NCBI GenBank assembly: GCA_036504255.1
Contig: DASXVL010000178.1
Span: 1 to 41,928, forward strand
Direction: 5' to 3'
DNA: 41,928 bases
Origin: Armatimonadota bacterium
GTDB taxonomy: Bacteria > Armatimonadota > Hebobacteria > CAIYQO01
In this document: positions 1 through 41,928 of the stretch, one piece after another
How the letters are laid out: each line of letters starts with the position of its first letter
Numbering within the stretch: position 1 is the stretch's first letter
The notes under the pieces: generated by a model
The model's database searches: none
Seen by the model: only the letters and a program-made list of their open reading frames with translations
Told to the model about the DNA's origin: nothing
Translations under genes and position numbers: made by a program

Positions 1-51
1 ACGCCTGGTCCATCGCGGCATGGCAGGAGTTTTGAGTCGCGTATCGTGACT

Positions 52-80
52 TTGCCCACCTAATGCGTGCGATATATGCT
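52..80 (+). promoter_or_regulatory. candidate sigma70-type promoter for the pseudopilin operon
   Basis: TTGCCC (52-57), a 17-nt spacer, then TATGCT (75-80), about 90 nt upstream of the first ORF. Each hexamer matches consensus at only 4/6 positions. Confidence 0.25.
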
Positions 81-168
81 CATATGGGGTATAGTAAGAG
101 CGGGACAAGTGCTTAAGCATCCAACATAGAAACGATGAGTAGATTATTAACAACCATTTAGCCGTTGC

Positions 169-723
169 ATGTTATGCTTGCGACAAAGGTTGGTTGAGAC
201 AATGACATACCTGCATGCAAAACACCCGCTCATGATGAATGGCAGACGACGTGGTTTTACGTTAGTTGAGCTGCTGATCGCCGCGCTCATCGTGAGCCTC
301 GGGCTGATTGCGTTGAGTCAGCTCTATATCGCCGCCCTCTGGACCTTTCAGAAGGCGCGCTACACCGCGGTGGCGGTGGCCTATGCGCAGAAAGAAGTGG
401 AGACGCTGCAGTATTACGCGGATACCAGTTATCCGGCGCTGACCACCTCAACGACCACGCTGTCCACCTTGTACCTGACTCCCACCTACACGGTGACCGG
501 TACCTCCTCGGTGTATACCGTGCGCTCGAGTGTGGACGGTTTGCCGAGTGGGCTCTGCACCATGACCATTACGCCGGACCCCACGCTTTTGGGCACTACT
601 GCCGGGAAGAACCTCGCGAAGGTCACCATTGCCGTCACCTGGTCCGCCTCGGCATCCTCGAAACGCGGCCAGTCACCGGTCAACGTGATCACGTACGTGA
701 CCAAGCCGGCGGGAGGAACATAA
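169..723 (+). CDS. prepilin-type N-terminal cleavage/methylation domain protein (minor pilin / pseudopilin, PilV/GspI-like)
   Basis: Class III signal peptide motif RRRG|FTLVELLIAALIVSLGLIAL with Glu at +5, followed by a Thr/Ser-rich beta domain. The start is ambiguous: in-frame ATGs at 202 and 232 would give a short, typical leader (MMNGRRRG|F). Confidence 0.8.
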   Translation: MLCLRQRLVETMTYLHAKHPLMMNGRRRGFTLVELLIAALIVSLGLIALSQLYIAALWTFQKARYTAVAVAYAQKEVETLQYYADTSYPALTTSTTTLSTLYLTPTYTVTGTSSVYTVRSSVDGLPSGLCTMTITPDPTLLGTTAGKNLAKVTIAVTWSASASSKRGQSPVNVITYVTKPAGGT

Positions 724-725
724 TT

Positions 726-1454
726 ATGCGAAGACAACAGGGCATGACCGTCATCGAAATACTGACCGTCATGGCACTGATTATGGTGGTCAGTACCGTG
801 ATCTGCAAATTGTCGATGCAGGCGACGCAGATTTATCTCAATAAATCGGGGCATATCGGCCAACAGATGCAGCTCATGTTGGCCATCAAAAATATGCAGC
901 AAGACTTCCGTGAGGCGGTGGCGATCACCAATAACAACAACTCGACGTATTGGGTCACCATCACACCGCCCTTAAAAAGCACGCAGGCGGATGGCACGAC
1001 CAATGCCAACACCATTGGCTATACGACCGTCAATGGCGCGCAAATCTTGCAGCTCCAGACATCCGACGCGACGCATCCGCTCACCGCGCAACAGATTCAT
1101 TATTTTTTGGGGATGGCGGATGCGTCCCACCCCACCCCGGTTGCGGATGGCGATATGCTCTACCGCGCGGTGGGCGCAGCGGGTTCAGGCAACACGTTCC
1201 CCGCGGCGCAAAAGATGATCGAAGTGAAAAGCATCGACAAAAATCCGTTAGCCATTCATATGGACCGTGATACCAGTGATACGACGAAGCCGGTACCAAC
1301 GTTTATGCTCAATTCCAATAGCAATCCGAGTAATGCGAATAAATGCGTGACAGTCATGTTGACCATTCCCATTACCGACCATGCGAATAAGGACCTGGCG
1401 CAGGATCCCTATCGTACGTTGACGACCCGATTCTTCTGTCGGAATATTCAATAG
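726..1454 (+). CDS. pseudopilin-like protein with prepilin-type N-terminus
   Basis: N-terminus MRRQQG|MTVIEILTVMALIMVV (G-x-T-x-I-E pattern plus a hydrophobic helix). It starts 2 nt after the upstream stop, so it is in the same operon. Confidence 0.7.
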   Translation: MRRQQGMTVIEILTVMALIMVVSTVICKLSMQATQIYLNKSGHIGQQMQLMLAIKNMQQDFREAVAITNNNNSTYWVTITPPLKSTQADGTTNANTIGYTTVNGAQILQLQTSDATHPLTAQQIHYFLGMADASHPTPVADGDMLYRAVGAAGSGNTFPAAQKMIEVKSIDKNPLAIHMDRDTSDTTKPVPTFMLNSNSNPSNANKCVTVMLTIPITDHANKDLAQDPYRTLTTRFFCRNIQ

Positions 1455-1464
1455 GAGGGGTACC

Positions 1465-3120
1465 ATGCGTCTACGACGTCAACGACACGGATTCATCTTC
1501 GTCATGGCCATGGTCGCGATGCTGCTGATGCTGCTGACCGGCACGGTCTTTCTCAGTCTGGCCACGACGCAACTCTCCAATGCGAAGCGCGATCTGAACG
1601 CGCTCAAGGCCATTAGTCTGGCGGAAGGCGGTGTCAACTACGTCATGTGGTCGCGCACCACCCTTAATATCCCCGCCACCGTCGCCAACTCGCTGGGCAA
1701 TTTACGGCTGCTCGCATTTAACAGCGGTACGCAAATTACCCCCAACACCGGCGACAACACGAATCTAATCAGTTATTGGATCGGCAAGTATCCGGATTCC
1801 AGTACGGACGGCTATCAAATCGTCGCTATCGGCTCGGCCAACGGCTACAAGCGCTGTGTACGCGCCGTGTTCCAAGGAGATGCGGCAGGGTCGGGGTCAG
1901 GCTCCTTGACGACGGAAACGCAATATTTTGCGCGTACCTTTCACACCAACTCCAATTTCGCGTTCGACAGTGGGTGTACCATCGTCGGCAGCGGACAAGT
2001 CAATGGCAACCTGACGGTGACGGGCGGGGGAACGTTTGGCAGATCCGACCATACGGGGGGAGATATCGCGGTTGGCGGTGATTTTACCATGAGCGGCGGC
2101 GCCACCATGAACGGTATGGTGTCAGTGCATGGGAATTCGTACTTACAGAATGGTGGCGCGTTGGCCGGTGGCTTAAATGGCCTGGGGAGTGTCACGGTAT
2201 CCAATACCGGCGCGCACTTTACCAACATCACCGTGAATGGCAATGCGGTCGTACACGGCGGCAATATCGACGGGCCGTTAAAAGTCGGCGGCAACTTCAG
2301 CAATGATGGCTGGGGCAGCATCGATAGCGGCGTCTATTACGGCGGCAGCTACACGAATAACAAACAACAGTTTACGCATACGAAAACGGTCTTGCCGCAA
2401 CTCCCCGCCAGCACCGGGGCGGCGGTGCCCATTCCGACGATTGACACCGCCGCATATGGTTACAGTGTGAGTACGAGAGGCAGCTATACTGACCAAAGAT
2501 CCTCGTATAGCACCATCCTTCCCAGTAACTCAAACGTCAATCAGTCGCTCTTTGTGAATAATCCCGTGGCCTATTTCGATGGCAATCTCACCGTTCCCAC
2601 AGGTACGACCAACTATCCGACCGGCATGTACTGGTACGTCAACGGTGACCTGAACGATCTGTCTGGCTCGAGTACATGGAGTGGCAACAATATGGTCATT
2701 TACGCCAAGGGTAATATCAACATGGCGTCCACCAAGTTCAACGTGACGGGGAAAGTGATTATTGTGGCGGAAGGGAAAATCACCATTAACGGCGGCTTCA
2801 ATTTCGGCACATCCAATATCGTGCTCATGTCCACGTATGCCGCGCCGGCCGGTCAGTATAGCGTGTCGTTTGCCAATGGCGGTTATGCGACGAATGCGGA
2901 AGTGTATTGTCACAACGCCGCGGGCACCGCGTCCTTCTCCTCCACCGGCAACTGCAAAATCAATGGTTCAATCGTTGCGGATAAAGTGACATTCGCCGGC
3001 AGTTCCGGCATGTTCACCTATGCCCCGCCGGTGTACCCGTTCCTGCCTCCGGGCACAGGAGGAGGCGGTACGGTCAGTACGAATGCCTGGCAGGCGGCCT
3101 CCTGGGAAATACTCTACTAA
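1465..3120 (+). CDS. PilX-N-like pilus/pseudopilus-associated protein with a Gly/Asn-rich beta-helix repeat region
   Basis: N-terminus RRQRHGFIFVMAMVAMLLMLLTG is PilX/GspK-like, with no Glu at +5. The central region is repetitive, e.g. GQVNGNLTVTGGGTF..GGDIAVGGDFTMSGGATMNGMVSVHGNS..ITVNGNAVVHGGNIDGPLKVGGNFSNDG. It starts 10 nt after the upstream gene. Confidence 0.65.
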   Translation: MRLRRQRHGFIFVMAMVAMLLMLLTGTVFLSLATTQLSNAKRDLNALKAISLAEGGVNYVMWSRTTLNIPATVANSLGNLRLLAFNSGTQITPNTGDNTNLISYWIGKYPDSSTDGYQIVAIGSANGYKRCVRAVFQGDAAGSGSGSLTTETQYFARTFHTNSNFAFDSGCTIVGSGQVNGNLTVTGGGTFGRSDHTGGDIAVGGDFTMSGGATMNGMVSVHGNSYLQNGGALAGGLNGLGSVTVSNTGAHFTNITVNGNAVVHGGNIDGPLKVGGNFSNDGWGSIDSGVYYGGSYTNNKQQFTHTKTVLPQLPASTGAAVPIPTIDTAAYGYSVSTRGSYTDQRSSYSTILPSNSNVNQSLFVNNPVAYFDGNLTVPTGTTNYPTGMYWYVNGDLNDLSGSSTWSGNNMVIYAKGNINMASTKFNVTGKVIIVAEGKITINGGFNFGTSNIVLMSTYAAPAGQYSVSFANGGYATNAEVYCHNAAGTASFSSTGNCKINGSIVADKVTFAGSSGMFTYAPPVYPFLPPGTGGGGTVSTNAWQAASWEILY

Positions 3121-3125
3121 CGACA

Positions 3126-3160
3126 AGTCCCCCCTGAACAGCCTTGCCGGGGGGGCGACT
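3126..3160. terminator. hairpin between convergent genes (possible bidirectional terminator)
   Basis: AGTCCCCCC..(loop)..GGGGGGGCGACT with one bulge. It lies between the stop at 3120 (+) and the stop at 3179 (-). There is no clean U-tract. Confidence 0.35.
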
Positions 3161-3178
3161 TCTCGCCGAATGCTCAGG

Positions 3179-4240
3179 TTACAGGGAACGCTTGTCCGCG
3201 ATGAGGGTCAATTCATAATGAAGGTCGAGCGATGGGAGCAACGTCCGATCGTTATGACAGGCTGCCAGGCAGGCATCAACCACATCGCCATCATACAGCA
3301 TGTTCCTTTGCGGAATGATCTCCTGCAAAATATCTTCCGAGCTGAGCGCTTGTCGATAGGGCCGGTGCGAGGAGATCGCGTCCACCACGTCCGCTACCGC
3401 GATGATGCGCGCTTCCAAGAGGATATCGTTACCCGCCAGACCGTTCGGATATCCGGTACCGTTCAGGCGTTCATGGTGCTGCAGCACCGTCTGGGCCACC
3501 GGGCGGGGAAAGGGGATGGTACGCAACAGACTGTACCCGGCTTGCGGATGCGTCTTCACCAGCGCCATCTCGAGTTCGGTGAGTTTCCCCGGCTTCCATA
3601 AAATGTCGTCGGGCACCGATATTTTTCCGATATCGTGGAGCATGCCGATAGTACGAATGCCGGCAATCTGCTCCTGGGGTAATTCCAGGACACCGGCGAT
3701 GGCGCAGGCCAATTGGCTCACACGCCGGGAATGCCCGACGATCGAACTATCACGACGCTCGACCACGGCGGCGATGGCATTGACGGTTTGTTCCAGCACC
3801 TGCCCAACTTCGACGTTGCGTTCGGCCAGTTCGTCTTTCGTCGCCTGAAAATCACGCCGGACCTGCGTCTCATGTATCTCTCGAGCGATGGACGGCAGCA
3901 GGCGCCGCCAGTTGCCACGACAGATATAATCGCGTGCCCCGGCCTGCATGGCCGAGACCCCATGCTCCTCATCTTCGAGGTCGATGATCATGATACTCGG
4001 CAGATCAGGCGCCAGTTCCTTGAGCAACGCAATGGCCGCTAAACCGTTAAATAAGGCTGCCTCCGGCATGGCGACCAGCGCAACGTCCCACGCTTGTCCC
4101 GTCAGCGCCTCCAGCGTCGCCGCCGGGCAATCCACTTGTTTCCAGTCAGGACAATAGCCCCCGTGCAGTAGCACATCTACAAGACCTTTCGCGTCATCGT
4201 CGGAAGAATTTATCAGCAAGACGCGCAACGGTGTGCTCAT
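3179..4240 (-). CDS. HD-GYP domain protein (putative c-di-GMP phosphodiesterase) with an atypical N-terminal receiver-like domain
   Basis: HD motif MLHDIGKISVPD and HHERLNGTGYPNGL. The N-terminal about 120 aa is CheY-like in layout but lacks the canonical acceptor context. RBS AAGGA lies upstream of the ATG. Confidence 0.85.
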   Translation of the reverse strand: MSTPLRVLLINSSDDDAKGLVDVLLHGGYCPDWKQVDCPAATLEALTGQAWDVALVAMPEAALFNGLAAIALLKELAPDLPSIMIIDLEDEEHGVSAMQAGARDYICRGNWRRLLPSIAREIHETQVRRDFQATKDELAERNVEVGQVLEQTVNAIAAVVERRDSSIVGHSRRVSQLACAIAGVLELPQEQIAGIRTIGMLHDIGKISVPDDILWKPGKLTELEMALVKTHPQAGYSLLRTIPFPRPVAQTVLQHHERLNGTGYPNGLAGNDILLEARIIAVADVVDAISSHRPYRQALSSEDILQEIIPQRNMLYDGDVVDACLAACHNDRTLLPSLDLHYELTLIADKRSL

Positions 4241-4371
4241 AAGAGCATCCTTTCATAATACGGTATCGAGTAGCAGACCAACATGAGCCGGTACGGTGGT
4301 CGATGCCTACAATGCCAACGGCTATTTCGGTCACTGACCCTCTGGACAATGGAGTGAGCAGGTTACGCTGT

Positions 4372-5385
4372 TCATTGGGGGCAGAGCAGCGCACGCAATT
4401 GCGCGGTCTCGTGCGAGTCGGCTGTGCTCGTCAACAAATCGTTGGGCATACGACCATGCCCATCACAGATATCACCCCGCGCGCCGTTGGTGAGCAGTAC
4501 AGCAACCATCGACACGTGCTGCTGCAGCACGGCATTATGCAGCGCAGTCGCCCCTTCATCATCCTGGGCATCGATTTCGGCGCCATGTAGCAACAGTGTG
4601 CGCACCATTTCCTCGTCACCGAGGCGCGCCGCCGCGTGCAAGGGCGTGCCCCCCAGGCGGTCGCGCGTCTGCACATCCGCTCCCGAGGCTAGCAGGAAAT
4701 TCACCAAGCGTGCCGGACCGCGATTGACCGCCGAATGCAATGGCGTCTCACCGCGATGGTCGGCCAGCGTGAGGTCAGCCCCGTAGGAGAGCAACAGCAA
4801 GGCGACGGCAGTGTAGCCGTCTTCTACAGCGTAGTGTAAAGGGGTTGCGCCGCGATAGTCCCGTGCATTCACCGAGGCGCAATGCGCGAGCAACAAATCC
4901 GTAATCACGCCACCCCACCCGGCTTTCGCAGCACAGTGTAAGGGGGTGTGGCCGACGATATCGCGCGCATCGACGTCAGCCTGCCGCCGCAAGAGCAGAC
5001 GTGCGGTAGCGCTGTCACCGGTCCAGACGGCGTAATGGAGCGGCCATTGCTCTGCGTATTCAATGGTGTTGAGTGTCGCGTGTCGTCCAACGAGCGACGT
5101 CAAGGTTTGCAGCCGATGTTCAGACCCAGGTCGAAAAGTCACAGTATCCTCATGAGAATATTGATTGGGATGCGCTAACGTCATGACCATGCCCATGCTC
5201 CTTAACACGCGTTTATACATCGACGCGGTCGCGCGAATATGGTGGCCGCGAGCAGCCCGCGGATAACGGCGGTTGCTAGAGGGTCGGGGCGGAATCGGGT
5301 TCTGGCGTCTCACGACGGGGAAGCCGTCATCCAGCGGCTTCAGAACTACAGACTCCATCGTAACGCCGTGAGATGAAGCGCACAC
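4372..5385 (-). CDS. ankyrin-repeat protein
   Basis: About 6-7 tandem ANK repeats, e.g. G.TPLH.A...G......LLL..GA(D/S)V(N/D)A.D. Examples: GHTPLHCAAKAGWGGVITDLLLAHCASVNARD and GGTPLHAAARLGDEEMVRTLLLHGAEIDAQD. The N-terminal about 90 aa is Arg/Pro-rich and the true start is uncertain (GTG at 5385, ATG at 5358, or further in). Confidence 0.8.
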   Translation of the reverse strand: MCASSHGVTMESVVLKPLDDGFPVVRRQNPIPPRPSSNRRYPRAARGHHIRATASMYKRVLRSMGMVMTLAHPNQYSHEDTVTFRPGSEHRLQTLTSLVGRHATLNTIEYAEQWPLHYAVWTGDSATARLLLRRQADVDARDIVGHTPLHCAAKAGWGGVITDLLLAHCASVNARDYRGATPLHYAVEDGYTAVALLLLSYGADLTLADHRGETPLHSAVNRGPARLVNFLLASGADVQTRDRLGGTPLHAAARLGDEEMVRTLLLHGAEIDAQDDEGATALHNAVLQQHVSMVAVLLTNGARGDICDGHGRMPNDLLTSTADSHETAQLRALLCPQ

Positions 5386-5603
5386 ATCGTATGCTAATAA
5401 TTACTGACATAGCCAATGTGCGCAAGAGGAGAATCCCTACCCCGACAGGGCGAATTTTCGAATGCAGCAGGTGGAAATGGAGAATACAAAATACAAAAGG
5501 GGAAATAGCCGTCGTGGGCCAATTATAACAATCACTACGTCAAAATACACATTGTGCCATCTCTGCGGCCCCAACCCGTGGTATGAGAGCGAGATAACGC
5601 TGC

Positions 5604-6815
5604 ATGATTCATGCTCATTCCGATGAAGACTCCTTCGAAAAAGCCGGCTGCGGACCTCACAAGACCGATGAGTTCCCGGCTGCGCCCGCTGACCGTACCG
5701 TCGATCACGCCCCGTGTGCCGGCACTGCGCTCACCGGCGACCCGGGTCGGGGTGCCATTTCCGACCGGGAACTGGAAGCCCTCATCCATCAATGGCGTAC
5801 GACCATAGATGCGGTGAATGATGCCATTATGCTCGTCAATCTGGATGGGGAAATCTTACGGTGCAACGCCGCGATGGCGCAGTTTGCGCAACGTCCCTTC
5901 CAGGAGATGATCGGACAACGCTGCTATGAGCTGGTACATGGTTTGTCCGCGAACATGCACCATTGCCCGCTGCAGCGTCTGCTGGCTGGCGAGGCAACCG
6001 AGCCGATGGTCATACAACGCAACGGTCGCGACTACGAAGTCCGCATCGACCCGTTACGCGACGCGGACAACCGGATTATCGGTGGCGTGCATATCTTTAC
6101 CGATATCACGAAGCGCGAACGCACGCGCAAACAAATTCTGCGCTACCAGGGACAACTGCGTTCGCTTGCTGCGCAACTTTCGTTGACGGAGCAACGTGAG
6201 CGCGAGCGCCTGGCGACGGAACTGCACGAAACGCTGGGACAAACGCTCGCCTTCACCAAATTAAAGCTCGACTGTGCGGGGGCTATGCCGTGCACGCCGG
6301 AAGTCCTGGAGACGCTAAACGAAGTGCGCGAGTTGATCAGTCAGGCCATACGCTATACCCGTTCCCTGACCTTCGAACTCAGTCCCCCGTTCCTGGCCGA
6401 ACTGGGCTTATTCGCCGCCGCCGAGTGGCTGGCAGAATCCTTCTCGTCGCAACATGGCCTCGCCATCCAGGTCACCGGCGTGCAGGGCGCGTTACCGATT
6501 ACCGATGATGTCCGCGGGTTGCTCTTCCGTGCCGTACGCGAATTGCTCATCAACGTCATCAAACATGCCAGGGCGCACTCCGCCACGGTCAACATCGCCT
6601 GTGATTCCATCGCGGTCACCGTCACGGTGTCCGATGATGGGACGGGTTTTGACCTATGCGAGGCAGAACGCTCCTTTGCCGGAAAAGGAAAGTATGGGCT
6701 GTTCAATTTACGCGAGCGCTTGACCTCACTGGGCGGCGACACCCGTATCATGACGCAACCTGATCATGGCACCCGTATTGTGTTAGTGGCGCCGATCGCG
6801 CAAACATTGCCGTAA
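5604..6815 (+). CDS. PAS-domain sensor histidine kinase, HisKA_3 (NarX/DegS-like) type
   Basis: PAS-like region WRTTIDAVNDAIMLVNLDGEILRCN...IFTDITKRE. H-box LATELHETLGQTL. HATPase_c elements ELLINVIKHA, VSDDGTGF and GKYGLFNLRERL. Confidence 0.85.
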   Translation: MIHAHSDEDSFEKAGCGPHKTDEFPAAPADRTVDHAPCAGTALTGDPGRGAISDRELEALIHQWRTTIDAVNDAIMLVNLDGEILRCNAAMAQFAQRPFQEMIGQRCYELVHGLSANMHHCPLQRLLAGEATEPMVIQRNGRDYEVRIDPLRDADNRIIGGVHIFTDITKRERTRKQILRYQGQLRSLAAQLSLTEQRERERLATELHETLGQTLAFTKLKLDCAGAMPCTPEVLETLNEVRELISQAIRYTRSLTFELSPPFLAELGLFAAAEWLAESFSSQHGLAIQVTGVQGALPITDDVRGLLFRAVRELLINVIKHARAHSATVNIACDSIAVTVTVSDDGTGFDLCEAERSFAGKGKYGLFNLRERLTSLGGDTRIMTQPDHGTRIVLVAPIAQTLP

Positions 6816-6832
6816 ACGAAGGGGATTGTACC

Positions 6833-7489
6833 ATGCTCATACGCGTTCTCCTGGTTGATGATCACCGCTTGATGCGTGAAGGGTTACGTTCCCTACTGGA
6901 GACCCAAGACGATGTGAAGGTAATCGGGCAAGCGGATAATGGCCGCACGGCCGTACAACTCGCACGGGAGCTACACCCGACTGTCGTCATTATGGACGTG
7001 ACCATGCCCGAGCTCAACGGCATCGAAGCCACGCGCCAGATTCTCCAGGAGTCACCGGACACAAAAGTCATCGCCCTCACCATGCATTCCGACCCCCGCT
7101 ACGTCGCGGAAATGTTAAAAGCAGGCGCCCTCGGGTATGTCTTGAAAGATTCCGTCTTTGAGGAGCTCCGTTTAGCCTTGCAGCAGGTCATCACCAATCA
7201 ACCGTATTTTAGCGCACGCATCGCCAGTATCGTCCTTGAAGGCTATCTCTGCAATCAATCATCGCAGACGCATCCCCCGGTTTACCGGCTCCTCACTGCC
7301 CGTGAGCGTGAAGTGTTGCAACTCCTCGCCGAGGGCAAGGCCACCAAGGAAATCGCCCTGACGCTCACGGTGAGTACGAAAACCGTGGAGAAACATCGAC
7401 AGCAAATCATGGAAAAGTTGGAGCTGCACAGTGTGGCGGAATTGACGCGTTATGCCATTCGCGAGGGACTGGTGCCGCTTGACAATTGA
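6833..7489 (+). CDS. NarL/FixJ-family response regulator (REC + LuxR-type HTH)
   Basis: Receiver elements VLLVDDH, VVIMDVTMPELNG, VIALTMH and GYVLKD. C-terminal LuxR HTH LTAREREVLQLLAEGKATKEIALTLTVSTKTVEKHRQQIMEKL. It starts 17 nt after the kinase gene. Confidence 0.9.
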   Translation: MLIRVLLVDDHRLMREGLRSLLETQDDVKVIGQADNGRTAVQLARELHPTVVIMDVTMPELNGIEATRQILQESPDTKVIALTMHSDPRYVAEMLKAGALGYVLKDSVFEELRLALQQVITNQPYFSARIASIVLEGYLCNQSSQTHPPVYRLLTAREREVLQLLAEGKATKEIALTLTVSTKTVEKHRQQIMEKLELHSVAELTRYAIREGLVPLDN

Positions 7490-7528
7490 GCCCTCCCTCG
7501 TTTGTTGAAATAACGGACAAACGCGCCT

Positions 7529-7557
7529 TTGACAGCAGCGCACATACACCGTAAGAT
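7529..7557 (+). promoter_or_regulatory. candidate sigma70 promoter of the hydrogenase operon
   Basis: TTGACA (7529-7534), a 17-nt spacer, then TAAGAT (7552-7557), about 70 nt upstream of the hydB start. AAGGGA RBS lies before the ATG at 7627. Confidence 0.5.
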
Positions 7558-7626
7558 CGAGTCCAATCCCGTCATATCAAGATTTATTACCGCAACCGAC
7601 CGCAGGACACGAGAAAGGGACAGGCC

Positions 7627-9795
7627 ATGTTGACCCCTAGTGAGCAGCTGCTCCAACGGCGAGAGGACGCGCAGACGCGTTTACGCGCAGAGCGTGAAGG
7701 CATTCGCCTGCAGATCTCCGTCGGTATGGCGACCTGTGGCATCTCCGCGGGTGGCGACGCTGTGTGGCAAGCCCTGGAAGAAGCGATCGCCGAATCAGGC
7801 GCCACCGATGTCGCCATCAAACGTGTCGGCTGTATCGGACAATGCCATGACGAGCCGCTGGTGGAAGTCGCGACGCCGGGGGGAGTTCCCTTTTTATATG
7901 GCAACGTGACGCCGAAAATCGCGCGGGATATTTTGCAGCATCACCTCCATGGCCAGCCCCCCCTCGATGCGTACCTGATCGACAGCGCTACGCATCCCCA
8001 CCTGCAACTGTGCGCCAACCTGACCAGCACGGCAACGGCTCGTCAAACGCTGCTGGATAGCCTGACCACGGCGCTGGCCGAAGTGGGGCTGACTGGCACT
8101 GTGACGCTTTCCACGCTGGGAACCACTGAAGCGCCACTATCCGATCCGCTCCTCTACGTGCATCCGGGCGATACCGTCTATCGGCTGTCGTCCCCCGCTG
8201 ATGCGCGGCGTATCGTCGTGGAGCACCTCGCGCAGGGCATGCCGGTCGCGGCGCTCATGGTCGATCCAGCACAGCGACCAGCCTTCGTGTACACGCAGGA
8301 CGTACCCACCGTCGTCCAGCGCCAGATGCGTATCGCCAGCCGCCACTGCGGCATTATTGACCCCGAATCGGTGACGGAAGCGCTGGCGGTCGGCGAATAC
8401 CAAGCGCTGGCCACTGCGCTCACCACCTCGACACCTGAGCAAGTCATGCAAACGGTGATCGACAGCGGGCTGCGCGGACGCGGGGGTGGTGGGTACCCGA
8501 CCGGAATCAAATGGCGGGATACGCGCACTTCAGCGGGTCAGCAGAAATACATCATCTGTAACGCCGACGAAGGCGACCCGGGCGCGTTTATGGACCGCAA
8601 CCTGCTCGAAGGTGATCCCCACGCGATCATCGAGGGGATGCAACTGGCAGGTTACGCCATCGGCGCCTCACAGGGCTTTGTCTACGTGCGTGCGGAATAC
8701 CCACTCGCCGTCACACGCCTGACACGCGCCATTGAGCAGGCGCGCGCACTCAACCTACTGGGCTCACAGATTTTGGGCAGTGACTTCAACTTCGATATCA
8801 GTTTGCGCCTCGGCGCCGGCGCGTTTGTCTGCGGCGAGGAAACGGCGCTCATTCACTCTATCGAAGGCGAACGCGGCATGCCGCGACCCCGTCCCCCCTA
8901 CCCCTCGCAACGTGGACTCTGGGATTGTCCCACCTGCATCAATAACGTTGAAACGCTGGCGGGTGTCGCCCCCGTCGTCCTCGGCGGCGCGCCGTGGTAT
9001 GCGGGGATCGGGACCAAGTCGAGTAAAGGCACCAAAGTCTTCGCCCTTGCCGGCAAAGTCGCGCGCACCGGGCTCGTCGAAGTGCCGATGGGTATCACCC
9101 TGCGCGACACGATCTTCACCGTCGGTGGCGGCATACGCGGTGGTAAACGTTTTAAAGCCGTGCAGATCGGCGGTCCGTCGGGTGGCTGTCTGCCGGAAGC
9201 GCTGCTCGACACGGAAGTCGATTACGAGTCGTTAGTTGGCGCAGGCGTCATCATGGGCTCCGGCGGCATGATCGTGCTGGACGAAGAAGATTGCATGGTG
9301 GATGTGGCGCGCTTCTTCCTGCAATTCACGCAGGATGAATCCTGTGGAAAATGCACGCCGTGTCGCGAAGGCACCAAGCGCATGCTGGAGATTCTGACGC
9401 GTATCACCAGCGGGCAGGGTACGCTGGATGATCTGGATCTCCTCACCCGCCTGGGGCACACCATTCAGCGCGCCAGTCTGTGCGGTCTCGGGCAGACCGC
9501 GCCAAATCCGGTGCTCTCCACGCTGCGCCATTTCCGGCAAGAGTATTTGGAGCACATCGAGAACCATTTCTGCGCCGCCGGCGTCTGCCGCGCCCTGGTG
9601 GGTTACCATGTCATCCCCGAGAAATGCATCGGCTGCGGCGCCTGCCGCCGCGCCTGCCCCGTCGCCTGTATCGCCGGGGAACCACGCCAAACCCATGCCA
9701 TCGACCAATCGCGCTGCATCAAATGCGGGGCCTGTTTCCGTGCCTGTCGTTTTAACGCGGTACATCGCGGCTCGACCGGGGGAGATAATCAATGA
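7627..9795 (+). CDS. hydB: NuoF-like flavoprotein subunit of an NAD(P)H-linked/bifurcating-type [FeFe]-hydrogenase (HydB-like)
   Basis: N-terminal thioredoxin-like Fe-S domain (MATCGISAGG...VGCIGQCHDEP). FMN/NADH motifs GLRGRGGGGYPTGIKW and ICNADEGDPGAFMDR. N3 cluster ESCGKCTPCREG. C-terminal 2x[4Fe-4S] motifs CIGCGACRRACP and CIKCGACFRAC. Confidence 0.85.
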   Translation: MLTPSEQLLQRREDAQTRLRAEREGIRLQISVGMATCGISAGGDAVWQALEEAIAESGATDVAIKRVGCIGQCHDEPLVEVATPGGVPFLYGNVTPKIARDILQHHLHGQPPLDAYLIDSATHPHLQLCANLTSTATARQTLLDSLTTALAEVGLTGTVTLSTLGTTEAPLSDPLLYVHPGDTVYRLSSPADARRIVVEHLAQGMPVAALMVDPAQRPAFVYTQDVPTVVQRQMRIASRHCGIIDPESVTEALAVGEYQALATALTTSTPEQVMQTVIDSGLRGRGGGGYPTGIKWRDTRTSAGQQKYIICNADEGDPGAFMDRNLLEGDPHAIIEGMQLAGYAIGASQGFVYVRAEYPLAVTRLTRAIEQARALNLLGSQILGSDFNFDISLRLGAGAFVCGEETALIHSIEGERGMPRPRPPYPSQRGLWDCPTCINNVETLAGVAPVVLGGAPWYAGIGTKSSKGTKVFALAGKVARTGLVEVPMGITLRDTIFTVGGGIRGGKRFKAVQIGGPSGGCLPEALLDTEVDYESLVGAGVIMGSGGMIVLDEEDCMVDVARFFLQFTQDESCGKCTPCREGTKRMLEILTRITSGQGTLDDLDLLTRLGHTIQRASLCGLGQTAPNPVLSTLRHFRQEYLEHIENHFCAAGVCRALVGYHVIPEKCIGCGACRRACPVACIAGEPRQTHAIDQSRCIKCGACFRACRFNAVHRGSTGGDNQ

Positions 9796-12107
9796 GTACT
9801 ATGGTCACCCTAACGATTGACGAACGCCAGGTGCAGGCGCCCGCCGGGACCAGCATCATGACTGCCGCAGAGCAACTCGGCATCCGTATTCCGCGCCTGT
9901 GTTTTCACCCGCAGTTGAGCATCGATGGCGCGTGCCGCATCTGCGTCGTGGAAGTAGAGGGCATGCGCAAACTGGTGACGTCCTGCTCCTACCCGGTCGC
10001 GGAAGGCATGACGGTGCGCACGACGACGCCGGAGATTCGCCAGATTCGCCGCGATATCTGTGAACTCTTGTTGGATAACCATCCGGAAGACTGCCAGACC
10101 TGTGAGCGTGACGGCAATTGCGAATTGCAACGGCTGGCGTATAGCCTCGGGGTGCGCGAACGCCTCTTCTCCGGCGAGAAGAAGCATTTCGTCGACGACC
10201 ATAGCTCTCCCGCCGTCATCCGTAATCCGGACAAATGCATCCTCTGCCACCGCTGTGTGCGCGTCTGTGCGGAAATCCAAGGCGTCACCGCGCTCGGGGT
10301 GGCGCATCGCGGCTTCCGCAGCAATGTCGTCCCGGCGCACGAAAAAGGATTTGGCGAGAGCGTCTGTACCGGGTGCGGCCAATGCATCAACGTCTGCCCG
10401 ACCGCCGCCTTCCTGGAGCATAACCGCACCGAGGAAGTGTGGACAGCGCTCGCCGACCCGACCGTGCATACTGTCGTCCATTTCGCGCCCTCCGTGCGCG
10501 CGGCCATCGGCGAAGGCTGGGGGTTGCCCCCCGGGACCAACCTGGAAGGCCAAATCGTCACGGCCCTTCGCCTTCTCGGCTTTGACCGGGTGTTCGATAC
10601 GCAATTCGGCGCTGACGTCACCACGGTGGAGGAAGCCAGCGAATTATTACTCCGCCTGCAGGAGAAGCGCGCGGATAAGCCCTTGCCGATGCTCACCTCC
10701 TGCTCGGCGGCGTGGCAAAAATTTATTGAGCAGTTCTATCCCGAGCAACTGGCCCACCTCACCAGCACGAAGTCCCCGATGAGCATCGTCAGCAAGCTGG
10801 TGCGCACCTATTACGCGGAGAAGATGGGCTGGGACCCGGCGAGCATCTTTGTCGTCACCGCTATGTGCTGCACGGCGAAGAAGTGGGAAGCCGCACGCCC
10901 GCAATTGAGCACCAACGGGCGTCAGGATACCGACGTGGTGATTACCACGCGCGAACTGGTCTGGATGTGCAAAGCCACCGGGATCAATTTACCGGCGCTC
11001 GCCCCGGAAATGCCCGACGCGTTACTCGGTGAATCGACCGGCGCGGGGGCGATCTACGGCGCCACCGGCGGCGTGATGGAATCCGCCTTACGCACCGCCT
11101 ATGCGCTCAAGTTCGGTGTGCCCCCGCCTGGCATCGAATTCCAGAGCGTGCGCGGTATGGAATGGCTGCGGGAAGCCGCCATCGACTTTGGCGGCCAACC
11201 GCTGCGTATCGCCATCGCCAATGGCCTGGGCGCGGCGCACACGCTGATGACGCAGGTGGCGGATGGTACCAGCCCCTACGACTATATTGAAATTATGGGC
11301 TGTCCGGGCGGCTGTATCGGCGGAGGCGGGCAGCCCTATGCCGGGGCAAATAGCGTGCCGCTCGACCGTGAACTGCTGCGCAAGCGCGCCGAGGTGCTCT
11401 ACGGCATCGACCGCCACCGCGAAATACGCCTCGCCCACGAGAACCCGAGCGTCAAGCGTTTATATGCCGAATATGTCGGCGAGCCGTTGGGCGAGAAAGC
11501 ACACGCGCTTTTCCATACCCACTTCGCGCCGGCCGAACCGCGCGGTATTCTGCCGCCAGCATTGCACGCCACCCCCATACCGATGCCTCCGCGCGAGACG
11601 GGCTGTACTGGGGAGATCTGTCATGAGCGCTGGGACAAACTCATCGCGGCCGTCGAAGAACATCGCAATCCCGACCATCCGGAAGCGGCGCTCATCCCTG
11701 TGCTGCATGCCGCACAAACGCTCTTTGGTTACTTACCGCAGCATGTACTCGACTTTGTCGCCTACCGCGTCGGGGTGCCCGCCGCGACGGTCTACGGCGT
11801 CGCGACCTTCTATCATCATTTCGACTTGACCGCGCAGGGCAGCTACCGTATCGCCGTGTGCGTCGGCACCGCCTGTTATATCAACGGCGGCGCCAGAATA
11901 CTCGCCGCATTGGAACAAGAGTTAGGCATCGCCTCGGGGAGCACGACAGCCGATGGGCTCTTCTCGCTCTCCGAAGCGCATTGCATCGGTGCGTGCAGCC
12001 TGGCGCCGGCCGTACTCATTAACGGTGCGGTGCACGGTGAAATGACACCGGAACGCGCCGTGCATTTGGTCACGACGCTACGCATGGAGCATGCCGAACA
12101 CGGCTAA
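9792..12107 (+). CDS. hydA: [FeFe]-hydrogenase catalytic subunit (HydA-like) with a C-terminal fused NuoE/HydC-type [2Fe-2S] domain
   Basis: 2Fe-2S CFHPQLSIDGACRIC. HPEDCQTCERDGNCELQ. Two 4Fe-4S motifs (CILCHRCVRVC, CTGCGQCINVCP). H-domain elements FDTQFGADVTTVEE, TSCSAAW, MCCTAKKWE and EIMGCPGGCIGGGGQP. The C-terminus carries CVGTAC...CIGAC (NuoE pattern). ATGA start/stop overlap with hydB. Confidence 0.85.
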   Translation: MSTMVTLTIDERQVQAPAGTSIMTAAEQLGIRIPRLCFHPQLSIDGACRICVVEVEGMRKLVTSCSYPVAEGMTVRTTTPEIRQIRRDICELLLDNHPEDCQTCERDGNCELQRLAYSLGVRERLFSGEKKHFVDDHSSPAVIRNPDKCILCHRCVRVCAEIQGVTALGVAHRGFRSNVVPAHEKGFGESVCTGCGQCINVCPTAAFLEHNRTEEVWTALADPTVHTVVHFAPSVRAAIGEGWGLPPGTNLEGQIVTALRLLGFDRVFDTQFGADVTTVEEASELLLRLQEKRADKPLPMLTSCSAAWQKFIEQFYPEQLAHLTSTKSPMSIVSKLVRTYYAEKMGWDPASIFVVTAMCCTAKKWEAARPQLSTNGRQDTDVVITTRELVWMCKATGINLPALAPEMPDALLGESTGAGAIYGATGGVMESALRTAYALKFGVPPPGIEFQSVRGMEWLREAAIDFGGQPLRIAIANGLGAAHTLMTQVADGTSPYDYIEIMGCPGGCIGGGGQPYAGANSVPLDRELLRKRAEVLYGIDRHREIRLAHENPSVKRLYAEYVGEPLGEKAHALFHTHFAPAEPRGILPPALHATPIPMPPRETGCTGEICHERWDKLIAAVEEHRNPDHPEAALIPVLHAAQTLFGYLPQHVLDFVAYRVGVPAATVYGVATFYHHFDLTAQGSYRIAVCVGTACYINGGARILAALEQELGIASGSTTADGLFSLSEAHCIGACSLAPAVLINGAVHGEMTPERAVHLVTTLRMEHAEHG

Positions 12108-12220
12108 CACCGAAAACACAAGCTGACAGATGGTAAGCTGTGCGCTATGCGCGCAGATCAATACAAGGCGCGGCACGGTTTTGCCGTATGATAATTTGCT
12201 TACCGCTTGGGTATACCATA

Positions 12221-12264
12221 CACGACGGCCGATAATAGCCGCCGTTGTGGTATTTTCGTATTTT
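12221..12264 (+). terminator. candidate intrinsic terminator after the hydrogenase genes
   Basis: Imperfect stem CACGACGGC..GCCGCCGTTG followed by the T-rich run GTATTTTCGTATTTTCC. Confidence 0.35.
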
Positions 12265-12325
12265 CCCATCGTCGGGCACAGTGTCCCCACCGGCTGTGCC
12301 CGCTGTCAAACTCATCGTAGGTACT

Positions 12326-14098
12326 ATGGCTATCGAGGATTTTTCTGCCTATCACGCGTATGCGGATGATTTATTGGCAACGTGTGATGAAGAGCAAACC
12401 ATCACACCGGGCGAAATGCGGCTGGCGATTTCGGCAGTGGAAGCCTTTGTCAAGGCCGTCAAGGCATATCGGTACTACCCACCCGAGTATCCCATGCTGG
12501 AGGAATTTCAACAGGAATTACTGACCACGCTCCAGGCCTATGTGGAACAACACACGATTTTATCCTTGACCATCACGGAAACGGCCTTTGCCCTGAAAGG
12601 CCGCCAGCTCTACGCCACGGAAGATCTCAAGAGCAGTGTGCCGTTCCTGTTCTACCGCGATGGTGTGCGGGAAATCTCCCTCTTCGAAGGCATCGAGGAA
12701 GGAGAAGTCCGCGATCTCATACAAATCCTCGTGCAGTGCGACCATACCGATAAGGCTGAGGATGACCTGGTCACACTGCTCTGGGAGAAGGAATTCGTGC
12801 ATCTCGATTACCTGGCCGTCGACGACTTCCTCGGCCAGGGTCCGGTCTTCATTCCAGAGACCGCCGAGGAATTCCGCCAGCATCTCGATCCCCGTCCGGT
12901 GGCCCATCACGAAGACGATGCGCTGTTCGACCGGCTCGGCGCACTCACCCACGAGAGCCCCTCCGAGTCGATCACCGATAAATTTGCCACCGAAATCGAC
13001 CTCTTTACGCTGTCCCCCACGGAAATGCGTGCCCTGCAAGAGGAGATCGATCATGATTGCGGTCCCTTCGGCGCTGCGCGCTACATCCCGCTGCTCTGCA
13101 ACCTGTTGACCACCGAGCAAGACCCTGCGCTGTTTCAACGGGAAATCGATGCGCTGCACGAGATTTTCGAGATGCTCTTGCCCCTGGGTGAATATCGCCG
13201 CGCCGCCGATCTGCTCACGCGTGTCCGCACGACGCTCGCATTATTTCCGCCGACGACGTGGCAGCATGCGCCGCTCAAAGCGCTGCTCCAACACGCGGTG
13301 CAGGGGCGTTGGTTGCCAGAGATTACCGCACGACTCCAACATCGCGAGCAGGGGCAGCACCTTGCGGATATCAAGGAGTTTCTGCTCCGACTCCCGAAAA
13401 CAGCGGTCGAACCGCTCATCCGCCTACTCGGCGATGTGTCTGACTACAAAACACGCGCCATGCTCTGTGAAGTACTCAGCGTTGTTGGCGCACAGGCGAC
13501 ACCGGTAATCGCGCCGTTTCTGTCCGACCCTCGCCCCACCCTCGTACAAGATCTGCTGAAAGTGTTGCGCCAGCTTAACCCGGAATCAGCCCTCCCGCTC
13601 TTTGCACGCGCCTGGCAGCACCGCGACGCCCAGGTGCGCAAAGCGGTCCTGAAAGCGGTGAGCGGCGTCGCCGGCGAGTACGCGGAACGCATACTCAGCA
13701 AAGGGCTGAGCGATCCGGATGAAAGTCTCCGCTGTCAGACCGCCATCTTCCTCGGCGGGCGGCAGACGGAGACCGCCTTGGCCACGCTGCTGCGCGTCGT
13801 ACATGCGAAAGGCTTTGATGCCCGCTCTCCGGCAGAGGTGCAGGCGTTTCTGGAAGGCTTGGGCGCGTCCCGCTCGCATCTCGCGCTGGACATTCTTGAG
13901 AGCCTCCTTGCCAGCCGTCCGTGGTTTGCCCGGCGCAAGGCCGATGAGATACGTCATCACGCGGCGCGCGCGCTGGGCATCGCCGGCACCCCGGAAGCGC
14001 TGGAGATGCTGCAAAAATACAGCACGGCGAAAGATGAGGCGATTCGCCGCGCATGTGTCCTGGCGCTGAAACTGGCATCACGGGGAGAACGCAAATGA
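12326..14098 (+). CDS. HEAT-repeat protein with an N-terminal module resembling that of the downstream HD-GYP protein
   Basis: C-terminal HEAT/PBS-lyase-like repeats (PFLSDPRPTLVQDLLKVL, RDAQVRKAVLKAV, LSDPDESLRCQTAIFLGG, EIRHHAARALGIAG, KDEAIRRACVLAL). I start it at the first ATG (12326, MAIEDF) rather than the TTG at 12245. Confidence 0.7.
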   Translation: MAIEDFSAYHAYADDLLATCDEEQTITPGEMRLAISAVEAFVKAVKAYRYYPPEYPMLEEFQQELLTTLQAYVEQHTILSLTITETAFALKGRQLYATEDLKSSVPFLFYRDGVREISLFEGIEEGEVRDLIQILVQCDHTDKAEDDLVTLLWEKEFVHLDYLAVDDFLGQGPVFIPETAEEFRQHLDPRPVAHHEDDALFDRLGALTHESPSESITDKFATEIDLFTLSPTEMRALQEEIDHDCGPFGAARYIPLLCNLLTTEQDPALFQREIDALHEIFEMLLPLGEYRRAADLLTRVRTTLALFPPTTWQHAPLKALLQHAVQGRWLPEITARLQHREQGQHLADIKEFLLRLPKTAVEPLIRLLGDVSDYKTRAMLCEVLSVVGAQATPVIAPFLSDPRPTLVQDLLKVLRQLNPESALPLFARAWQHRDAQVRKAVLKAVSGVAGEYAERILSKGLSDPDESLRCQTAIFLGGRQTETALATLLRVVHAKGFDARSPAEVQAFLEGLGASRSHLALDILESLLASRPWFARRKADEIRHHAARALGIAGTPEALEMLQKYSTAKDEAIRRACVLALKLASRGERK

Positions 14099-15561
14099 AC
14101 GCCTATGATGACCCACAGGTCGATAGCAATGAGCTGTTGCGACGCCATCAGCAACTGCCACGGCATTTCGGCCAAGCGTTCGTCGTCGTCTTTTACCGGG
14201 CCTATAAAGGCGCGGCCTTTTATGACCGCCAAAACGCGACCTTGCGCAGCCTCATCCGCGAGCTGCATTGGACGATCCACTCCATGCTCACGGCGTCCGA
14301 TCAGTTGGAAATCAAAATCATCCGTGACGCCTGCTTTTGCAATACCGCCATCATCCGTGCCGTTGCCGAACATTTCTCCAGTTATACCGGCTTCGTGCAG
14401 GCCTTGCGCCAGCGCGAAATCGGTGAATTGCATTTCAGCCCGAGTGTGACGGAGGAAGACCTCACTGCATTCATCTTCTTGCTGCGCGAGTTATCCGCTG
14501 TTCAAGATGATCCGTGCGAGTACTTAGCAGCGCAGTTGTTGCAACGTGGGCTCGTCTCGATAGAAGTCGGAAAGCTTGACATCGGCGAAGAACGGATGGG
14601 GACAGCGAATCCCGCGGATGTGAAGCGGCAGGCGAAATCCGTCTACTTCTCCAGCCTGGGCGTGACCAAAGAGCTCATGGAGGGTACGAAAGACCAAACG
14701 CTCAGCCTGCGGAAAGCCAAACGGCTCATGTTCAGCGCGGTTGACCTCATCACGCGCGATGAATCAGCCTTATTGGGGCTCACCTCCATCAAAAGCTATG
14801 ATGACTATACCTTCACCCATTGCGTCAATGTGGCGTTGTATGCCATCGCCATGGGAAACCGGCTACGCCTCTCCAAACGCAATCTTAGTTACCTGGGCAT
14901 CGCCGGACTCTTCCATGATCTGGGTAAAACGCTCATTTCACACGAGATTCTGGATAAACCCGGTGCGCTGACGCCGGAAGAGTGGGATGTCATCCGCACC
15001 CACCCGGCCAGCGGCGCCCGCCTCATTCTGCAGATGAAAGGATGGGGGCCGCTGGCGTCGCGCATGTTGGCGGCGAGTTTTGAGCACCATATCAAATATG
15101 ACCTCACCGGCTACCCGGCCATCGCCTATGATGAAAAGCCAAGCCTCTTCAGCCGTATCATCACCATCGCGGATGTGTATGATGCGCTGGCGCGCCCACG
15201 CGTTTACCGCAAAACTGCCTTTGTCACCGAGAAAATCCTCGCCGTGTTGCGTAAGGATAGCGGCACGCATTTCGACCCCACGTTGGTCAAAGTCTTCATC
15301 AATATGGTCGGCATCTATCCGCTCGGCGCCCTGGTACAACTCAACACCGGCGTGTTAGCCGTCGTGACGAAAATATCGCCAGAGCCGGATATGCTGCTAC
15401 ACCCGCAGATCTGTCTATTGGAGCATGAGGGGGAGACATACCGGAAGGGGATAGCGGTGGATCTGTCCGAGCGCGACACCACCGGACACTTCCCCCATAG
15501 CATCGCCCGCACCTTAGACCCCAACGACTACGGCATCAACCTGGAAGAACTTGCGCTGTAG
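14095..15561 (+). CDS. stand-alone HD-GYP domain protein (putative c-di-GMP phosphodiesterase) with no receiver domain
   Basis: HCVNVALYAIAMG, GLFHDLGKTLISHEILDKPGALTPEEW and HHIKYDLTGYPAI. The ATG at 14095 overlaps the upstream stop (ATGA at 14095-14098). Confidence 0.85.
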   Translation: MNAYDDPQVDSNELLRRHQQLPRHFGQAFVVVFYRAYKGAAFYDRQNATLRSLIRELHWTIHSMLTASDQLEIKIIRDACFCNTAIIRAVAEHFSSYTGFVQALRQREIGELHFSPSVTEEDLTAFIFLLRELSAVQDDPCEYLAAQLLQRGLVSIEVGKLDIGEERMGTANPADVKRQAKSVYFSSLGVTKELMEGTKDQTLSLRKAKRLMFSAVDLITRDESALLGLTSIKSYDDYTFTHCVNVALYAIAMGNRLRLSKRNLSYLGIAGLFHDLGKTLISHEILDKPGALTPEEWDVIRTHPASGARLILQMKGWGPLASRMLAASFEHHIKYDLTGYPAIAYDEKPSLFSRIITIADVYDALARPRVYRKTAFVTEKILAVLRKDSGTHFDPTLVKVFINMVGIYPLGALVQLNTGVLAVVTKISPEPDMLLHPQICLLEHEGETYRKGIAVDLSERDTTGHFPHSIARTLDPNDYGINLEELAL

Positions 15562-15656
15562 TCCCGCCCTGGTATATGTCCTGTGTGCGCCGGTTGCGCT
15601 ATGGAAGAAAACCGGACAGCTCTGCAGAGGCGATGAGGCGACAGCACTGTTTGGAA

Positions 15657-15728
15657 GGGTTCGAGCCACGCGAGACCCGCCGTTCCTTGCCATCCATCGG
15701 GAGAGCGGGTCTCGCTGTGCTCGAACCC
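15657..15728. other. long near-perfect inverted repeat (10 bp + 3x3 internal loop + 11 bp stem, 24-nt loop) in a 493-nt convergent intergenic gap
   Basis: GGGTTCGAGCCACGCGAGACCCGC (15657-15680) pairs with GCGGGTCTCGCTGTGCTCGAACCC (15705-15728). Further stems lie at 15744-15769, 15783-15810 and 15854-15885. Confidence 0.6.
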
Positions 15729-16054
15729 TCGTATACTATTTCTGTCAGTCCCCTGCTGATGGGATTGACATGTTATCGGATTCCTGGCGAAATAGCTACT
15801 GTGCTATCAGGGACGTGACTGGTGACCCTCCAAACGGTGCTAAGGACTTGTGGCTGGGCTGGTGGTCAGTCTCGGATCAGCCCAGGAATCCTGTCTAACA
15901 GTGTTCTCTTATGAGCCGATGCAGGGCCACGGGCCCGGAAGCGCGATGGGGTTAGTGTCGTGCGCACACCTGTACACGACGCAGCACCACGCCGCGATGA
16001 GAGCGGGTCGTGACACCGCACTCGTAACACGCCAGGTTTTGCGCCGCAGCGCGC

Positions 16055-17173
16055 TCACTCACTGATGAAAAGCTCGCTATCTGACTCTTCATCCAGTACG
16101 TCGCGCACTTGTTGACTCGTCAGTACCATCTGCCCGGCATCCTCGGCCTGGTGAATCTCGGAGATCAGCGTGGAGGCCAGCATTACCTCGACATATTCCG
16201 GCTTGAACTGCCGCCCGCTTTGCGCGCGTAGCTCGGCACGAATCATCTTTTCCGGTAAACGCGCCCGATAGCAGCGATCACTGCTCATGGCATGGACGGT
16301 ATCACAAATGGCCAGCACCTGTGCCTGCCAGGGAATGTCGTCCTCTTCCAGCCCGTCAGGATACCCGTGCCCGTCCCAGCGTTCATGATGGGATCGTATC
16401 ATGGGCGCGAGATCGGCGAGCGCTTCGACGTTCGTAATAATTTCGCCGCTAAGAATGGCATGATTCTGCATGATGGAGAGATTGCTCGGCGTTAAGGGCT
16501 CCTGCTTATTCAAGATTTCCTCGGGCACGCCGATTTTCCCCAGATCATGCACCAACGCCGCGCGTTTTAACCGCAAACGCTCCGCATTCGGCACGCCGAG
16601 TCGTTGGCAGAACTGATCGACCAGCCAGAGTACGGCCATACTATGCCGCCCGCTATACGCATCGCGCAATTCCAGACTCATCAGCAACGCGTAAATGGTG
16701 CCGTGTACGTGCGTCGTGATCTGATGTTTGGCCATTTCGACTTCTTTACGCAGTGACTGATAATCCTGTTGAATCGCCTCCATCATCGCCGTGCGCCGCA
16801 ATTCATCCATTCGCCGTTCAATGCCCCGCTGCACGATGCCTTCCAACTCCACCGGGTTAAAGGGTTTCGTCAGATAGTCGAACGCGCCCAGCCGCAGCGC
16901 TTTGCGCGCGGTATCCACCGTGGCGTATGCGGTGATCAGAATCACTTCGACCTGCGGATCCTTGGCTTTGATATTCTGGAGGACTTCAATGCCGCCCATA
17001 TCCGGCATGCGCAGATCGAGCAATACGACATCCGGGCGTACCTCGGACAACATATTGATGGCTTGAGATCCAGAGTTCGCAAGTGCGAGCTCATAGCGAT
17101 CCTTCAACAGCATACGGATCGATTCGCGGACCCCGATCTCGTCATCGACTATGAGAACCTTCTTTAGCGCCAT
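16055..17173 (-). CDS. response regulator with HD-GYP output domain (RpfG-like c-di-GMP phosphodiesterase)
   Basis: Canonical receiver (VLIVDDE, VVLLDLRMPDMGG, ILITAY, DYLTKPF). HD-GYP motifs VHDLGKIGVPEEIL and HHERWDGHGYPDGL. Confidence 0.9.
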   Translation of the reverse strand: MALKKVLIVDDEIGVRESIRMLLKDRYELALANSGSQAINMLSEVRPDVVLLDLRMPDMGGIEVLQNIKAKDPQVEVILITAYATVDTARKALRLGAFDYLTKPFNPVELEGIVQRGIERRMDELRRTAMMEAIQQDYQSLRKEVEMAKHQITTHVHGTIYALLMSLELRDAYSGRHSMAVLWLVDQFCQRLGVPNAERLRLKRAALVHDLGKIGVPEEILNKQEPLTPSNLSIMQNHAILSGEIITNVEALADLAPMIRSHHERWDGHGYPDGLEEDDIPWQAQVLAICDTVHAMSSDRCYRARLPEKMIRAELRAQSGRQFKPEYVEVMLASTLISEIHQAEDAGQMVLTSQQVRDVLDEESDSELFISE

Positions 17174-19151
17174 ACCACCCCTCCCTGCGCTCTTCGATTG
17201 CTTGGCGGATCGGTAACCGGCAGAGTACGCTTAAAATCGACTCGGCCATGGAGACTGATAACGTGCCGGCATGCTGATGCAGAATATACTGCGCGGTCGC
17301 AAGACCAAGATCGATATGTTGTTCCGCATTACCCATAAACTGCTGCCAGGGGTTGAGCAGCCATTCAGGCGTTAACGAAACGCTCGTCGCGACCTCGATA
17401 CGAATGAGTACGGCGTCGTCCTCCGTCGTCACCTGTAACGTGGCAGGCATCTTTTTCGAGGACAAGTGCGTTAAGGTACGCAAGATGCAGGTGAGCGCCG
17501 TTTCCAAGCGCTGTCCATCCGCCAGCAGGGTCGGCAAACTGATCGGCAAGGAAACGACGACCTCGGAACGCATCTGCTCCGTGTTGGTGACATTCTCGAT
17601 GAGCGGGGCCAGTTCCAACTCCCCGAACTGGAACTCCACGTCGTTCGTCAAGACCAAGAGCTGTTCCAGAATAAGACTGACGCGTCCGATCTCATGCTGA
17701 AGCACGGATTCGCAGAAATGCTGGAAGTCAGGGTCGCCGGCCTGCTTGGGGGCCAGCGTACTGAAGGTCGACAGCGCCACCAACGGGTTGCGTAATTCGT
17801 GCGCCAGATAATGGAGCACGTTGTTGATGACCTCCAGGTTGACACGGCGTTCCCGCTCAGCATCCGCGCGCTTCTCGGCCGACAGATCTTCGAGGAGTAA
17901 CAAGGCGCTCGGCGGCGTCGTCGCCAACACAAACCCCGTCACCGCCACCGGCATCCCGGTGGTGGAGATCGTCAGTTCCTGCGGGGGCAAATCTTCCCGG
18001 TGCGCCAGCGCATGGAACGCTAAGTCCCCGAGCGGAGACGGCAGCACCCGGAGATCCATGCCCTGCAGAGCGGAGCGGCTTTTCCCCACCATCGCGGCGG
18101 CGGAGGCGTTCACGAAGGCGATGCATTGATCTTGCCCCAACACCAGCGTGCCGGTCGGCATGACACTCAGCATATGCGCGGTCAGTTCCTGCTGCGCTTG
18201 TACGGTACGGTGCATCTGGCAGTGATGCAGCGCCGTGGCGATTTGTCCGCCCAGCGTAAACAGCGCCTCAAGCTCGGACGCACTGTAATGCTGCCCAATG
18301 AGGCGCGCGCCGATGCCAAGAATCCCGACGAGTTGCCCATCGCGCACAATCGGGACGGCAGCCACGGCTTGCATCAGATCCAACCCCGTCAGGATATCAC
18401 TCGCAATCGCGCTGCCATGTCCATCCTTGAGTAAAATGCGCCCCGTGCTGGCTAACCAGCGACACAGCGGCGCGGTCTGCGGAAAGGCGCAATACGGCAC
18501 CAGCGTGGAGGGGAGCCCGCGTTGCGCGCGACAGGAGAACAAACCGGTTCCCTGGTCACGTAGCAGGATGACCGCCCGACTGGTCTGGCAGGCCTGCTGC
18601 ACCCATCCGGCAAACAACTCGACCAGCGTCGCCTCTTCCAAACCGGAAAACATCTCAGCGAATTGCCGAAACTGTGGATTTTCCAACAAACTCGGCGTCT
18701 CGTTGACAATCGACGTCGCCGTGTTAAGCATCGGGGCAGGCATGATGGCCTTCGCGGGAGAAAATCCGGCGTCAGTGGTAGCGCCCTGGGACGATTGCCC
18801 GTGGTGTTCAACGCGCTTCAGACGGTGGAGAAACGGCTCTAGCCCTTCATCGAGGCGCAGCAAATCATCGGCCACACTCCACCATTCCTCCTCGGTGGGC
18901 CCAGGCGAAAAAGCCAGTAACGGCATCTGCGGGTGTAATTGTCGCAAATCTGTCGCCAATTGCATCCAGATGGCGCGCGGCCAGGTGAGGTCAACCAGGA
19001 TCACACTCACGGGTAACGTTTGGATCTGGTTAATCACTTCCGGCACCGAATGTGCCGTCACCAGGGCAATCGGAGGCTTTGCCAGCGCCAAGCGATCTTG
19101 TACGGCTGTGATATGTCGTTGTTCATGTGCAAGATAGCAGACTAGATACAT
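17142..19151 (-). CDS. REC-like / GAF / PAS / HisKA protein with a degenerate ATP-binding domain (pseudo-kinase, possible histidine phosphotransferase)
   Basis: H-box LAHELRNPL is retained (His codon at 17799-17801). The CA region is paralogous to the upstream kinase but has lost the N, G1 and G2 boxes (LTCILRTLTHL, EVATSVS, HIDLGLAT). The N-terminal receiver-like fold lacks the DD pair. Confidence 0.75.
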   Translation of the reverse strand: MYLVCYLAHEQRHITAVQDRLALAKPPIALVTAHSVPEVINQIQTLPVSVILVDLTWPRAIWMQLATDLRQLHPQMPLLAFSPGPTEEEWWSVADDLLRLDEGLEPFLHRLKRVEHHGQSSQGATTDAGFSPAKAIMPAPMLNTATSIVNETPSLLENPQFRQFAEMFSGLEEATLVELFAGWVQQACQTSRAVILLRDQGTGLFSCRAQRGLPSTLVPYCAFPQTAPLCRWLASTGRILLKDGHGSAIASDILTGLDLMQAVAAVPIVRDGQLVGILGIGARLIGQHYSASELEALFTLGGQIATALHHCQMHRTVQAQQELTAHMLSVMPTGTLVLGQDQCIAFVNASAAAMVGKSRSALQGMDLRVLPSPLGDLAFHALAHREDLPPQELTISTTGMPVAVTGFVLATTPPSALLLLEDLSAEKRADAERERRVNLEVINNVLHYLAHELRNPLVALSTFSTLAPKQAGDPDFQHFCESVLQHEIGRVSLILEQLLVLTNDVEFQFGELELAPLIENVTNTEQMRSEVVVSLPISLPTLLADGQRLETALTCILRTLTHLSSKKMPATLQVTTEDDAVLIRIEVATSVSLTPEWLLNPWQQFMGNAEQHIDLGLATAQYILHQHAGTLSVSMAESILSVLCRLPIRQAIEERREGWYGAKEGSHSR

Positions 19152-21565
19152 AGCAGTTCAGCTTCCGCCTGCGTTACGGCAGGCAAGATAATAGTGACAA
19201 CTAAGCCCGATCCCGGTGGGCATTCAGCGCGAATCTCACCTCCGTGTGAACGTACAAACTGGAAGGTGAGCGCGAGCCCAAGCCCGTGTCCACCGGTTTT
19301 CGTGGTAAATAACGGTTCAAAGATGCGCCGCAAATCGTCCGGCGGTACGCCCGGCCCCGAATCGGCAATGCGACAGATCAAGTTATGCTCCAGCGCCTCA
19401 ACTGAAATGGAGAGATCTCCACCGTGTGGCATGGCCTGCACTGCATTCATCAACACATTCAACAGCGCCTGATACAACTGATCGACCATACCATTGACGG
19501 CAGGAAGCTCCTCGGCAAACCGTGTGATCAGTCGTACATGATGGCGTTCGCAATCTGCCTGAATCAAGCCGATGAGCCGTTCAATCACCTCACGCAGATC
19601 GACTTGACCACGATCATCCGACGGTCTGCGGACCAGGTCCAACATCTGACCGACAAGACGGCTAATACGTTCAACTTCTTTCACCACCATGGGGCCGAAT
19701 TCCTCTCGAAACTCGGGATCGTCGTACTTTTGCGGTAAAAGGTGGGCAAATGTTTGGATGGGCACCAGCGGATTCTTGATTTCATGGGCCAGACTCGCCG
19801 CCATAGCCCCCATCGAGCTAAAGCGTTCGGCCTGCAATTTCTCTTGTTCCAACGCGCGCAACGTCGAGAGGTCGCGAAACACGATCAGGTGACCGTCCGC
19901 AACGTCCCAGCGTCGACGGAACCGTGTCACGGTTACCAATACCGGTATTTCGCTGCCGTCATGCTTGGTTAACACGGTTTCCACGGCGTGCTCTCCCGTG
20001 TCATGCGTGGGTAATTCGGGGACACCGATGGTCGCCAGGCGCCGTCCCAGGGCGTCCACAGACGACACACCGGTAATAAATTCTGCCGCTGGATTGAAGG
20101 TAATGACGCGCCCACGCGGGTCGATGGCAATTACCCCGTCCTGCATTGAATGCAATAAGCGCTCATGATATTCGTTCAGCAGCACCATTTCATCGTAATG
20201 CCGGGCATTATCCAGCGCAATCGCCGCTTGCTTGCCGAGGATGCGCAACAGGCCGATATCATCGGTGGTGTACACATCGCTGGAGAGACGTTCGCCCAGG
20301 AAGACGATGCCACACAGACGATCGCCGGCAATCAACGGAATCGCGACCGCCATGCCCCACTCCTTGAGACGGAGCCCAATATCATGTTCCACACCGCGCA
20401 GGCAAATCAACTCGTCCGCGACCAACACCTCATCGGTATCCATGGCGTATGACAGAATCGGCTCGATACCCGAGAGTGTGCGCGGCAGATCCTGCCACGA
20501 CTCCGTCGTAGACACCTGCGTGAGCACCTCGTCATTGCCTGGAAGATAGACGGCGACACCGCGGGGACGCAGCGTCCGAATCATCGCATTGACGAACGTT
20601 TCAACGAGAATCTCCCGATCACGCGCCGAGGCGAAGGCGCTGCCCGCCTCACGCAAGGTTAAGCGATAGTCATAGACGCTTTTGAAAAAGCGCGTATCCA
20701 CCACGTGTTGCACGTAACGGCGTAACGGTTGAAAGGCCAGCGCCATGATAAACGCCATGATAAAGCTGCCCGGCCGGGGAAACGGCGAATACTTCGCCAG
20801 TGCGCCATCCAACACCGGCACGAGAAAGGCGAAGAGCAACGATAATGTGCCGATCGTCGCCGAATAGACTAAACCCGCGCGCAGCACGATCTTGATATCC
20901 ATCAAGCGATAGCGCACGATGGCATAGGTCGTCGTCGTCGTGACAAACAACGAGGACAGCGAGCCATAGGACGCATAGCGTGATGACCCGGTGATCACCG
21001 GGAGAATGAGGACCGGGATGGATGAGGCAACCAAGCCTATCATCCCGAGCAAAATATAGCGGATTTGCAGACGTTCGAGCCCGCTGACGTGATTGAGTTT
21101 ATGGAGCAGATGCATGGACCCCGCCAAGCCGCAGGCGACAATCCACAGCGTAAACAACGGGACTAATGGGCCGACGGACGCCGCGACACCCCAGGCCTCA
21201 AAGCTGATATCGGCGATCAGCAACGGTGTCCAGATAAAATAGAGCCAGGGTAGCGCGAGCAGCGTTAAGATGAGGGACATACGGCGAAAATGTGCCGAAC
21301 GAAACGGAAAATCGGCGCAAAACCAGATACCGCTCACAGCAATAACCATGACGCAGAGGAAGGTAGCGCGCGCGAGATGCAGAGCGGTATCATGACTGGG
21401 GTGGGTATGCATGATCGCCACGCAGCACATCCAGGCGGCGGTGCCCAGAATGTACCAGGCGAACGTCCGCCCGCCTCGGTGCGCGGGTGTTCTCACCAGA
21501 ATAATCACCACCAGCACCAGGTTGTAGAGCGCAGCCAAAAAGAGTATGGGGTAGACGAATCCCAT
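19142..21565 (-). CDS. multi-pass membrane sensor histidine kinase (7TM-type N-terminus, GAF, PAS, HisKA, HATPase_c)
   Basis: About 7-9 hydrophobic segments in the first 300 aa. H-box LAHEIKNPL. Intact N box LLNVLMNAVQAM, G1 IADSGPGVPP and G2 GGHGLGLAL. I start it at the ATG at 21565 (MGFVYPILF), 5 nt after the upstream stop, rather than at 21646. Confidence 0.85.
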   Translation of the reverse strand: MGFVYPILFLAALYNLVLVVIILVRTPAHRGGRTFAWYILGTAAWMCCVAIMHTHPSHDTALHLARATFLCVMVIAVSGIWFCADFPFRSAHFRRMSLILTLLALPWLYFIWTPLLIADISFEAWGVAASVGPLVPLFTLWIVACGLAGSMHLLHKLNHVSGLERLQIRYILLGMIGLVASSIPVLILPVITGSSRYASYGSLSSLFVTTTTTYAIVRYRLMDIKIVLRAGLVYSATIGTLSLLFAFLVPVLDGALAKYSPFPRPGSFIMAFIMALAFQPLRRYVQHVVDTRFFKSVYDYRLTLREAGSAFASARDREILVETFVNAMIRTLRPRGVAVYLPGNDEVLTQVSTTESWQDLPRTLSGIEPILSYAMDTDEVLVADELICLRGVEHDIGLRLKEWGMAVAIPLIAGDRLCGIVFLGERLSSDVYTTDDIGLLRILGKQAAIALDNARHYDEMVLLNEYHERLLHSMQDGVIAIDPRGRVITFNPAAEFITGVSSVDALGRRLATIGVPELPTHDTGEHAVETVLTKHDGSEIPVLVTVTRFRRRWDVADGHLIVFRDLSTLRALEQEKLQAERFSSMGAMAASLAHEIKNPLVPIQTFAHLLPQKYDDPEFREEFGPMVVKEVERISRLVGQMLDLVRRPSDDRGQVDLREVIERLIGLIQADCERHHVRLITRFAEELPAVNGMVDQLYQALLNVLMNAVQAMPHGGDLSISVEALEHNLICRIADSGPGVPPDDLRRIFEPLFTTKTGGHGLGLALTFQFVRSHGGEIRAECPPGSGLVVTIILPAVTQAEAELLCI

Positions 21566-21570
21566 AAGGC

Positions 21571-22311
21571 TTAGACTTCCAACAGCACAGGCGCACTGCG
21601 CGTCGCTGACACAAGCCAGCACTGCTCCGCGTAGACGGACTGGCAAACGAGCGGTCGTAATCCCAACTCTGGGAGGAGCGCCGTAATCTCGTCCACCGCG
21701 AAAAAGTTATACTCCCCCGCTGCCCAACGGCGCTGAATATCCGCGTTTGCCCGCCTCACCGCCAATAAGGCCGGCAGCGCGGCGACGGTACGCGCCCAAC
21801 GCGTTAGGCGTGCGGCAAGCGGCAACTGCCGCAGCGCGGCAAAATGCGCCTGGGCAATCGCCGCAGGCGTGGAATGCGGATGACGGTCACACAAGAGCAA
21901 TCGCCCGCCCGGTTTCAACACGCGGGCAATTTCACGCAATGCCGCGCGCTGATCCGGCAGCGCATAGAGCACGTTGCACATCACGACGACGTCAAATTCC
22001 GCATCGCCGAACGCGAGGCCGGCGCACAGGTCGGCCTCAGCGTGTCGCACATGCGCACGGTCCGCACATTTGGCGCGCGCACGCGCCAGCATCGCCGCGG
22101 AAAAATCCACGCCGGTCACCTGCAACTGCGGCTGGAGACGGGTCGCCAATTCTTCGAAATTGCCGGTACCGCACCCGGCGACCAGCAACTGCTCATGCGG
22201 GGACAAGGCCGCCGCCGTGTACACCGTCTGCAACAGCGCCTCATAGGGTAACCACAACGTCAGCGCATCATAACCTTTGACCGCGTACCCATCCCAAAAA
22301 CTCGCTGACAT
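21571..22311 (-). CDS. class I SAM-dependent methyltransferase
   Basis: Motif I LLVAGCGTGNF, an acidic loop VTGVDFS, then DVVVMCNVLYAL and LKPGGRLLL. The start ATG shares one base with the upstream TGA (22311). Confidence 0.8.
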   Translation of the reverse strand: MSASFWDGYAVKGYDALTLWLPYEALLQTVYTAAALSPHEQLLVAGCGTGNFEELATRLQPQLQVTGVDFSAAMLARARAKCADRAHVRHAEADLCAGLAFGDAEFDVVVMCNVLYALPDQRAALREIARVLKPGGRLLLCDRHPHSTPAAIAQAHFAALRQLPLAARLTRWARTVAALPALLAVRRANADIQRRWAAGEYNFFAVDEITALLPELGLRPLVCQSVYAEQCWLVSATRSAPVLLEV

Positions 22312-23570
22312 CAGGCCTCCTCGTAGCGCGCAACCAGTATGCCGGAGTGCGTGCCGCCCACACCGGCGACATTAATGAGTACACGACGGACACGCGCGGT
22401 GCGCGCTACGTTCGGCACATAGTCCAGCCGGCACCCTTCAGCGGGCGCGGTAAAATTGATCGTCGGCGGGACGCGCTGATGGCGAATCGCCAGGCATGCC
22501 GCGGCGAGATTCAACCCACCGCTGCAGGCGAAGGATTGGCCGACCGCTCCGCGAATCGAGGTCACGGGGATAGAGAAGGCATGTTTACCCAACGCCGTTT
22601 CAATGCCACGACTTTCCGAAACGTCGGCCACGGCAAATCCCGTGCCATGGGCGATAACCCAATCGACGTCGGTCGGCGGAATCCCGGCATCAAACAAGGT
22701 ACGCTGCATGGTCATGGCAAAGGCTTCGCCGGTCTCGTCGAGAGCGGACATGGGCAATGCCTCTTCGACGTTTCCCGCCCCGACTAACTCACCATAGATC
22801 CGCGCGCCACGCAGTCGTGCATGCGTTTCACTTTCCAGCATGACGGCGGAACCGCCCTCCATCAGCACAATACCGTCATGATCCACGGAAAAAGGCCGGG
22901 GGATATTTCCGCCATCAATGGGCGTCGGCGCGAGAATGCCGCTGCGGTAGATCGCCGCCCAAATCGACGGAAAGAATGGGGCATCCGATCCACCGACGAG
23001 CATCATATCCGCTTTACCGGCGCGAATCTGTTCTGCGCCCCAGACAATCGTATCCATTCCGGAGACACAGCCCGATGAATAGGTGGTCGATGGGCCACGC
23101 AATCCATAGTAGATCGCCACGTGTGTCGTGGTGGCGCAGGGGGTAAATTCAGACCAGAGCCAACGACTGATGCCTTGCTCGCCACGCTGAAAGTAGCGCC
23201 GGGCTTGTTCCTCCACCGTCTCCCCCAACCCACCGATCACCGTGCCGAAGCTGGAACCTATGCGGTCGAGATTCTCGTCGGAGAGTTGCACCCCGGCGTC
23301 ATGCAGCGCTCGGTCGGCGGCCACCAGCGCCAGTTGGGAAAAACGCAACAGGTGTTTGACGTCACGCGGACGTACCTGCGGCATTTCGCGTGACAGGTCG
23401 AAGTCATGGAACTGGCCGCCATAGGTATACCGATGGTCACCGACATCCCAGCCGTGGATGGGACCGATGCAGGAACGTCCAGCGTACAACGCCTCGCCGA
23501 ATTCATCCACGGTGTGCCCAAGGGGGCAGGCTATGCCAAATCCGGTTATCATAACGCGCTGTCTAGCCAT
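22311..23570 (-). CDS. beta-ketoacyl synthase, FabF/KAS II-like but with a divergent active site
   Basis: Collinear with E. coli FabF by eye: RVMITGFGIACPLG, SSGCVSG (active Cys), IAHGTG (His), PPTINF and NVAGVGGTH. Start taken at the ATG at 23570, preceded by a GGAG RBS; the ORF extension to 23639 overlaps the upstream gene. Confidence 0.8.
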   Translation of the reverse strand: MARQRVMITGFGIACPLGHTVDEFGEALYAGRSCIGPIHGWDVGDHRYTYGGQFHDFDLSREMPQVRPRDVKHLLRFSQLALVAADRALHDAGVQLSDENLDRIGSSFGTVIGGLGETVEEQARRYFQRGEQGISRWLWSEFTPCATTTHVAIYYGLRGPSTTYSSGCVSGMDTIVWGAEQIRAGKADMMLVGGSDAPFFPSIWAAIYRSGILAPTPIDGGNIPRPFSVDHDGIVLMEGGSAVMLESETHARLRGARIYGELVGAGNVEEALPMSALDETGEAFAMTMQRTLFDAGIPPTDVDWVIAHGTGFAVADVSESRGIETALGKHAFSIPVTSIRGAVGQSFACSGGLNLAAACLAIRHQRVPPTINFTAPAEGCRLDYVPNVARTARVRRVLINVAGVGGTHSGILVARYEEA

Positions 23571-25938
23571 GGTTCTCCTGTAGCGGCTCCGGCATCTTTC
23601 TCCGGACCACACGCTCAATTGCAGCTTGCAAGGTCTCACGGCTCACCGGCTTTTGCAGAATGCCATCATAGAGCGCCGTGTATTCGTCTTCCAGGTTCAG
23701 CGAGCCGGATAACAACATGATGCGTGTCTGCGGTCGCAGGCGGCGTACGGCAATGGCGACGACATCGCCGGTCTCTCCATACATCACCAGGTCGGTGATG
23801 ACCAGATCGAATACTTCGGCGTTACAGCATCGAATCGCCTCGGCCGCAGAATTCACGGTTTGCACCTGATGTCCCATTTGCCGCAACAATTGCCCAAGCA
23901 TCTCCGTGATCTCTTCATCATCATCCACCAGCAGGATGCGTAAGATTGGCGAAACCGCCTCGTGCGTATCCACCGACAGCGGCGAGCTACAGCGCGGCAC
24001 TTCGACACGCACGGTCGTCCCTGTGCCTTCTTCACTCTCCAGACGAATCACGCCGCCATGCTGTTGTACGATGCGATAGGATACGCTGAGCCCGAGCCCC
24101 GTCCCTTTGCCGCCTTTAGTGCTAAAAAACGGATCAAATGCCCGCGCCATGATGCCTGGCGACATGCCCACCCCGGTATCCTGCACGGATAACCAGGCGG
24201 TGCGCGTATCGGCGCCACACGACAGCGTCAGTGCCCCGCCGTTCGGCATCGCGTGCACCGCATTGGTCATCAGATTTGTCACCACTTCGCGAAATTCGAC
24301 CGCGTTGCCGGCGACCCAAATATTCGGCGGGCAATCGAACGCCAAGATGACGGCTTTGCGGTCGAGTTGTGGTTGCAGCAATTCGGCGACGTCGTGCAAG
24401 ATATCGCTCAAATGGAAGGGCAACAGGGCGGTGCCTTCGTTTTTGCGTCCGAAGACGCTCACGCGTTGAATGATCTCGCGTGCATCGAGGGTGGCGCGCT
24501 CCAGGCGTGGCAACCGGTCGTACACGTGTTGCAGGGTCGGCGCCATCTTCAAGAGTTCCAAATGACACCCGATGCCCATCAGGATATTATTGAAATCATG
24601 CGCAATGCCCGCCGCCATCTCGCCCAAGGCGCGCATCTTGGTGTCTTCGAGCATGCGCTCTTGCGCCAGTTTGAGCGCCTGGTGTGTTTCGATATTGCAC
24701 AGCGCAGTGCCGACCATGGCGGCCACCAGCATCAACCAATCGGCGTCATGGCGTGAAAACGGTCGAGGCTCCAACCGTTCCACGGTTAATATGCCGATGG
24801 TCTGCAGTTCAACGACGAGTGGAATTACGGCGATGGCATTGATCGAGCGGTTCACATTCGGATAATTCGGAAATAATTGCGGCCAATTCGTCCCTAACAG
24901 CACCGGCTTTCCGGTATGCCAGGCCACTTGCAATGGTGTATCCGCGCCAGGGCACTGACTGCCGACAGGGAAGACGGCGCCCGTCAAACGTGCGCTCAAT
25001 GTCCGCAGGACAAATGTCTGCGAGTCCGGGCGATAATCCCAGTACCCGATGCGTTCACACGGCAACGCTTGCCGCACCTGTTCGAACACGGCGAGCAAAA
25101 TGTCGTTGGCGCTGTGAGTGACCGTCAGCATGCGTGCTAAGTGATTCAGTACGCGCTGCCAGGTCGCCGGGTTGGGGAACTCGCCATAGCGCGAGAGACG
25201 CGCTAACGCTTGTTCCGCGGTACGTACCAATAACAGCGTGGCGAGAATCAAAGCTGCCGCTTCTTCAGGTGGGGGGGAAAGCTCGATGAGCGCGAACAGC
25301 TTGTCGGCGGCCTTCAGCGGAAAGATGACCTGGTTTTCATGCACGACCGGTACACCGCGCTGTGCGGCCTCAGTGAGTTCGTGGCGCTTTCCCAGTACCG
25401 AGTGGCTACTCGCATCGCCCTGCGCTACTTCAATCAACGGACTATCATCGTTGATAAATCGCCACACATTGATCGATGTTGGCGAGGTGAGCGCGTGGAG
25501 CTCGGCGATGAGTTGCGCCAGTACCTCCCCCGGGTCCGACAGCATGGCCATTGCGTGTAACGCCGTCAGGGAAAATAAGGGATGCTGCAGCCAGGGGAGC
25601 AAACGGTGAAGCCAGCGGGCGCGGTCATCCGGGGCCAGCGCTGTTTGTCCCTGCAGTACCGTATGTAGCGCGAGCAGCCCGAGGCGTTGCGTCTCATCCA
25701 CCGGCAAATGGGTATATCGGGGATCAAATGCCTGCTCAGCCAGGGTGGCCATGTGCAACGCCTCTGTCGGCGCAAGGGGGGAGGCATCGTGAATGAGCGC
25801 CTCGACAAAAAGGCGTAAGTAACCGGAAACGTCGTCATCGGGTTGATGAGACGCTTCGCAAAGTAAAGCCAACCATTGTGTTGTCCAGGCATCCCCGATG
25901 TTCATGTCGGCGGCGGAGATTAACGGAGAATTGTGCAT
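23563..25938 (-). CDS. hybrid sensor histidine kinase (unknown N-terminal domain, GAF, HisKA, HATPase_c, C-terminal REC)
   Basis: H-box IAHDFNNILMGI. NLMTNAVHAM, VQDTGVGMSP and GGKGTGLGLSVS. C-terminal receiver with ILLVDDDEE, LVITDLVM, MLLSGS and ILQKP. Confidence 0.85.
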   Translation of the reverse strand: MHNSPLISAADMNIGDAWTTQWLALLCEASHQPDDDVSGYLRLFVEALIHDASPLAPTEALHMATLAEQAFDPRYTHLPVDETQRLGLLALHTVLQGQTALAPDDRARWLHRLLPWLQHPLFSLTALHAMAMLSDPGEVLAQLIAELHALTSPTSINVWRFINDDSPLIEVAQGDASSHSVLGKRHELTEAAQRGVPVVHENQVIFPLKAADKLFALIELSPPPEEAAALILATLLLVRTAEQALARLSRYGEFPNPATWQRVLNHLARMLTVTHSANDILLAVFEQVRQALPCERIGYWDYRPDSQTFVLRTLSARLTGAVFPVGSQCPGADTPLQVAWHTGKPVLLGTNWPQLFPNYPNVNRSINAIAVIPLVVELQTIGILTVERLEPRPFSRHDADWLMLVAAMVGTALCNIETHQALKLAQERMLEDTKMRALGEMAAGIAHDFNNILMGIGCHLELLKMAPTLQHVYDRLPRLERATLDAREIIQRVSVFGRKNEGTALLPFHLSDILHDVAELLQPQLDRKAVILAFDCPPNIWVAGNAVEFREVVTNLMTNAVHAMPNGGALTLSCGADTRTAWLSVQDTGVGMSPGIMARAFDPFFSTKGGKGTGLGLSVSYRIVQQHGGVIRLESEEGTGTTVRVEVPRCSSPLSVDTHEAVSPILRILLVDDDEEITEMLGQLLRQMGHQVQTVNSAAEAIRCCNAEVFDLVITDLVMYGETGDVVAIAVRRLRPQTRIMLLSGSLNLEDEYTALYDGILQKPVSRETLQAAIERVVRRKMPEPLQENHG

Positions 25939-26124
25939 GGCGGGCGCTGGCTCACAATCGCAGAAATCCCAGGATTGGGAGAAGTGCTTCTCTTAGTACT
26001 ACTACCGTACTCCGAAAACGGTGCTTTAGATTTACGCTCATCGCAGCTTGTATGGCAAAATAGCGTTCTATCGGCGCTTACGCTCGATTGGCGAATGTAA
26101 ATCGTGAAGTACGGTAGTAATATT

Positions 26125-26286
26125 AGGGCGCACCAGGGAATACCCTCGACATTTTGCCGTGTCCGCTTGGCCCCTGGCGTTGTTGAGTGTGCTGAAAATA
26201 TGACCTCATATGTCTGCGCACGCTCGCCTAGCCAGCGGCCAAGCGTCCTGCGGCATAATTGTCGAGGTTATTCCCTGGTGCGCCCT
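26125..26286. repeat. MITE-like long imperfect palindrome (27-nt terminal inverted repeats with 1 mismatch, plus internal pairing)
   Basis: AGGGCGCACCAGGGAATACCCTCGACA (26125-26151) against the reverse complement of 26260-26286, AGGGCGCACCAGGGAATAACCTCGACA. Inner arms GCCG..CGCTTGGCC.CTGGC also pair. Confidence 0.6.
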
Positions 26287-26351
26287 TATTATTGTAACAT
26301 ATTCCATTCCTTTGGGGTAGCTGCGCCGATTATCTCCCTCGTACGCTAAGC

Positions 26352-26380
26352 TTGTCGGGTGAGCATGGTTGCTTTATACT
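26352..26380 (+). promoter_or_regulatory. candidate sigma70 promoter for the porin-like gene
   Basis: TTGTCG (26352-26357), a 17-nt spacer, then TATACT (26375-26380), about 90 nt upstream of the ATG at 26468. Confidence 0.4.
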
Positions 26381-26384
26381 ACTG

Positions 26385-26408
26385 ACGAAAGCGGAAAAAC
26401 GCTTTCGT
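26385..26408 (+). promoter_or_regulatory. perfect 9-bp hairpin in the predicted 5' UTR of the porin-like gene
   Basis: ACGAAAGCG - GAAAAA - CGCTTTCGT, immediately downstream of the candidate -10 element. Confidence 0.3.
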
Positions 26409-26467
26409 TATCTGCGTCGATACATGCGAATCACTGACGACACTCTTATGAAGCAAGGAACACGATC

Positions 26468-27457
26468 ATGCAACGAAAAAGTCTTCTCCTCCCTGTGCTG
26501 ATAGCCATCAGCCTCATGTTTGGCGTAACGGCAGGCGCGCAAAGCAACTTCAGCGCCCTTCCGGTATTGAGTAACCTGGCCTTCGGCTGGTCCTCCATGA
26601 GTGGCGTGGACCCCACGCTCAATATGCTCACCGCCTTTGCCCCCACCATGGTGGGCCTCTCGGAGGCCGGCTACCGCAACGGGGTGGAAGGCGTCAAAGG
26701 GCGAATGACGTTTGGCGATCTCAAAATCGACAACAACTTTGAGTCGGCCATCACGACGGTCGGTCCCGGCCTCTTCCGGCTTGGCCACTATGGCTACAAC
26801 AGCAACACGGCCGCCATCCCGAATCTCGGTTTACCCCCCGGCGTTTTGACGCATACACGCGGCGACGCCATTGAACTTGCCTATGCGCAAACGATCCACA
26901 ATACCACCATTGGCCTAAGCGTGGTACCGCAAGATTCTACCAGCATCCAAGCGGTGGGTGGTGGCACGACGCTGATCGCCGGTGAGGCGAAAACCGACTT
27001 CGGCGGACGGATCGGTTTTATCCAGCGCCTGCCGCACGGCGTCCGTGTCGGAGCGGATTATAGCTATCAGAAGGGCACCGCGACAGCGGACACGCTGCCG
27101 CCGTTTCCGCCAACCACGTCTTCCGATGAATACATCACCCGCGCCGCCACCTATGGCGCCTCCTGGCAAGCGCGCCCTGACACCATTGTGTATGGGTCAT
27201 ACCAGAACCTGCTGGCGACCGGGCATACCTTCGGGAGTCGTAACGCGAATCAACTCTGGTTTGGCACGCAACACGATCTTTCAAAATCGGTGGCGATCCG
27301 CCTCAATTACCTCGATGGTGGCCAGAATTATTCCGTGCAATGGAAAACGAAGGTCGGCTTGCTCAACGTGGCGTATACCCATAAGGCGCTACGCAATGCC
27401 GAGGAAATCTTGGGCAGCGGCGATGCCCTCTTTGGCGCACTGGCGTTAGCCTGGTAA
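26468..27457 (+). CDS. secreted beta-barrel (porin/OMP-like) protein of unknown family
   Basis: Signal peptide MQRKSLLLPVLIAISLMFGVTAGAQS. Alternating hydrophobic/polar strands rich in G/Y/T. C-terminal aromatic residue (..FGALALAW). AAGGAA RBS. Confidence 0.45.
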   Translation: MQRKSLLLPVLIAISLMFGVTAGAQSNFSALPVLSNLAFGWSSMSGVDPTLNMLTAFAPTMVGLSEAGYRNGVEGVKGRMTFGDLKIDNNFESAITTVGPGLFRLGHYGYNSNTAAIPNLGLPPGVLTHTRGDAIELAYAQTIHNTTIGLSVVPQDSTSIQAVGGGTTLIAGEAKTDFGGRIGFIQRLPHGVRVGADYSYQKGTATADTLPPFPPTTSSDEYITRAATYGASWQARPDTIVYGSYQNLLATGHTFGSRNANQLWFGTQHDLSKSVAIRLNYLDGGQNYSVQWKTKVGLLNVAYTHKALRNAEEILGSGDALFGALALAW

Positions 27458-27479
27458 CACGACTCGCAATAAGAATGCA

Positions 27480-27521
27480 AAGACGATGGCGCCCCCTGCT
27501 TGCGGGGGGCGCCATCGTCTT
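27480..27521. terminator. bidirectional terminator hairpin between convergent genes
   Basis: AAGACGATGGCGCCCCC - loop - GGGGGCGCCATCGTCTT (17-bp perfect stem), between the stops at 27457 (+) and 27540 (-). Confidence 0.6.
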
Positions 27522-27539
27522 ACGTGAAGCGGCCGGCGA

Positions 27540-28976
27540 TTACGGCCGGTTTTTGAGTTGGCCATCCAGCCAGCGCCATGCACGACGGTCAAATTCACCC
27601 GACCAATCATGCCCCAGTCCGGGAAGCGGCGTGATCTGCTTGATCTTGCTGCCCAAGCGTTGGTAGACGGCAAACACGCCGCTGGGCGGTGAGACGGGAT
27701 CAACGAGCCCGACGTTCATATAGACGGGACACACCACATCCGGCGCGAAGTTCAAGATATCGTAATACGCCAGACAGAGATGCTCCGGTATGGCCGGCAA
27801 GGCCGGGGGCATGGGGAGGTCCATGCCGTCTTGTGGGGGCTTCGCGGCATTGGAAGCCTTAGCCCATTCCAGATAGGGCAGGTACGCGTTATGCGCGATC
27901 GCCGGAACGGAGGCGGCCACACGGTGATCCAACGCCGCGAGCACAATCGAGAGACGCCCCCCCTGGCTTCCGCCGGCAATGGCGATGCGCGTGGGGTCGA
28001 CATCCGGGCGCGAGACCAGATAGTTGATGGCCTGTATGCAGTTCAGGTACACCCGGTAGTAGTAATAGGCCGACGTCGGGGTAAATATCGGCTCGGTATA
28101 ATACCCCGGCAGCAGCGGGTACTTGCCGGGCAGGTCCACGTCCTGGCCATGTACTTGCAGGTCGAACGCGAGATAGCCGTGCCGTGCCTGCTCCAGTGGG
28201 ATGGGACGCGCGCTAAATCCGGCGCCCGGCAACACCAGCAGCGCGGGGAAACGCCCGTCGCCTTTGGGTTTCGCCAGCCACCCATACATGCGCAACCCAC
28301 CCACACCGGCAAAGCTCACCTTGGCGGCTTCGACTTCCTCGACCCGGTGGCCGGTGGGATCGTAATCGGCAGGCAATGACGCGTGCTCCAGGTTATAGGC
28401 ATCAATCTCTTTTTTACCGAATGTCTGCAACGGTCTGACTTCTGCCGCCAATGGCACTTTGGCCAATTCAGCTTTGGCGTTCGCCCAGAACTGCTCGAAA
28501 TCCACCGGGCGCGAGCTGCGAATAGGCATTTCACTCACCCGGTAACCAAACGTGCAGATGCCATCCATCTCTTTGACATCGCCGGAGTTGAATAACACCC
28601 GCACATCATAGAAGCCGGGGAAGAGCTTCGCGGTCGGAATGCGGATAATGAACAGGTTCGCGGGTTGCGCTTGGGCGACCCCGGTCAGAAACGGCTGTTT
28701 GAACATGTTGCGGGCCACGGTCCAGCGCAGCCCCACACTCCGTAGTCCGGCATGGCAGTAGAGGACGATCTCTTTTTGCTTATCGAACAGGAGCGAATCG
28801 GACGTTGGGCTATAGAAATACAATTCCGCTTTTTGCGGGGGAGACGGCTTGGAGGCGTAGGGCCCCCACACGTTGGATTCCAATGCGCGAACGCCGCTGC
28901 AAACGAGCAGCAGACAGAGACACGCGCACATGCTCCATACTGGGATGGACAAGCGTCGAGTCAACGATGACATCAT
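27540..28976 (-). CDS. secreted acetyl-xylan-esterase-like alpha/beta hydrolase (CE7/AXE1-like)
   Basis: Signal peptide with a hydrophobic core. Nucleophile motif IAGGSQGG. YYYRVYLNCIQAINYL, and a C-terminal GLVDPVSPP...GHDW consistent with the Ser-Asp-His triad layout of AXE1. GGAGG RBS. Confidence 0.65.
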   Translation of the reverse strand: MMSSLTRRLSIPVWSMCACLCLLLVCSGVRALESNVWGPYASKPSPPQKAELYFYSPTSDSLLFDKQKEIVLYCHAGLRSVGLRWTVARNMFKQPFLTGVAQAQPANLFIIRIPTAKLFPGFYDVRVLFNSGDVKEMDGICTFGYRVSEMPIRSSRPVDFEQFWANAKAELAKVPLAAEVRPLQTFGKKEIDAYNLEHASLPADYDPTGHRVEEVEAAKVSFAGVGGLRMYGWLAKPKGDGRFPALLVLPGAGFSARPIPLEQARHGYLAFDLQVHGQDVDLPGKYPLLPGYYTEPIFTPTSAYYYYRVYLNCIQAINYLVSRPDVDPTRIAIAGGSQGGRLSIVLAALDHRVAASVPAIAHNAYLPYLEWAKASNAAKPPQDGMDLPMPPALPAIPEHLCLAYYDILNFAPDVVCPVYMNVGLVDPVSPPSGVFAVYQRLGSKIKQITPLPGLGHDWSGEFDRRAWRWLDGQLKNRP

Positions 28977-29061
28977 AGAAAACCCTCCTCGTGCAATTTC
29001 GTGCCCCGCACGCGCAACTGACGCGTACGGCGGCGTGCATTATGATAAAGGGGCATTATCT

Positions 29062-31506
29062 TCAGCGGTTCTCCACGCCAATCCAAAGAGCATGAATCCC
29101 TGCCACAAAACCACGATCGGCCCACCAATCGGCCAGCACCGCTTGCTGGTCGGCCTTGCAGGAGAACGTGAGCGTACCGTCAGGGCGAATCCAGCTGGGG
29201 TCAATCGTGACGCTGTACCAGGCAGCAGCTTCCCAGGGATCGGTGGGCAGCGCCCAATCCGGCTGGGGTCGCCGCGCAATGGCGACTTTATAGCGCGCGC
29301 CTAACGCGCAGGGGTCGAAGCTGTGCAGTACCAAGCGCAGTGTGCGGTGCTGGCACAGCGCCTCCTGCAGGCCATGTACCTTCACCGATAGGCCGCGCGG
29401 GTGTACCCAGAAACTCTTGCCGGGTCCATAGGCCAACGCGCCGTCGCCATATTCATGCGCGGTGAGGCCGGCAATCTGTGTCTGCACGTCATCGTAGTCC
29501 ACCGCGCGACTGCGGCTGCCCAGCGGCAAACGCGCGCCACAGCCCACCGCCAGCAACACCTGCTCTTCGCGCCAGCCCGTCTGCGTGAGCATTGCCGCAT
29601 GCAGCTCGCGCAAATGCTCGTCGATTTGCGCCGACCAGCTGGGATCGAGCACATCGACGCCCGCCACCAGCGACTGTACCGCGTGCGCGGTCGCCGCCGT
29701 CGGCGCGATGTCCGCACCGTCTACCCCCCAGAAGCGGTACCAGGTGCGGTGCGGACCAAAGGTCAACGACAACTCGCCGGACAGCACGGGACCGAGTACC
29801 GCTTGCGGGCCATCTACGACTGCCGGGCGTTGCAGCGCCACGGGAATGGTGACATCGCGGAGCAATGGGCGGTCGAGATGCAGATAGGTATGCCGGCGCT
29901 CGCCCACGCCCAACGTCTTCGTCTGCCACCACTGCGGGCGGTCAGACGGCACGACGGGCAACGCCGCCAATGAAATGACTGCTTCACCCTGCCACCCCGC
30001 CGGAACTTCCAACACGGCATGGCGTCGCTCATCATCCAACACGGTGACCGGCGTCACCGTAAACGGCGCGGCGTCGAGGGGCATGGCATCCCACAGCGCC
30101 ACCGGAATCGCGCGGGTGAGCGGAGCCGTGGCGACAATTCGCAACTGGCGCTCGTCGCGCGTGACCGACAATGCATGCCGATCAGCCGCCGTCCAATCCT
30201 CCGGGACATCGATGGCGGCGGTCGGATATGACCACGGCATGGTGTAGTCATAATGGAACCAGGGCAGCGCTTCTCCCTCACGCAGTAACGCCTTATAGTC
30301 GGCACGTTCGATAACAATAGCATCGCCGACTACGCCGGGCTTCCCCATGGTGCGTGCGCCGGCCCAGGTATCGCGCTGATGCAGCACGCGCTCAGCGAAC
30401 ACGGGGATATGCCGCTCATAATAGGCCAGCACATCTCGGCTGGCGGCAAAGACCACGGGCTGCGACCTGGCTATGTCGATCAAGCGCTCTAGGCCGCGCC
30501 GATTATGGTCAGTCATATTCGCCACCCCAAAGGTGCGTCCGAATTCGAACCCGGCGACAAAGAAGACGGGGTAGTCGCGGTTCTCGACGGCATTACTGAC
30601 GGTGTCGCGCGCGAACTGCTCGAAACGCACGGGGTTCGCTCCGGTCTCGCTCGAACGGTGCCAACGCAGCGTATGGGACGGCGAGAGGACAAAGTCGCCC
30701 CAGTGGGTCAGATGCGGCAGGAGCACCTGGTAATGGTTCATCGTCATGGCGAGCACGCCATCGGGCGCATAGGCCTCGGGCTTACGGAAATCATCCCGCG
30801 CCACCCAGAACGGCGCCGTCGGCATGCCCCAATGATTGATCGCCCACTCGCCGTCCGACCAGTTCTGTTCAGGAATGATCGAATGCAGGATGCGGATGTG
30901 CGCCTCGCGGCAGCCGTCAACAAAACGGTTGCACGGGGTATAGCTGGCAATACGATCCAGCGGTTGATATCCGAGCGAGGTCCACCAGGTTTGCAACGCG
31001 CACAAGCGCCGGGTGATTTCCGGCAAGGGCAACGTCTCCCAATTCGGGTCCTCGTGCGCCAGGTCCGGCGAGATCATCCCCAAGCTGTTGGCATGCACAT
31101 GCGGGTGGATGGCGTCACCAAAACACCGTTCATAGTTCACCCAGCGCGCCTCGCTTGCTTGGTTGAGCGTGACATAATAATCCACCGGCACGCGTGCGGT
31201 ATGCACGACTTCATCAAAATCCTCAGCGGAAAACGCGCCGATGGTTAATTGGCACACCGCCCAACCGGGCGCTACCACGCCGATATAGCGCGTGATCGTC
31301 TCCGCAGCGGTGGCATACTCGACCTCGTACGAGCCAGCGTCGGTGGGTGTCCATGTCACACCCGCATGGGTGATGGCACCCTCCCGAAGGACATGCCCGT
31401 CGCTGCACGCAGCATGCCGCCGAATGGTCAGCGTGCCGGGGACGGTGGCGGAAAGCGTCACGGCTTCGCCGAGGTTGACAAGAGCGCCTGGTGTGATGGA
31501 TAACAT
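29062..31506 (-). CDS. large hypothetical protein (814 aa), possibly carbohydrate-active; no family recognised
   Basis: Long uninterrupted ORF in the same orientation as the flanking CAZyme genes. Ig-like N-terminal about 80 aa. No signal peptide and no recognisable catalytic signature. Confidence 0.6.
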   Translation of the reverse strand: MLSITPGALVNLGEAVTLSATVPGTLTIRRHAACSDGHVLREGAITHAGVTWTPTDAGSYEVEYATAAETITRYIGVVAPGWAVCQLTIGAFSAEDFDEVVHTARVPVDYYVTLNQASEARWVNYERCFGDAIHPHVHANSLGMISPDLAHEDPNWETLPLPEITRRLCALQTWWTSLGYQPLDRIASYTPCNRFVDGCREAHIRILHSIIPEQNWSDGEWAINHWGMPTAPFWVARDDFRKPEAYAPDGVLAMTMNHYQVLLPHLTHWGDFVLSPSHTLRWHRSSETGANPVRFEQFARDTVSNAVENRDYPVFFVAGFEFGRTFGVANMTDHNRRGLERLIDIARSQPVVFAASRDVLAYYERHIPVFAERVLHQRDTWAGARTMGKPGVVGDAIVIERADYKALLREGEALPWFHYDYTMPWSYPTAAIDVPEDWTAADRHALSVTRDERQLRIVATAPLTRAIPVALWDAMPLDAAPFTVTPVTVLDDERRHAVLEVPAGWQGEAVISLAALPVVPSDRPQWWQTKTLGVGERRHTYLHLDRPLLRDVTIPVALQRPAVVDGPQAVLGPVLSGELSLTFGPHRTWYRFWGVDGADIAPTAATAHAVQSLVAGVDVLDPSWSAQIDEHLRELHAAMLTQTGWREEQVLLAVGCGARLPLGSRSRAVDYDDVQTQIAGLTAHEYGDGALAYGPGKSFWVHPRGLSVKVHGLQEALCQHRTLRLVLHSFDPCALGARYKVAIARRPQPDWALPTDPWEAAAWYSVTIDPSWIRPDGTLTFSCKADQQAVLADWWADRGFVAGIHALWIGVENR

Positions 31507-31684
31507 CGATCGATACAGTTCCTTCAGTCAAAACACGAAATCGCACCGCGCAAGCGGCGGTAAGGGCATGGAGGCCACCAAGCTTGGTAGCCTCCATCAC
31601 CGATACCCCACACGCAATATCGGGTACGAAACCTGGAAACGCTATATTGTACTACAAGTAATCTGATTCGCCCAAGGCATCGCG

Positions 31685-33757
31685 CTAATTATCTTCGCGG
31701 TCTCCGATCGCATAGGGCCAGTCCCCCCATTCAACCGAAAAATCGTCCCAGGGGAAAAACGCGGGGACCGAGGCAAAGGGCTCATTGAGGAACGGGAGAC
31801 TCTCGTTGGCGATATCATCATATGCCAACGTGGGCCAAGTCACCGTCTGGCCGTTGATCGCCGCGATACGCGCCGCCGGACTGCCGGGGCTGAGCGAGGA
31901 CTCCAATTCCAGCGCCGGGCGCACGCGGTCAGCGGGACGGCGGTAGCGCGTGCGGCGCGTGGACCAGAAGTAATCGGTGAATTTGCTCGCGGAGAGGGCA
32001 TCGACAAAGGCCTGCAAGGACGGATATTCATCGACGCTGGCGTGTTCGGCCACGAACCCACCAAAGATCATGCGCAGTTCGGCGCGCGTGAAGGTGCGCG
32101 GTACCCCTTGATAAAAGGTGGTACGGATGACGTCATAGTTCGGCAGGGATTCCAGTGTGAAGCGGATATCACCCACAACGCAGGAGTAGGCCATGGGGCG
32201 CACGGCGATGAGCAGGCGTCCGCGCCGGCAGGCGATCCACTCGCCATGCTGCGCCGTGCCTTCCCAGGAGGCGCGCGGAACGCCGCCGACGATAATTTCG
32301 TCCGTGCCGCTGAAGTGCGTCGGGAAGATCACGAATTCGCTCAAGCGCGAGAGCGGCGTGGCGCCCTGGCCAGTATCCGCATCGCCCCCCAGGCTCAAAT
32401 GCGGATGCGTCAGCACCAGCGCCGTGGACTCGGCCTGCAGGGTGACGGTATTGGCGTGCGATGTCAGGCAATCATCCTCACCGGAATTCGTGTAAATGAT
32501 CGGGACACCCACTGCACCGTCCTGTCCCCACTCCGCACCCGCCGCCGGCATATCCATGGCGTGTTTGACCATGCCGGGCACGTCATCGTCGACCACCAGT
32601 TTGGTAAAGACCGTGCCGATATCCGCATAGGAACGTACCGGGGACGTTTTCCGATAGGTGACGAAATAGCTCATCGTTTGCTCACCGCCGCACAAGGCGG
32701 TCGTTGCGGTACCCAGCGTGTAATCAGTGGTCAGCAGAGTTTCGATACGGCACCGGCGCGCAGGGAAATCCGCGCCGCCTGCGCCTTGCTCACAGGTCGC
32801 CACCGCGTGGTAGGGATAGCGCTTCTTGGTAAAGAGCTCCTGCGCGAGGGCTGGGACGTGGTAGGAAGCGAGCGTATACCAGCACATCTGCGCGATGTTG
32901 AAGGGCAAATCGCCTTTGTGGTGCAGCACGAGGTGGGCATCGGGCTGAAAAAAGTTCATCGGGGAGGGGTGCACGCCCTCGCCCAGCACAAAATGCAACA
33001 GGCTGGCGACACAGCTCACCTGCGCCAGCGTATCAATCGTGTAGGCGCGGGCATAGGGACCGGATATGACGCCCAGTTCCGGATGGAAACGCGCGGCGAG
33101 ATCGAGCCACAGGCGTTCTTCGATGCCGCGCGCGATGGCACGCGCTTCCGGGTGACGCGCGTGTTCGGCAATCTCGCTCATGGCATGCAGGGTCAACGGG
33201 GAATAGGTCGGCGAATTGAACTCGCTGTTGATCCCGTTGCGCACCAGCATGGCGCGGAATTGTCGCAAGTTCCACAGTCCGTATTCCACGGCATCCGAAC
33301 AATCCAGATACTCGCCGCCGAGGATCAACCCCATGGTGGCCTTGGCCGGCATATTATCGTTATAGCCGTGGAATTGGTAGTCGGGCTGCCGGTTGCCGGG
33401 CTTGAACGAGAACCCGTCGCGCACCAGGCCCTCCAGCTTCGTCCGCACATCGTCCGCCATCTGCCCGGCGCAGTTGCTCAATAACGCGGCGGCGATATTG
33501 GTGTCAAAGATATTGAAGCGCACTGCGCCGTACTGATTAGTCTGCGCCGGGCGCAGGATCGCATCGGCGAAGGCCGCCTCGTCCACCTGATAGAGCGCGC
33601 AGCAGAGCCACATGCGCTCGCGCGTTTCCGCGGGCTTGGAGGAGAGCAGCCAGTTGCCCTCCGCATCGTACCAGCCCTTCGCCACCTCGGCTGCCGCCTG
33701 GCAATATTGCAGCACACGGGTCGGCAATCCCGCCAGACATGTTTGGGTATCTGACAT
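31685..33757 (-). CDS. large hypothetical protein (690 aa), helical N-terminal half suggestive of an alpha/alpha-toroid glycan-active enzyme; no family recognised
   Basis: Strong RBS (AAGGAGAG) before the ATG at 33757, and 28 nt downstream of the GH2 stop. No signal peptide. Confidence 0.6.
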   Translation of the reverse strand: MSDTQTCLAGLPTRVLQYCQAAAEVAKGWYDAEGNWLLSSKPAETRERMWLCCALYQVDEAAFADAILRPAQTNQYGAVRFNIFDTNIAAALLSNCAGQMADDVRTKLEGLVRDGFSFKPGNRQPDYQFHGYNDNMPAKATMGLILGGEYLDCSDAVEYGLWNLRQFRAMLVRNGINSEFNSPTYSPLTLHAMSEIAEHARHPEARAIARGIEERLWLDLAARFHPELGVISGPYARAYTIDTLAQVSCVASLLHFVLGEGVHPSPMNFFQPDAHLVLHHKGDLPFNIAQMCWYTLASYHVPALAQELFTKKRYPYHAVATCEQGAGGADFPARRCRIETLLTTDYTLGTATTALCGGEQTMSYFVTYRKTSPVRSYADIGTVFTKLVVDDDVPGMVKHAMDMPAAGAEWGQDGAVGVPIIYTNSGEDDCLTSHANTVTLQAESTALVLTHPHLSLGGDADTGQGATPLSRLSEFVIFPTHFSGTDEIIVGGVPRASWEGTAQHGEWIACRRGRLLIAVRPMAYSCVVGDIRFTLESLPNYDVIRTTFYQGVPRTFTRAELRMIFGGFVAEHASVDEYPSLQAFVDALSASKFTDYFWSTRRTRYRRPADRVRPALELESSLSPGSPAARIAAINGQTVTWPTLAYDDIANESLPFLNEPFASVPAFFPWDDFSVEWGDWPYAIGDREDN

Positions 33758-33785
33758 TGTTATCTCTCCTTCACCATATCGCCGC

Positions 33786-35645
33786 TCATCTGCGTGATGA
33801 GCTCAAACAATTTTCTTCTTCGGTGGCGGTGGCGGCGTGCGTGCCCAAAAACCGTCGGCAATATTCTTGCACGACATAAAAGGCTTGCTTTGGCTGCCAG
33901 TCTTTATCGACGATGCCATAGAGACCGCGTGCCCCACCGGGCACGAAATCTTCCCAATGCAAGGGCGTGCGCATGTCCAGAAAGTTCCAGATGGCAGCGC
34001 CGGACATCCACGGCGTACGCGCGAACACCTCATAGGCGCGCCGGACGACGTCCACGTGCCTCCGCTCGCCGCCCACCGTCAAGTCCTCACGCGTGTCACC
34101 GCGCCGGCTCACACAGCCAAATTCCGACATCATCACCGGCTTATTATAGGGATAGAACACGGCCAACGCGTCTTCCAGGCTTTCGACGGGCTCGTGACCG
34201 AACGCGCCGACGTAGCAATTCATGGCGATGACATCCATCGCGTCGAAATACGCATCCGGCAACGACGGTCGCCAGGAACGATGATCGGCGCCTGAGTAGC
34301 GAAACTGATCGACATCGGCCGGTGACCATGGCGTGTCGCTCATCACCACCTGGCCTTCCGCAGAACTGATCAAGCGGGAAGGGTCGAGCGAACGCACATA
34401 GTGCGCGCATTCGATACCATAGTGATAATTATCGCCAATATCGCTTTCTGGGTTCTTCCACGCACACTCATTGCTCACCGACCAGATGATGACGGAGGCG
34501 CGGTTCAGATCGCGGTCGATCATTTCACCCATCATCTGGAACGCCAGCGACTTCACCGCCGGTTCCGGCATACGCGGTTGCCAGTACGCCGGCACCTCTT
34601 CCCACAGCAAAAAACCTTCGCGGTCGGCCTGCCGCACAAAGGCCTCGGAGTAGGGATAATGCGCGCAGCGCACGAAGTTCGCGCCTAATTCATGCAAACG
34701 CGCGAAGAGTTCATCGAGCAACTCGGGCGTATCGGTGCGGCCCATCTCCTTGAATTCCGCGTGCAGGCAGACACCCCACAATTGAATGCGCTCGCCGTTT
34801 AACAAAATGCCTCGCCCCTGGGTGCGAATCTCACGCAAGCCGATTTCGTCACACACGGTGTCCGCGCCGCACGAGACTTCGATGGCATACAGCGTGGGAG
34901 CGCCCGGTTGCCAGAGCTGCAGGGCGGCGCGTGGTACCTGGAAGGTGAGCGCCGTCTTCTCCCCTGGCGCCACGCTCTGCTCAGCGCATAACCCCAGTTC
35001 GGGAAACGCCACGCGAATCGTCTCGTGGGTGTGCACGTCGCGGCTGGTGAACCACGCCTGTACGCGAATCTGCGCCTCGTCGCCTGCCAACGTGGTGTGC
35101 ACGGAGAAATTCTCTATGTGCCGCTCGGGGACAAAGATCAACTTCACGGGGCGAATCAGCCCGCCATCGTTCGCCCAATCGAAAATCATTCCGGGGACGC
35201 GGTCATCTTGCCGTATGTTCTCCACGTACACCATCACGCGGTTGGTGGCACGCAGCAAGGGCGTCACGCGAAACTGAAACGGGGAATAGCCGCACGCATG
35301 CTTGCCCACCCACACCCCGTTCAGCCAGACTTCCGCCGCGTAATTCGCACCATCAAAGCAGAGATAGGCCTCCGTATTGTCCGGGATATTCTCCAGGGAG
35401 AACTCCCGCACATAGCACGCATGCCCTTCATACCAGGTGAGCTTGGGGATGAGACAGTTCCAGGTACCTGGCACCTGAATATCCCACAAGCCATCCATAT
35501 CCCAACAGGGGAATATCTGCGAGGGATCGCGGGAATTTTTCCACCACTGTTGGCGTATCCCACGCTGCATCGGGTCGGGGATGAACTTCCAAGTACCATT
35601 CAAATCGCATTCAGACATGCGGCAGGTATACATGACAACCATCAA
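33786..35645 (-). CDS. glycoside hydrolase family 2 (beta-glucuronidase/beta-galactosidase-like)
   Basis: LNGTWKF, VWLNGVWVGKHACGYSPFQF, NFVRCAHYPYSEAFVRQADREGFLLWEEVPA, IIWSVSNEC (acid/base Glu) and PVMMSEFG (nucleophile Glu). The start may be the ATG at 35642 or 35618 rather than the TTG at 35645. Confidence 0.75.
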   Translation of the reverse strand: MMVVMYTCRMSECDLNGTWKFIPDPMQRGIRQQWWKNSRDPSQIFPCWDMDGLWDIQVPGTWNCLIPKLTWYEGHACYVREFSLENIPDNTEAYLCFDGANYAAEVWLNGVWVGKHACGYSPFQFRVTPLLRATNRVMVYVENIRQDDRVPGMIFDWANDGGLIRPVKLIFVPERHIENFSVHTTLAGDEAQIRVQAWFTSRDVHTHETIRVAFPELGLCAEQSVAPGEKTALTFQVPRAALQLWQPGAPTLYAIEVSCGADTVCDEIGLREIRTQGRGILLNGERIQLWGVCLHAEFKEMGRTDTPELLDELFARLHELGANFVRCAHYPYSEAFVRQADREGFLLWEEVPAYWQPRMPEPAVKSLAFQMMGEMIDRDLNRASVIIWSVSNECAWKNPESDIGDNYHYGIECAHYVRSLDPSRLISSAEGQVVMSDTPWSPADVDQFRYSGADHRSWRPSLPDAYFDAMDVIAMNCYVGAFGHEPVESLEDALAVFYPYNKPVMMSEFGCVSRRGDTREDLTVGGERRHVDVVRRAYEVFARTPWMSGAAIWNFLDMRTPLHWEDFVPGGARGLYGIVDKDWQPKQAFYVVQEYCRRFLGTHAATATEEENCLSSSRR

Positions 35646-35936
35646 CTTTCATGCGTCGCTTCAGCACCAACGCTGGGTCACACGACAGGTACAAATGAAC
35701 CACCGAGCACCAACTAACGATGTGCGTGGCCCTATGTCTGCAGGGTAAGACGCTCCTCCTCTTGCGTCAACCCGCCGATCAGCATATACTCCATGTTACA
35801 TGTTACATAAGAGGCCACGCCTGTTGACACCCCGCGTACAACATAACGTTTTATCTGCCACCAGTGCGGTGATGCGGGCGTGCGCAGCATGAAGGCCGGG
35901 TATATAGCGACCAGCAACCCACAAGGAGTGAACTAC

Positions 35937-38627
35937 ATGACCCATGCTGTACGCGCAGGGCGATGCATAGTCCTGGGCTTTCTATTGTCATTGGCGCTCG
36001 GTGTTTTTGCCGCGCCGGTGTCCGAGAGCGTGCTGCCCAATGGGCTACGCGTGCTCATCAAAGAATCGCATGCCGCGCCGGTGGTCGTCATCGACGTCTG
36101 GTACAAGGTCGGTTCACGCAACGAGGGACCGGGATTCACCGGAGCGTCTCATCTGCTCGAACACATGACCTACAAAGGGACACGCGAATTTGCCAAAGAC
36201 GATATGCGCAACCTGACCAAGCGCAATGGCGCGATTGATAACGGGGCGACATTTTACGACTACACACACTACTACACCACCATCGCCAGCGACCGCTTGC
36301 CGCTCGTGCTGCGTATGGAAGCCAGTCGCATGTCCGCGGCGCTCATCAAGCAGAGCGACCTGGATTCGGAGCGCACCGTCGTCCGCTCCGAATTGGAAGG
36401 GCATGAGAATGATCCCGGCACCCTCCTCTTCCAGCAGACCATGGCTGCCGTGTACCGCGTGCATGCGTACCGCTGGCCGGTGGTCGGCTGGCGCGCGGAT
36501 ATCGAACATATCACCGCCGAGCAACTTCGTGGCTACTATCACTCCTACTACCAGCCAAACAACGCCACGTTGGTCATCGTCGGCGACGTCAAAACCGCGC
36601 AGGCGCTGCAGCAAGTACGACAATACTTCGGTGGCCTGAAGCGCGAACTGCCGCCACCGCAATGGACCACACCGGAACCCCCGCAGTTCGGCGAACGGCG
36701 TGTGACGGTGCACCGCCAGGGCAAACTCCCCATGGAGTTCATCGCCTGGCACATTCCGGCAATCCATCATAAAGATATTCCGGCCTTAACGCTGCTCGAT
36801 CAGATCCTGGGCTCCGGCCGCCTGTCACGCCTCTACCAGCAGATCGTCGAGACGCAGCAAGGCATCAGCGCCTGGTCCGGCACCATGGTACGGCGTGACT
36901 CGGGCATCTTCTACGCCGGCGGTGTCGCCGCGCCCGGCCAAACGCTCGCGCCCATTGAAAAGACGATCTTCGCCGAAGTGGACCGCTTGAAGACCACGCC
37001 GCCGAACAACGAGGAAATCGCGCGGGCGCTGCGGCAAATGCAGGCCAGTCTCATCTACGGACGGGACAGCGTCACCGATCAAGCAGATCAGTTGGGCGAA
37101 GCACAGACGGTCGCCGGTGACTGGCGCTACCCCGACCAATTGCTCGACAAGATGCGCACCGTCACGCCGGAAGACATCTCACGCGTCGCGCGCACCTATC
37201 TCACCGAGGACAACCGGACTGTGGGCATCTTCCAGCCGGTGACCGCAAGCGGCGTGACGAAAACCGCACCGGCGCCCGCGCCCGCGCAATATGGGTCAGA
37301 CATCCGCCCACGCGCGGAATTCGCCACCACGCCTGCCCCTGCCGTCGGAACCGCCGTCGCGCAGCCGGTTCACCGGACACGCATCGTACTGCCGAACGGT
37401 ATCGTGTTGCTGGTGCAGGAGAACCATGCGAATACGACGGTAGCCATTTCCGCAAATCTCAAGGCGGGACGCGCCTATGATCCCGCCGGGAAAACGGGCG
37501 CGGCGGACATGGTCGCCAACCTGCTCGATCGCGGAACCAGCACACGCTCCTCGCGCGAGATTGCCCAAGAGTTGGAAGGGGCCGCGGCGGAGATCACTTC
37601 CAACACCGGCTGGGAAACGGTGGGCATCCACGGCAAAGCGCTAAGCGGTGACAGCGAGTTGCTCTTGCGCAATATCGCCGATCAACTGCGCCATGCCAGC
37701 TTCCCTACCGACGAGATCGAGAAGATGCGTGCGCAAATGCTCTCCGGCCTGGAGAATGAGCGCGACGACCCGTCGAATAATGCGCGGCGCGCGTTCTATC
37801 GCGCGGTGCTCCCTGCGGGACATCCCTATCGTCTCGCCTCCTTCGATGAAGAAGCGGACGGACTCAAAGCACTGACGCGTGCCGACCTCACGGCGTTCTA
37901 TCAGGCGCGCTACACGCCAAAATCACTCGTGCTCGCCGTGGTCGGCGATGTGCAGGTGGATGCCATTCGTGCCCTTGTCACCAAGTACTTCGGCGATTGG
38001 CAGGGCGACGCGCCCACGCCGTTAGTTTTCCCGGCGCTCCCCCTGACCAAGCCCGCGCGCCTGGTCACGACCATTCCCGACAAGTCCGAGGTCGATATCT
38101 ATGTCGGGTCAACCGCTCCGCTGCACCGTACAAGCCCGGATTATTACGCGGCGGAAATCATGAATTTTGTCTTTGGCGGTGGTGGCGCCTTGAATAGCCG
38201 CCTCGGCAATGTCATCCGCGACCAGCATGGGCTGGCCTATACGGTCTACAGTGACTTCCACGCGTCCACCGGCGCCGGCCCCTGGTTCGCGATGCTCGGC
38301 GTGAACCCGGTGAACGTCGATACCGCCACGAAACTGTTACGAGAAGAAGTCACGCGCATGCGTGACAGCGGGGTCACGCAACAGGAGATCGATGATGCGG
38401 TCGCCTACCTGACCGGCGCGTATGCCATCACGCTGCAAACCAATGACGCCTTGGCAAGCACGCTCATGGACGCGGAATATTTCCACCTCGGCCTCAACTA
38501 CCCGGAACGCGTGACCAAGCTCTACCGCGCCGTCACGCGCGCCCAGGTGAACGCCGCCGCCAAGAAGTATCTGCACCCCGACGCGCTCATCGAGTCTATC
38601 GCCGGGTCGTACCCGCGACCGAAATAA
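35937..38627 (+). CDS. M16-family zinc peptidase, two M16 units fused in one chain (active half + inactive half)
   Basis: Signal-like N-terminus after the ATG at 35937, preceded by an AAGGAG RBS. HLLEHMTYKGT (HxxEH) plus a downstream ERTVVRSELEG in the first half. The second half is M16-like without HxxEH. Confidence 0.85.
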   Translation: MTHAVRAGRCIVLGFLLSLALGVFAAPVSESVLPNGLRVLIKESHAAPVVVIDVWYKVGSRNEGPGFTGASHLLEHMTYKGTREFAKDDMRNLTKRNGAIDNGATFYDYTHYYTTIASDRLPLVLRMEASRMSAALIKQSDLDSERTVVRSELEGHENDPGTLLFQQTMAAVYRVHAYRWPVVGWRADIEHITAEQLRGYYHSYYQPNNATLVIVGDVKTAQALQQVRQYFGGLKRELPPPQWTTPEPPQFGERRVTVHRQGKLPMEFIAWHIPAIHHKDIPALTLLDQILGSGRLSRLYQQIVETQQGISAWSGTMVRRDSGIFYAGGVAAPGQTLAPIEKTIFAEVDRLKTTPPNNEEIARALRQMQASLIYGRDSVTDQADQLGEAQTVAGDWRYPDQLLDKMRTVTPEDISRVARTYLTEDNRTVGIFQPVTASGVTKTAPAPAPAQYGSDIRPRAEFATTPAPAVGTAVAQPVHRTRIVLPNGIVLLVQENHANTTVAISANLKAGRAYDPAGKTGAADMVANLLDRGTSTRSSREIAQELEGAAAEITSNTGWETVGIHGKALSGDSELLLRNIADQLRHASFPTDEIEKMRAQMLSGLENERDDPSNNARRAFYRAVLPAGHPYRLASFDEEADGLKALTRADLTAFYQARYTPKSLVLAVVGDVQVDAIRALVTKYFGDWQGDAPTPLVFPALPLTKPARLVTTIPDKSEVDIYVGSTAPLHRTSPDYYAAEIMNFVFGGGGALNSRLGNVIRDQHGLAYTVYSDFHASTGAGPWFAMLGVNPVNVDTATKLLREEVTRMRDSGVTQQEIDDAVAYLTGAYAITLQTNDALASTLMDAEYFHLGLNYPERVTKLYRAVTRAQVNAAAKKYLHPDALIESIAGSYPRPK

Positions 38628-38630
38628 CAC

Positions 38631-38705
38631 AGTCCTACTTCGGTAGCATATGGCACGGCCCCGGCAATTCGCCGGGGCCGTGCCATGTGCTACCGAAGTA
38701 GGACT
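38631..38705 (+). terminator. 35-bp stem hairpin (one G.U, 5-nt loop) 3 nt after the M16 stop
   Basis: AGTCCTACTTCGGTAGCATATGGCACGGCCCCGGC-AATTC-GCCGGGGCCGTGCCATGTGCTACCGAAGTAGGACT. Followed by ATTTGCTTT. Confidence 0.6.
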
Positions 38706-39025
38706 ATTTGCTTTACCGAGGAAGCGGGGCTTTCTGCCCTGCGGGCAGGCCTTCCTTCCAAACGGTGCTGCTGTTACTGCCGGATGGAAAGGCGCATACC
38801 GAAATCAGGTCTACAGACATGACTGTCGTATACGCCCTTCCTCCTGCCTGTACCAAGAGCACAGTTTGGAAGGTTGGCCTGCCCTCGGAACGAGGGCAGA
38901 GAGCCCCGCTACCTTTCTCAAAGGACTATCACAACTCCCTTTATTCTTTCCATCCCCTATATCCACAAGGAAAAAAGGCGCTTGCCTCGAAATATCGTTT
39001 ATCGCATGTGTGGAAGGATGAACCG

Positions 39026-40441
39026 ATGCGTCTCTCTCTGCTACCCCTCGCTCTTCTCACCCTCTGTCTGGCCCTGCCGCTGCAAGCCGTGCCAACGGTC
39101 ATCGTGCCGGAAGCACCCATGGTCATGGTCTTTAACGGCGTTGGCCTGGTGCAGCTCCGCCACATGGTAGACGCTGCCGGCGCGACACTGGACATTTCTC
39201 TCGACACCATCACCGTGAAGCGAGAATCGCATACCTTCGTTTGCACCGTTCGGCGCACTGCTGCCCGGCAGGATGGCCAGCTCATTACCCTACCCGTTGC
39301 CCCTGAGATACAGATGGGCCTCACGTTCATCCCGGTGCGCCCCCTGGTCACCGCCCTGGGCGGCACGCTCATCGTTGACGAGCTGACCCATCAGATGCAT
39401 GCCACATTCTCCCCCACCCTCACGCTGCATATGCCGGTGGAGAAGATGACTGGGACGCTGGCGAAATATACGGAAAACCTCCTAAAGACAAATCTCTTAC
39501 TCATCAAGACCGATGGCAGCGAGGTGAAGCCACTCACGTATACCTTTGGGGACGATCTATGCCCGAATTTCACTGCAGATGGCTCCGCGATTGTCTTTTT
39601 ACGCTATCTACAAGGAACGGCATCCTACATTTCTCTCCGACGACTCGATCAGGAGGTCGCCGCCAATCTTACGGCCAAATATGGCGATCAATTCATTCCG
39701 CGCTCCGAACCAATCCGGGGTCCCGATGATACCCTGGTATTTACTGCGCAGAAAAAAACCTGGGCTGACCAACTATTTCTGATTGGCCGAATACATACGG
39801 ACGGCACCGGATATCAACAGATCACCAGCGGAGCCCTTCCGCTTGTCAGTGCTGATGGTCAGCACATCGCATTTATGGTTTTCACGAACAGCAAGGCCCC
39901 CGCGATACATTTCATGAATGCCGACGGTAGCCAGGAGCGGGAATTGGCGAGCGGTATACCATGCGCGTTAAGCCCGGATGGTTCTTTGCTCGCGTATATA
40001 ATGATGTCGAAAGATACCGGTACACGACACGGATTAGCGGTGATCGAGACAGCCACAGGGAAGGAACGCTACCGTACCGCGCCAACCGATTGGAACAGTG
40101 AAGTATCGGCTGGCGACTTTAGCCCGGACGGCAAACAATTAGTCTACATGCAATCGGATAAAGGTCTCTGGATGACGGATCATTCCCATGCGCGCCAACT
40201 GACCAAAGAGCAAGACTTCTACCCAAAGTTTAGTCCAGACGGTACGCAGGTCGCATTTCTACGCTATAACAGCGCCAGATTTGCTATGTACCTAATGCGC
40301 ACTGACGGCAGCGAATGTAAATGCCTGGCTTCAAATATGTTCTTGCCGTTGCGCAACATGCTTGGGTATTCGATCTATAATTTTTCATCCGACGGCAAGT
40401 ACATTGTGTTGGCCGCATATCTGGATTGGATGCAGCGATAA
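39026..40441 (+). CDS. secreted protein: copper-amine-oxidase-N-like (stalk) domain + TolB-like PD40 beta-propeller
   Basis: Signal peptide MRLSLLPLALLTLCLALPLQA after a GGAAGGA RBS. N-terminal domain VFNGVGLVQLRHMVDAAGATL...TFIPVRPLVTALGG. Repeated (F/L)SPDG motifs (FTADGSAIVFLRY, VSADGQHIAFMV, LSPDGSLLAYIM, FSPDGKQLVYMQ, FSPDGTQVAFLRY). Confidence 0.75.
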   Translation: MRLSLLPLALLTLCLALPLQAVPTVIVPEAPMVMVFNGVGLVQLRHMVDAAGATLDISLDTITVKRESHTFVCTVRRTAARQDGQLITLPVAPEIQMGLTFIPVRPLVTALGGTLIVDELTHQMHATFSPTLTLHMPVEKMTGTLAKYTENLLKTNLLLIKTDGSEVKPLTYTFGDDLCPNFTADGSAIVFLRYLQGTASYISLRRLDQEVAANLTAKYGDQFIPRSEPIRGPDDTLVFTAQKKTWADQLFLIGRIHTDGTGYQQITSGALPLVSADGQHIAFMVFTNSKAPAIHFMNADGSQERELASGIPCALSPDGSLLAYIMMSKDTGTRHGLAVIETATGKERYRTAPTDWNSEVSAGDFSPDGKQLVYMQSDKGLWMTDHSHARQLTKEQDFYPKFSPDGTQVAFLRYNSARFAMYLMRTDGSECKCLASNMFLPLRNMLGYSIYNFSSDGKYIVLAAYLDWMQR

Positions 40442-40478
40442 TGAAGCTGCGCCCTCTGATGCTGCGCGCCACGTCAAG

Positions 40479-40522
40479 CTGCCACTCGGGCTCCGGCACA
40501 TTGCCGGGCCCGAGTGGCAGCA
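40479..40522. terminator. strong hairpin between convergent genes
   Basis: GCTGCCACTCGGGC-T-CCGGCA-CAT-TGCCGG-GCCCGAGTGGCAGC (20 bp with one bulge), followed by ATTTCCTTCTCC. Confidence 0.6.
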
Positions 40523-40543
40523 TTTCCTTCTCCGCCTCTTCGC

Positions 40544-41746
40544 TTACCGTTCCGCGGGAGTCCACGACTCCACGGCGACCGGGAGCGTATACGGCAGCGT
40601 CAACTCGACTTCCTGTAACGCTTGGGCATAGAGCAGCTCATGGTGTTGAATGATGGCGTTCAGTTCGTACGCTGCCATCTGCTGTTTTCCGGTTTCTCCC
40701 ATGTGACGCGCTTCGGCTGGGTGCGCGAGCAGCCAATCCATGGCCTGCGCCAAGCCCGGAATATCGCCCAGCGTCACCAGCAAACCTGCGCCACCGTGTA
40801 TCAAATCTCGTGTGCCGCGTACATCGGTCCCGATCGCCGGCACGCCAAACGCCAGCGACTCCATGATGCAGCGCGGCAACCCTTCCTGCGAGGACGGTAA
40901 CACCGTGGCATAGGCCGAGCGCACGTAGGCGCGCACGTCGCGACGAAAGCCAAGGAAATGCAGGCGGTCCGCAATGCCGAGCGACGCGGCAAGGCCTTTC
41001 ATCTGTTCCTCAAGGAATCCCGAGCCGGCCAGTACCAAATGCACCTGGCGATTTTCCAGGCGCGCAAATGCTTGCAGCGCATCCGCATGCCGTTTGCGCG
41101 GAATATATTCCGCGACCATCAGCAAATACGGCGTACCCGGCGTAATGCCGAGTGTTTGGTACACCTCGGCGACCGCCTCCGCAGAGATGGCGTCCTGCCG
41201 GTAACGCTGCAAGTCAACGCCGATGCCCGGCATATACATCAAGTGGTCATCCGGCACAAACCGCCCCTTCCGCGCTGACGCTTCGTCTTCACGATTCATC
41301 ACCACCAGGTAATCGGTCCACGCCCCCGCCAGCTTTTCCGTTGCATAGAAGAGCTGATTCTTGGGAAAGGTGCCATGCGGGTGAAAATGGAAGCCATGTG
41401 CCGTATAGATCACCTTTGTCTTTCCCTGGCGACGCAAGCCCTTCAACGCATACCGTGTCACCAGCGCAGCCACCGGGGTATGCACATGCACCAGGTCATA
41501 CCCTTCCTCCGCGACGATGCGGCGCACCTTCTCCGGGGTTTCGCGAAAGTTCATGGGGTCCAGCGGCGAGCGAGACCAGTTCACCTCCCAGACGTGGTTA
41601 AACGGCTCCGCGCACTCAGGAAATGCGGCAATATCGCTGGTCAACGCATCAACTTGCCAGCCTTTCTCGCGAAAATGCCAGGCAAAGGGCATCAGAAAAT
41701 CCCGAAGAAAGCGGGAAATCGTGGAGACCATTAACAAACGTTTCAT
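40544..41746 (-). CDS. GT4-family (group 1) glycosyltransferase
   Basis: GT-B layout. C-terminal signature LPSSQEGLPRCIMESLAFGVPAIGTDVRGTRDLI (EX7E-type motif). Confidence 0.8.
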   Translation of the reverse strand: MKRLLMVSTISRFLRDFLMPFAWHFREKGWQVDALTSDIAAFPECAEPFNHVWEVNWSRSPLDPMNFRETPEKVRRIVAEEGYDLVHVHTPVAALVTRYALKGLRRQGKTKVIYTAHGFHFHPHGTFPKNQLFYATEKLAGAWTDYLVVMNREDEASARKGRFVPDDHLMYMPGIGVDLQRYRQDAISAEAVAEVYQTLGITPGTPYLLMVAEYIPRKRHADALQAFARLENRQVHLVLAGSGFLEEQMKGLAASLGIADRLHFLGFRRDVRAYVRSAYATVLPSSQEGLPRCIMESLAFGVPAIGTDVRGTRDLIHGGAGLLVTLGDIPGLAQAMDWLLAHPAEARHMGETGKQQMAAYELNAIIQHHELLYAQALQEVELTLPYTLPVAVESWTPAER

Positions 41747-41928
41747 CGGTGCAAACCCTATCTCTGCTTACGAAGGGCTACCGGGGGAAGTATGCCATCG
41801 CCCGAGATGCATACGCATCACGGATCTACAATACGAGCGCGAATCGCGCAGGGGGGAACTCTACACGGTCTTAGAAACTGTTTTGAAAGTATCCGTAGCC
41901 GTCTCATGGGTCTTTTTCAGGCCTGGCG

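Follow-up and report, generated by a model that had tools for sequence, protein, structure and literature searches.

The hydrogenase subunit HydA1 of A. woodii (PDB 7Q4V) carries the L1 motif TSCSPGW (Katsyv et al., 2023, PMC10021017). Its Ser301 replaces a cysteine ligand of the H-cluster cubane, [4Fe-4S]H, and the enzyme is active with normal FTIR signatures (PMC10021017); ligation by Ser301 was described from a cryo-EM model of moderate resolution (PMC10021017). In T. maritima, HydA ends in a C-terminal domain of 91 residues that is homologous only to the last 82 residues of HydC (PMC9499530). The Bfu family of bifurcating enzymes is defined by a BfuB subunit with a NuoF FMN domain, an SLBB domain, the NuoF 4Fe-4S region and a C-terminal 2x[4Fe-4S] domain (PMC9304861), for which conservation of all five BfuB clusters has been described (Schut et al., 2022, PMC9304861). 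Residues that distinguish bifurcating from non-bifurcating beta subunits are A/E232, M234, F367 and GGPSG in T. maritima numbering (Losey et al., 2020, PMC7311640).

We compared these systems with a hydrogenase locus in a 41,928-nt contig of an Armatimonadota bacterium, hereafter called the window. The locus consists of hydB followed by a hydA::hydC fusion (Table 1), an arrangement which the preliminary description had proposed and which was borne out by the open reading frames and Pfam assignments; the ATGA overlap of the two genes can be read directly in the DNA. The fusion gene is an uninterrupted reading frame of 771 translated codons. As also stated before, none of the maturase genes hydE, hydF and hydG was found within the 42-kb window. 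A second hydC is likewise absent from it. A two-component system lies directly upstream of the hydrogenase locus. Sequencing error or a pseudogene was ruled out, as the motifs and the fused length recur in 19 independent clusters of fused homologues that are 75-81% identical and were drawn from NCBI, JGI, ENA and Logan assemblies; sharing of the motifs with these homologues means that they are neither error nor chance.

Table 1. Features of the hydB-hydA::hydC locus (positions in the window).
Feature	Position	Residues	Strand	Remarks
hydB	7627..9795	722 aa	+	NuoF-like flavoprotein subunit, Bfu/HydABC type
ATGA overlap	9792..9795		+	hydB stop TGA 9793-9795; hydA start ATG 9792-9794
hydA::hydC	9792..12107	771 aa	+	[FeFe]-hydrogenase catalytic subunit plus complete HydC/NuoE domain
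F-domain	9792..10421	aa 1-210	+	Pfam Fer2_4, NADH-G_4Fe-4S_3, Fer4_Nqo3
H-domain and small-subunit-like segment	10467..11531	aa 226-580	+	Fe_hyd_lg_C 226-512, Fe_hyd_SSU 527-580
Motif L1 TSCSAAW	10695..10715	T302-W308	+	acc tcc tgc tcg gcg gcg tgg
Motif L2 MCCTAKKWE	10863..10889	from M358	+	atg tgc tgc acg gcg aag aag tgg gaa
Motif L3 EIMGCPGGCIGGGGQP	11289..11336	from E500	+	ligands Cys504, Cys508
Pro-rich linker	11538..11669	aa 583-626	+	no Pfam domain; AF2 pLDDT <50 at aa 584-598
HydC/NuoE-type thioredoxin-like [2Fe-2S] domain	11670..12080	aa 627-763	+	PF01257

The HydA part has the composition of a complete catalytic subunit in Pfam, with Fer2_4, the His-ligated 4Fe-4S region, two Fer4 units, Fe_hyd_lg_C (PF02906, 265 bits) and Fe_hyd_SSU (PF02256, 74 bits). 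It scored 442 bits against TIGR02512, over the cutoff of 406, and 754.3 bits against NCBIfam NF040763, which is narrowly under the cutoff of 765 but still makes NF040763 the best-scoring curated family. The best PDB match was HydA1 of T. kivui (8a6t_A, E=1.6e-167). The same chain was the top hit in Foldseek, where both 8a6t_A and CpI were matched with a probability of 1.00, and AF2 pLDDT was mostly 85-95 in the H-domain and small-subunit segment. The accessory cluster motifs, earlier called standard, are indeed so: the F-domain holds a [2Fe-2S] site (C37, C48, C51, C65), a His-ligated [4Fe-4S] site (H97, C101, C104, C110) and two further [4Fe-4S] sites (C149/152/155/159 and C192/195/198/202), and all of these ligands are invariant in alignment A1, as are Cys304, Cys360, Cys504 and Cys508. 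When aligned to CpI, the proton pathway is kept at C299, E279, E282 and R286, with Thr in place of S319, and CpI K358, M353, M497 and E361 are likewise conserved. A 'safety cap' protecting against O2 as in CbA5H was set aside; the loop shift of CbA5H is reported to be enabled by the residues at CpI positions 296, 318 and 493, and only one of the three is in the CbA5H state here (Leu at CpI 296).

The H-domain motifs agreed with the DNA in all particulars reported in the preliminary description. L1 reads TSCSAAW and thus does not match strict TSCCPxW. Its Cys304 is the proton-relay cysteine (CpI C299), and Ser305 occupies the [4Fe-4S]H ligand position, corresponding to CpI Cys300 and A. woodii Ser301. 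The codon of Ser305, TCG, is indeed two changes away from TGY. In HMMER alignments to CpI and to HydA1 of T. kivui and A. woodii, no gap falls between TS and W, which upholds the placement of Ser at the ligand position; a gapped alignment that restores both cysteines is ruled out, as no gap is possible against any of these three solved enzymes. Compared with MPCxxKxxE, L2 keeps the Met, the ligand Cys360 (CpI C355), Lys363 and Glu366, while Pro is replaced by Cys359, so that the extra cysteine beside the motif-2 ligand lies at the position of CpI Pro354. L3, EIMGCPGGCIGGGGQP, is canonical as claimed; residues 500-511, EIMGCPGGCIGG, match ExMxCxxGCxxG, with Gly503 in place of CpI Ala498.

TSCS had been presented as a non-prototypical motif and a suspect one; that it is suspect is contradicted by A. 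woodii and by our census. Among 80 HydABC-type loci from GTDB species genomes, which together encode 89 H-domains, TSCS was found in 74 domains and is hence the majority form in this sample; it also occurs in ∼12% of diverse representatives clustered at 50% identity. By analogy with A. woodii, a serine in the ligand position of [4Fe-4S]H does not preclude activity, and since that active enzyme carries the same Cys-to-Ser change, strict TSCCPxW is too narrow as a definition. The earlier proposal of a sensory, slow or inactive site fared no better. A sensory, very slow or inactive protein, similar to group C/D HydS or to dead homologues of the HylA type, would fit both the failure to match the strict L1 and L2 consensus of surveys (PMC3787301, PMC6085437) and the position of the locus immediately downstream of a two-component system. 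However, neither PAS nor any other signalling domain was detected by Pfam in HydA, which has kept relay Cys304 and the proton pathway as well as motif 3, CpI K358 and both Met residues. The gene belongs to a hydB-hydA-hydC redox module in which NAD(H) and FMN sites are combined with sites of ferredoxin type and HydB is of bifurcating type. The clade of this HydA is strongly conserved across phyla, and the TSCS enzyme of A. woodii is active (PMC10021017). We therefore regard a protein of this kind as highly improbable, and sensory HydS as ruled out by the absence of PAS and the presence of the relay cysteine.

The new element of this enzyme is not TSCS, which was already known, but the change of Pro354 to Cys, which defines a large natural subgroup. 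Cysteine was present at L2 position 359 in 119 of 119 clade sequences and in none of 220 others. The MCC sequences form one nearly monophyletic clade that is spread across many phyla and includes an enzyme with TSCSSAW/MCC in the cultured Anaerobaca lacustris (P0081). Cys359 co-varies with Gly503 (A498G; 100% of the clade versus 11% of the others), with Met330 (Q325M; 100% versus 14%) and with loss of Pro301/Gly302, all of which adjoin cluster ligands; judged by this distribution, Cys359 is under strong constraint. We found neither a characterised member of the TSCS/MCC clade nor literature on the MCC motif; TSCSPGW was found in the literature only in a 2013 Melainabacteria paper, and no mention of TSCSAAW or TSCSSAW was found. 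The preliminary description had suggested asking whether the TSCS/MCC combination is common in a characterised active clade. This holds for TSCS, through A. woodii, but not for its combination with MCC.

Two arrangements of the cubane may be considered. In the one that we favour, the cubane would be held by Cys360, Cys504, Cys508 and the oxygen of Ser305, as in A. woodii HydA1, and Cys304 would stay the proton relay. Cys359 would then belong to a clade-specific remodelling that flanks three of the four cubane ligands: Ser305 is followed by [AS]A, Cys360 is preceded by Cys, and Cys504 by Gly. Such remodelling would probably adjust how the cubane is packed, or its potential, and not supply an obligatory ligand. 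Alternatively, a natural ligand swap may have taken place, in which Cys359 and Cys360 bind the cubane as a tandem pair and Ser305 is left in the second sphere. Tandem cysteines ligate a [4Fe-4S] cluster in complex I, namely cluster N2, which provides a precedent for such a swap. The invariance of Cys359 within the clade and its absence elsewhere would be in keeping with it, as would the fact that Cys359 comes together with A498G and with loss of the loop-rigidifying prolines CpI P301 (L1) and P354 (L2); if the backbone were to rearrange locally around the cubane, changes such as the proline losses and A498G beside a third ligand would be needed. Several observations nevertheless render the swap unlikely. 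TSCS/MPC enzymes such as that of A. woodii function without a compensating cysteine (PMC10021017), and TSCS/MPC is common both among the 50%-identity representatives and in the GTDB HydABC loci. Conversely, TSCC/MCC sequences (P0033 and P0037) hold all four canonical cysteines plus the extra one. The existence of both forms indicates that Cys359 is not needed to rescue Ser. Moreover, in the AF2 secondary structure a beta-strand ends with M358 and the loop begins with residue 359. Given that M358 and C360 face the H-cluster in homologues of known structure, residue 359 would presumably point away from it. It is similarly doubtful that a tandem Cys359/Cys360 swap, together with the co-varying changes, gives a bifurcating hydrogenase a retuned [4Fe-4S]H potential. 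As to ligation by Ser305, the neighbouring thiolate of Cys359 could outcompete the serine if the geometry allows.

The C-terminal part of the fusion was confirmed as a NuoE/HydC-type [2Fe-2S] domain, as first described. It matches 2Fe-2S_thioredx over its full length (PF01257, 154.9 bits, profile positions 9-144 of 145), shows the ligand pattern Cx4C-x35-Cx3C with four cysteines present, and has T. kivui HydC as its best PDB match (8a6t_C, E=2.9e-39, chain residues 27-156 of 170). True hydA::hydC fusions among the relatives are proteins of 746-784 aa. Loci L001-L012 from GTDB were discarded as fusions, since their tblastn matches spanned two genes and an ORF check revealed a separate downstream hydC; for 12 sampled hydA genes in GTDB loci, hydC is a separate ORF directly 3′ of hydA, and for 8 of these genes the locus has no other hydC. 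We take the fused domain, from its sequence, to be the complex's HydC. It might instead be a 'bridge' [2Fe-2S] domain (cluster A5) as in T. maritima, where HydA has a C-terminal [2Fe-2S] domain in addition to a separate HydC (PMC9499530), with the actual HydC of this organism encoded elsewhere. We think this quite improbable, for here the whole NuoE/HydC fold is present, N-terminal helical part included, and no other hydC was found near the operon, either in the window or in the flanks of fused relatives (no separate hydC was called in the fetched 3-10 kb on each side for L081, L082 and L086). In addition, the unfused clade members L002 and L006 have their sole detected hydC downstream of hydA.

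HydB contains Complex1_51K (PF01512), SLBB (PF10531), NADH_4Fe-4S (PF10589) and two Fer4 units (PF00037, aa 660-713), that is, an FMN/NAD(H)/SLBB/4Fe-4S core followed by a C-terminal 2x[4Fe-4S] domain. Its best PDB matches were the B subunits of bifurcating Bfu enzymes (9bov_B, 7t2r_B, 7q4v_B and 8a6t_B), and its motifs GAFMDR, GAGAFVCGEE and GGPSGG conform to the bifurcating pattern of Losey et al. (2020). The N-terminal region is unusual. An extra thioredoxin-like domain with three conserved cysteines (aa 29-127) precedes a second thioredoxin-like domain (aa 124-228), which corresponds by alignment to the canonical [2Fe-2S] domain at the N-terminus and is degenerate, having lost three of four cysteines. 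The degenerate domain is 34-42% identical to relatives, compared with 76-78% for the core; a frameshift was ruled out as the cause of this divergence, because the flanks align in frame and gapless. Loss of three of four cysteines where the BfuB clusters are said to be conserved implies that bifurcation could be impaired or rewired. Taken further, the degenerate domain may mark lost bifurcation machinery, leaving a non-bifurcating hydrogenase that uses NADH only. Besides the cysteine losses and low identity of this domain, such a view could draw on the closest NCBIfam model, NF040763, which is entitled 'NADH-dependent [FeFe] hydrogenase, group A6'. Against it, HydB shows every feature listed by Losey et al. 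(2020), since GAFMDR supplies the A and the M, GAGAF the F, and both GGPSG and the 2x[4Fe-4S] domain at the C-terminus are present; its nearest structural relatives are all bifurcating Bfu enzymes; and it possesses the extra N-terminal domain with three conserved cysteines. An NADH-only enzyme thus seems to us a minor possibility.

On balance, we favour the interpretation that the two-gene locus encodes a catalytically competent [FeFe]-hydrogenase of the HydABC type (group A3/Bfu), whose activity, bifurcation and Ser ligation we infer, and which probably works as a producer or consumer of H2. What the analysis establishes directly are the features of the sequence, its homology, the conservation of the clade and the gene context. 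HydB would bind FMN and NAD(P)(H) and offer its C-terminal 2x[4Fe-4S] domain to ferredoxin, and the fused C-terminal domain of HydA would provide the [2Fe-2S] cluster that normally resides on a separate HydC. The accessory clusters of HydA would wire these HydB and HydC sites to a normal H-cluster. Most likely, NAD(P)H and reduced ferredoxin would be coupled to H2 formation (confurcation), and the reverse.

These results bear on how hydrogenases are recognized in genomes. TSCSPGW variants were set apart from a hydrogenase having all function-necessary residues (PMC3787301), and strict motifs were also used for screening in a survey (PMC6085437). Filters that demand TSCCPxW and MPCxxKxxE would drop the entire MCC clade together with the TSCS forms, which are the majority of HydABC enzymes sampled here; H2 metabolism would consequently be underestimated in Planctomycetota, Margulisiibacteriota, Armatimonadota-like and other lineages. 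The clade also represents a natural experiment on the first and second sphere of [4Fe-4S]H (Cys to Ser, Pro to Cys, Ala to Gly), and these ligand-adjacent changes fall in an enzyme type in which redox tuning is central to electron bifurcation. With hydC fused to hydA, both the stoichiometry and the proximity of the HydC cluster, a mobile gate in current models, become fixed, and the fused version could aid structural work.

Of the known systems, T. kivui HydABC (PDB 8A6T) is closest in HydA sequence and fold, and its HydB and HydC are top or near-top matches; unlike the enzyme in the window, it has canonical TSCCPSW/MPC motifs and three separate subunits. Many TSCS/MCC relatives bear the name of NF040763 in NCBI, but this model covers a 571-aa hydrogenase body without a fused HydC. 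The multimeric electron-bifurcating [FeFe]-hydrogenase HydABC(D) of A. woodii (PDB 7Q4V/7Q4W/8A5E) shares TSCS, its HydA1 Ser301 aligning with Ser305, as well as the set of F-domain clusters and the type of HydB (E=3.9e-156 between the HydA proteins). However, A. woodii keeps Pro301/Gly302 (TSCSPGW), Pro354 (MPC) and Ala498 (MAC), none of which is retained in the window HydA. HydC, which is encoded upstream in A. woodii, forms a subunit of its own there rather than a fused domain, and the A. woodii HydB carries just one [2Fe-2S] domain at its N-terminus in place of two thioredoxin-like domains. T. maritima HydABC (PDB 7P5H/7P8N) resembles the window enzyme in that its HydA, too, ends in a HydC-related [2Fe-2S] domain of thioredoxin-like type; there, a partial domain coexists with a separate HydC, whereas the window HydA includes a complete HydC and has no separate hydC gene in its vicinity. 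Precedents for HydC fused to another subunit are HydAB of Syntrophus aciditrophicus and the hydrogenase of Nyctotherus ovalis (Losey et al., 2020). In S. aciditrophicus, HydC is joined to the N-terminus of HydB, as opposed to the C-terminus of HydA, and in N. ovalis a single polypeptide, rather than the products of two genes, comprises counterparts of all three subunits. Both of these enzymes either do not bifurcate or have been proposed not to, and the bifurcating signatures of the window HydB are missing from their beta subunits (PMC7311640).

The preliminary description of the [FeFe]-hydrogenase gene had reported non-canonical H-cluster motifs and a fused HydC domain, and this observation holds in every detail. 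Reading of the DNA, the ORF and Pfam searches confirmed the motifs, the ATGA overlap with the upstream gene, the NuoE/HydC domain and the absence of hydE/F/G from the window, in which we also found no second hydC. According to Pfam, the N-terminus of HydA comprises a plant-type [2Fe-2S] domain, a His-ligated [4Fe-4S] region and two ferredoxin-type [4Fe-4S] sites, followed by the H-domain (aa 226-512) and a small-subunit-like segment (aa 527-580). A Pro-rich linker joins this hydrogenase body to a full-length thioredoxin-like [2Fe-2S] domain of the NuoE/HydC type (aa 627-763; 154.9 bits, profile positions 9-144 of 145), which has the ligand pattern Cx4C-x35-Cx3C. Among solved structures, T. kivui HydC matches this domain best (8a6t_C, E=2.9e-39, over residues 27-156 of the 170 in the chain).

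Features of the hydrogenase operon and neighbouring genes in the window (L1-L3, H-cluster motifs 1-3)
Feature	Position (nt)	Strand	Remarks
hydA::hydC ORF	9792-12107	+	continuous, 771 codons
L1, T302-S-C-S-A-A-W308	10695-10715	+	read from DNA
L2, M358-C-C-T-A-K-K-W-E366	10863-10889	+	read from DNA
L3, EIMGCPGGCIGGGGQP	from 11289 (E500)	+	read in translation
Insertion YAGANSVPL	11337-11363		HydA aa 516-524
ATGA	9792-9795	+	hydA ATG overlapping TGA of upstream ORF
hydB ORF	7627-9795	+	NuoF-like
HydB extra N-terminal thioredoxin-like domain	7711-8007		aa 29-127
HydB second thioredoxin-like domain	7996-8310		aa 124-228
HisKA_3 histidine kinase with PAS	5604-6815	same as hydB	directly upstream of hydB, with the next
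LuxR/NarL-type response regulator	6833-7489	same as hydB
Signalling genes	3179-4240	-
Signalling genes	14053-15561	+
Signalling genes	16055-17173	-
Signalling genes	17142-25938	-
Ankyrin-repeat protein	4372-5385	-	336 aa

HMMER aligned motifs 1 and 2 without gaps to the solved enzymes CpI, T. kivui HydA1 (8A6T) and A. woodii HydA1 (7Q4V), bearing out the proposal that a Ser occupies a ligand position and that an extra Cys lies beside the L2 ligand. Cys304 corresponds to the proton relay Cys299 of CpI, Ser305 to CpI Cys300, T. kivui Cys299 and A. woodii Ser301, and Cys359 and Cys360 to CpI Pro354 and Cys355 respectively. A gapped alignment yielding two motif-1 cysteines was excluded; no such solution exists. 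The residues equivalent to CpI E279, E282, R286, M353, K358, E361 and M497 and both L3 cysteines are kept, S319 is replaced by Thr, and none of the accessory-cluster ligands varies across 22 aligned relatives. Outside the odd positions the catalytic apparatus is intact.

The Ser in L1 is both known and frequent. In the PDB sequence of A. woodii HydA1, L1 reads TSCSPGW, and Ser301 of this HydABC enzyme stands in for one of the Cys ligands in the [4Fe-4S] moiety of the H-cluster, with the vibrational signature apparently unaffected; infrared signatures and activities resemble those of the all-Cys T. kivui enzyme (Katsyv et al. 2023, PMC10021017). We counted motif states in 89 H-domains from 80 HydABC-type loci of GTDB species genomes: 70 were TSCS/MPC, 14 TSCC/MPC and 4 TSCS/MCC, and one had unreadable motifs. 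Among about 150 diverse H-domain representatives at 50% identity, TSCCP/MPC was commonest (84) and TSCS occurred with MPC in about 19. Given the A. woodii precedent and the TSCS counts, a Ser at this ligand site counts among the normal states of multimeric [FeFe]-hydrogenases. It does not indicate a sensory or inactive site, and this half of the non-canonical-motif story is already accounted for by a characterised enzyme. One survey screened homologues on L1-L3 (PMC6085437), and an older metagenomic paper separated TSCSPGW variants from a hydrogenase to which it ascribed every residue needed for function (PMC3787301).

The L2 state MCC, by comparison, marks a distinct group. TSCS[A/S]AW with MCC was found in 113 of the closest 120 90%-identity clusters, alongside TSCSPGW/MPC in three and TSCCPTW/MCC in two. 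The relatives' records include Planctomycetota (Sedimentisphaerales, Phycisphaerales and the isolate Anaerobaca lacustris), Auribacterota, Margulisiibacteriota, Bacillota, Solirubrobacterales, Armatimonadota, Dependentiae, Spirochaetales and Vulcanimicrobiota; the window's own clade is probably Armatimonadota-like. In the 50%-identity library the entire MCC group falls into the query's own cluster, and a neighbour-joining tree of H-domains, which is only indicative, grouped the 50 sampled MCC sequences without exception in a single 52-tip clade, with a TSCCPTW/MCC pair and a TSCSPGW/MPC pair nested inside. When 119 unique clade H-domains were compared with 220 others, Cys359 (CpI Pro354) was present in 100% of the clade and 0% of the others (Pro in 219/220), Gly503 (CpI Ala498) in 100% versus 11%, and Met330 (CpI Gln325) in 100% versus 14%. 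Pro301-Gly302 of CpI is [A/S]-Ala in the clade, and a short insertion after GGGGQP, YAGANSVPL in the window, is missing from most other [FeFe]-hydrogenases. In an AlphaFold2 model (H-domain pLDDT mostly 85-95, but <50 at aa 513-523 in the insertion region), each of the motifs L1-L3 is built as a strand, a loop and a helix, with the cubane ligand as the second post-strand residue. The substituted positions follow Ser305 and precede Cys360 and Cys504, and thus adjoin three of the four cubane ligands. The cubane surroundings are remodelled in a coordinated way, under strong purifying selection. Our literature search found no mention of MCC-type motifs and no characterised member of the clade; MCC and its companion changes define an uncharacterised natural variant that merits biochemical and structural testing.

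The point of interest is which residue supplies the fourth cubane ligand. The balance tips modestly towards Ser305. A ligand swap, in which Cys359 takes the place of Ser305, would fit the absolute conservation of Cys359 in the clade, the joint loss of both loop prolines and the co-variation of A498G with Cys359, and tandem-Cys ligation has a precedent in cluster N2 of complex I. However, TSCS/MPC enzymes function without a compensating Cys and TSCC/MCC sequences occur, both of which speak against an obligatory swap. Moreover, the Cys359 side chain would be expected to point away from the H-cluster, because in solved enzymes the counterparts of both its neighbours, M358 and C360, are turned towards the cluster. 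We regard the swap as unlikely, and Ser305 as the somewhat favoured ligand.

The partner subunit points to the type of enzyme. HydB has a C-terminal 2x[4Fe-4S] domain (Pfam), and its closest solved relatives are all bifurcating Bfu B subunits (9bov_B, 7t2r_B, 9n5u_B, 7q4v_B and 8a6t_B). Sequence states that separate bifurcating from NADH-only beta subunits have been described (Losey et al. 2020, PMC7311640), and every bifurcating state is present in the window HydB: Ala and Met in GAFMDR, Phe in GAGAFVCGEE, GGPSG and the C-terminal 2x[4Fe-4S] domain. The nearest NCBIfam model is 'NADH-dependent [FeFe] hydrogenase, group A6' (754.3 bits versus a cutoff of 765); because HydB is in the bifurcating state throughout, this label should probably not be taken to mean non-bifurcating. 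HydB begins with two thioredoxin-like domains, the second of which is by alignment the counterpart of the canonical N-terminal [2Fe-2S] domain in A. woodii and A. mobile HydB. In the window three of its four Cys ligands are gone (CANLTS / LGTTEAP), while the fused relatives L081, L082 and L086 retain all four (CxxxxC...CxxxC); identity to these is 34-42% here versus 76-78% in the NuoF core. A frameshift does not account for this divergence. The loss of these Cys could affect bifurcation. The extra N-terminal domain, which resembles that of 9bov_B and has only three conserved Cys (C37, C69 and C73), also occurs in loci L004, L005, L081, L082 and L086. The enzyme is a genuine and well-conserved HydABC/Bfu hydrogenase and very probably catalytically active.

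The kinase/regulator pair upstream of hydB could regulate the operon; it is not kept beside the operon in L081 and L082. Signalling genes are unusually dense in this region, which encodes three HD/HD_5 (HD-GYP-like) proteins, one of them carrying a receiver domain, as well as three large GAF/PAS histidine kinases that include a hybrid and a kinase with a 7TM sensor. An ankyrin/FGE-sulfatase protein lies near the hyd operon of L081, and the window encodes an ankyrin-repeat protein. Elsewhere, two adjacent hyd operons with differing motif states were seen in Ignavibacteriales/Melioribacteraceae (L017, L023, L037 and L065) and Deltaproteobacteria/Syntrophus (L011, L034 and L036); the former loci also have, directly downstream of hydA, a weak H-domain-like segment (24-26% identity) with GPC for MPC.

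Fusion of HydC to HydA recurs as an architectural variant. The fused 746-784-aa architecture was found in 19 clusters at 75-81% identity, the window's own clade, and in further proteins at 51-56% identity, including Margulisiibacteriota and Dependentiae records and covering all three motif combinations. The usual gene order elsewhere is hydC-hydB-hydA, and an ORF check found hydC as a separate ORF directly downstream of 12 sampled hydA genes in GTDB loci, eight of which have no other hydC in the locus. Among close fused relatives the hydB-hydA::hydC pair is the sole shared part and the flanks, in which no separate hydC was called within 3-10 kb on each side, differ. Since hydC lies directly downstream in these 12 unfused cases and no separate copy was called in the flanks of fused relatives, the fusion is most plausibly a merger of neighbouring hydA and hydC genes, with the fused domain presumably acting as the HydC of the complex. 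In two close relatives foreign genes separate hydB from hydA::hydC, namely a Y1 transposase and an unknown ORF in L084 (786-2799) and a GH32 glycoside hydrolase in L085 (1581-2918), so that the tight ATGA coupling of the window is not a general feature. S. aciditrophicus and N. ovalis provide known examples of HydC fused to other subunits. In T. maritima, the C-terminal 'bridge' domain of HydA (91 residues) shares homology with no more of HydC than the final 82 residues and exists alongside a separate HydC (PMC9499530), whereas in the window a full-length HydC is fused.

Follow-up and report, generated by a model that had tools for sequence, protein, structure and literature searches.

A ketosynthase and sensor-kinase cassette conserved in Armatimonadota that looks like a system for making and sensing a lipid signal

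Two described signalling systems come closest to the locus presented here. The synthase genes of the DSF/Rpf system adjoin their sensor kinases (PMC3749722), and those of the Phc system do the same (PMC8578825). These gene neighbours are a precedent for reading a synthase beside a kinase as a synthase plus its receptor. The cognate c-di-GMP phosphodiesterase of Rpf, RpfG, has the architecture REC-HD-GYP (PMC3749722). Phc signals through a LysR regulator, PhcA, its signal is a methyl ester of the lipid type, and its PhcQ is a REC-only protein (PMC8578825). We believe the cassette described below looks like a further, undescribed system in which a cell makes and senses its own lipid signal. This functional reading is drawn wholly from sequence and synteny.

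The cassette is carried by a 41.9-kb contig of an uncultured Armatimonadota bacterium, and the window we analysed is that whole stretch of 41,928 nucleotides. Six open reading frames run on the minus strand from 25938 to 16055, and a base-by-base reading returns the same coordinates and exact junctions that the original prediction gave. The stop of the hybrid kinase and the start of the ketosynthase (KAS) read ATGGCTAG, an overlap of 8 nt (23563-23570). The KAS and the methyltransferase have 1 nt in common in TGATG (22311), and the methyltransferase ends in TAA, followed by a 5-nt gap, GCCTT (21566-21570), and the ATG of the seven-transmembrane (7TM) kinase. This kinase overlaps the pseudo-kinase by 10 nt in ATGTATCTAG (19142-19151), and the pseudo-kinase overlaps the response regulator by 32 nt (17142-17173). 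Shine-Dalgarno-like motifs lie upstream of the KAS (AGGAG), the methyltransferase (GAGGAGG) and the response regulator (GGGAGGGG). The starts first chosen for the KAS (M24 of the maximal ORF) and the 7TM kinase (M28 of the maximal ORF) agree with the Pfam domain starts and with orthologue lengths, and the gene-by-gene domain calls hold in a Pfam search. Gene order and the 10-nt and 29-35-nt overlaps are repeated in orthologous loci at 50-65% protein identity, so the arrangement is more than chance. This arrangement of short overlaps and gaps supports the idea, also present in the original prediction, that the six genes form a tight operon. Promoter and terminator scans gave nothing above shuffled sequence. 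The absence of ACP, reductase, dehydratase and lipid genes had been claimed for the neighbourhood and proves true of the entire contig, where Pfam, family searches and an ACP-motif scan found no ACP, KR, DH or lipid-assembly gene. No LysR gene was found on the contig either.

The last gene (16055..17173, minus strand) encodes a REC-HD-GYP response regulator of 372 aa, with Pfam matches to Response_reg (3e-31) and HD_5 (2e-31). Its best NCBIfam match is a REC-HD-GYP c-di-GMP phosphodiesterase family, under that family's cutoff. All 15 orthologues keep HDLGK and HHExWDGxGYP unchanged, and conservation extends to the REC phospho-acceptor region. Gene 6 is thus predicted to be a phosphorylation-controlled c-di-GMP phosphodiesterase, and the output enzyme looks competent from its kept HD, GYP and REC motifs. 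Upstream of it are two sensor kinases. The membrane kinase (19142..21565, minus strand, 807 aa) is HisKA_7TM-GAF-PAS-HisKA-HATPase_c by Pfam, has 7 hydrophobic segments within residues 1-246, and by motif reading keeps its H, N, G1 and G2 boxes intact. The first gene (23563..25938, minus strand, 791 aa) encodes a hybrid kinase, GAF-HisKA-HATPase_c-REC by Pfam, whose N-terminal 270 aa match no family and which has no HPt domain. It is optional, being present in 4 of 15 loci, and orthologues of the window copy occur only in L003, L009 and L017.

Gene 5 (17142..19151, minus strand) encodes a soluble pseudo-kinase of 669 aa with a GAF domain, a weak PAS, a HisKA/DHp domain and a degenerate CA domain. 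In sequence it is paralogous to the 7TM kinase over the GAF-PAS-DHp part of the latter (E 2e-17). The proposal that its ATPase domain is dead is borne out: Pfam gives no HATPase_c match, and the N-box Asn and G1 box are absent in 14 of 14 orthologues. The GAF and HisKA calls stand as well, and the REC-like N-terminus is the weakly supported part of the original assignment: 4 of 5 orthologues match Response_reg below threshold (E about 1e-3), hhalign gives a match at E 0.004, and a low-confidence AF2 model has a beta-alpha repeat pattern. D54 and the H-box, H451-E-L-R-N-P, are invariant in alignment A1. Spo0B/ChpT-type phosphotransferases have a DHp histidine and a kinase-like domain without ATP-binding boxes. 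The pseudo-kinase likewise has a phosphorylatable DHp His followed by a CA-like domain lacking those boxes, but it is much larger, adds the REC-like N-terminus, GAF and PAS, and differs from ChpT in having no PF10090 match and in having a sister-clade homologue without the His. Because it keeps Asp54 and His451 and cannot bind ATP, it could serve in phosphotransfer or as a phosphatase, in the manner of Spo0F/Spo0B or ChpT. In the sister-clade homologue Asp replaces the H-box His, so a phosphotransfer role cannot be general.

The KAS (22311..23570, minus strand, 419 aa) matches both halves of the Pfam ketoacyl-synt family. Its source annotation is 3-oxoacyl-ACP synthase II. It has the two-domain thiolase fold of FabF/KAS II over its full length, at about 36-38% identity to B. 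subtilis FabF (PDB 4ls5; E 1e-72). Aligned to 4ls5, it keeps the nucleophilic Cys and the first catalytic His, but Gln takes the place of the second catalytic His to give a Cys-His-Gln triad, Arg stands where FabF has a conserved Lys, and the gating loop reads GVGGTH instead of GFGGHN. These residues and motifs are invariant across 41 members of the KAS clade, which forms a single 50%-identity cluster in a search of 1.84 billion representatives and is seen in this cassette only. We rejected FabF itself as the identity of this protein: the score against TIGR03150 is 311 bits where the cutoff is 493.75, the triad is altered, and there is no fab or ACP gene context. The KAS is probably an active, specialised enzyme, and to this extent the view that it is not a housekeeping protein is upheld.

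The same view holds for the class I SAM-dependent methyltransferase (21571..22311, minus strand, 246 aa; Pfam Methyltransf_11/25), which falls far under the cutoff of every NCBIfam equivalog, including UbiE, UbiG and BioC. Its source annotation is UbiE. Matches to methyltransferases in the PDB are limited to the Rossmann core. Members of its clade are 51-63% identical, the next proteins are at most 39% identical, and the clade is found in this cassette only. A B12-type radical SAM enzyme replaces it in 3 or 4 loci (L006, L007 and L024 among them), and both enzymes are absent from the sister KAS clade. Judged by this distribution, the methyltransferase is a dispensable and variable component, with a putative tailoring role. 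That the tailoring enzymes are interchangeable speaks in favour of a small molecule actually being made.

KAS, 7TM kinase, pseudo-kinase and REC-HD-GYP regulator stand in constant order in 15 non-redundant Armatimonadota loci, among which the KAS is 55-66% identical; the neighbourhood check for the enzyme-kinase pairing in other genomes therefore gives strong conservation. The pairing is not unique to one genome and the enzymes are not housekeeping ones, so the two circumstances named in advance as counting against the original prediction are not what is found. A sister KAS clade, at 35-40% identity, also has the His to Gln change, and it adjoins HisKA_7TM-GAF-PAS kinases and a pseudo-kinase homologue with no tailoring enzyme. 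In L026, L027 and L028 the order is KAS, 7TM kinase, further genes, pseudo-kinase homologue and a REC-GAF-PAS-HK-REC protein. On contig P0057 the KAS is divergent from a 7TM kinase and a sigma54 response regulator, and in L005 and L025 the gene after it encodes a membrane protein with a cut-off N-terminus that looks HisKA_7TM-like by eye. Orthologues of the 7TM kinase are present in every locus, and its sister-clade homologues are 31-32% identical. The linkage of KAS and kinase is conserved across two deep KAS clades though the output changes. Since the sister clade keeps this linkage without a tailoring enzyme, the constant pair, as gene neighbourhoods define it, is the Gln-type KAS and the 7TM kinase.

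A conserved seventh part was overlooked when the cassette was described as having six components. A divergently transcribed gene (26468..27457, plus strand) encodes an outer-membrane beta-barrel of 329 aa, recognized by its signal peptide, C-terminal aromatic residue and fold. It has no Pfam (Toluene_X included) or NCBIfam match. A search of 5.8e9 clusters found only 24 homologues, each on a contig bearing the cassette, and its position is kept in the window and in L001, L003 (two copies), L004, L012, L013, L014, L019 and L020. It is absent from the sister KAS clade. The AF2 model (pLDDT 90.9) has about 14 strands with N-terminal helices. Its top 17 Foldseek matches in the PDB are FadL, TodX, TbuX and CymD (E 7e-11 to 7e-9, TM 0.49-0.56), which rank ahead of OmpG; the fit is moderate, with TM about 0.5 and rmsd about 8 A, and beta-barrels match each other easily. 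It shares with FadL/TodX a barrel built from some 14 strands and preceded by helices at the N-terminus, but it is about 100 residues shorter and only about 10-13% identical. By its best fold matches it is FadL/TodX-like, a candidate channel for hydrophobic compounds. Between it and the operon is a 529-nt intergenic region (25939..26467), presumed to hold promoter and regulatory sequence, with inverted repeats that include 50-nt arms (26105-26154 and 26257-26306) and two shorter pairs.

We think there is about an even chance that the cassette makes a lipid-like ligand of its own, which the co-encoded kinases sense and relay to c-di-GMP hydrolysis. This keeps, as the best reading, the self-made acyl signal of the original prediction, and gives up its specific parallel to Phc. 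The Gln-type KAS would make a beta-ketoacyl-derived, lipid-like molecule from the acyl-ACP and malonyl-ACP of the cell, ordinary cellular pools being the expected source since the contig carries no ACP gene. The class I methyltransferase would methylate the product here, and the B12-type radical SAM enzyme would do so in sibling cassettes. The fold of the barrel suggests that the hydrophobic product could cross the outer membrane through it. Sensing would fall to the 7TM/GAF/PAS kinase, possibly with the GAF domains of the hybrid kinase and pseudo-kinase. Its motifs suggest the membrane kinase would autophosphorylate and pass the phosphoryl group to the REC-HD-GYP protein, directly or by way of the pseudo-kinase. 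Phosphorylation activates c-di-GMP hydrolysis in RpfG. By this family knowledge, phosphorylation would switch the output enzyme on and c-di-GMP would fall.

The active site and the sister clade can be read differently. The KAS may be a sensory partner that binds, or is acylated by, acyl-ACP or malonyl-ACP and reports fatty-acid synthesis or membrane state to the kinases by contact, with c-di-GMP following lipid metabolism. Contact between a kinase and a synthase has a precedent in the RpfC REC domain, which binds RpfF (PMC3749722). Instead of retuning decarboxylative condensation, the replacement of His by Gln and of Lys by Arg could make it weaker, which counts against a synthase, and catalysis could halt with an intermediate still bound. 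The cassette has no ACP of its own, and in the sister clade the lone FabF-type KAS stands beside kinases with no obvious release or tailoring step, which makes a free diffusible product harder to explain there. We nevertheless consider a sensory KAS unlikely: the strictly conserved Cys and first His fit an active enzyme, the substitutions are conservative (an amide like the Asn of KAS III, and Arg for Lys), and without a product there would be little reason for methylating enzymes and a barrel that resembles channels for hydrophobic compounds. The product need not leave the cell, however. Heme-oxygenase genes share operons with the bacteriophytochromes they supply, and by analogy the enzymes here could supply the GAF and PAS domains with a ligand or cofactor made inside the cell rather than produce a cell-cell signal. 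The enzymes are cytoplasmic, GAF is found in all three kinase-like proteins and PAS in two, and the GAF of the pseudo-kinase, a soluble protein, is conserved. We give this only a small chance, since it is the 7TM kinase in particular that invariably accompanies the KAS across clades, the cassette-specific outer-membrane barrel suggests envelope traffic, and there is no reductase or dehydratase to build a chromophore-like polyene.

Two further explanations fare much worse. The source annotations, 3-oxoacyl-ACP synthase II and UbiE, would fit ordinary lipid and quinone enzymes that happen to be co-transcribed with signalling genes they have nothing to do with. This is largely refuted and in our opinion very improbable: both enzymes fall far under curated family cutoffs, their clades are confined to this cassette, the KAS active site is unlike that of FabF, and the linkage persists across clades at 35-40% identity. 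Even harder to credit is true homology to phcBSRQ of Ralstonia, with a methyltransferase making a 3-hydroxy-fatty-acid methyl ester. The sub-order methyltransferase, membrane kinase, REC plus kinase-like protein and response regulator does resemble phcB-S-R-Q (PMC8578825). However, the parallel made in the original prediction hinges on the methyltransferase, a class I enzyme of generic type assigned to no specific family, which relatives replace by radical SAM or lack altogether, while the 7TM kinase is invariably partnered by the KAS and the hybrid kinase comes and goes. The kinases here have 7TM, GAF and PAS modules, and the output is an RpfG-type REC-HD-GYP protein (PMC3749722) rather than a REC-only PhcQ and a LysR PhcA (PMC8578825), with no LysR on the contig.

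Our preferred reading, a self-made ligand sensed by its own kinases, shares more with DSF/Rpf than with Phc at the output end. As in Rpf (PMC3749722), a synthase gene of the fatty-acid-pathway type adjoins a membrane sensor kinase, and gene 6 has exactly the architecture of RpfG with HD and GYP motifs intact. The synthases differ: RpfF/RpfB is a crotonase, whereas the enzyme here is a FabF-type ketosynthase of the thiolase fold. RpfC is a 5-TM hybrid kinase with an HPt domain, whereas the kinase here is HisKA_7TM-GAF-PAS without REC or HPt. The cassette adds a pseudo-kinase, an optional hybrid kinase, a methylating enzyme and an outer-membrane barrel, and its hosts are Armatimonadota where DSF/Rpf belongs to Xanthomonas, in the Proteobacteria. 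With Phc, which we compare by its description and gene order, it has in common a SAM methyltransferase, a membrane kinase, a protein that joins a receiver to a kinase domain and has no DNA-binding domain, and one more receiver (PMC8578825). In the cassette the methyltransferase is a variable accessory and the KAS the constant enzyme, and where the Phc pathway has a PhcQ without an output domain and ends at PhcA, the cassette ends at an HD-GYP enzyme. By analogy, its logic appears to resemble that of both systems while it belongs to neither.

Six genes lie on the minus strand from 25938 to 16055. In order they encode a hybrid kinase (GAF-HisKA-HATPase_c-REC in Pfam), a ketosynthase (KAS; ketoacyl-synt N and C), a methyltransferase (MTase; Methyltransf_11/25), a 7TM kinase (HisKA_7TM-GAF-PAS-HisKA-HATPase_c), a pseudo-kinase (GAF, a weak PAS and HisKA, with no HATPase_c) and a response regulator (RR; REC-HD_5). 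The original prediction described these six genes and their five junctions, and reading the sequence base by base confirms all of them. The hybrid kinase and the KAS overlap by 8 nt (ATGGCTAG), the KAS and the MTase have 1 nt in common in TGATG, a 5-nt gap separates the MTase from the 7TM kinase, and the pseudo-kinase overlaps the 7TM kinase by 10 nt (ATGTATCTAG) and the RR by 32 nt. Shine-Dalgarno-like purine runs lie upstream of the KAS, MTase and RR starts. We infer from the overlaps that the six genes are co-transcribed. Scans of the window for promoters, terminators and Rfam families gave nothing above background, so they say nothing about transcript boundaries. The predicted domains were recovered when the Pfam HMM search was run, with the exception of the REC-like start of the pseudo-kinase. 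The predicted absence of ACP, reductase, dehydratase and lipid genes holds across the entire 41,928-bp contig, where neither these nor lipid-assembly genes were found.

Inverted repeats lie on both sides of the operon. The upstream region (25939-26467) contains a pair with 50-nt arms (26105-26154 and 26257-26306, 78% complementary) and two shorter pairs, and a hairpin with 25-nt arms (15656-15729) sits between the convergent gene ends downstream. They may serve in regulation, act as a terminator or belong to a REP/MITE-like element. AT skew on the plus strand peaks at about 0.24 in 20001-23000, which codes for the MTase, the KAS and the 7TM domain, against 0.0-0.1 elsewhere; this is probably an effect of coding-strand composition.

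The linkage of these genes is conserved in other genomes. Homologous loci on other contigs were gathered through KAS homologues and a pseudo-kinase profile, and all were annotated against the window proteins. The profile gave 4 loci in a GTDB genome scan and 10 in a metagenome scan, counts that are lower bounds because the pattern-based search is conservative. A neighbourhood check of this kind had been proposed with the original prediction, and the pairing of enzyme and kinase does recur beyond this genome: in 15 of 15 non-redundant KAS loci, genes for the 7TM kinase, pseudo-kinase and REC-HD-GYP regulator come after the KAS in that order. Even the 10-nt overlap of kinase and pseudo-kinase and a 29-35-nt overlap of pseudo-kinase and RR recur across loci whose proteins are only 50-60% identical. 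The hybrid kinase is optional, being present only in the window and in loci L003, L009 and L017. In one long-contig assembly (L004:11244-16343) each of three genes (MTase, 7TM kinase, pseudo-kinase) is broken into 2-3 ORFs, and the cause is either frameshifts introduced in assembly or decay of this copy of the cassette.

The KAS contains both thiolase-fold domains (PF00109, 5.6e-39; PF02801, 8.8e-22) and can be aligned end to end with FabF structures, with which it shares about 36-38% identity. Against B. subtilis FabF, the nucleophilic Cys is unchanged and so is the first His; Gln stands in place of the second catalytic His and Arg in place of the conserved Lys, and the GFGGHN loop reads GVGGTH. 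All of these features are invariant among 41 members of the clade. The clade itself is sharply bounded. A word-indexed search found 46 clusters at 55-69% identity and none beyond until 40% or below, and an exhaustive HMMER search of 1.84 billion 50%-identity representatives found one representative of the clade, with the next single-domain match at 40% identity and 307 bits. The KAS scores 311.2 bits against TIGR03150, the fabF equivalog, below its cutoff of 493.75. This cutoff, the altered Cys-His-His triad and Lys, and the clade-restricted distribution rule out FabF. KAS III-type enzymes carry Asn at the position of the second catalytic His, and as the alignment reads the substitution puts an amide there on a FabF scaffold. 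We can only speculate that this change shifts the chemistry, perhaps to a non-canonical condensation. What can be defined is a KAS I/II-type enzyme whose active site is Cys-His-Gln; it is apparently undescribed, and our literature search found no description of such a site in this type.

The MTase falls well under every curated equivalog cutoff tried (UbiE 67 against 216, UbiG 35 against 103, BioC 48.5 against 185, and Mtf2). Its clade spans 51-63% identity, followed by a break to 39% or less. The cutoffs and the clade-restricted distribution led us to reject a UbiE-type housekeeping enzyme. The original prediction took both enzymes to be non-housekeeping, and the cutoffs and clade gaps bear it out for the KAS (with its altered triad) and for the MTase alike. 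Only the SAM-binding core of the MTase aligns with its PDB relatives, so no statement about its substrate is possible. The nearest MTase outside the clade (P0148, 38% identity) was considered as part of a related cassette and rejected, its neighbourhood being unrelated.

The class I MTase is found in 11 of the 15 non-redundant KAS loci. It is missing from L006, L007 and L024, where the gene before the KAS encodes a radical SAM protein of 520 aa (L006:1702-3270, L007:6871-8433, L024:8350-9909); the KAS start falls within this gene in L006 and L007, and in L024 the gene ends about 90 nt short of it. Locus L016 has no MTase between KAS and kinase, and its contig ends within the upstream region. 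The radical SAM protein has a clear Radical_SAM domain and no B12-binding match in Pfam. Its best NCBIfam matches, all far below their cutoffs, are PhpK, HpnJ, a ladderane-lipid B12 radical SAM protein and HpnR, which are B12-type methylases and lipid-modifying enzymes. It appears to stand in, non-homologously, for the MTase at the tailoring step.

The nearest outgroup to this KAS clade comprises about 25 clusters at 35-40% identity. These sister proteins also have Gln for the second His, keep the Lys, and carry the motif SIKSMIGQP. Each readable neighbourhood has a HisKA_7TM-GAF-PAS kinase adjoining the KAS, with two loci (L005 and L025) judged by eye. Those two end just past the KAS; the N-terminus of the next gene is hydrophobic, of membrane type, and looks, by eye rather than by profile score, like the opening of a HisKA_7TM kinase. 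Three sister cassettes (L026:8001-17251, L028:2580-11503, L027:7367-12931) have the order KAS, 7TM kinase, in some cases another kinase, a 680-aa homologue of the pseudo-kinase, and a REC-GAF-PAS-HK-REC protein. The 680-aa homologue is 27-30% identical to the window pseudo-kinase (E 1e-50 to 1e-56), and the receiver of the window RR shares 48% identity with the first REC of the last protein. On one outgroup contig the KAS is divergent from a 7TM kinase and a sigma54 regulator. Because no MTase, radical SAM enzyme or barrel was found in the sister cassettes, the stable unit is, to judge by gene content, a Gln-type KAS with the 7TM kinase, the pseudo-kinase and a cognate receiver, while tailoring enzymes and outputs are swapped.

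The H, N, G1 and G2 boxes are complete in both the 7TM kinase and the hybrid kinase. By Pfam, the 7TM kinase has neither REC nor HPt, and the hybrid kinase has a REC and no HPt match. Residues 1-270 of the hybrid kinase (23563-25938, minus strand) match no Pfam family even at E<=10 and may be an undescribed cytoplasmic sensor domain.

The fifth gene is a different matter. It is paralogous to the GAF-PAS-DHp part of the 7TM kinase (E 2e-17), and the N-box Asn and G1 DxGxG are missing in 14 of 14 orthologues, as is any HATPase_c match in Pfam. An active HisKA kinase is ruled out by the loss of these boxes, and the dead ATPase domain of the original prediction is upheld. Its further reading of this protein as REC-like-GAF-PAS-HisKA stands for the GAF and HisKA; the PAS is weak, and the REC-like part is seen at sub-threshold level only, with E of about 1e-3 to Response_reg in 4 of 5 orthologues and E 0.004 by hhalign, where Asp54 falls on the phospho-acceptor column. 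A single-sequence AF2 model gives a beta-alpha pattern at pLDDT 40 and was kept out of the fold search; because the model is this poor, the REC-like call rests on the HMM and hhalign matches. The invariants of the protein are Asp54 and the H-box H451-E-L-R-N-P (HELRNPL). Spo0B and ChpT are phosphotransfer or phosphatase modules with the same pattern of motifs, and by this analogy the motif set is the one expected of such a module. A His-Asp-His-Asp path from kinase to Asp54 to His451 to RR is possible on these residues. In the sister homologue Asp replaces the H-box His (ADEIKNP), which argues against a general phosphotransfer role.

The terminal RR has strong matches to Response_reg (3.4e-31) and HD_5 (1.8e-31). 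Its receiver is intact, and HDLGK and HHERWDGHGYP do not vary across 15 orthologues. Phosphorylation of RpfG activates its hydrolysis of c-di-GMP (PMC3749722), and by likeness to RpfG the phosphorylated RR would do the same. Two more HD_5 (HD-GYP-type) genes lie on the contig at 3179-4240 (-) and 14053-15561 (+), for a total of three in 42 kb. One of the two proteins has a weak receiver domain; the other gene is convergent with the end of the operon and follows a gene for a HEAT-repeat protein (12245-14098). Elsewhere, 7627-12107 (+) encodes a NuoF-like (Complex1_51K) protein and then a fusion of an [FeFe]-hydrogenase large subunit with a thioredoxin-like 2Fe-2S domain; this points to a hydrogenase of electron-bifurcating type in the Armatimonadota MAG.

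Divergent from the operon is a gene for a 329-aa protein (26468-27457, plus strand) that begins with a signal peptide and ends in an aromatic residue. It has no Pfam or NCBIfam match, Toluene_X of the FadL/TodX family included, and so no family by sequence. The 24 members of its own family are all on contigs bearing the cassette, and in nine loci it occupies the same divergent position. An AlphaFold model built with the family alignment (pLDDT 90.9) shows a barrel with about 14 strands and N-terminal helices. FadL, TodX, TbuX and CymD are channels that let fatty acids and hydrophobic aromatics through the outer membrane, and they make up all of the best 17 PDB matches to the model (E 7e-11 to 7e-9, TM 0.49-0.56); OmpG comes next (E 4.5e-7). 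We hold the likeness to FadL as suggestive because the fold match is moderate. In the sister cassettes a divergent gene just upstream of the KAS (L028:1634-2446, L026:7078-7881, L027:6421-7233, L005:7071-7883; minus strand in each) encodes a 267-270-aa signal-peptide protein with no Pfam match. It occupies the position that the barrel has in Armatimonadota, and homology between the two is not detectable.

We believe the best-supported reading on the conserved linkage keeps the central concept of the original prediction, a self-made acyl signal relayed to c-di-GMP, and drops its Phc framing. The KAS would draw on housekeeping acyl- and malonyl-ACP to make a lipid-like molecule. In Armatimonadota this product would be methylated, and the FadL-like barrel could be its route across the outer membrane. 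The co-encoded 7TM/GAF/PAS kinases would sense it, and the output would be lower c-di-GMP. We consider the chances of this three-part reading to be evenly balanced. One of its two main rivals makes the KAS a metabolic co-sensor that contacts the kinase, and both the sister cassettes without tailoring enzymes and the precedent of RpfC binding RpfF speak for it. The other main rival keeps the KAS product inside the cell as a GAF ligand, with no exported signal. It is unlikely that a housekeeping enzyme is hitch-hiking on a signalling transcript. The outcome that the original prediction named as refuting it, housekeeping homologues in a pairing unique to one genome, is not what the enzyme cutoffs and clade gaps show. 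A true Phc homologue is unlikely as well. The parallel with Phc goes astray, since it is the KAS that stays constant, with the MTase dispensable and no PhcA-type output.

If the self-made signal is real, the cassette would give the Armatimonadota, an almost uncultured phylum, a first candidate system for chemical signalling. It would also offer a candidate source of ligand for the orphan HisKA_7TM sensor domain, which, in the papers we found that name it, appears only in domain censuses. The module is compact and portable, one or two enzymes and a kinase, and combines one synthase-receptor pair with interchangeable tailoring enzymes, a class I MTase in some loci and a radical SAM enzyme in others, and with outputs that vary among HD-GYP, a sigma54 regulator and a hybrid kinase. 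A bolder proposal, which we offer tentatively and think rather improbable, is that the Gln-type KAS and HisKA_7TM-GAF-PAS kinase form an unrecognised multi-phylum autoinducer family. Its signal would be a new lipid or ketide, methylated by a class I or B12-radical-SAM enzyme and passed through a FadL-like channel in Armatimonadota, with the orphan 7TM domain as receptor and the output rewired between c-di-GMP hydrolysis and sigma54/hybrid-kinase relays. What the compared loci indicate is that the anatomy is solidly conserved across clades and the enzyme is unusual; the function is putative.

Our searches of the literature turned up no account of a ketosynthase-linked HisKA_7TM cassette or of such signalling in Armatimonadota. 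We compared Phc by the architecture described for it (PMC8578825). The cassette resembles Phc in being an operon with a methyltransferase, a membrane kinase, a receiver-kinase protein and a receiver. However, the PhcB-type methyltransferase is constant and essential, whereas the cassette MTase is swapped in L006, L007 and L024 and absent in the sister clade. PhcR is a receiver with a histidine kinase domain and no DNA-binding domain (PMC8578825); the pseudo-kinase has a HisKA and a sub-threshold REC-like part, together with GAF/PAS and a degenerate catalytic domain. PhcQ is receiver-only, with Phc output passing through the LysR regulator PhcA (PMC8578825), whereas the terminal gene of the cassette is REC-HD_5 and no LysR-type protein was found among contig ORFs of at least 150 aa. 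The likeness to DSF/Rpf is that a lipid-pathway synthase adjoins a sensor kinase feeding a REC-HD-GYP protein, and the RpfG-type architecture is present. The differences are that RpfF is a crotonase whereas the cassette enzyme is a ketoacyl synthase (no enoyl-CoA hydratase/crotonase domain was found anywhere on the contig), and that RpfC is a hybrid kinase with REC and HPt whereas the cassette has no HPt kinase. The cassette is closest in logic to DSF/Rpf, and next to Phc, and is a member of neither; we rate it, with a putative function, as an addition to the known synthase-receptor signalling cassettes.
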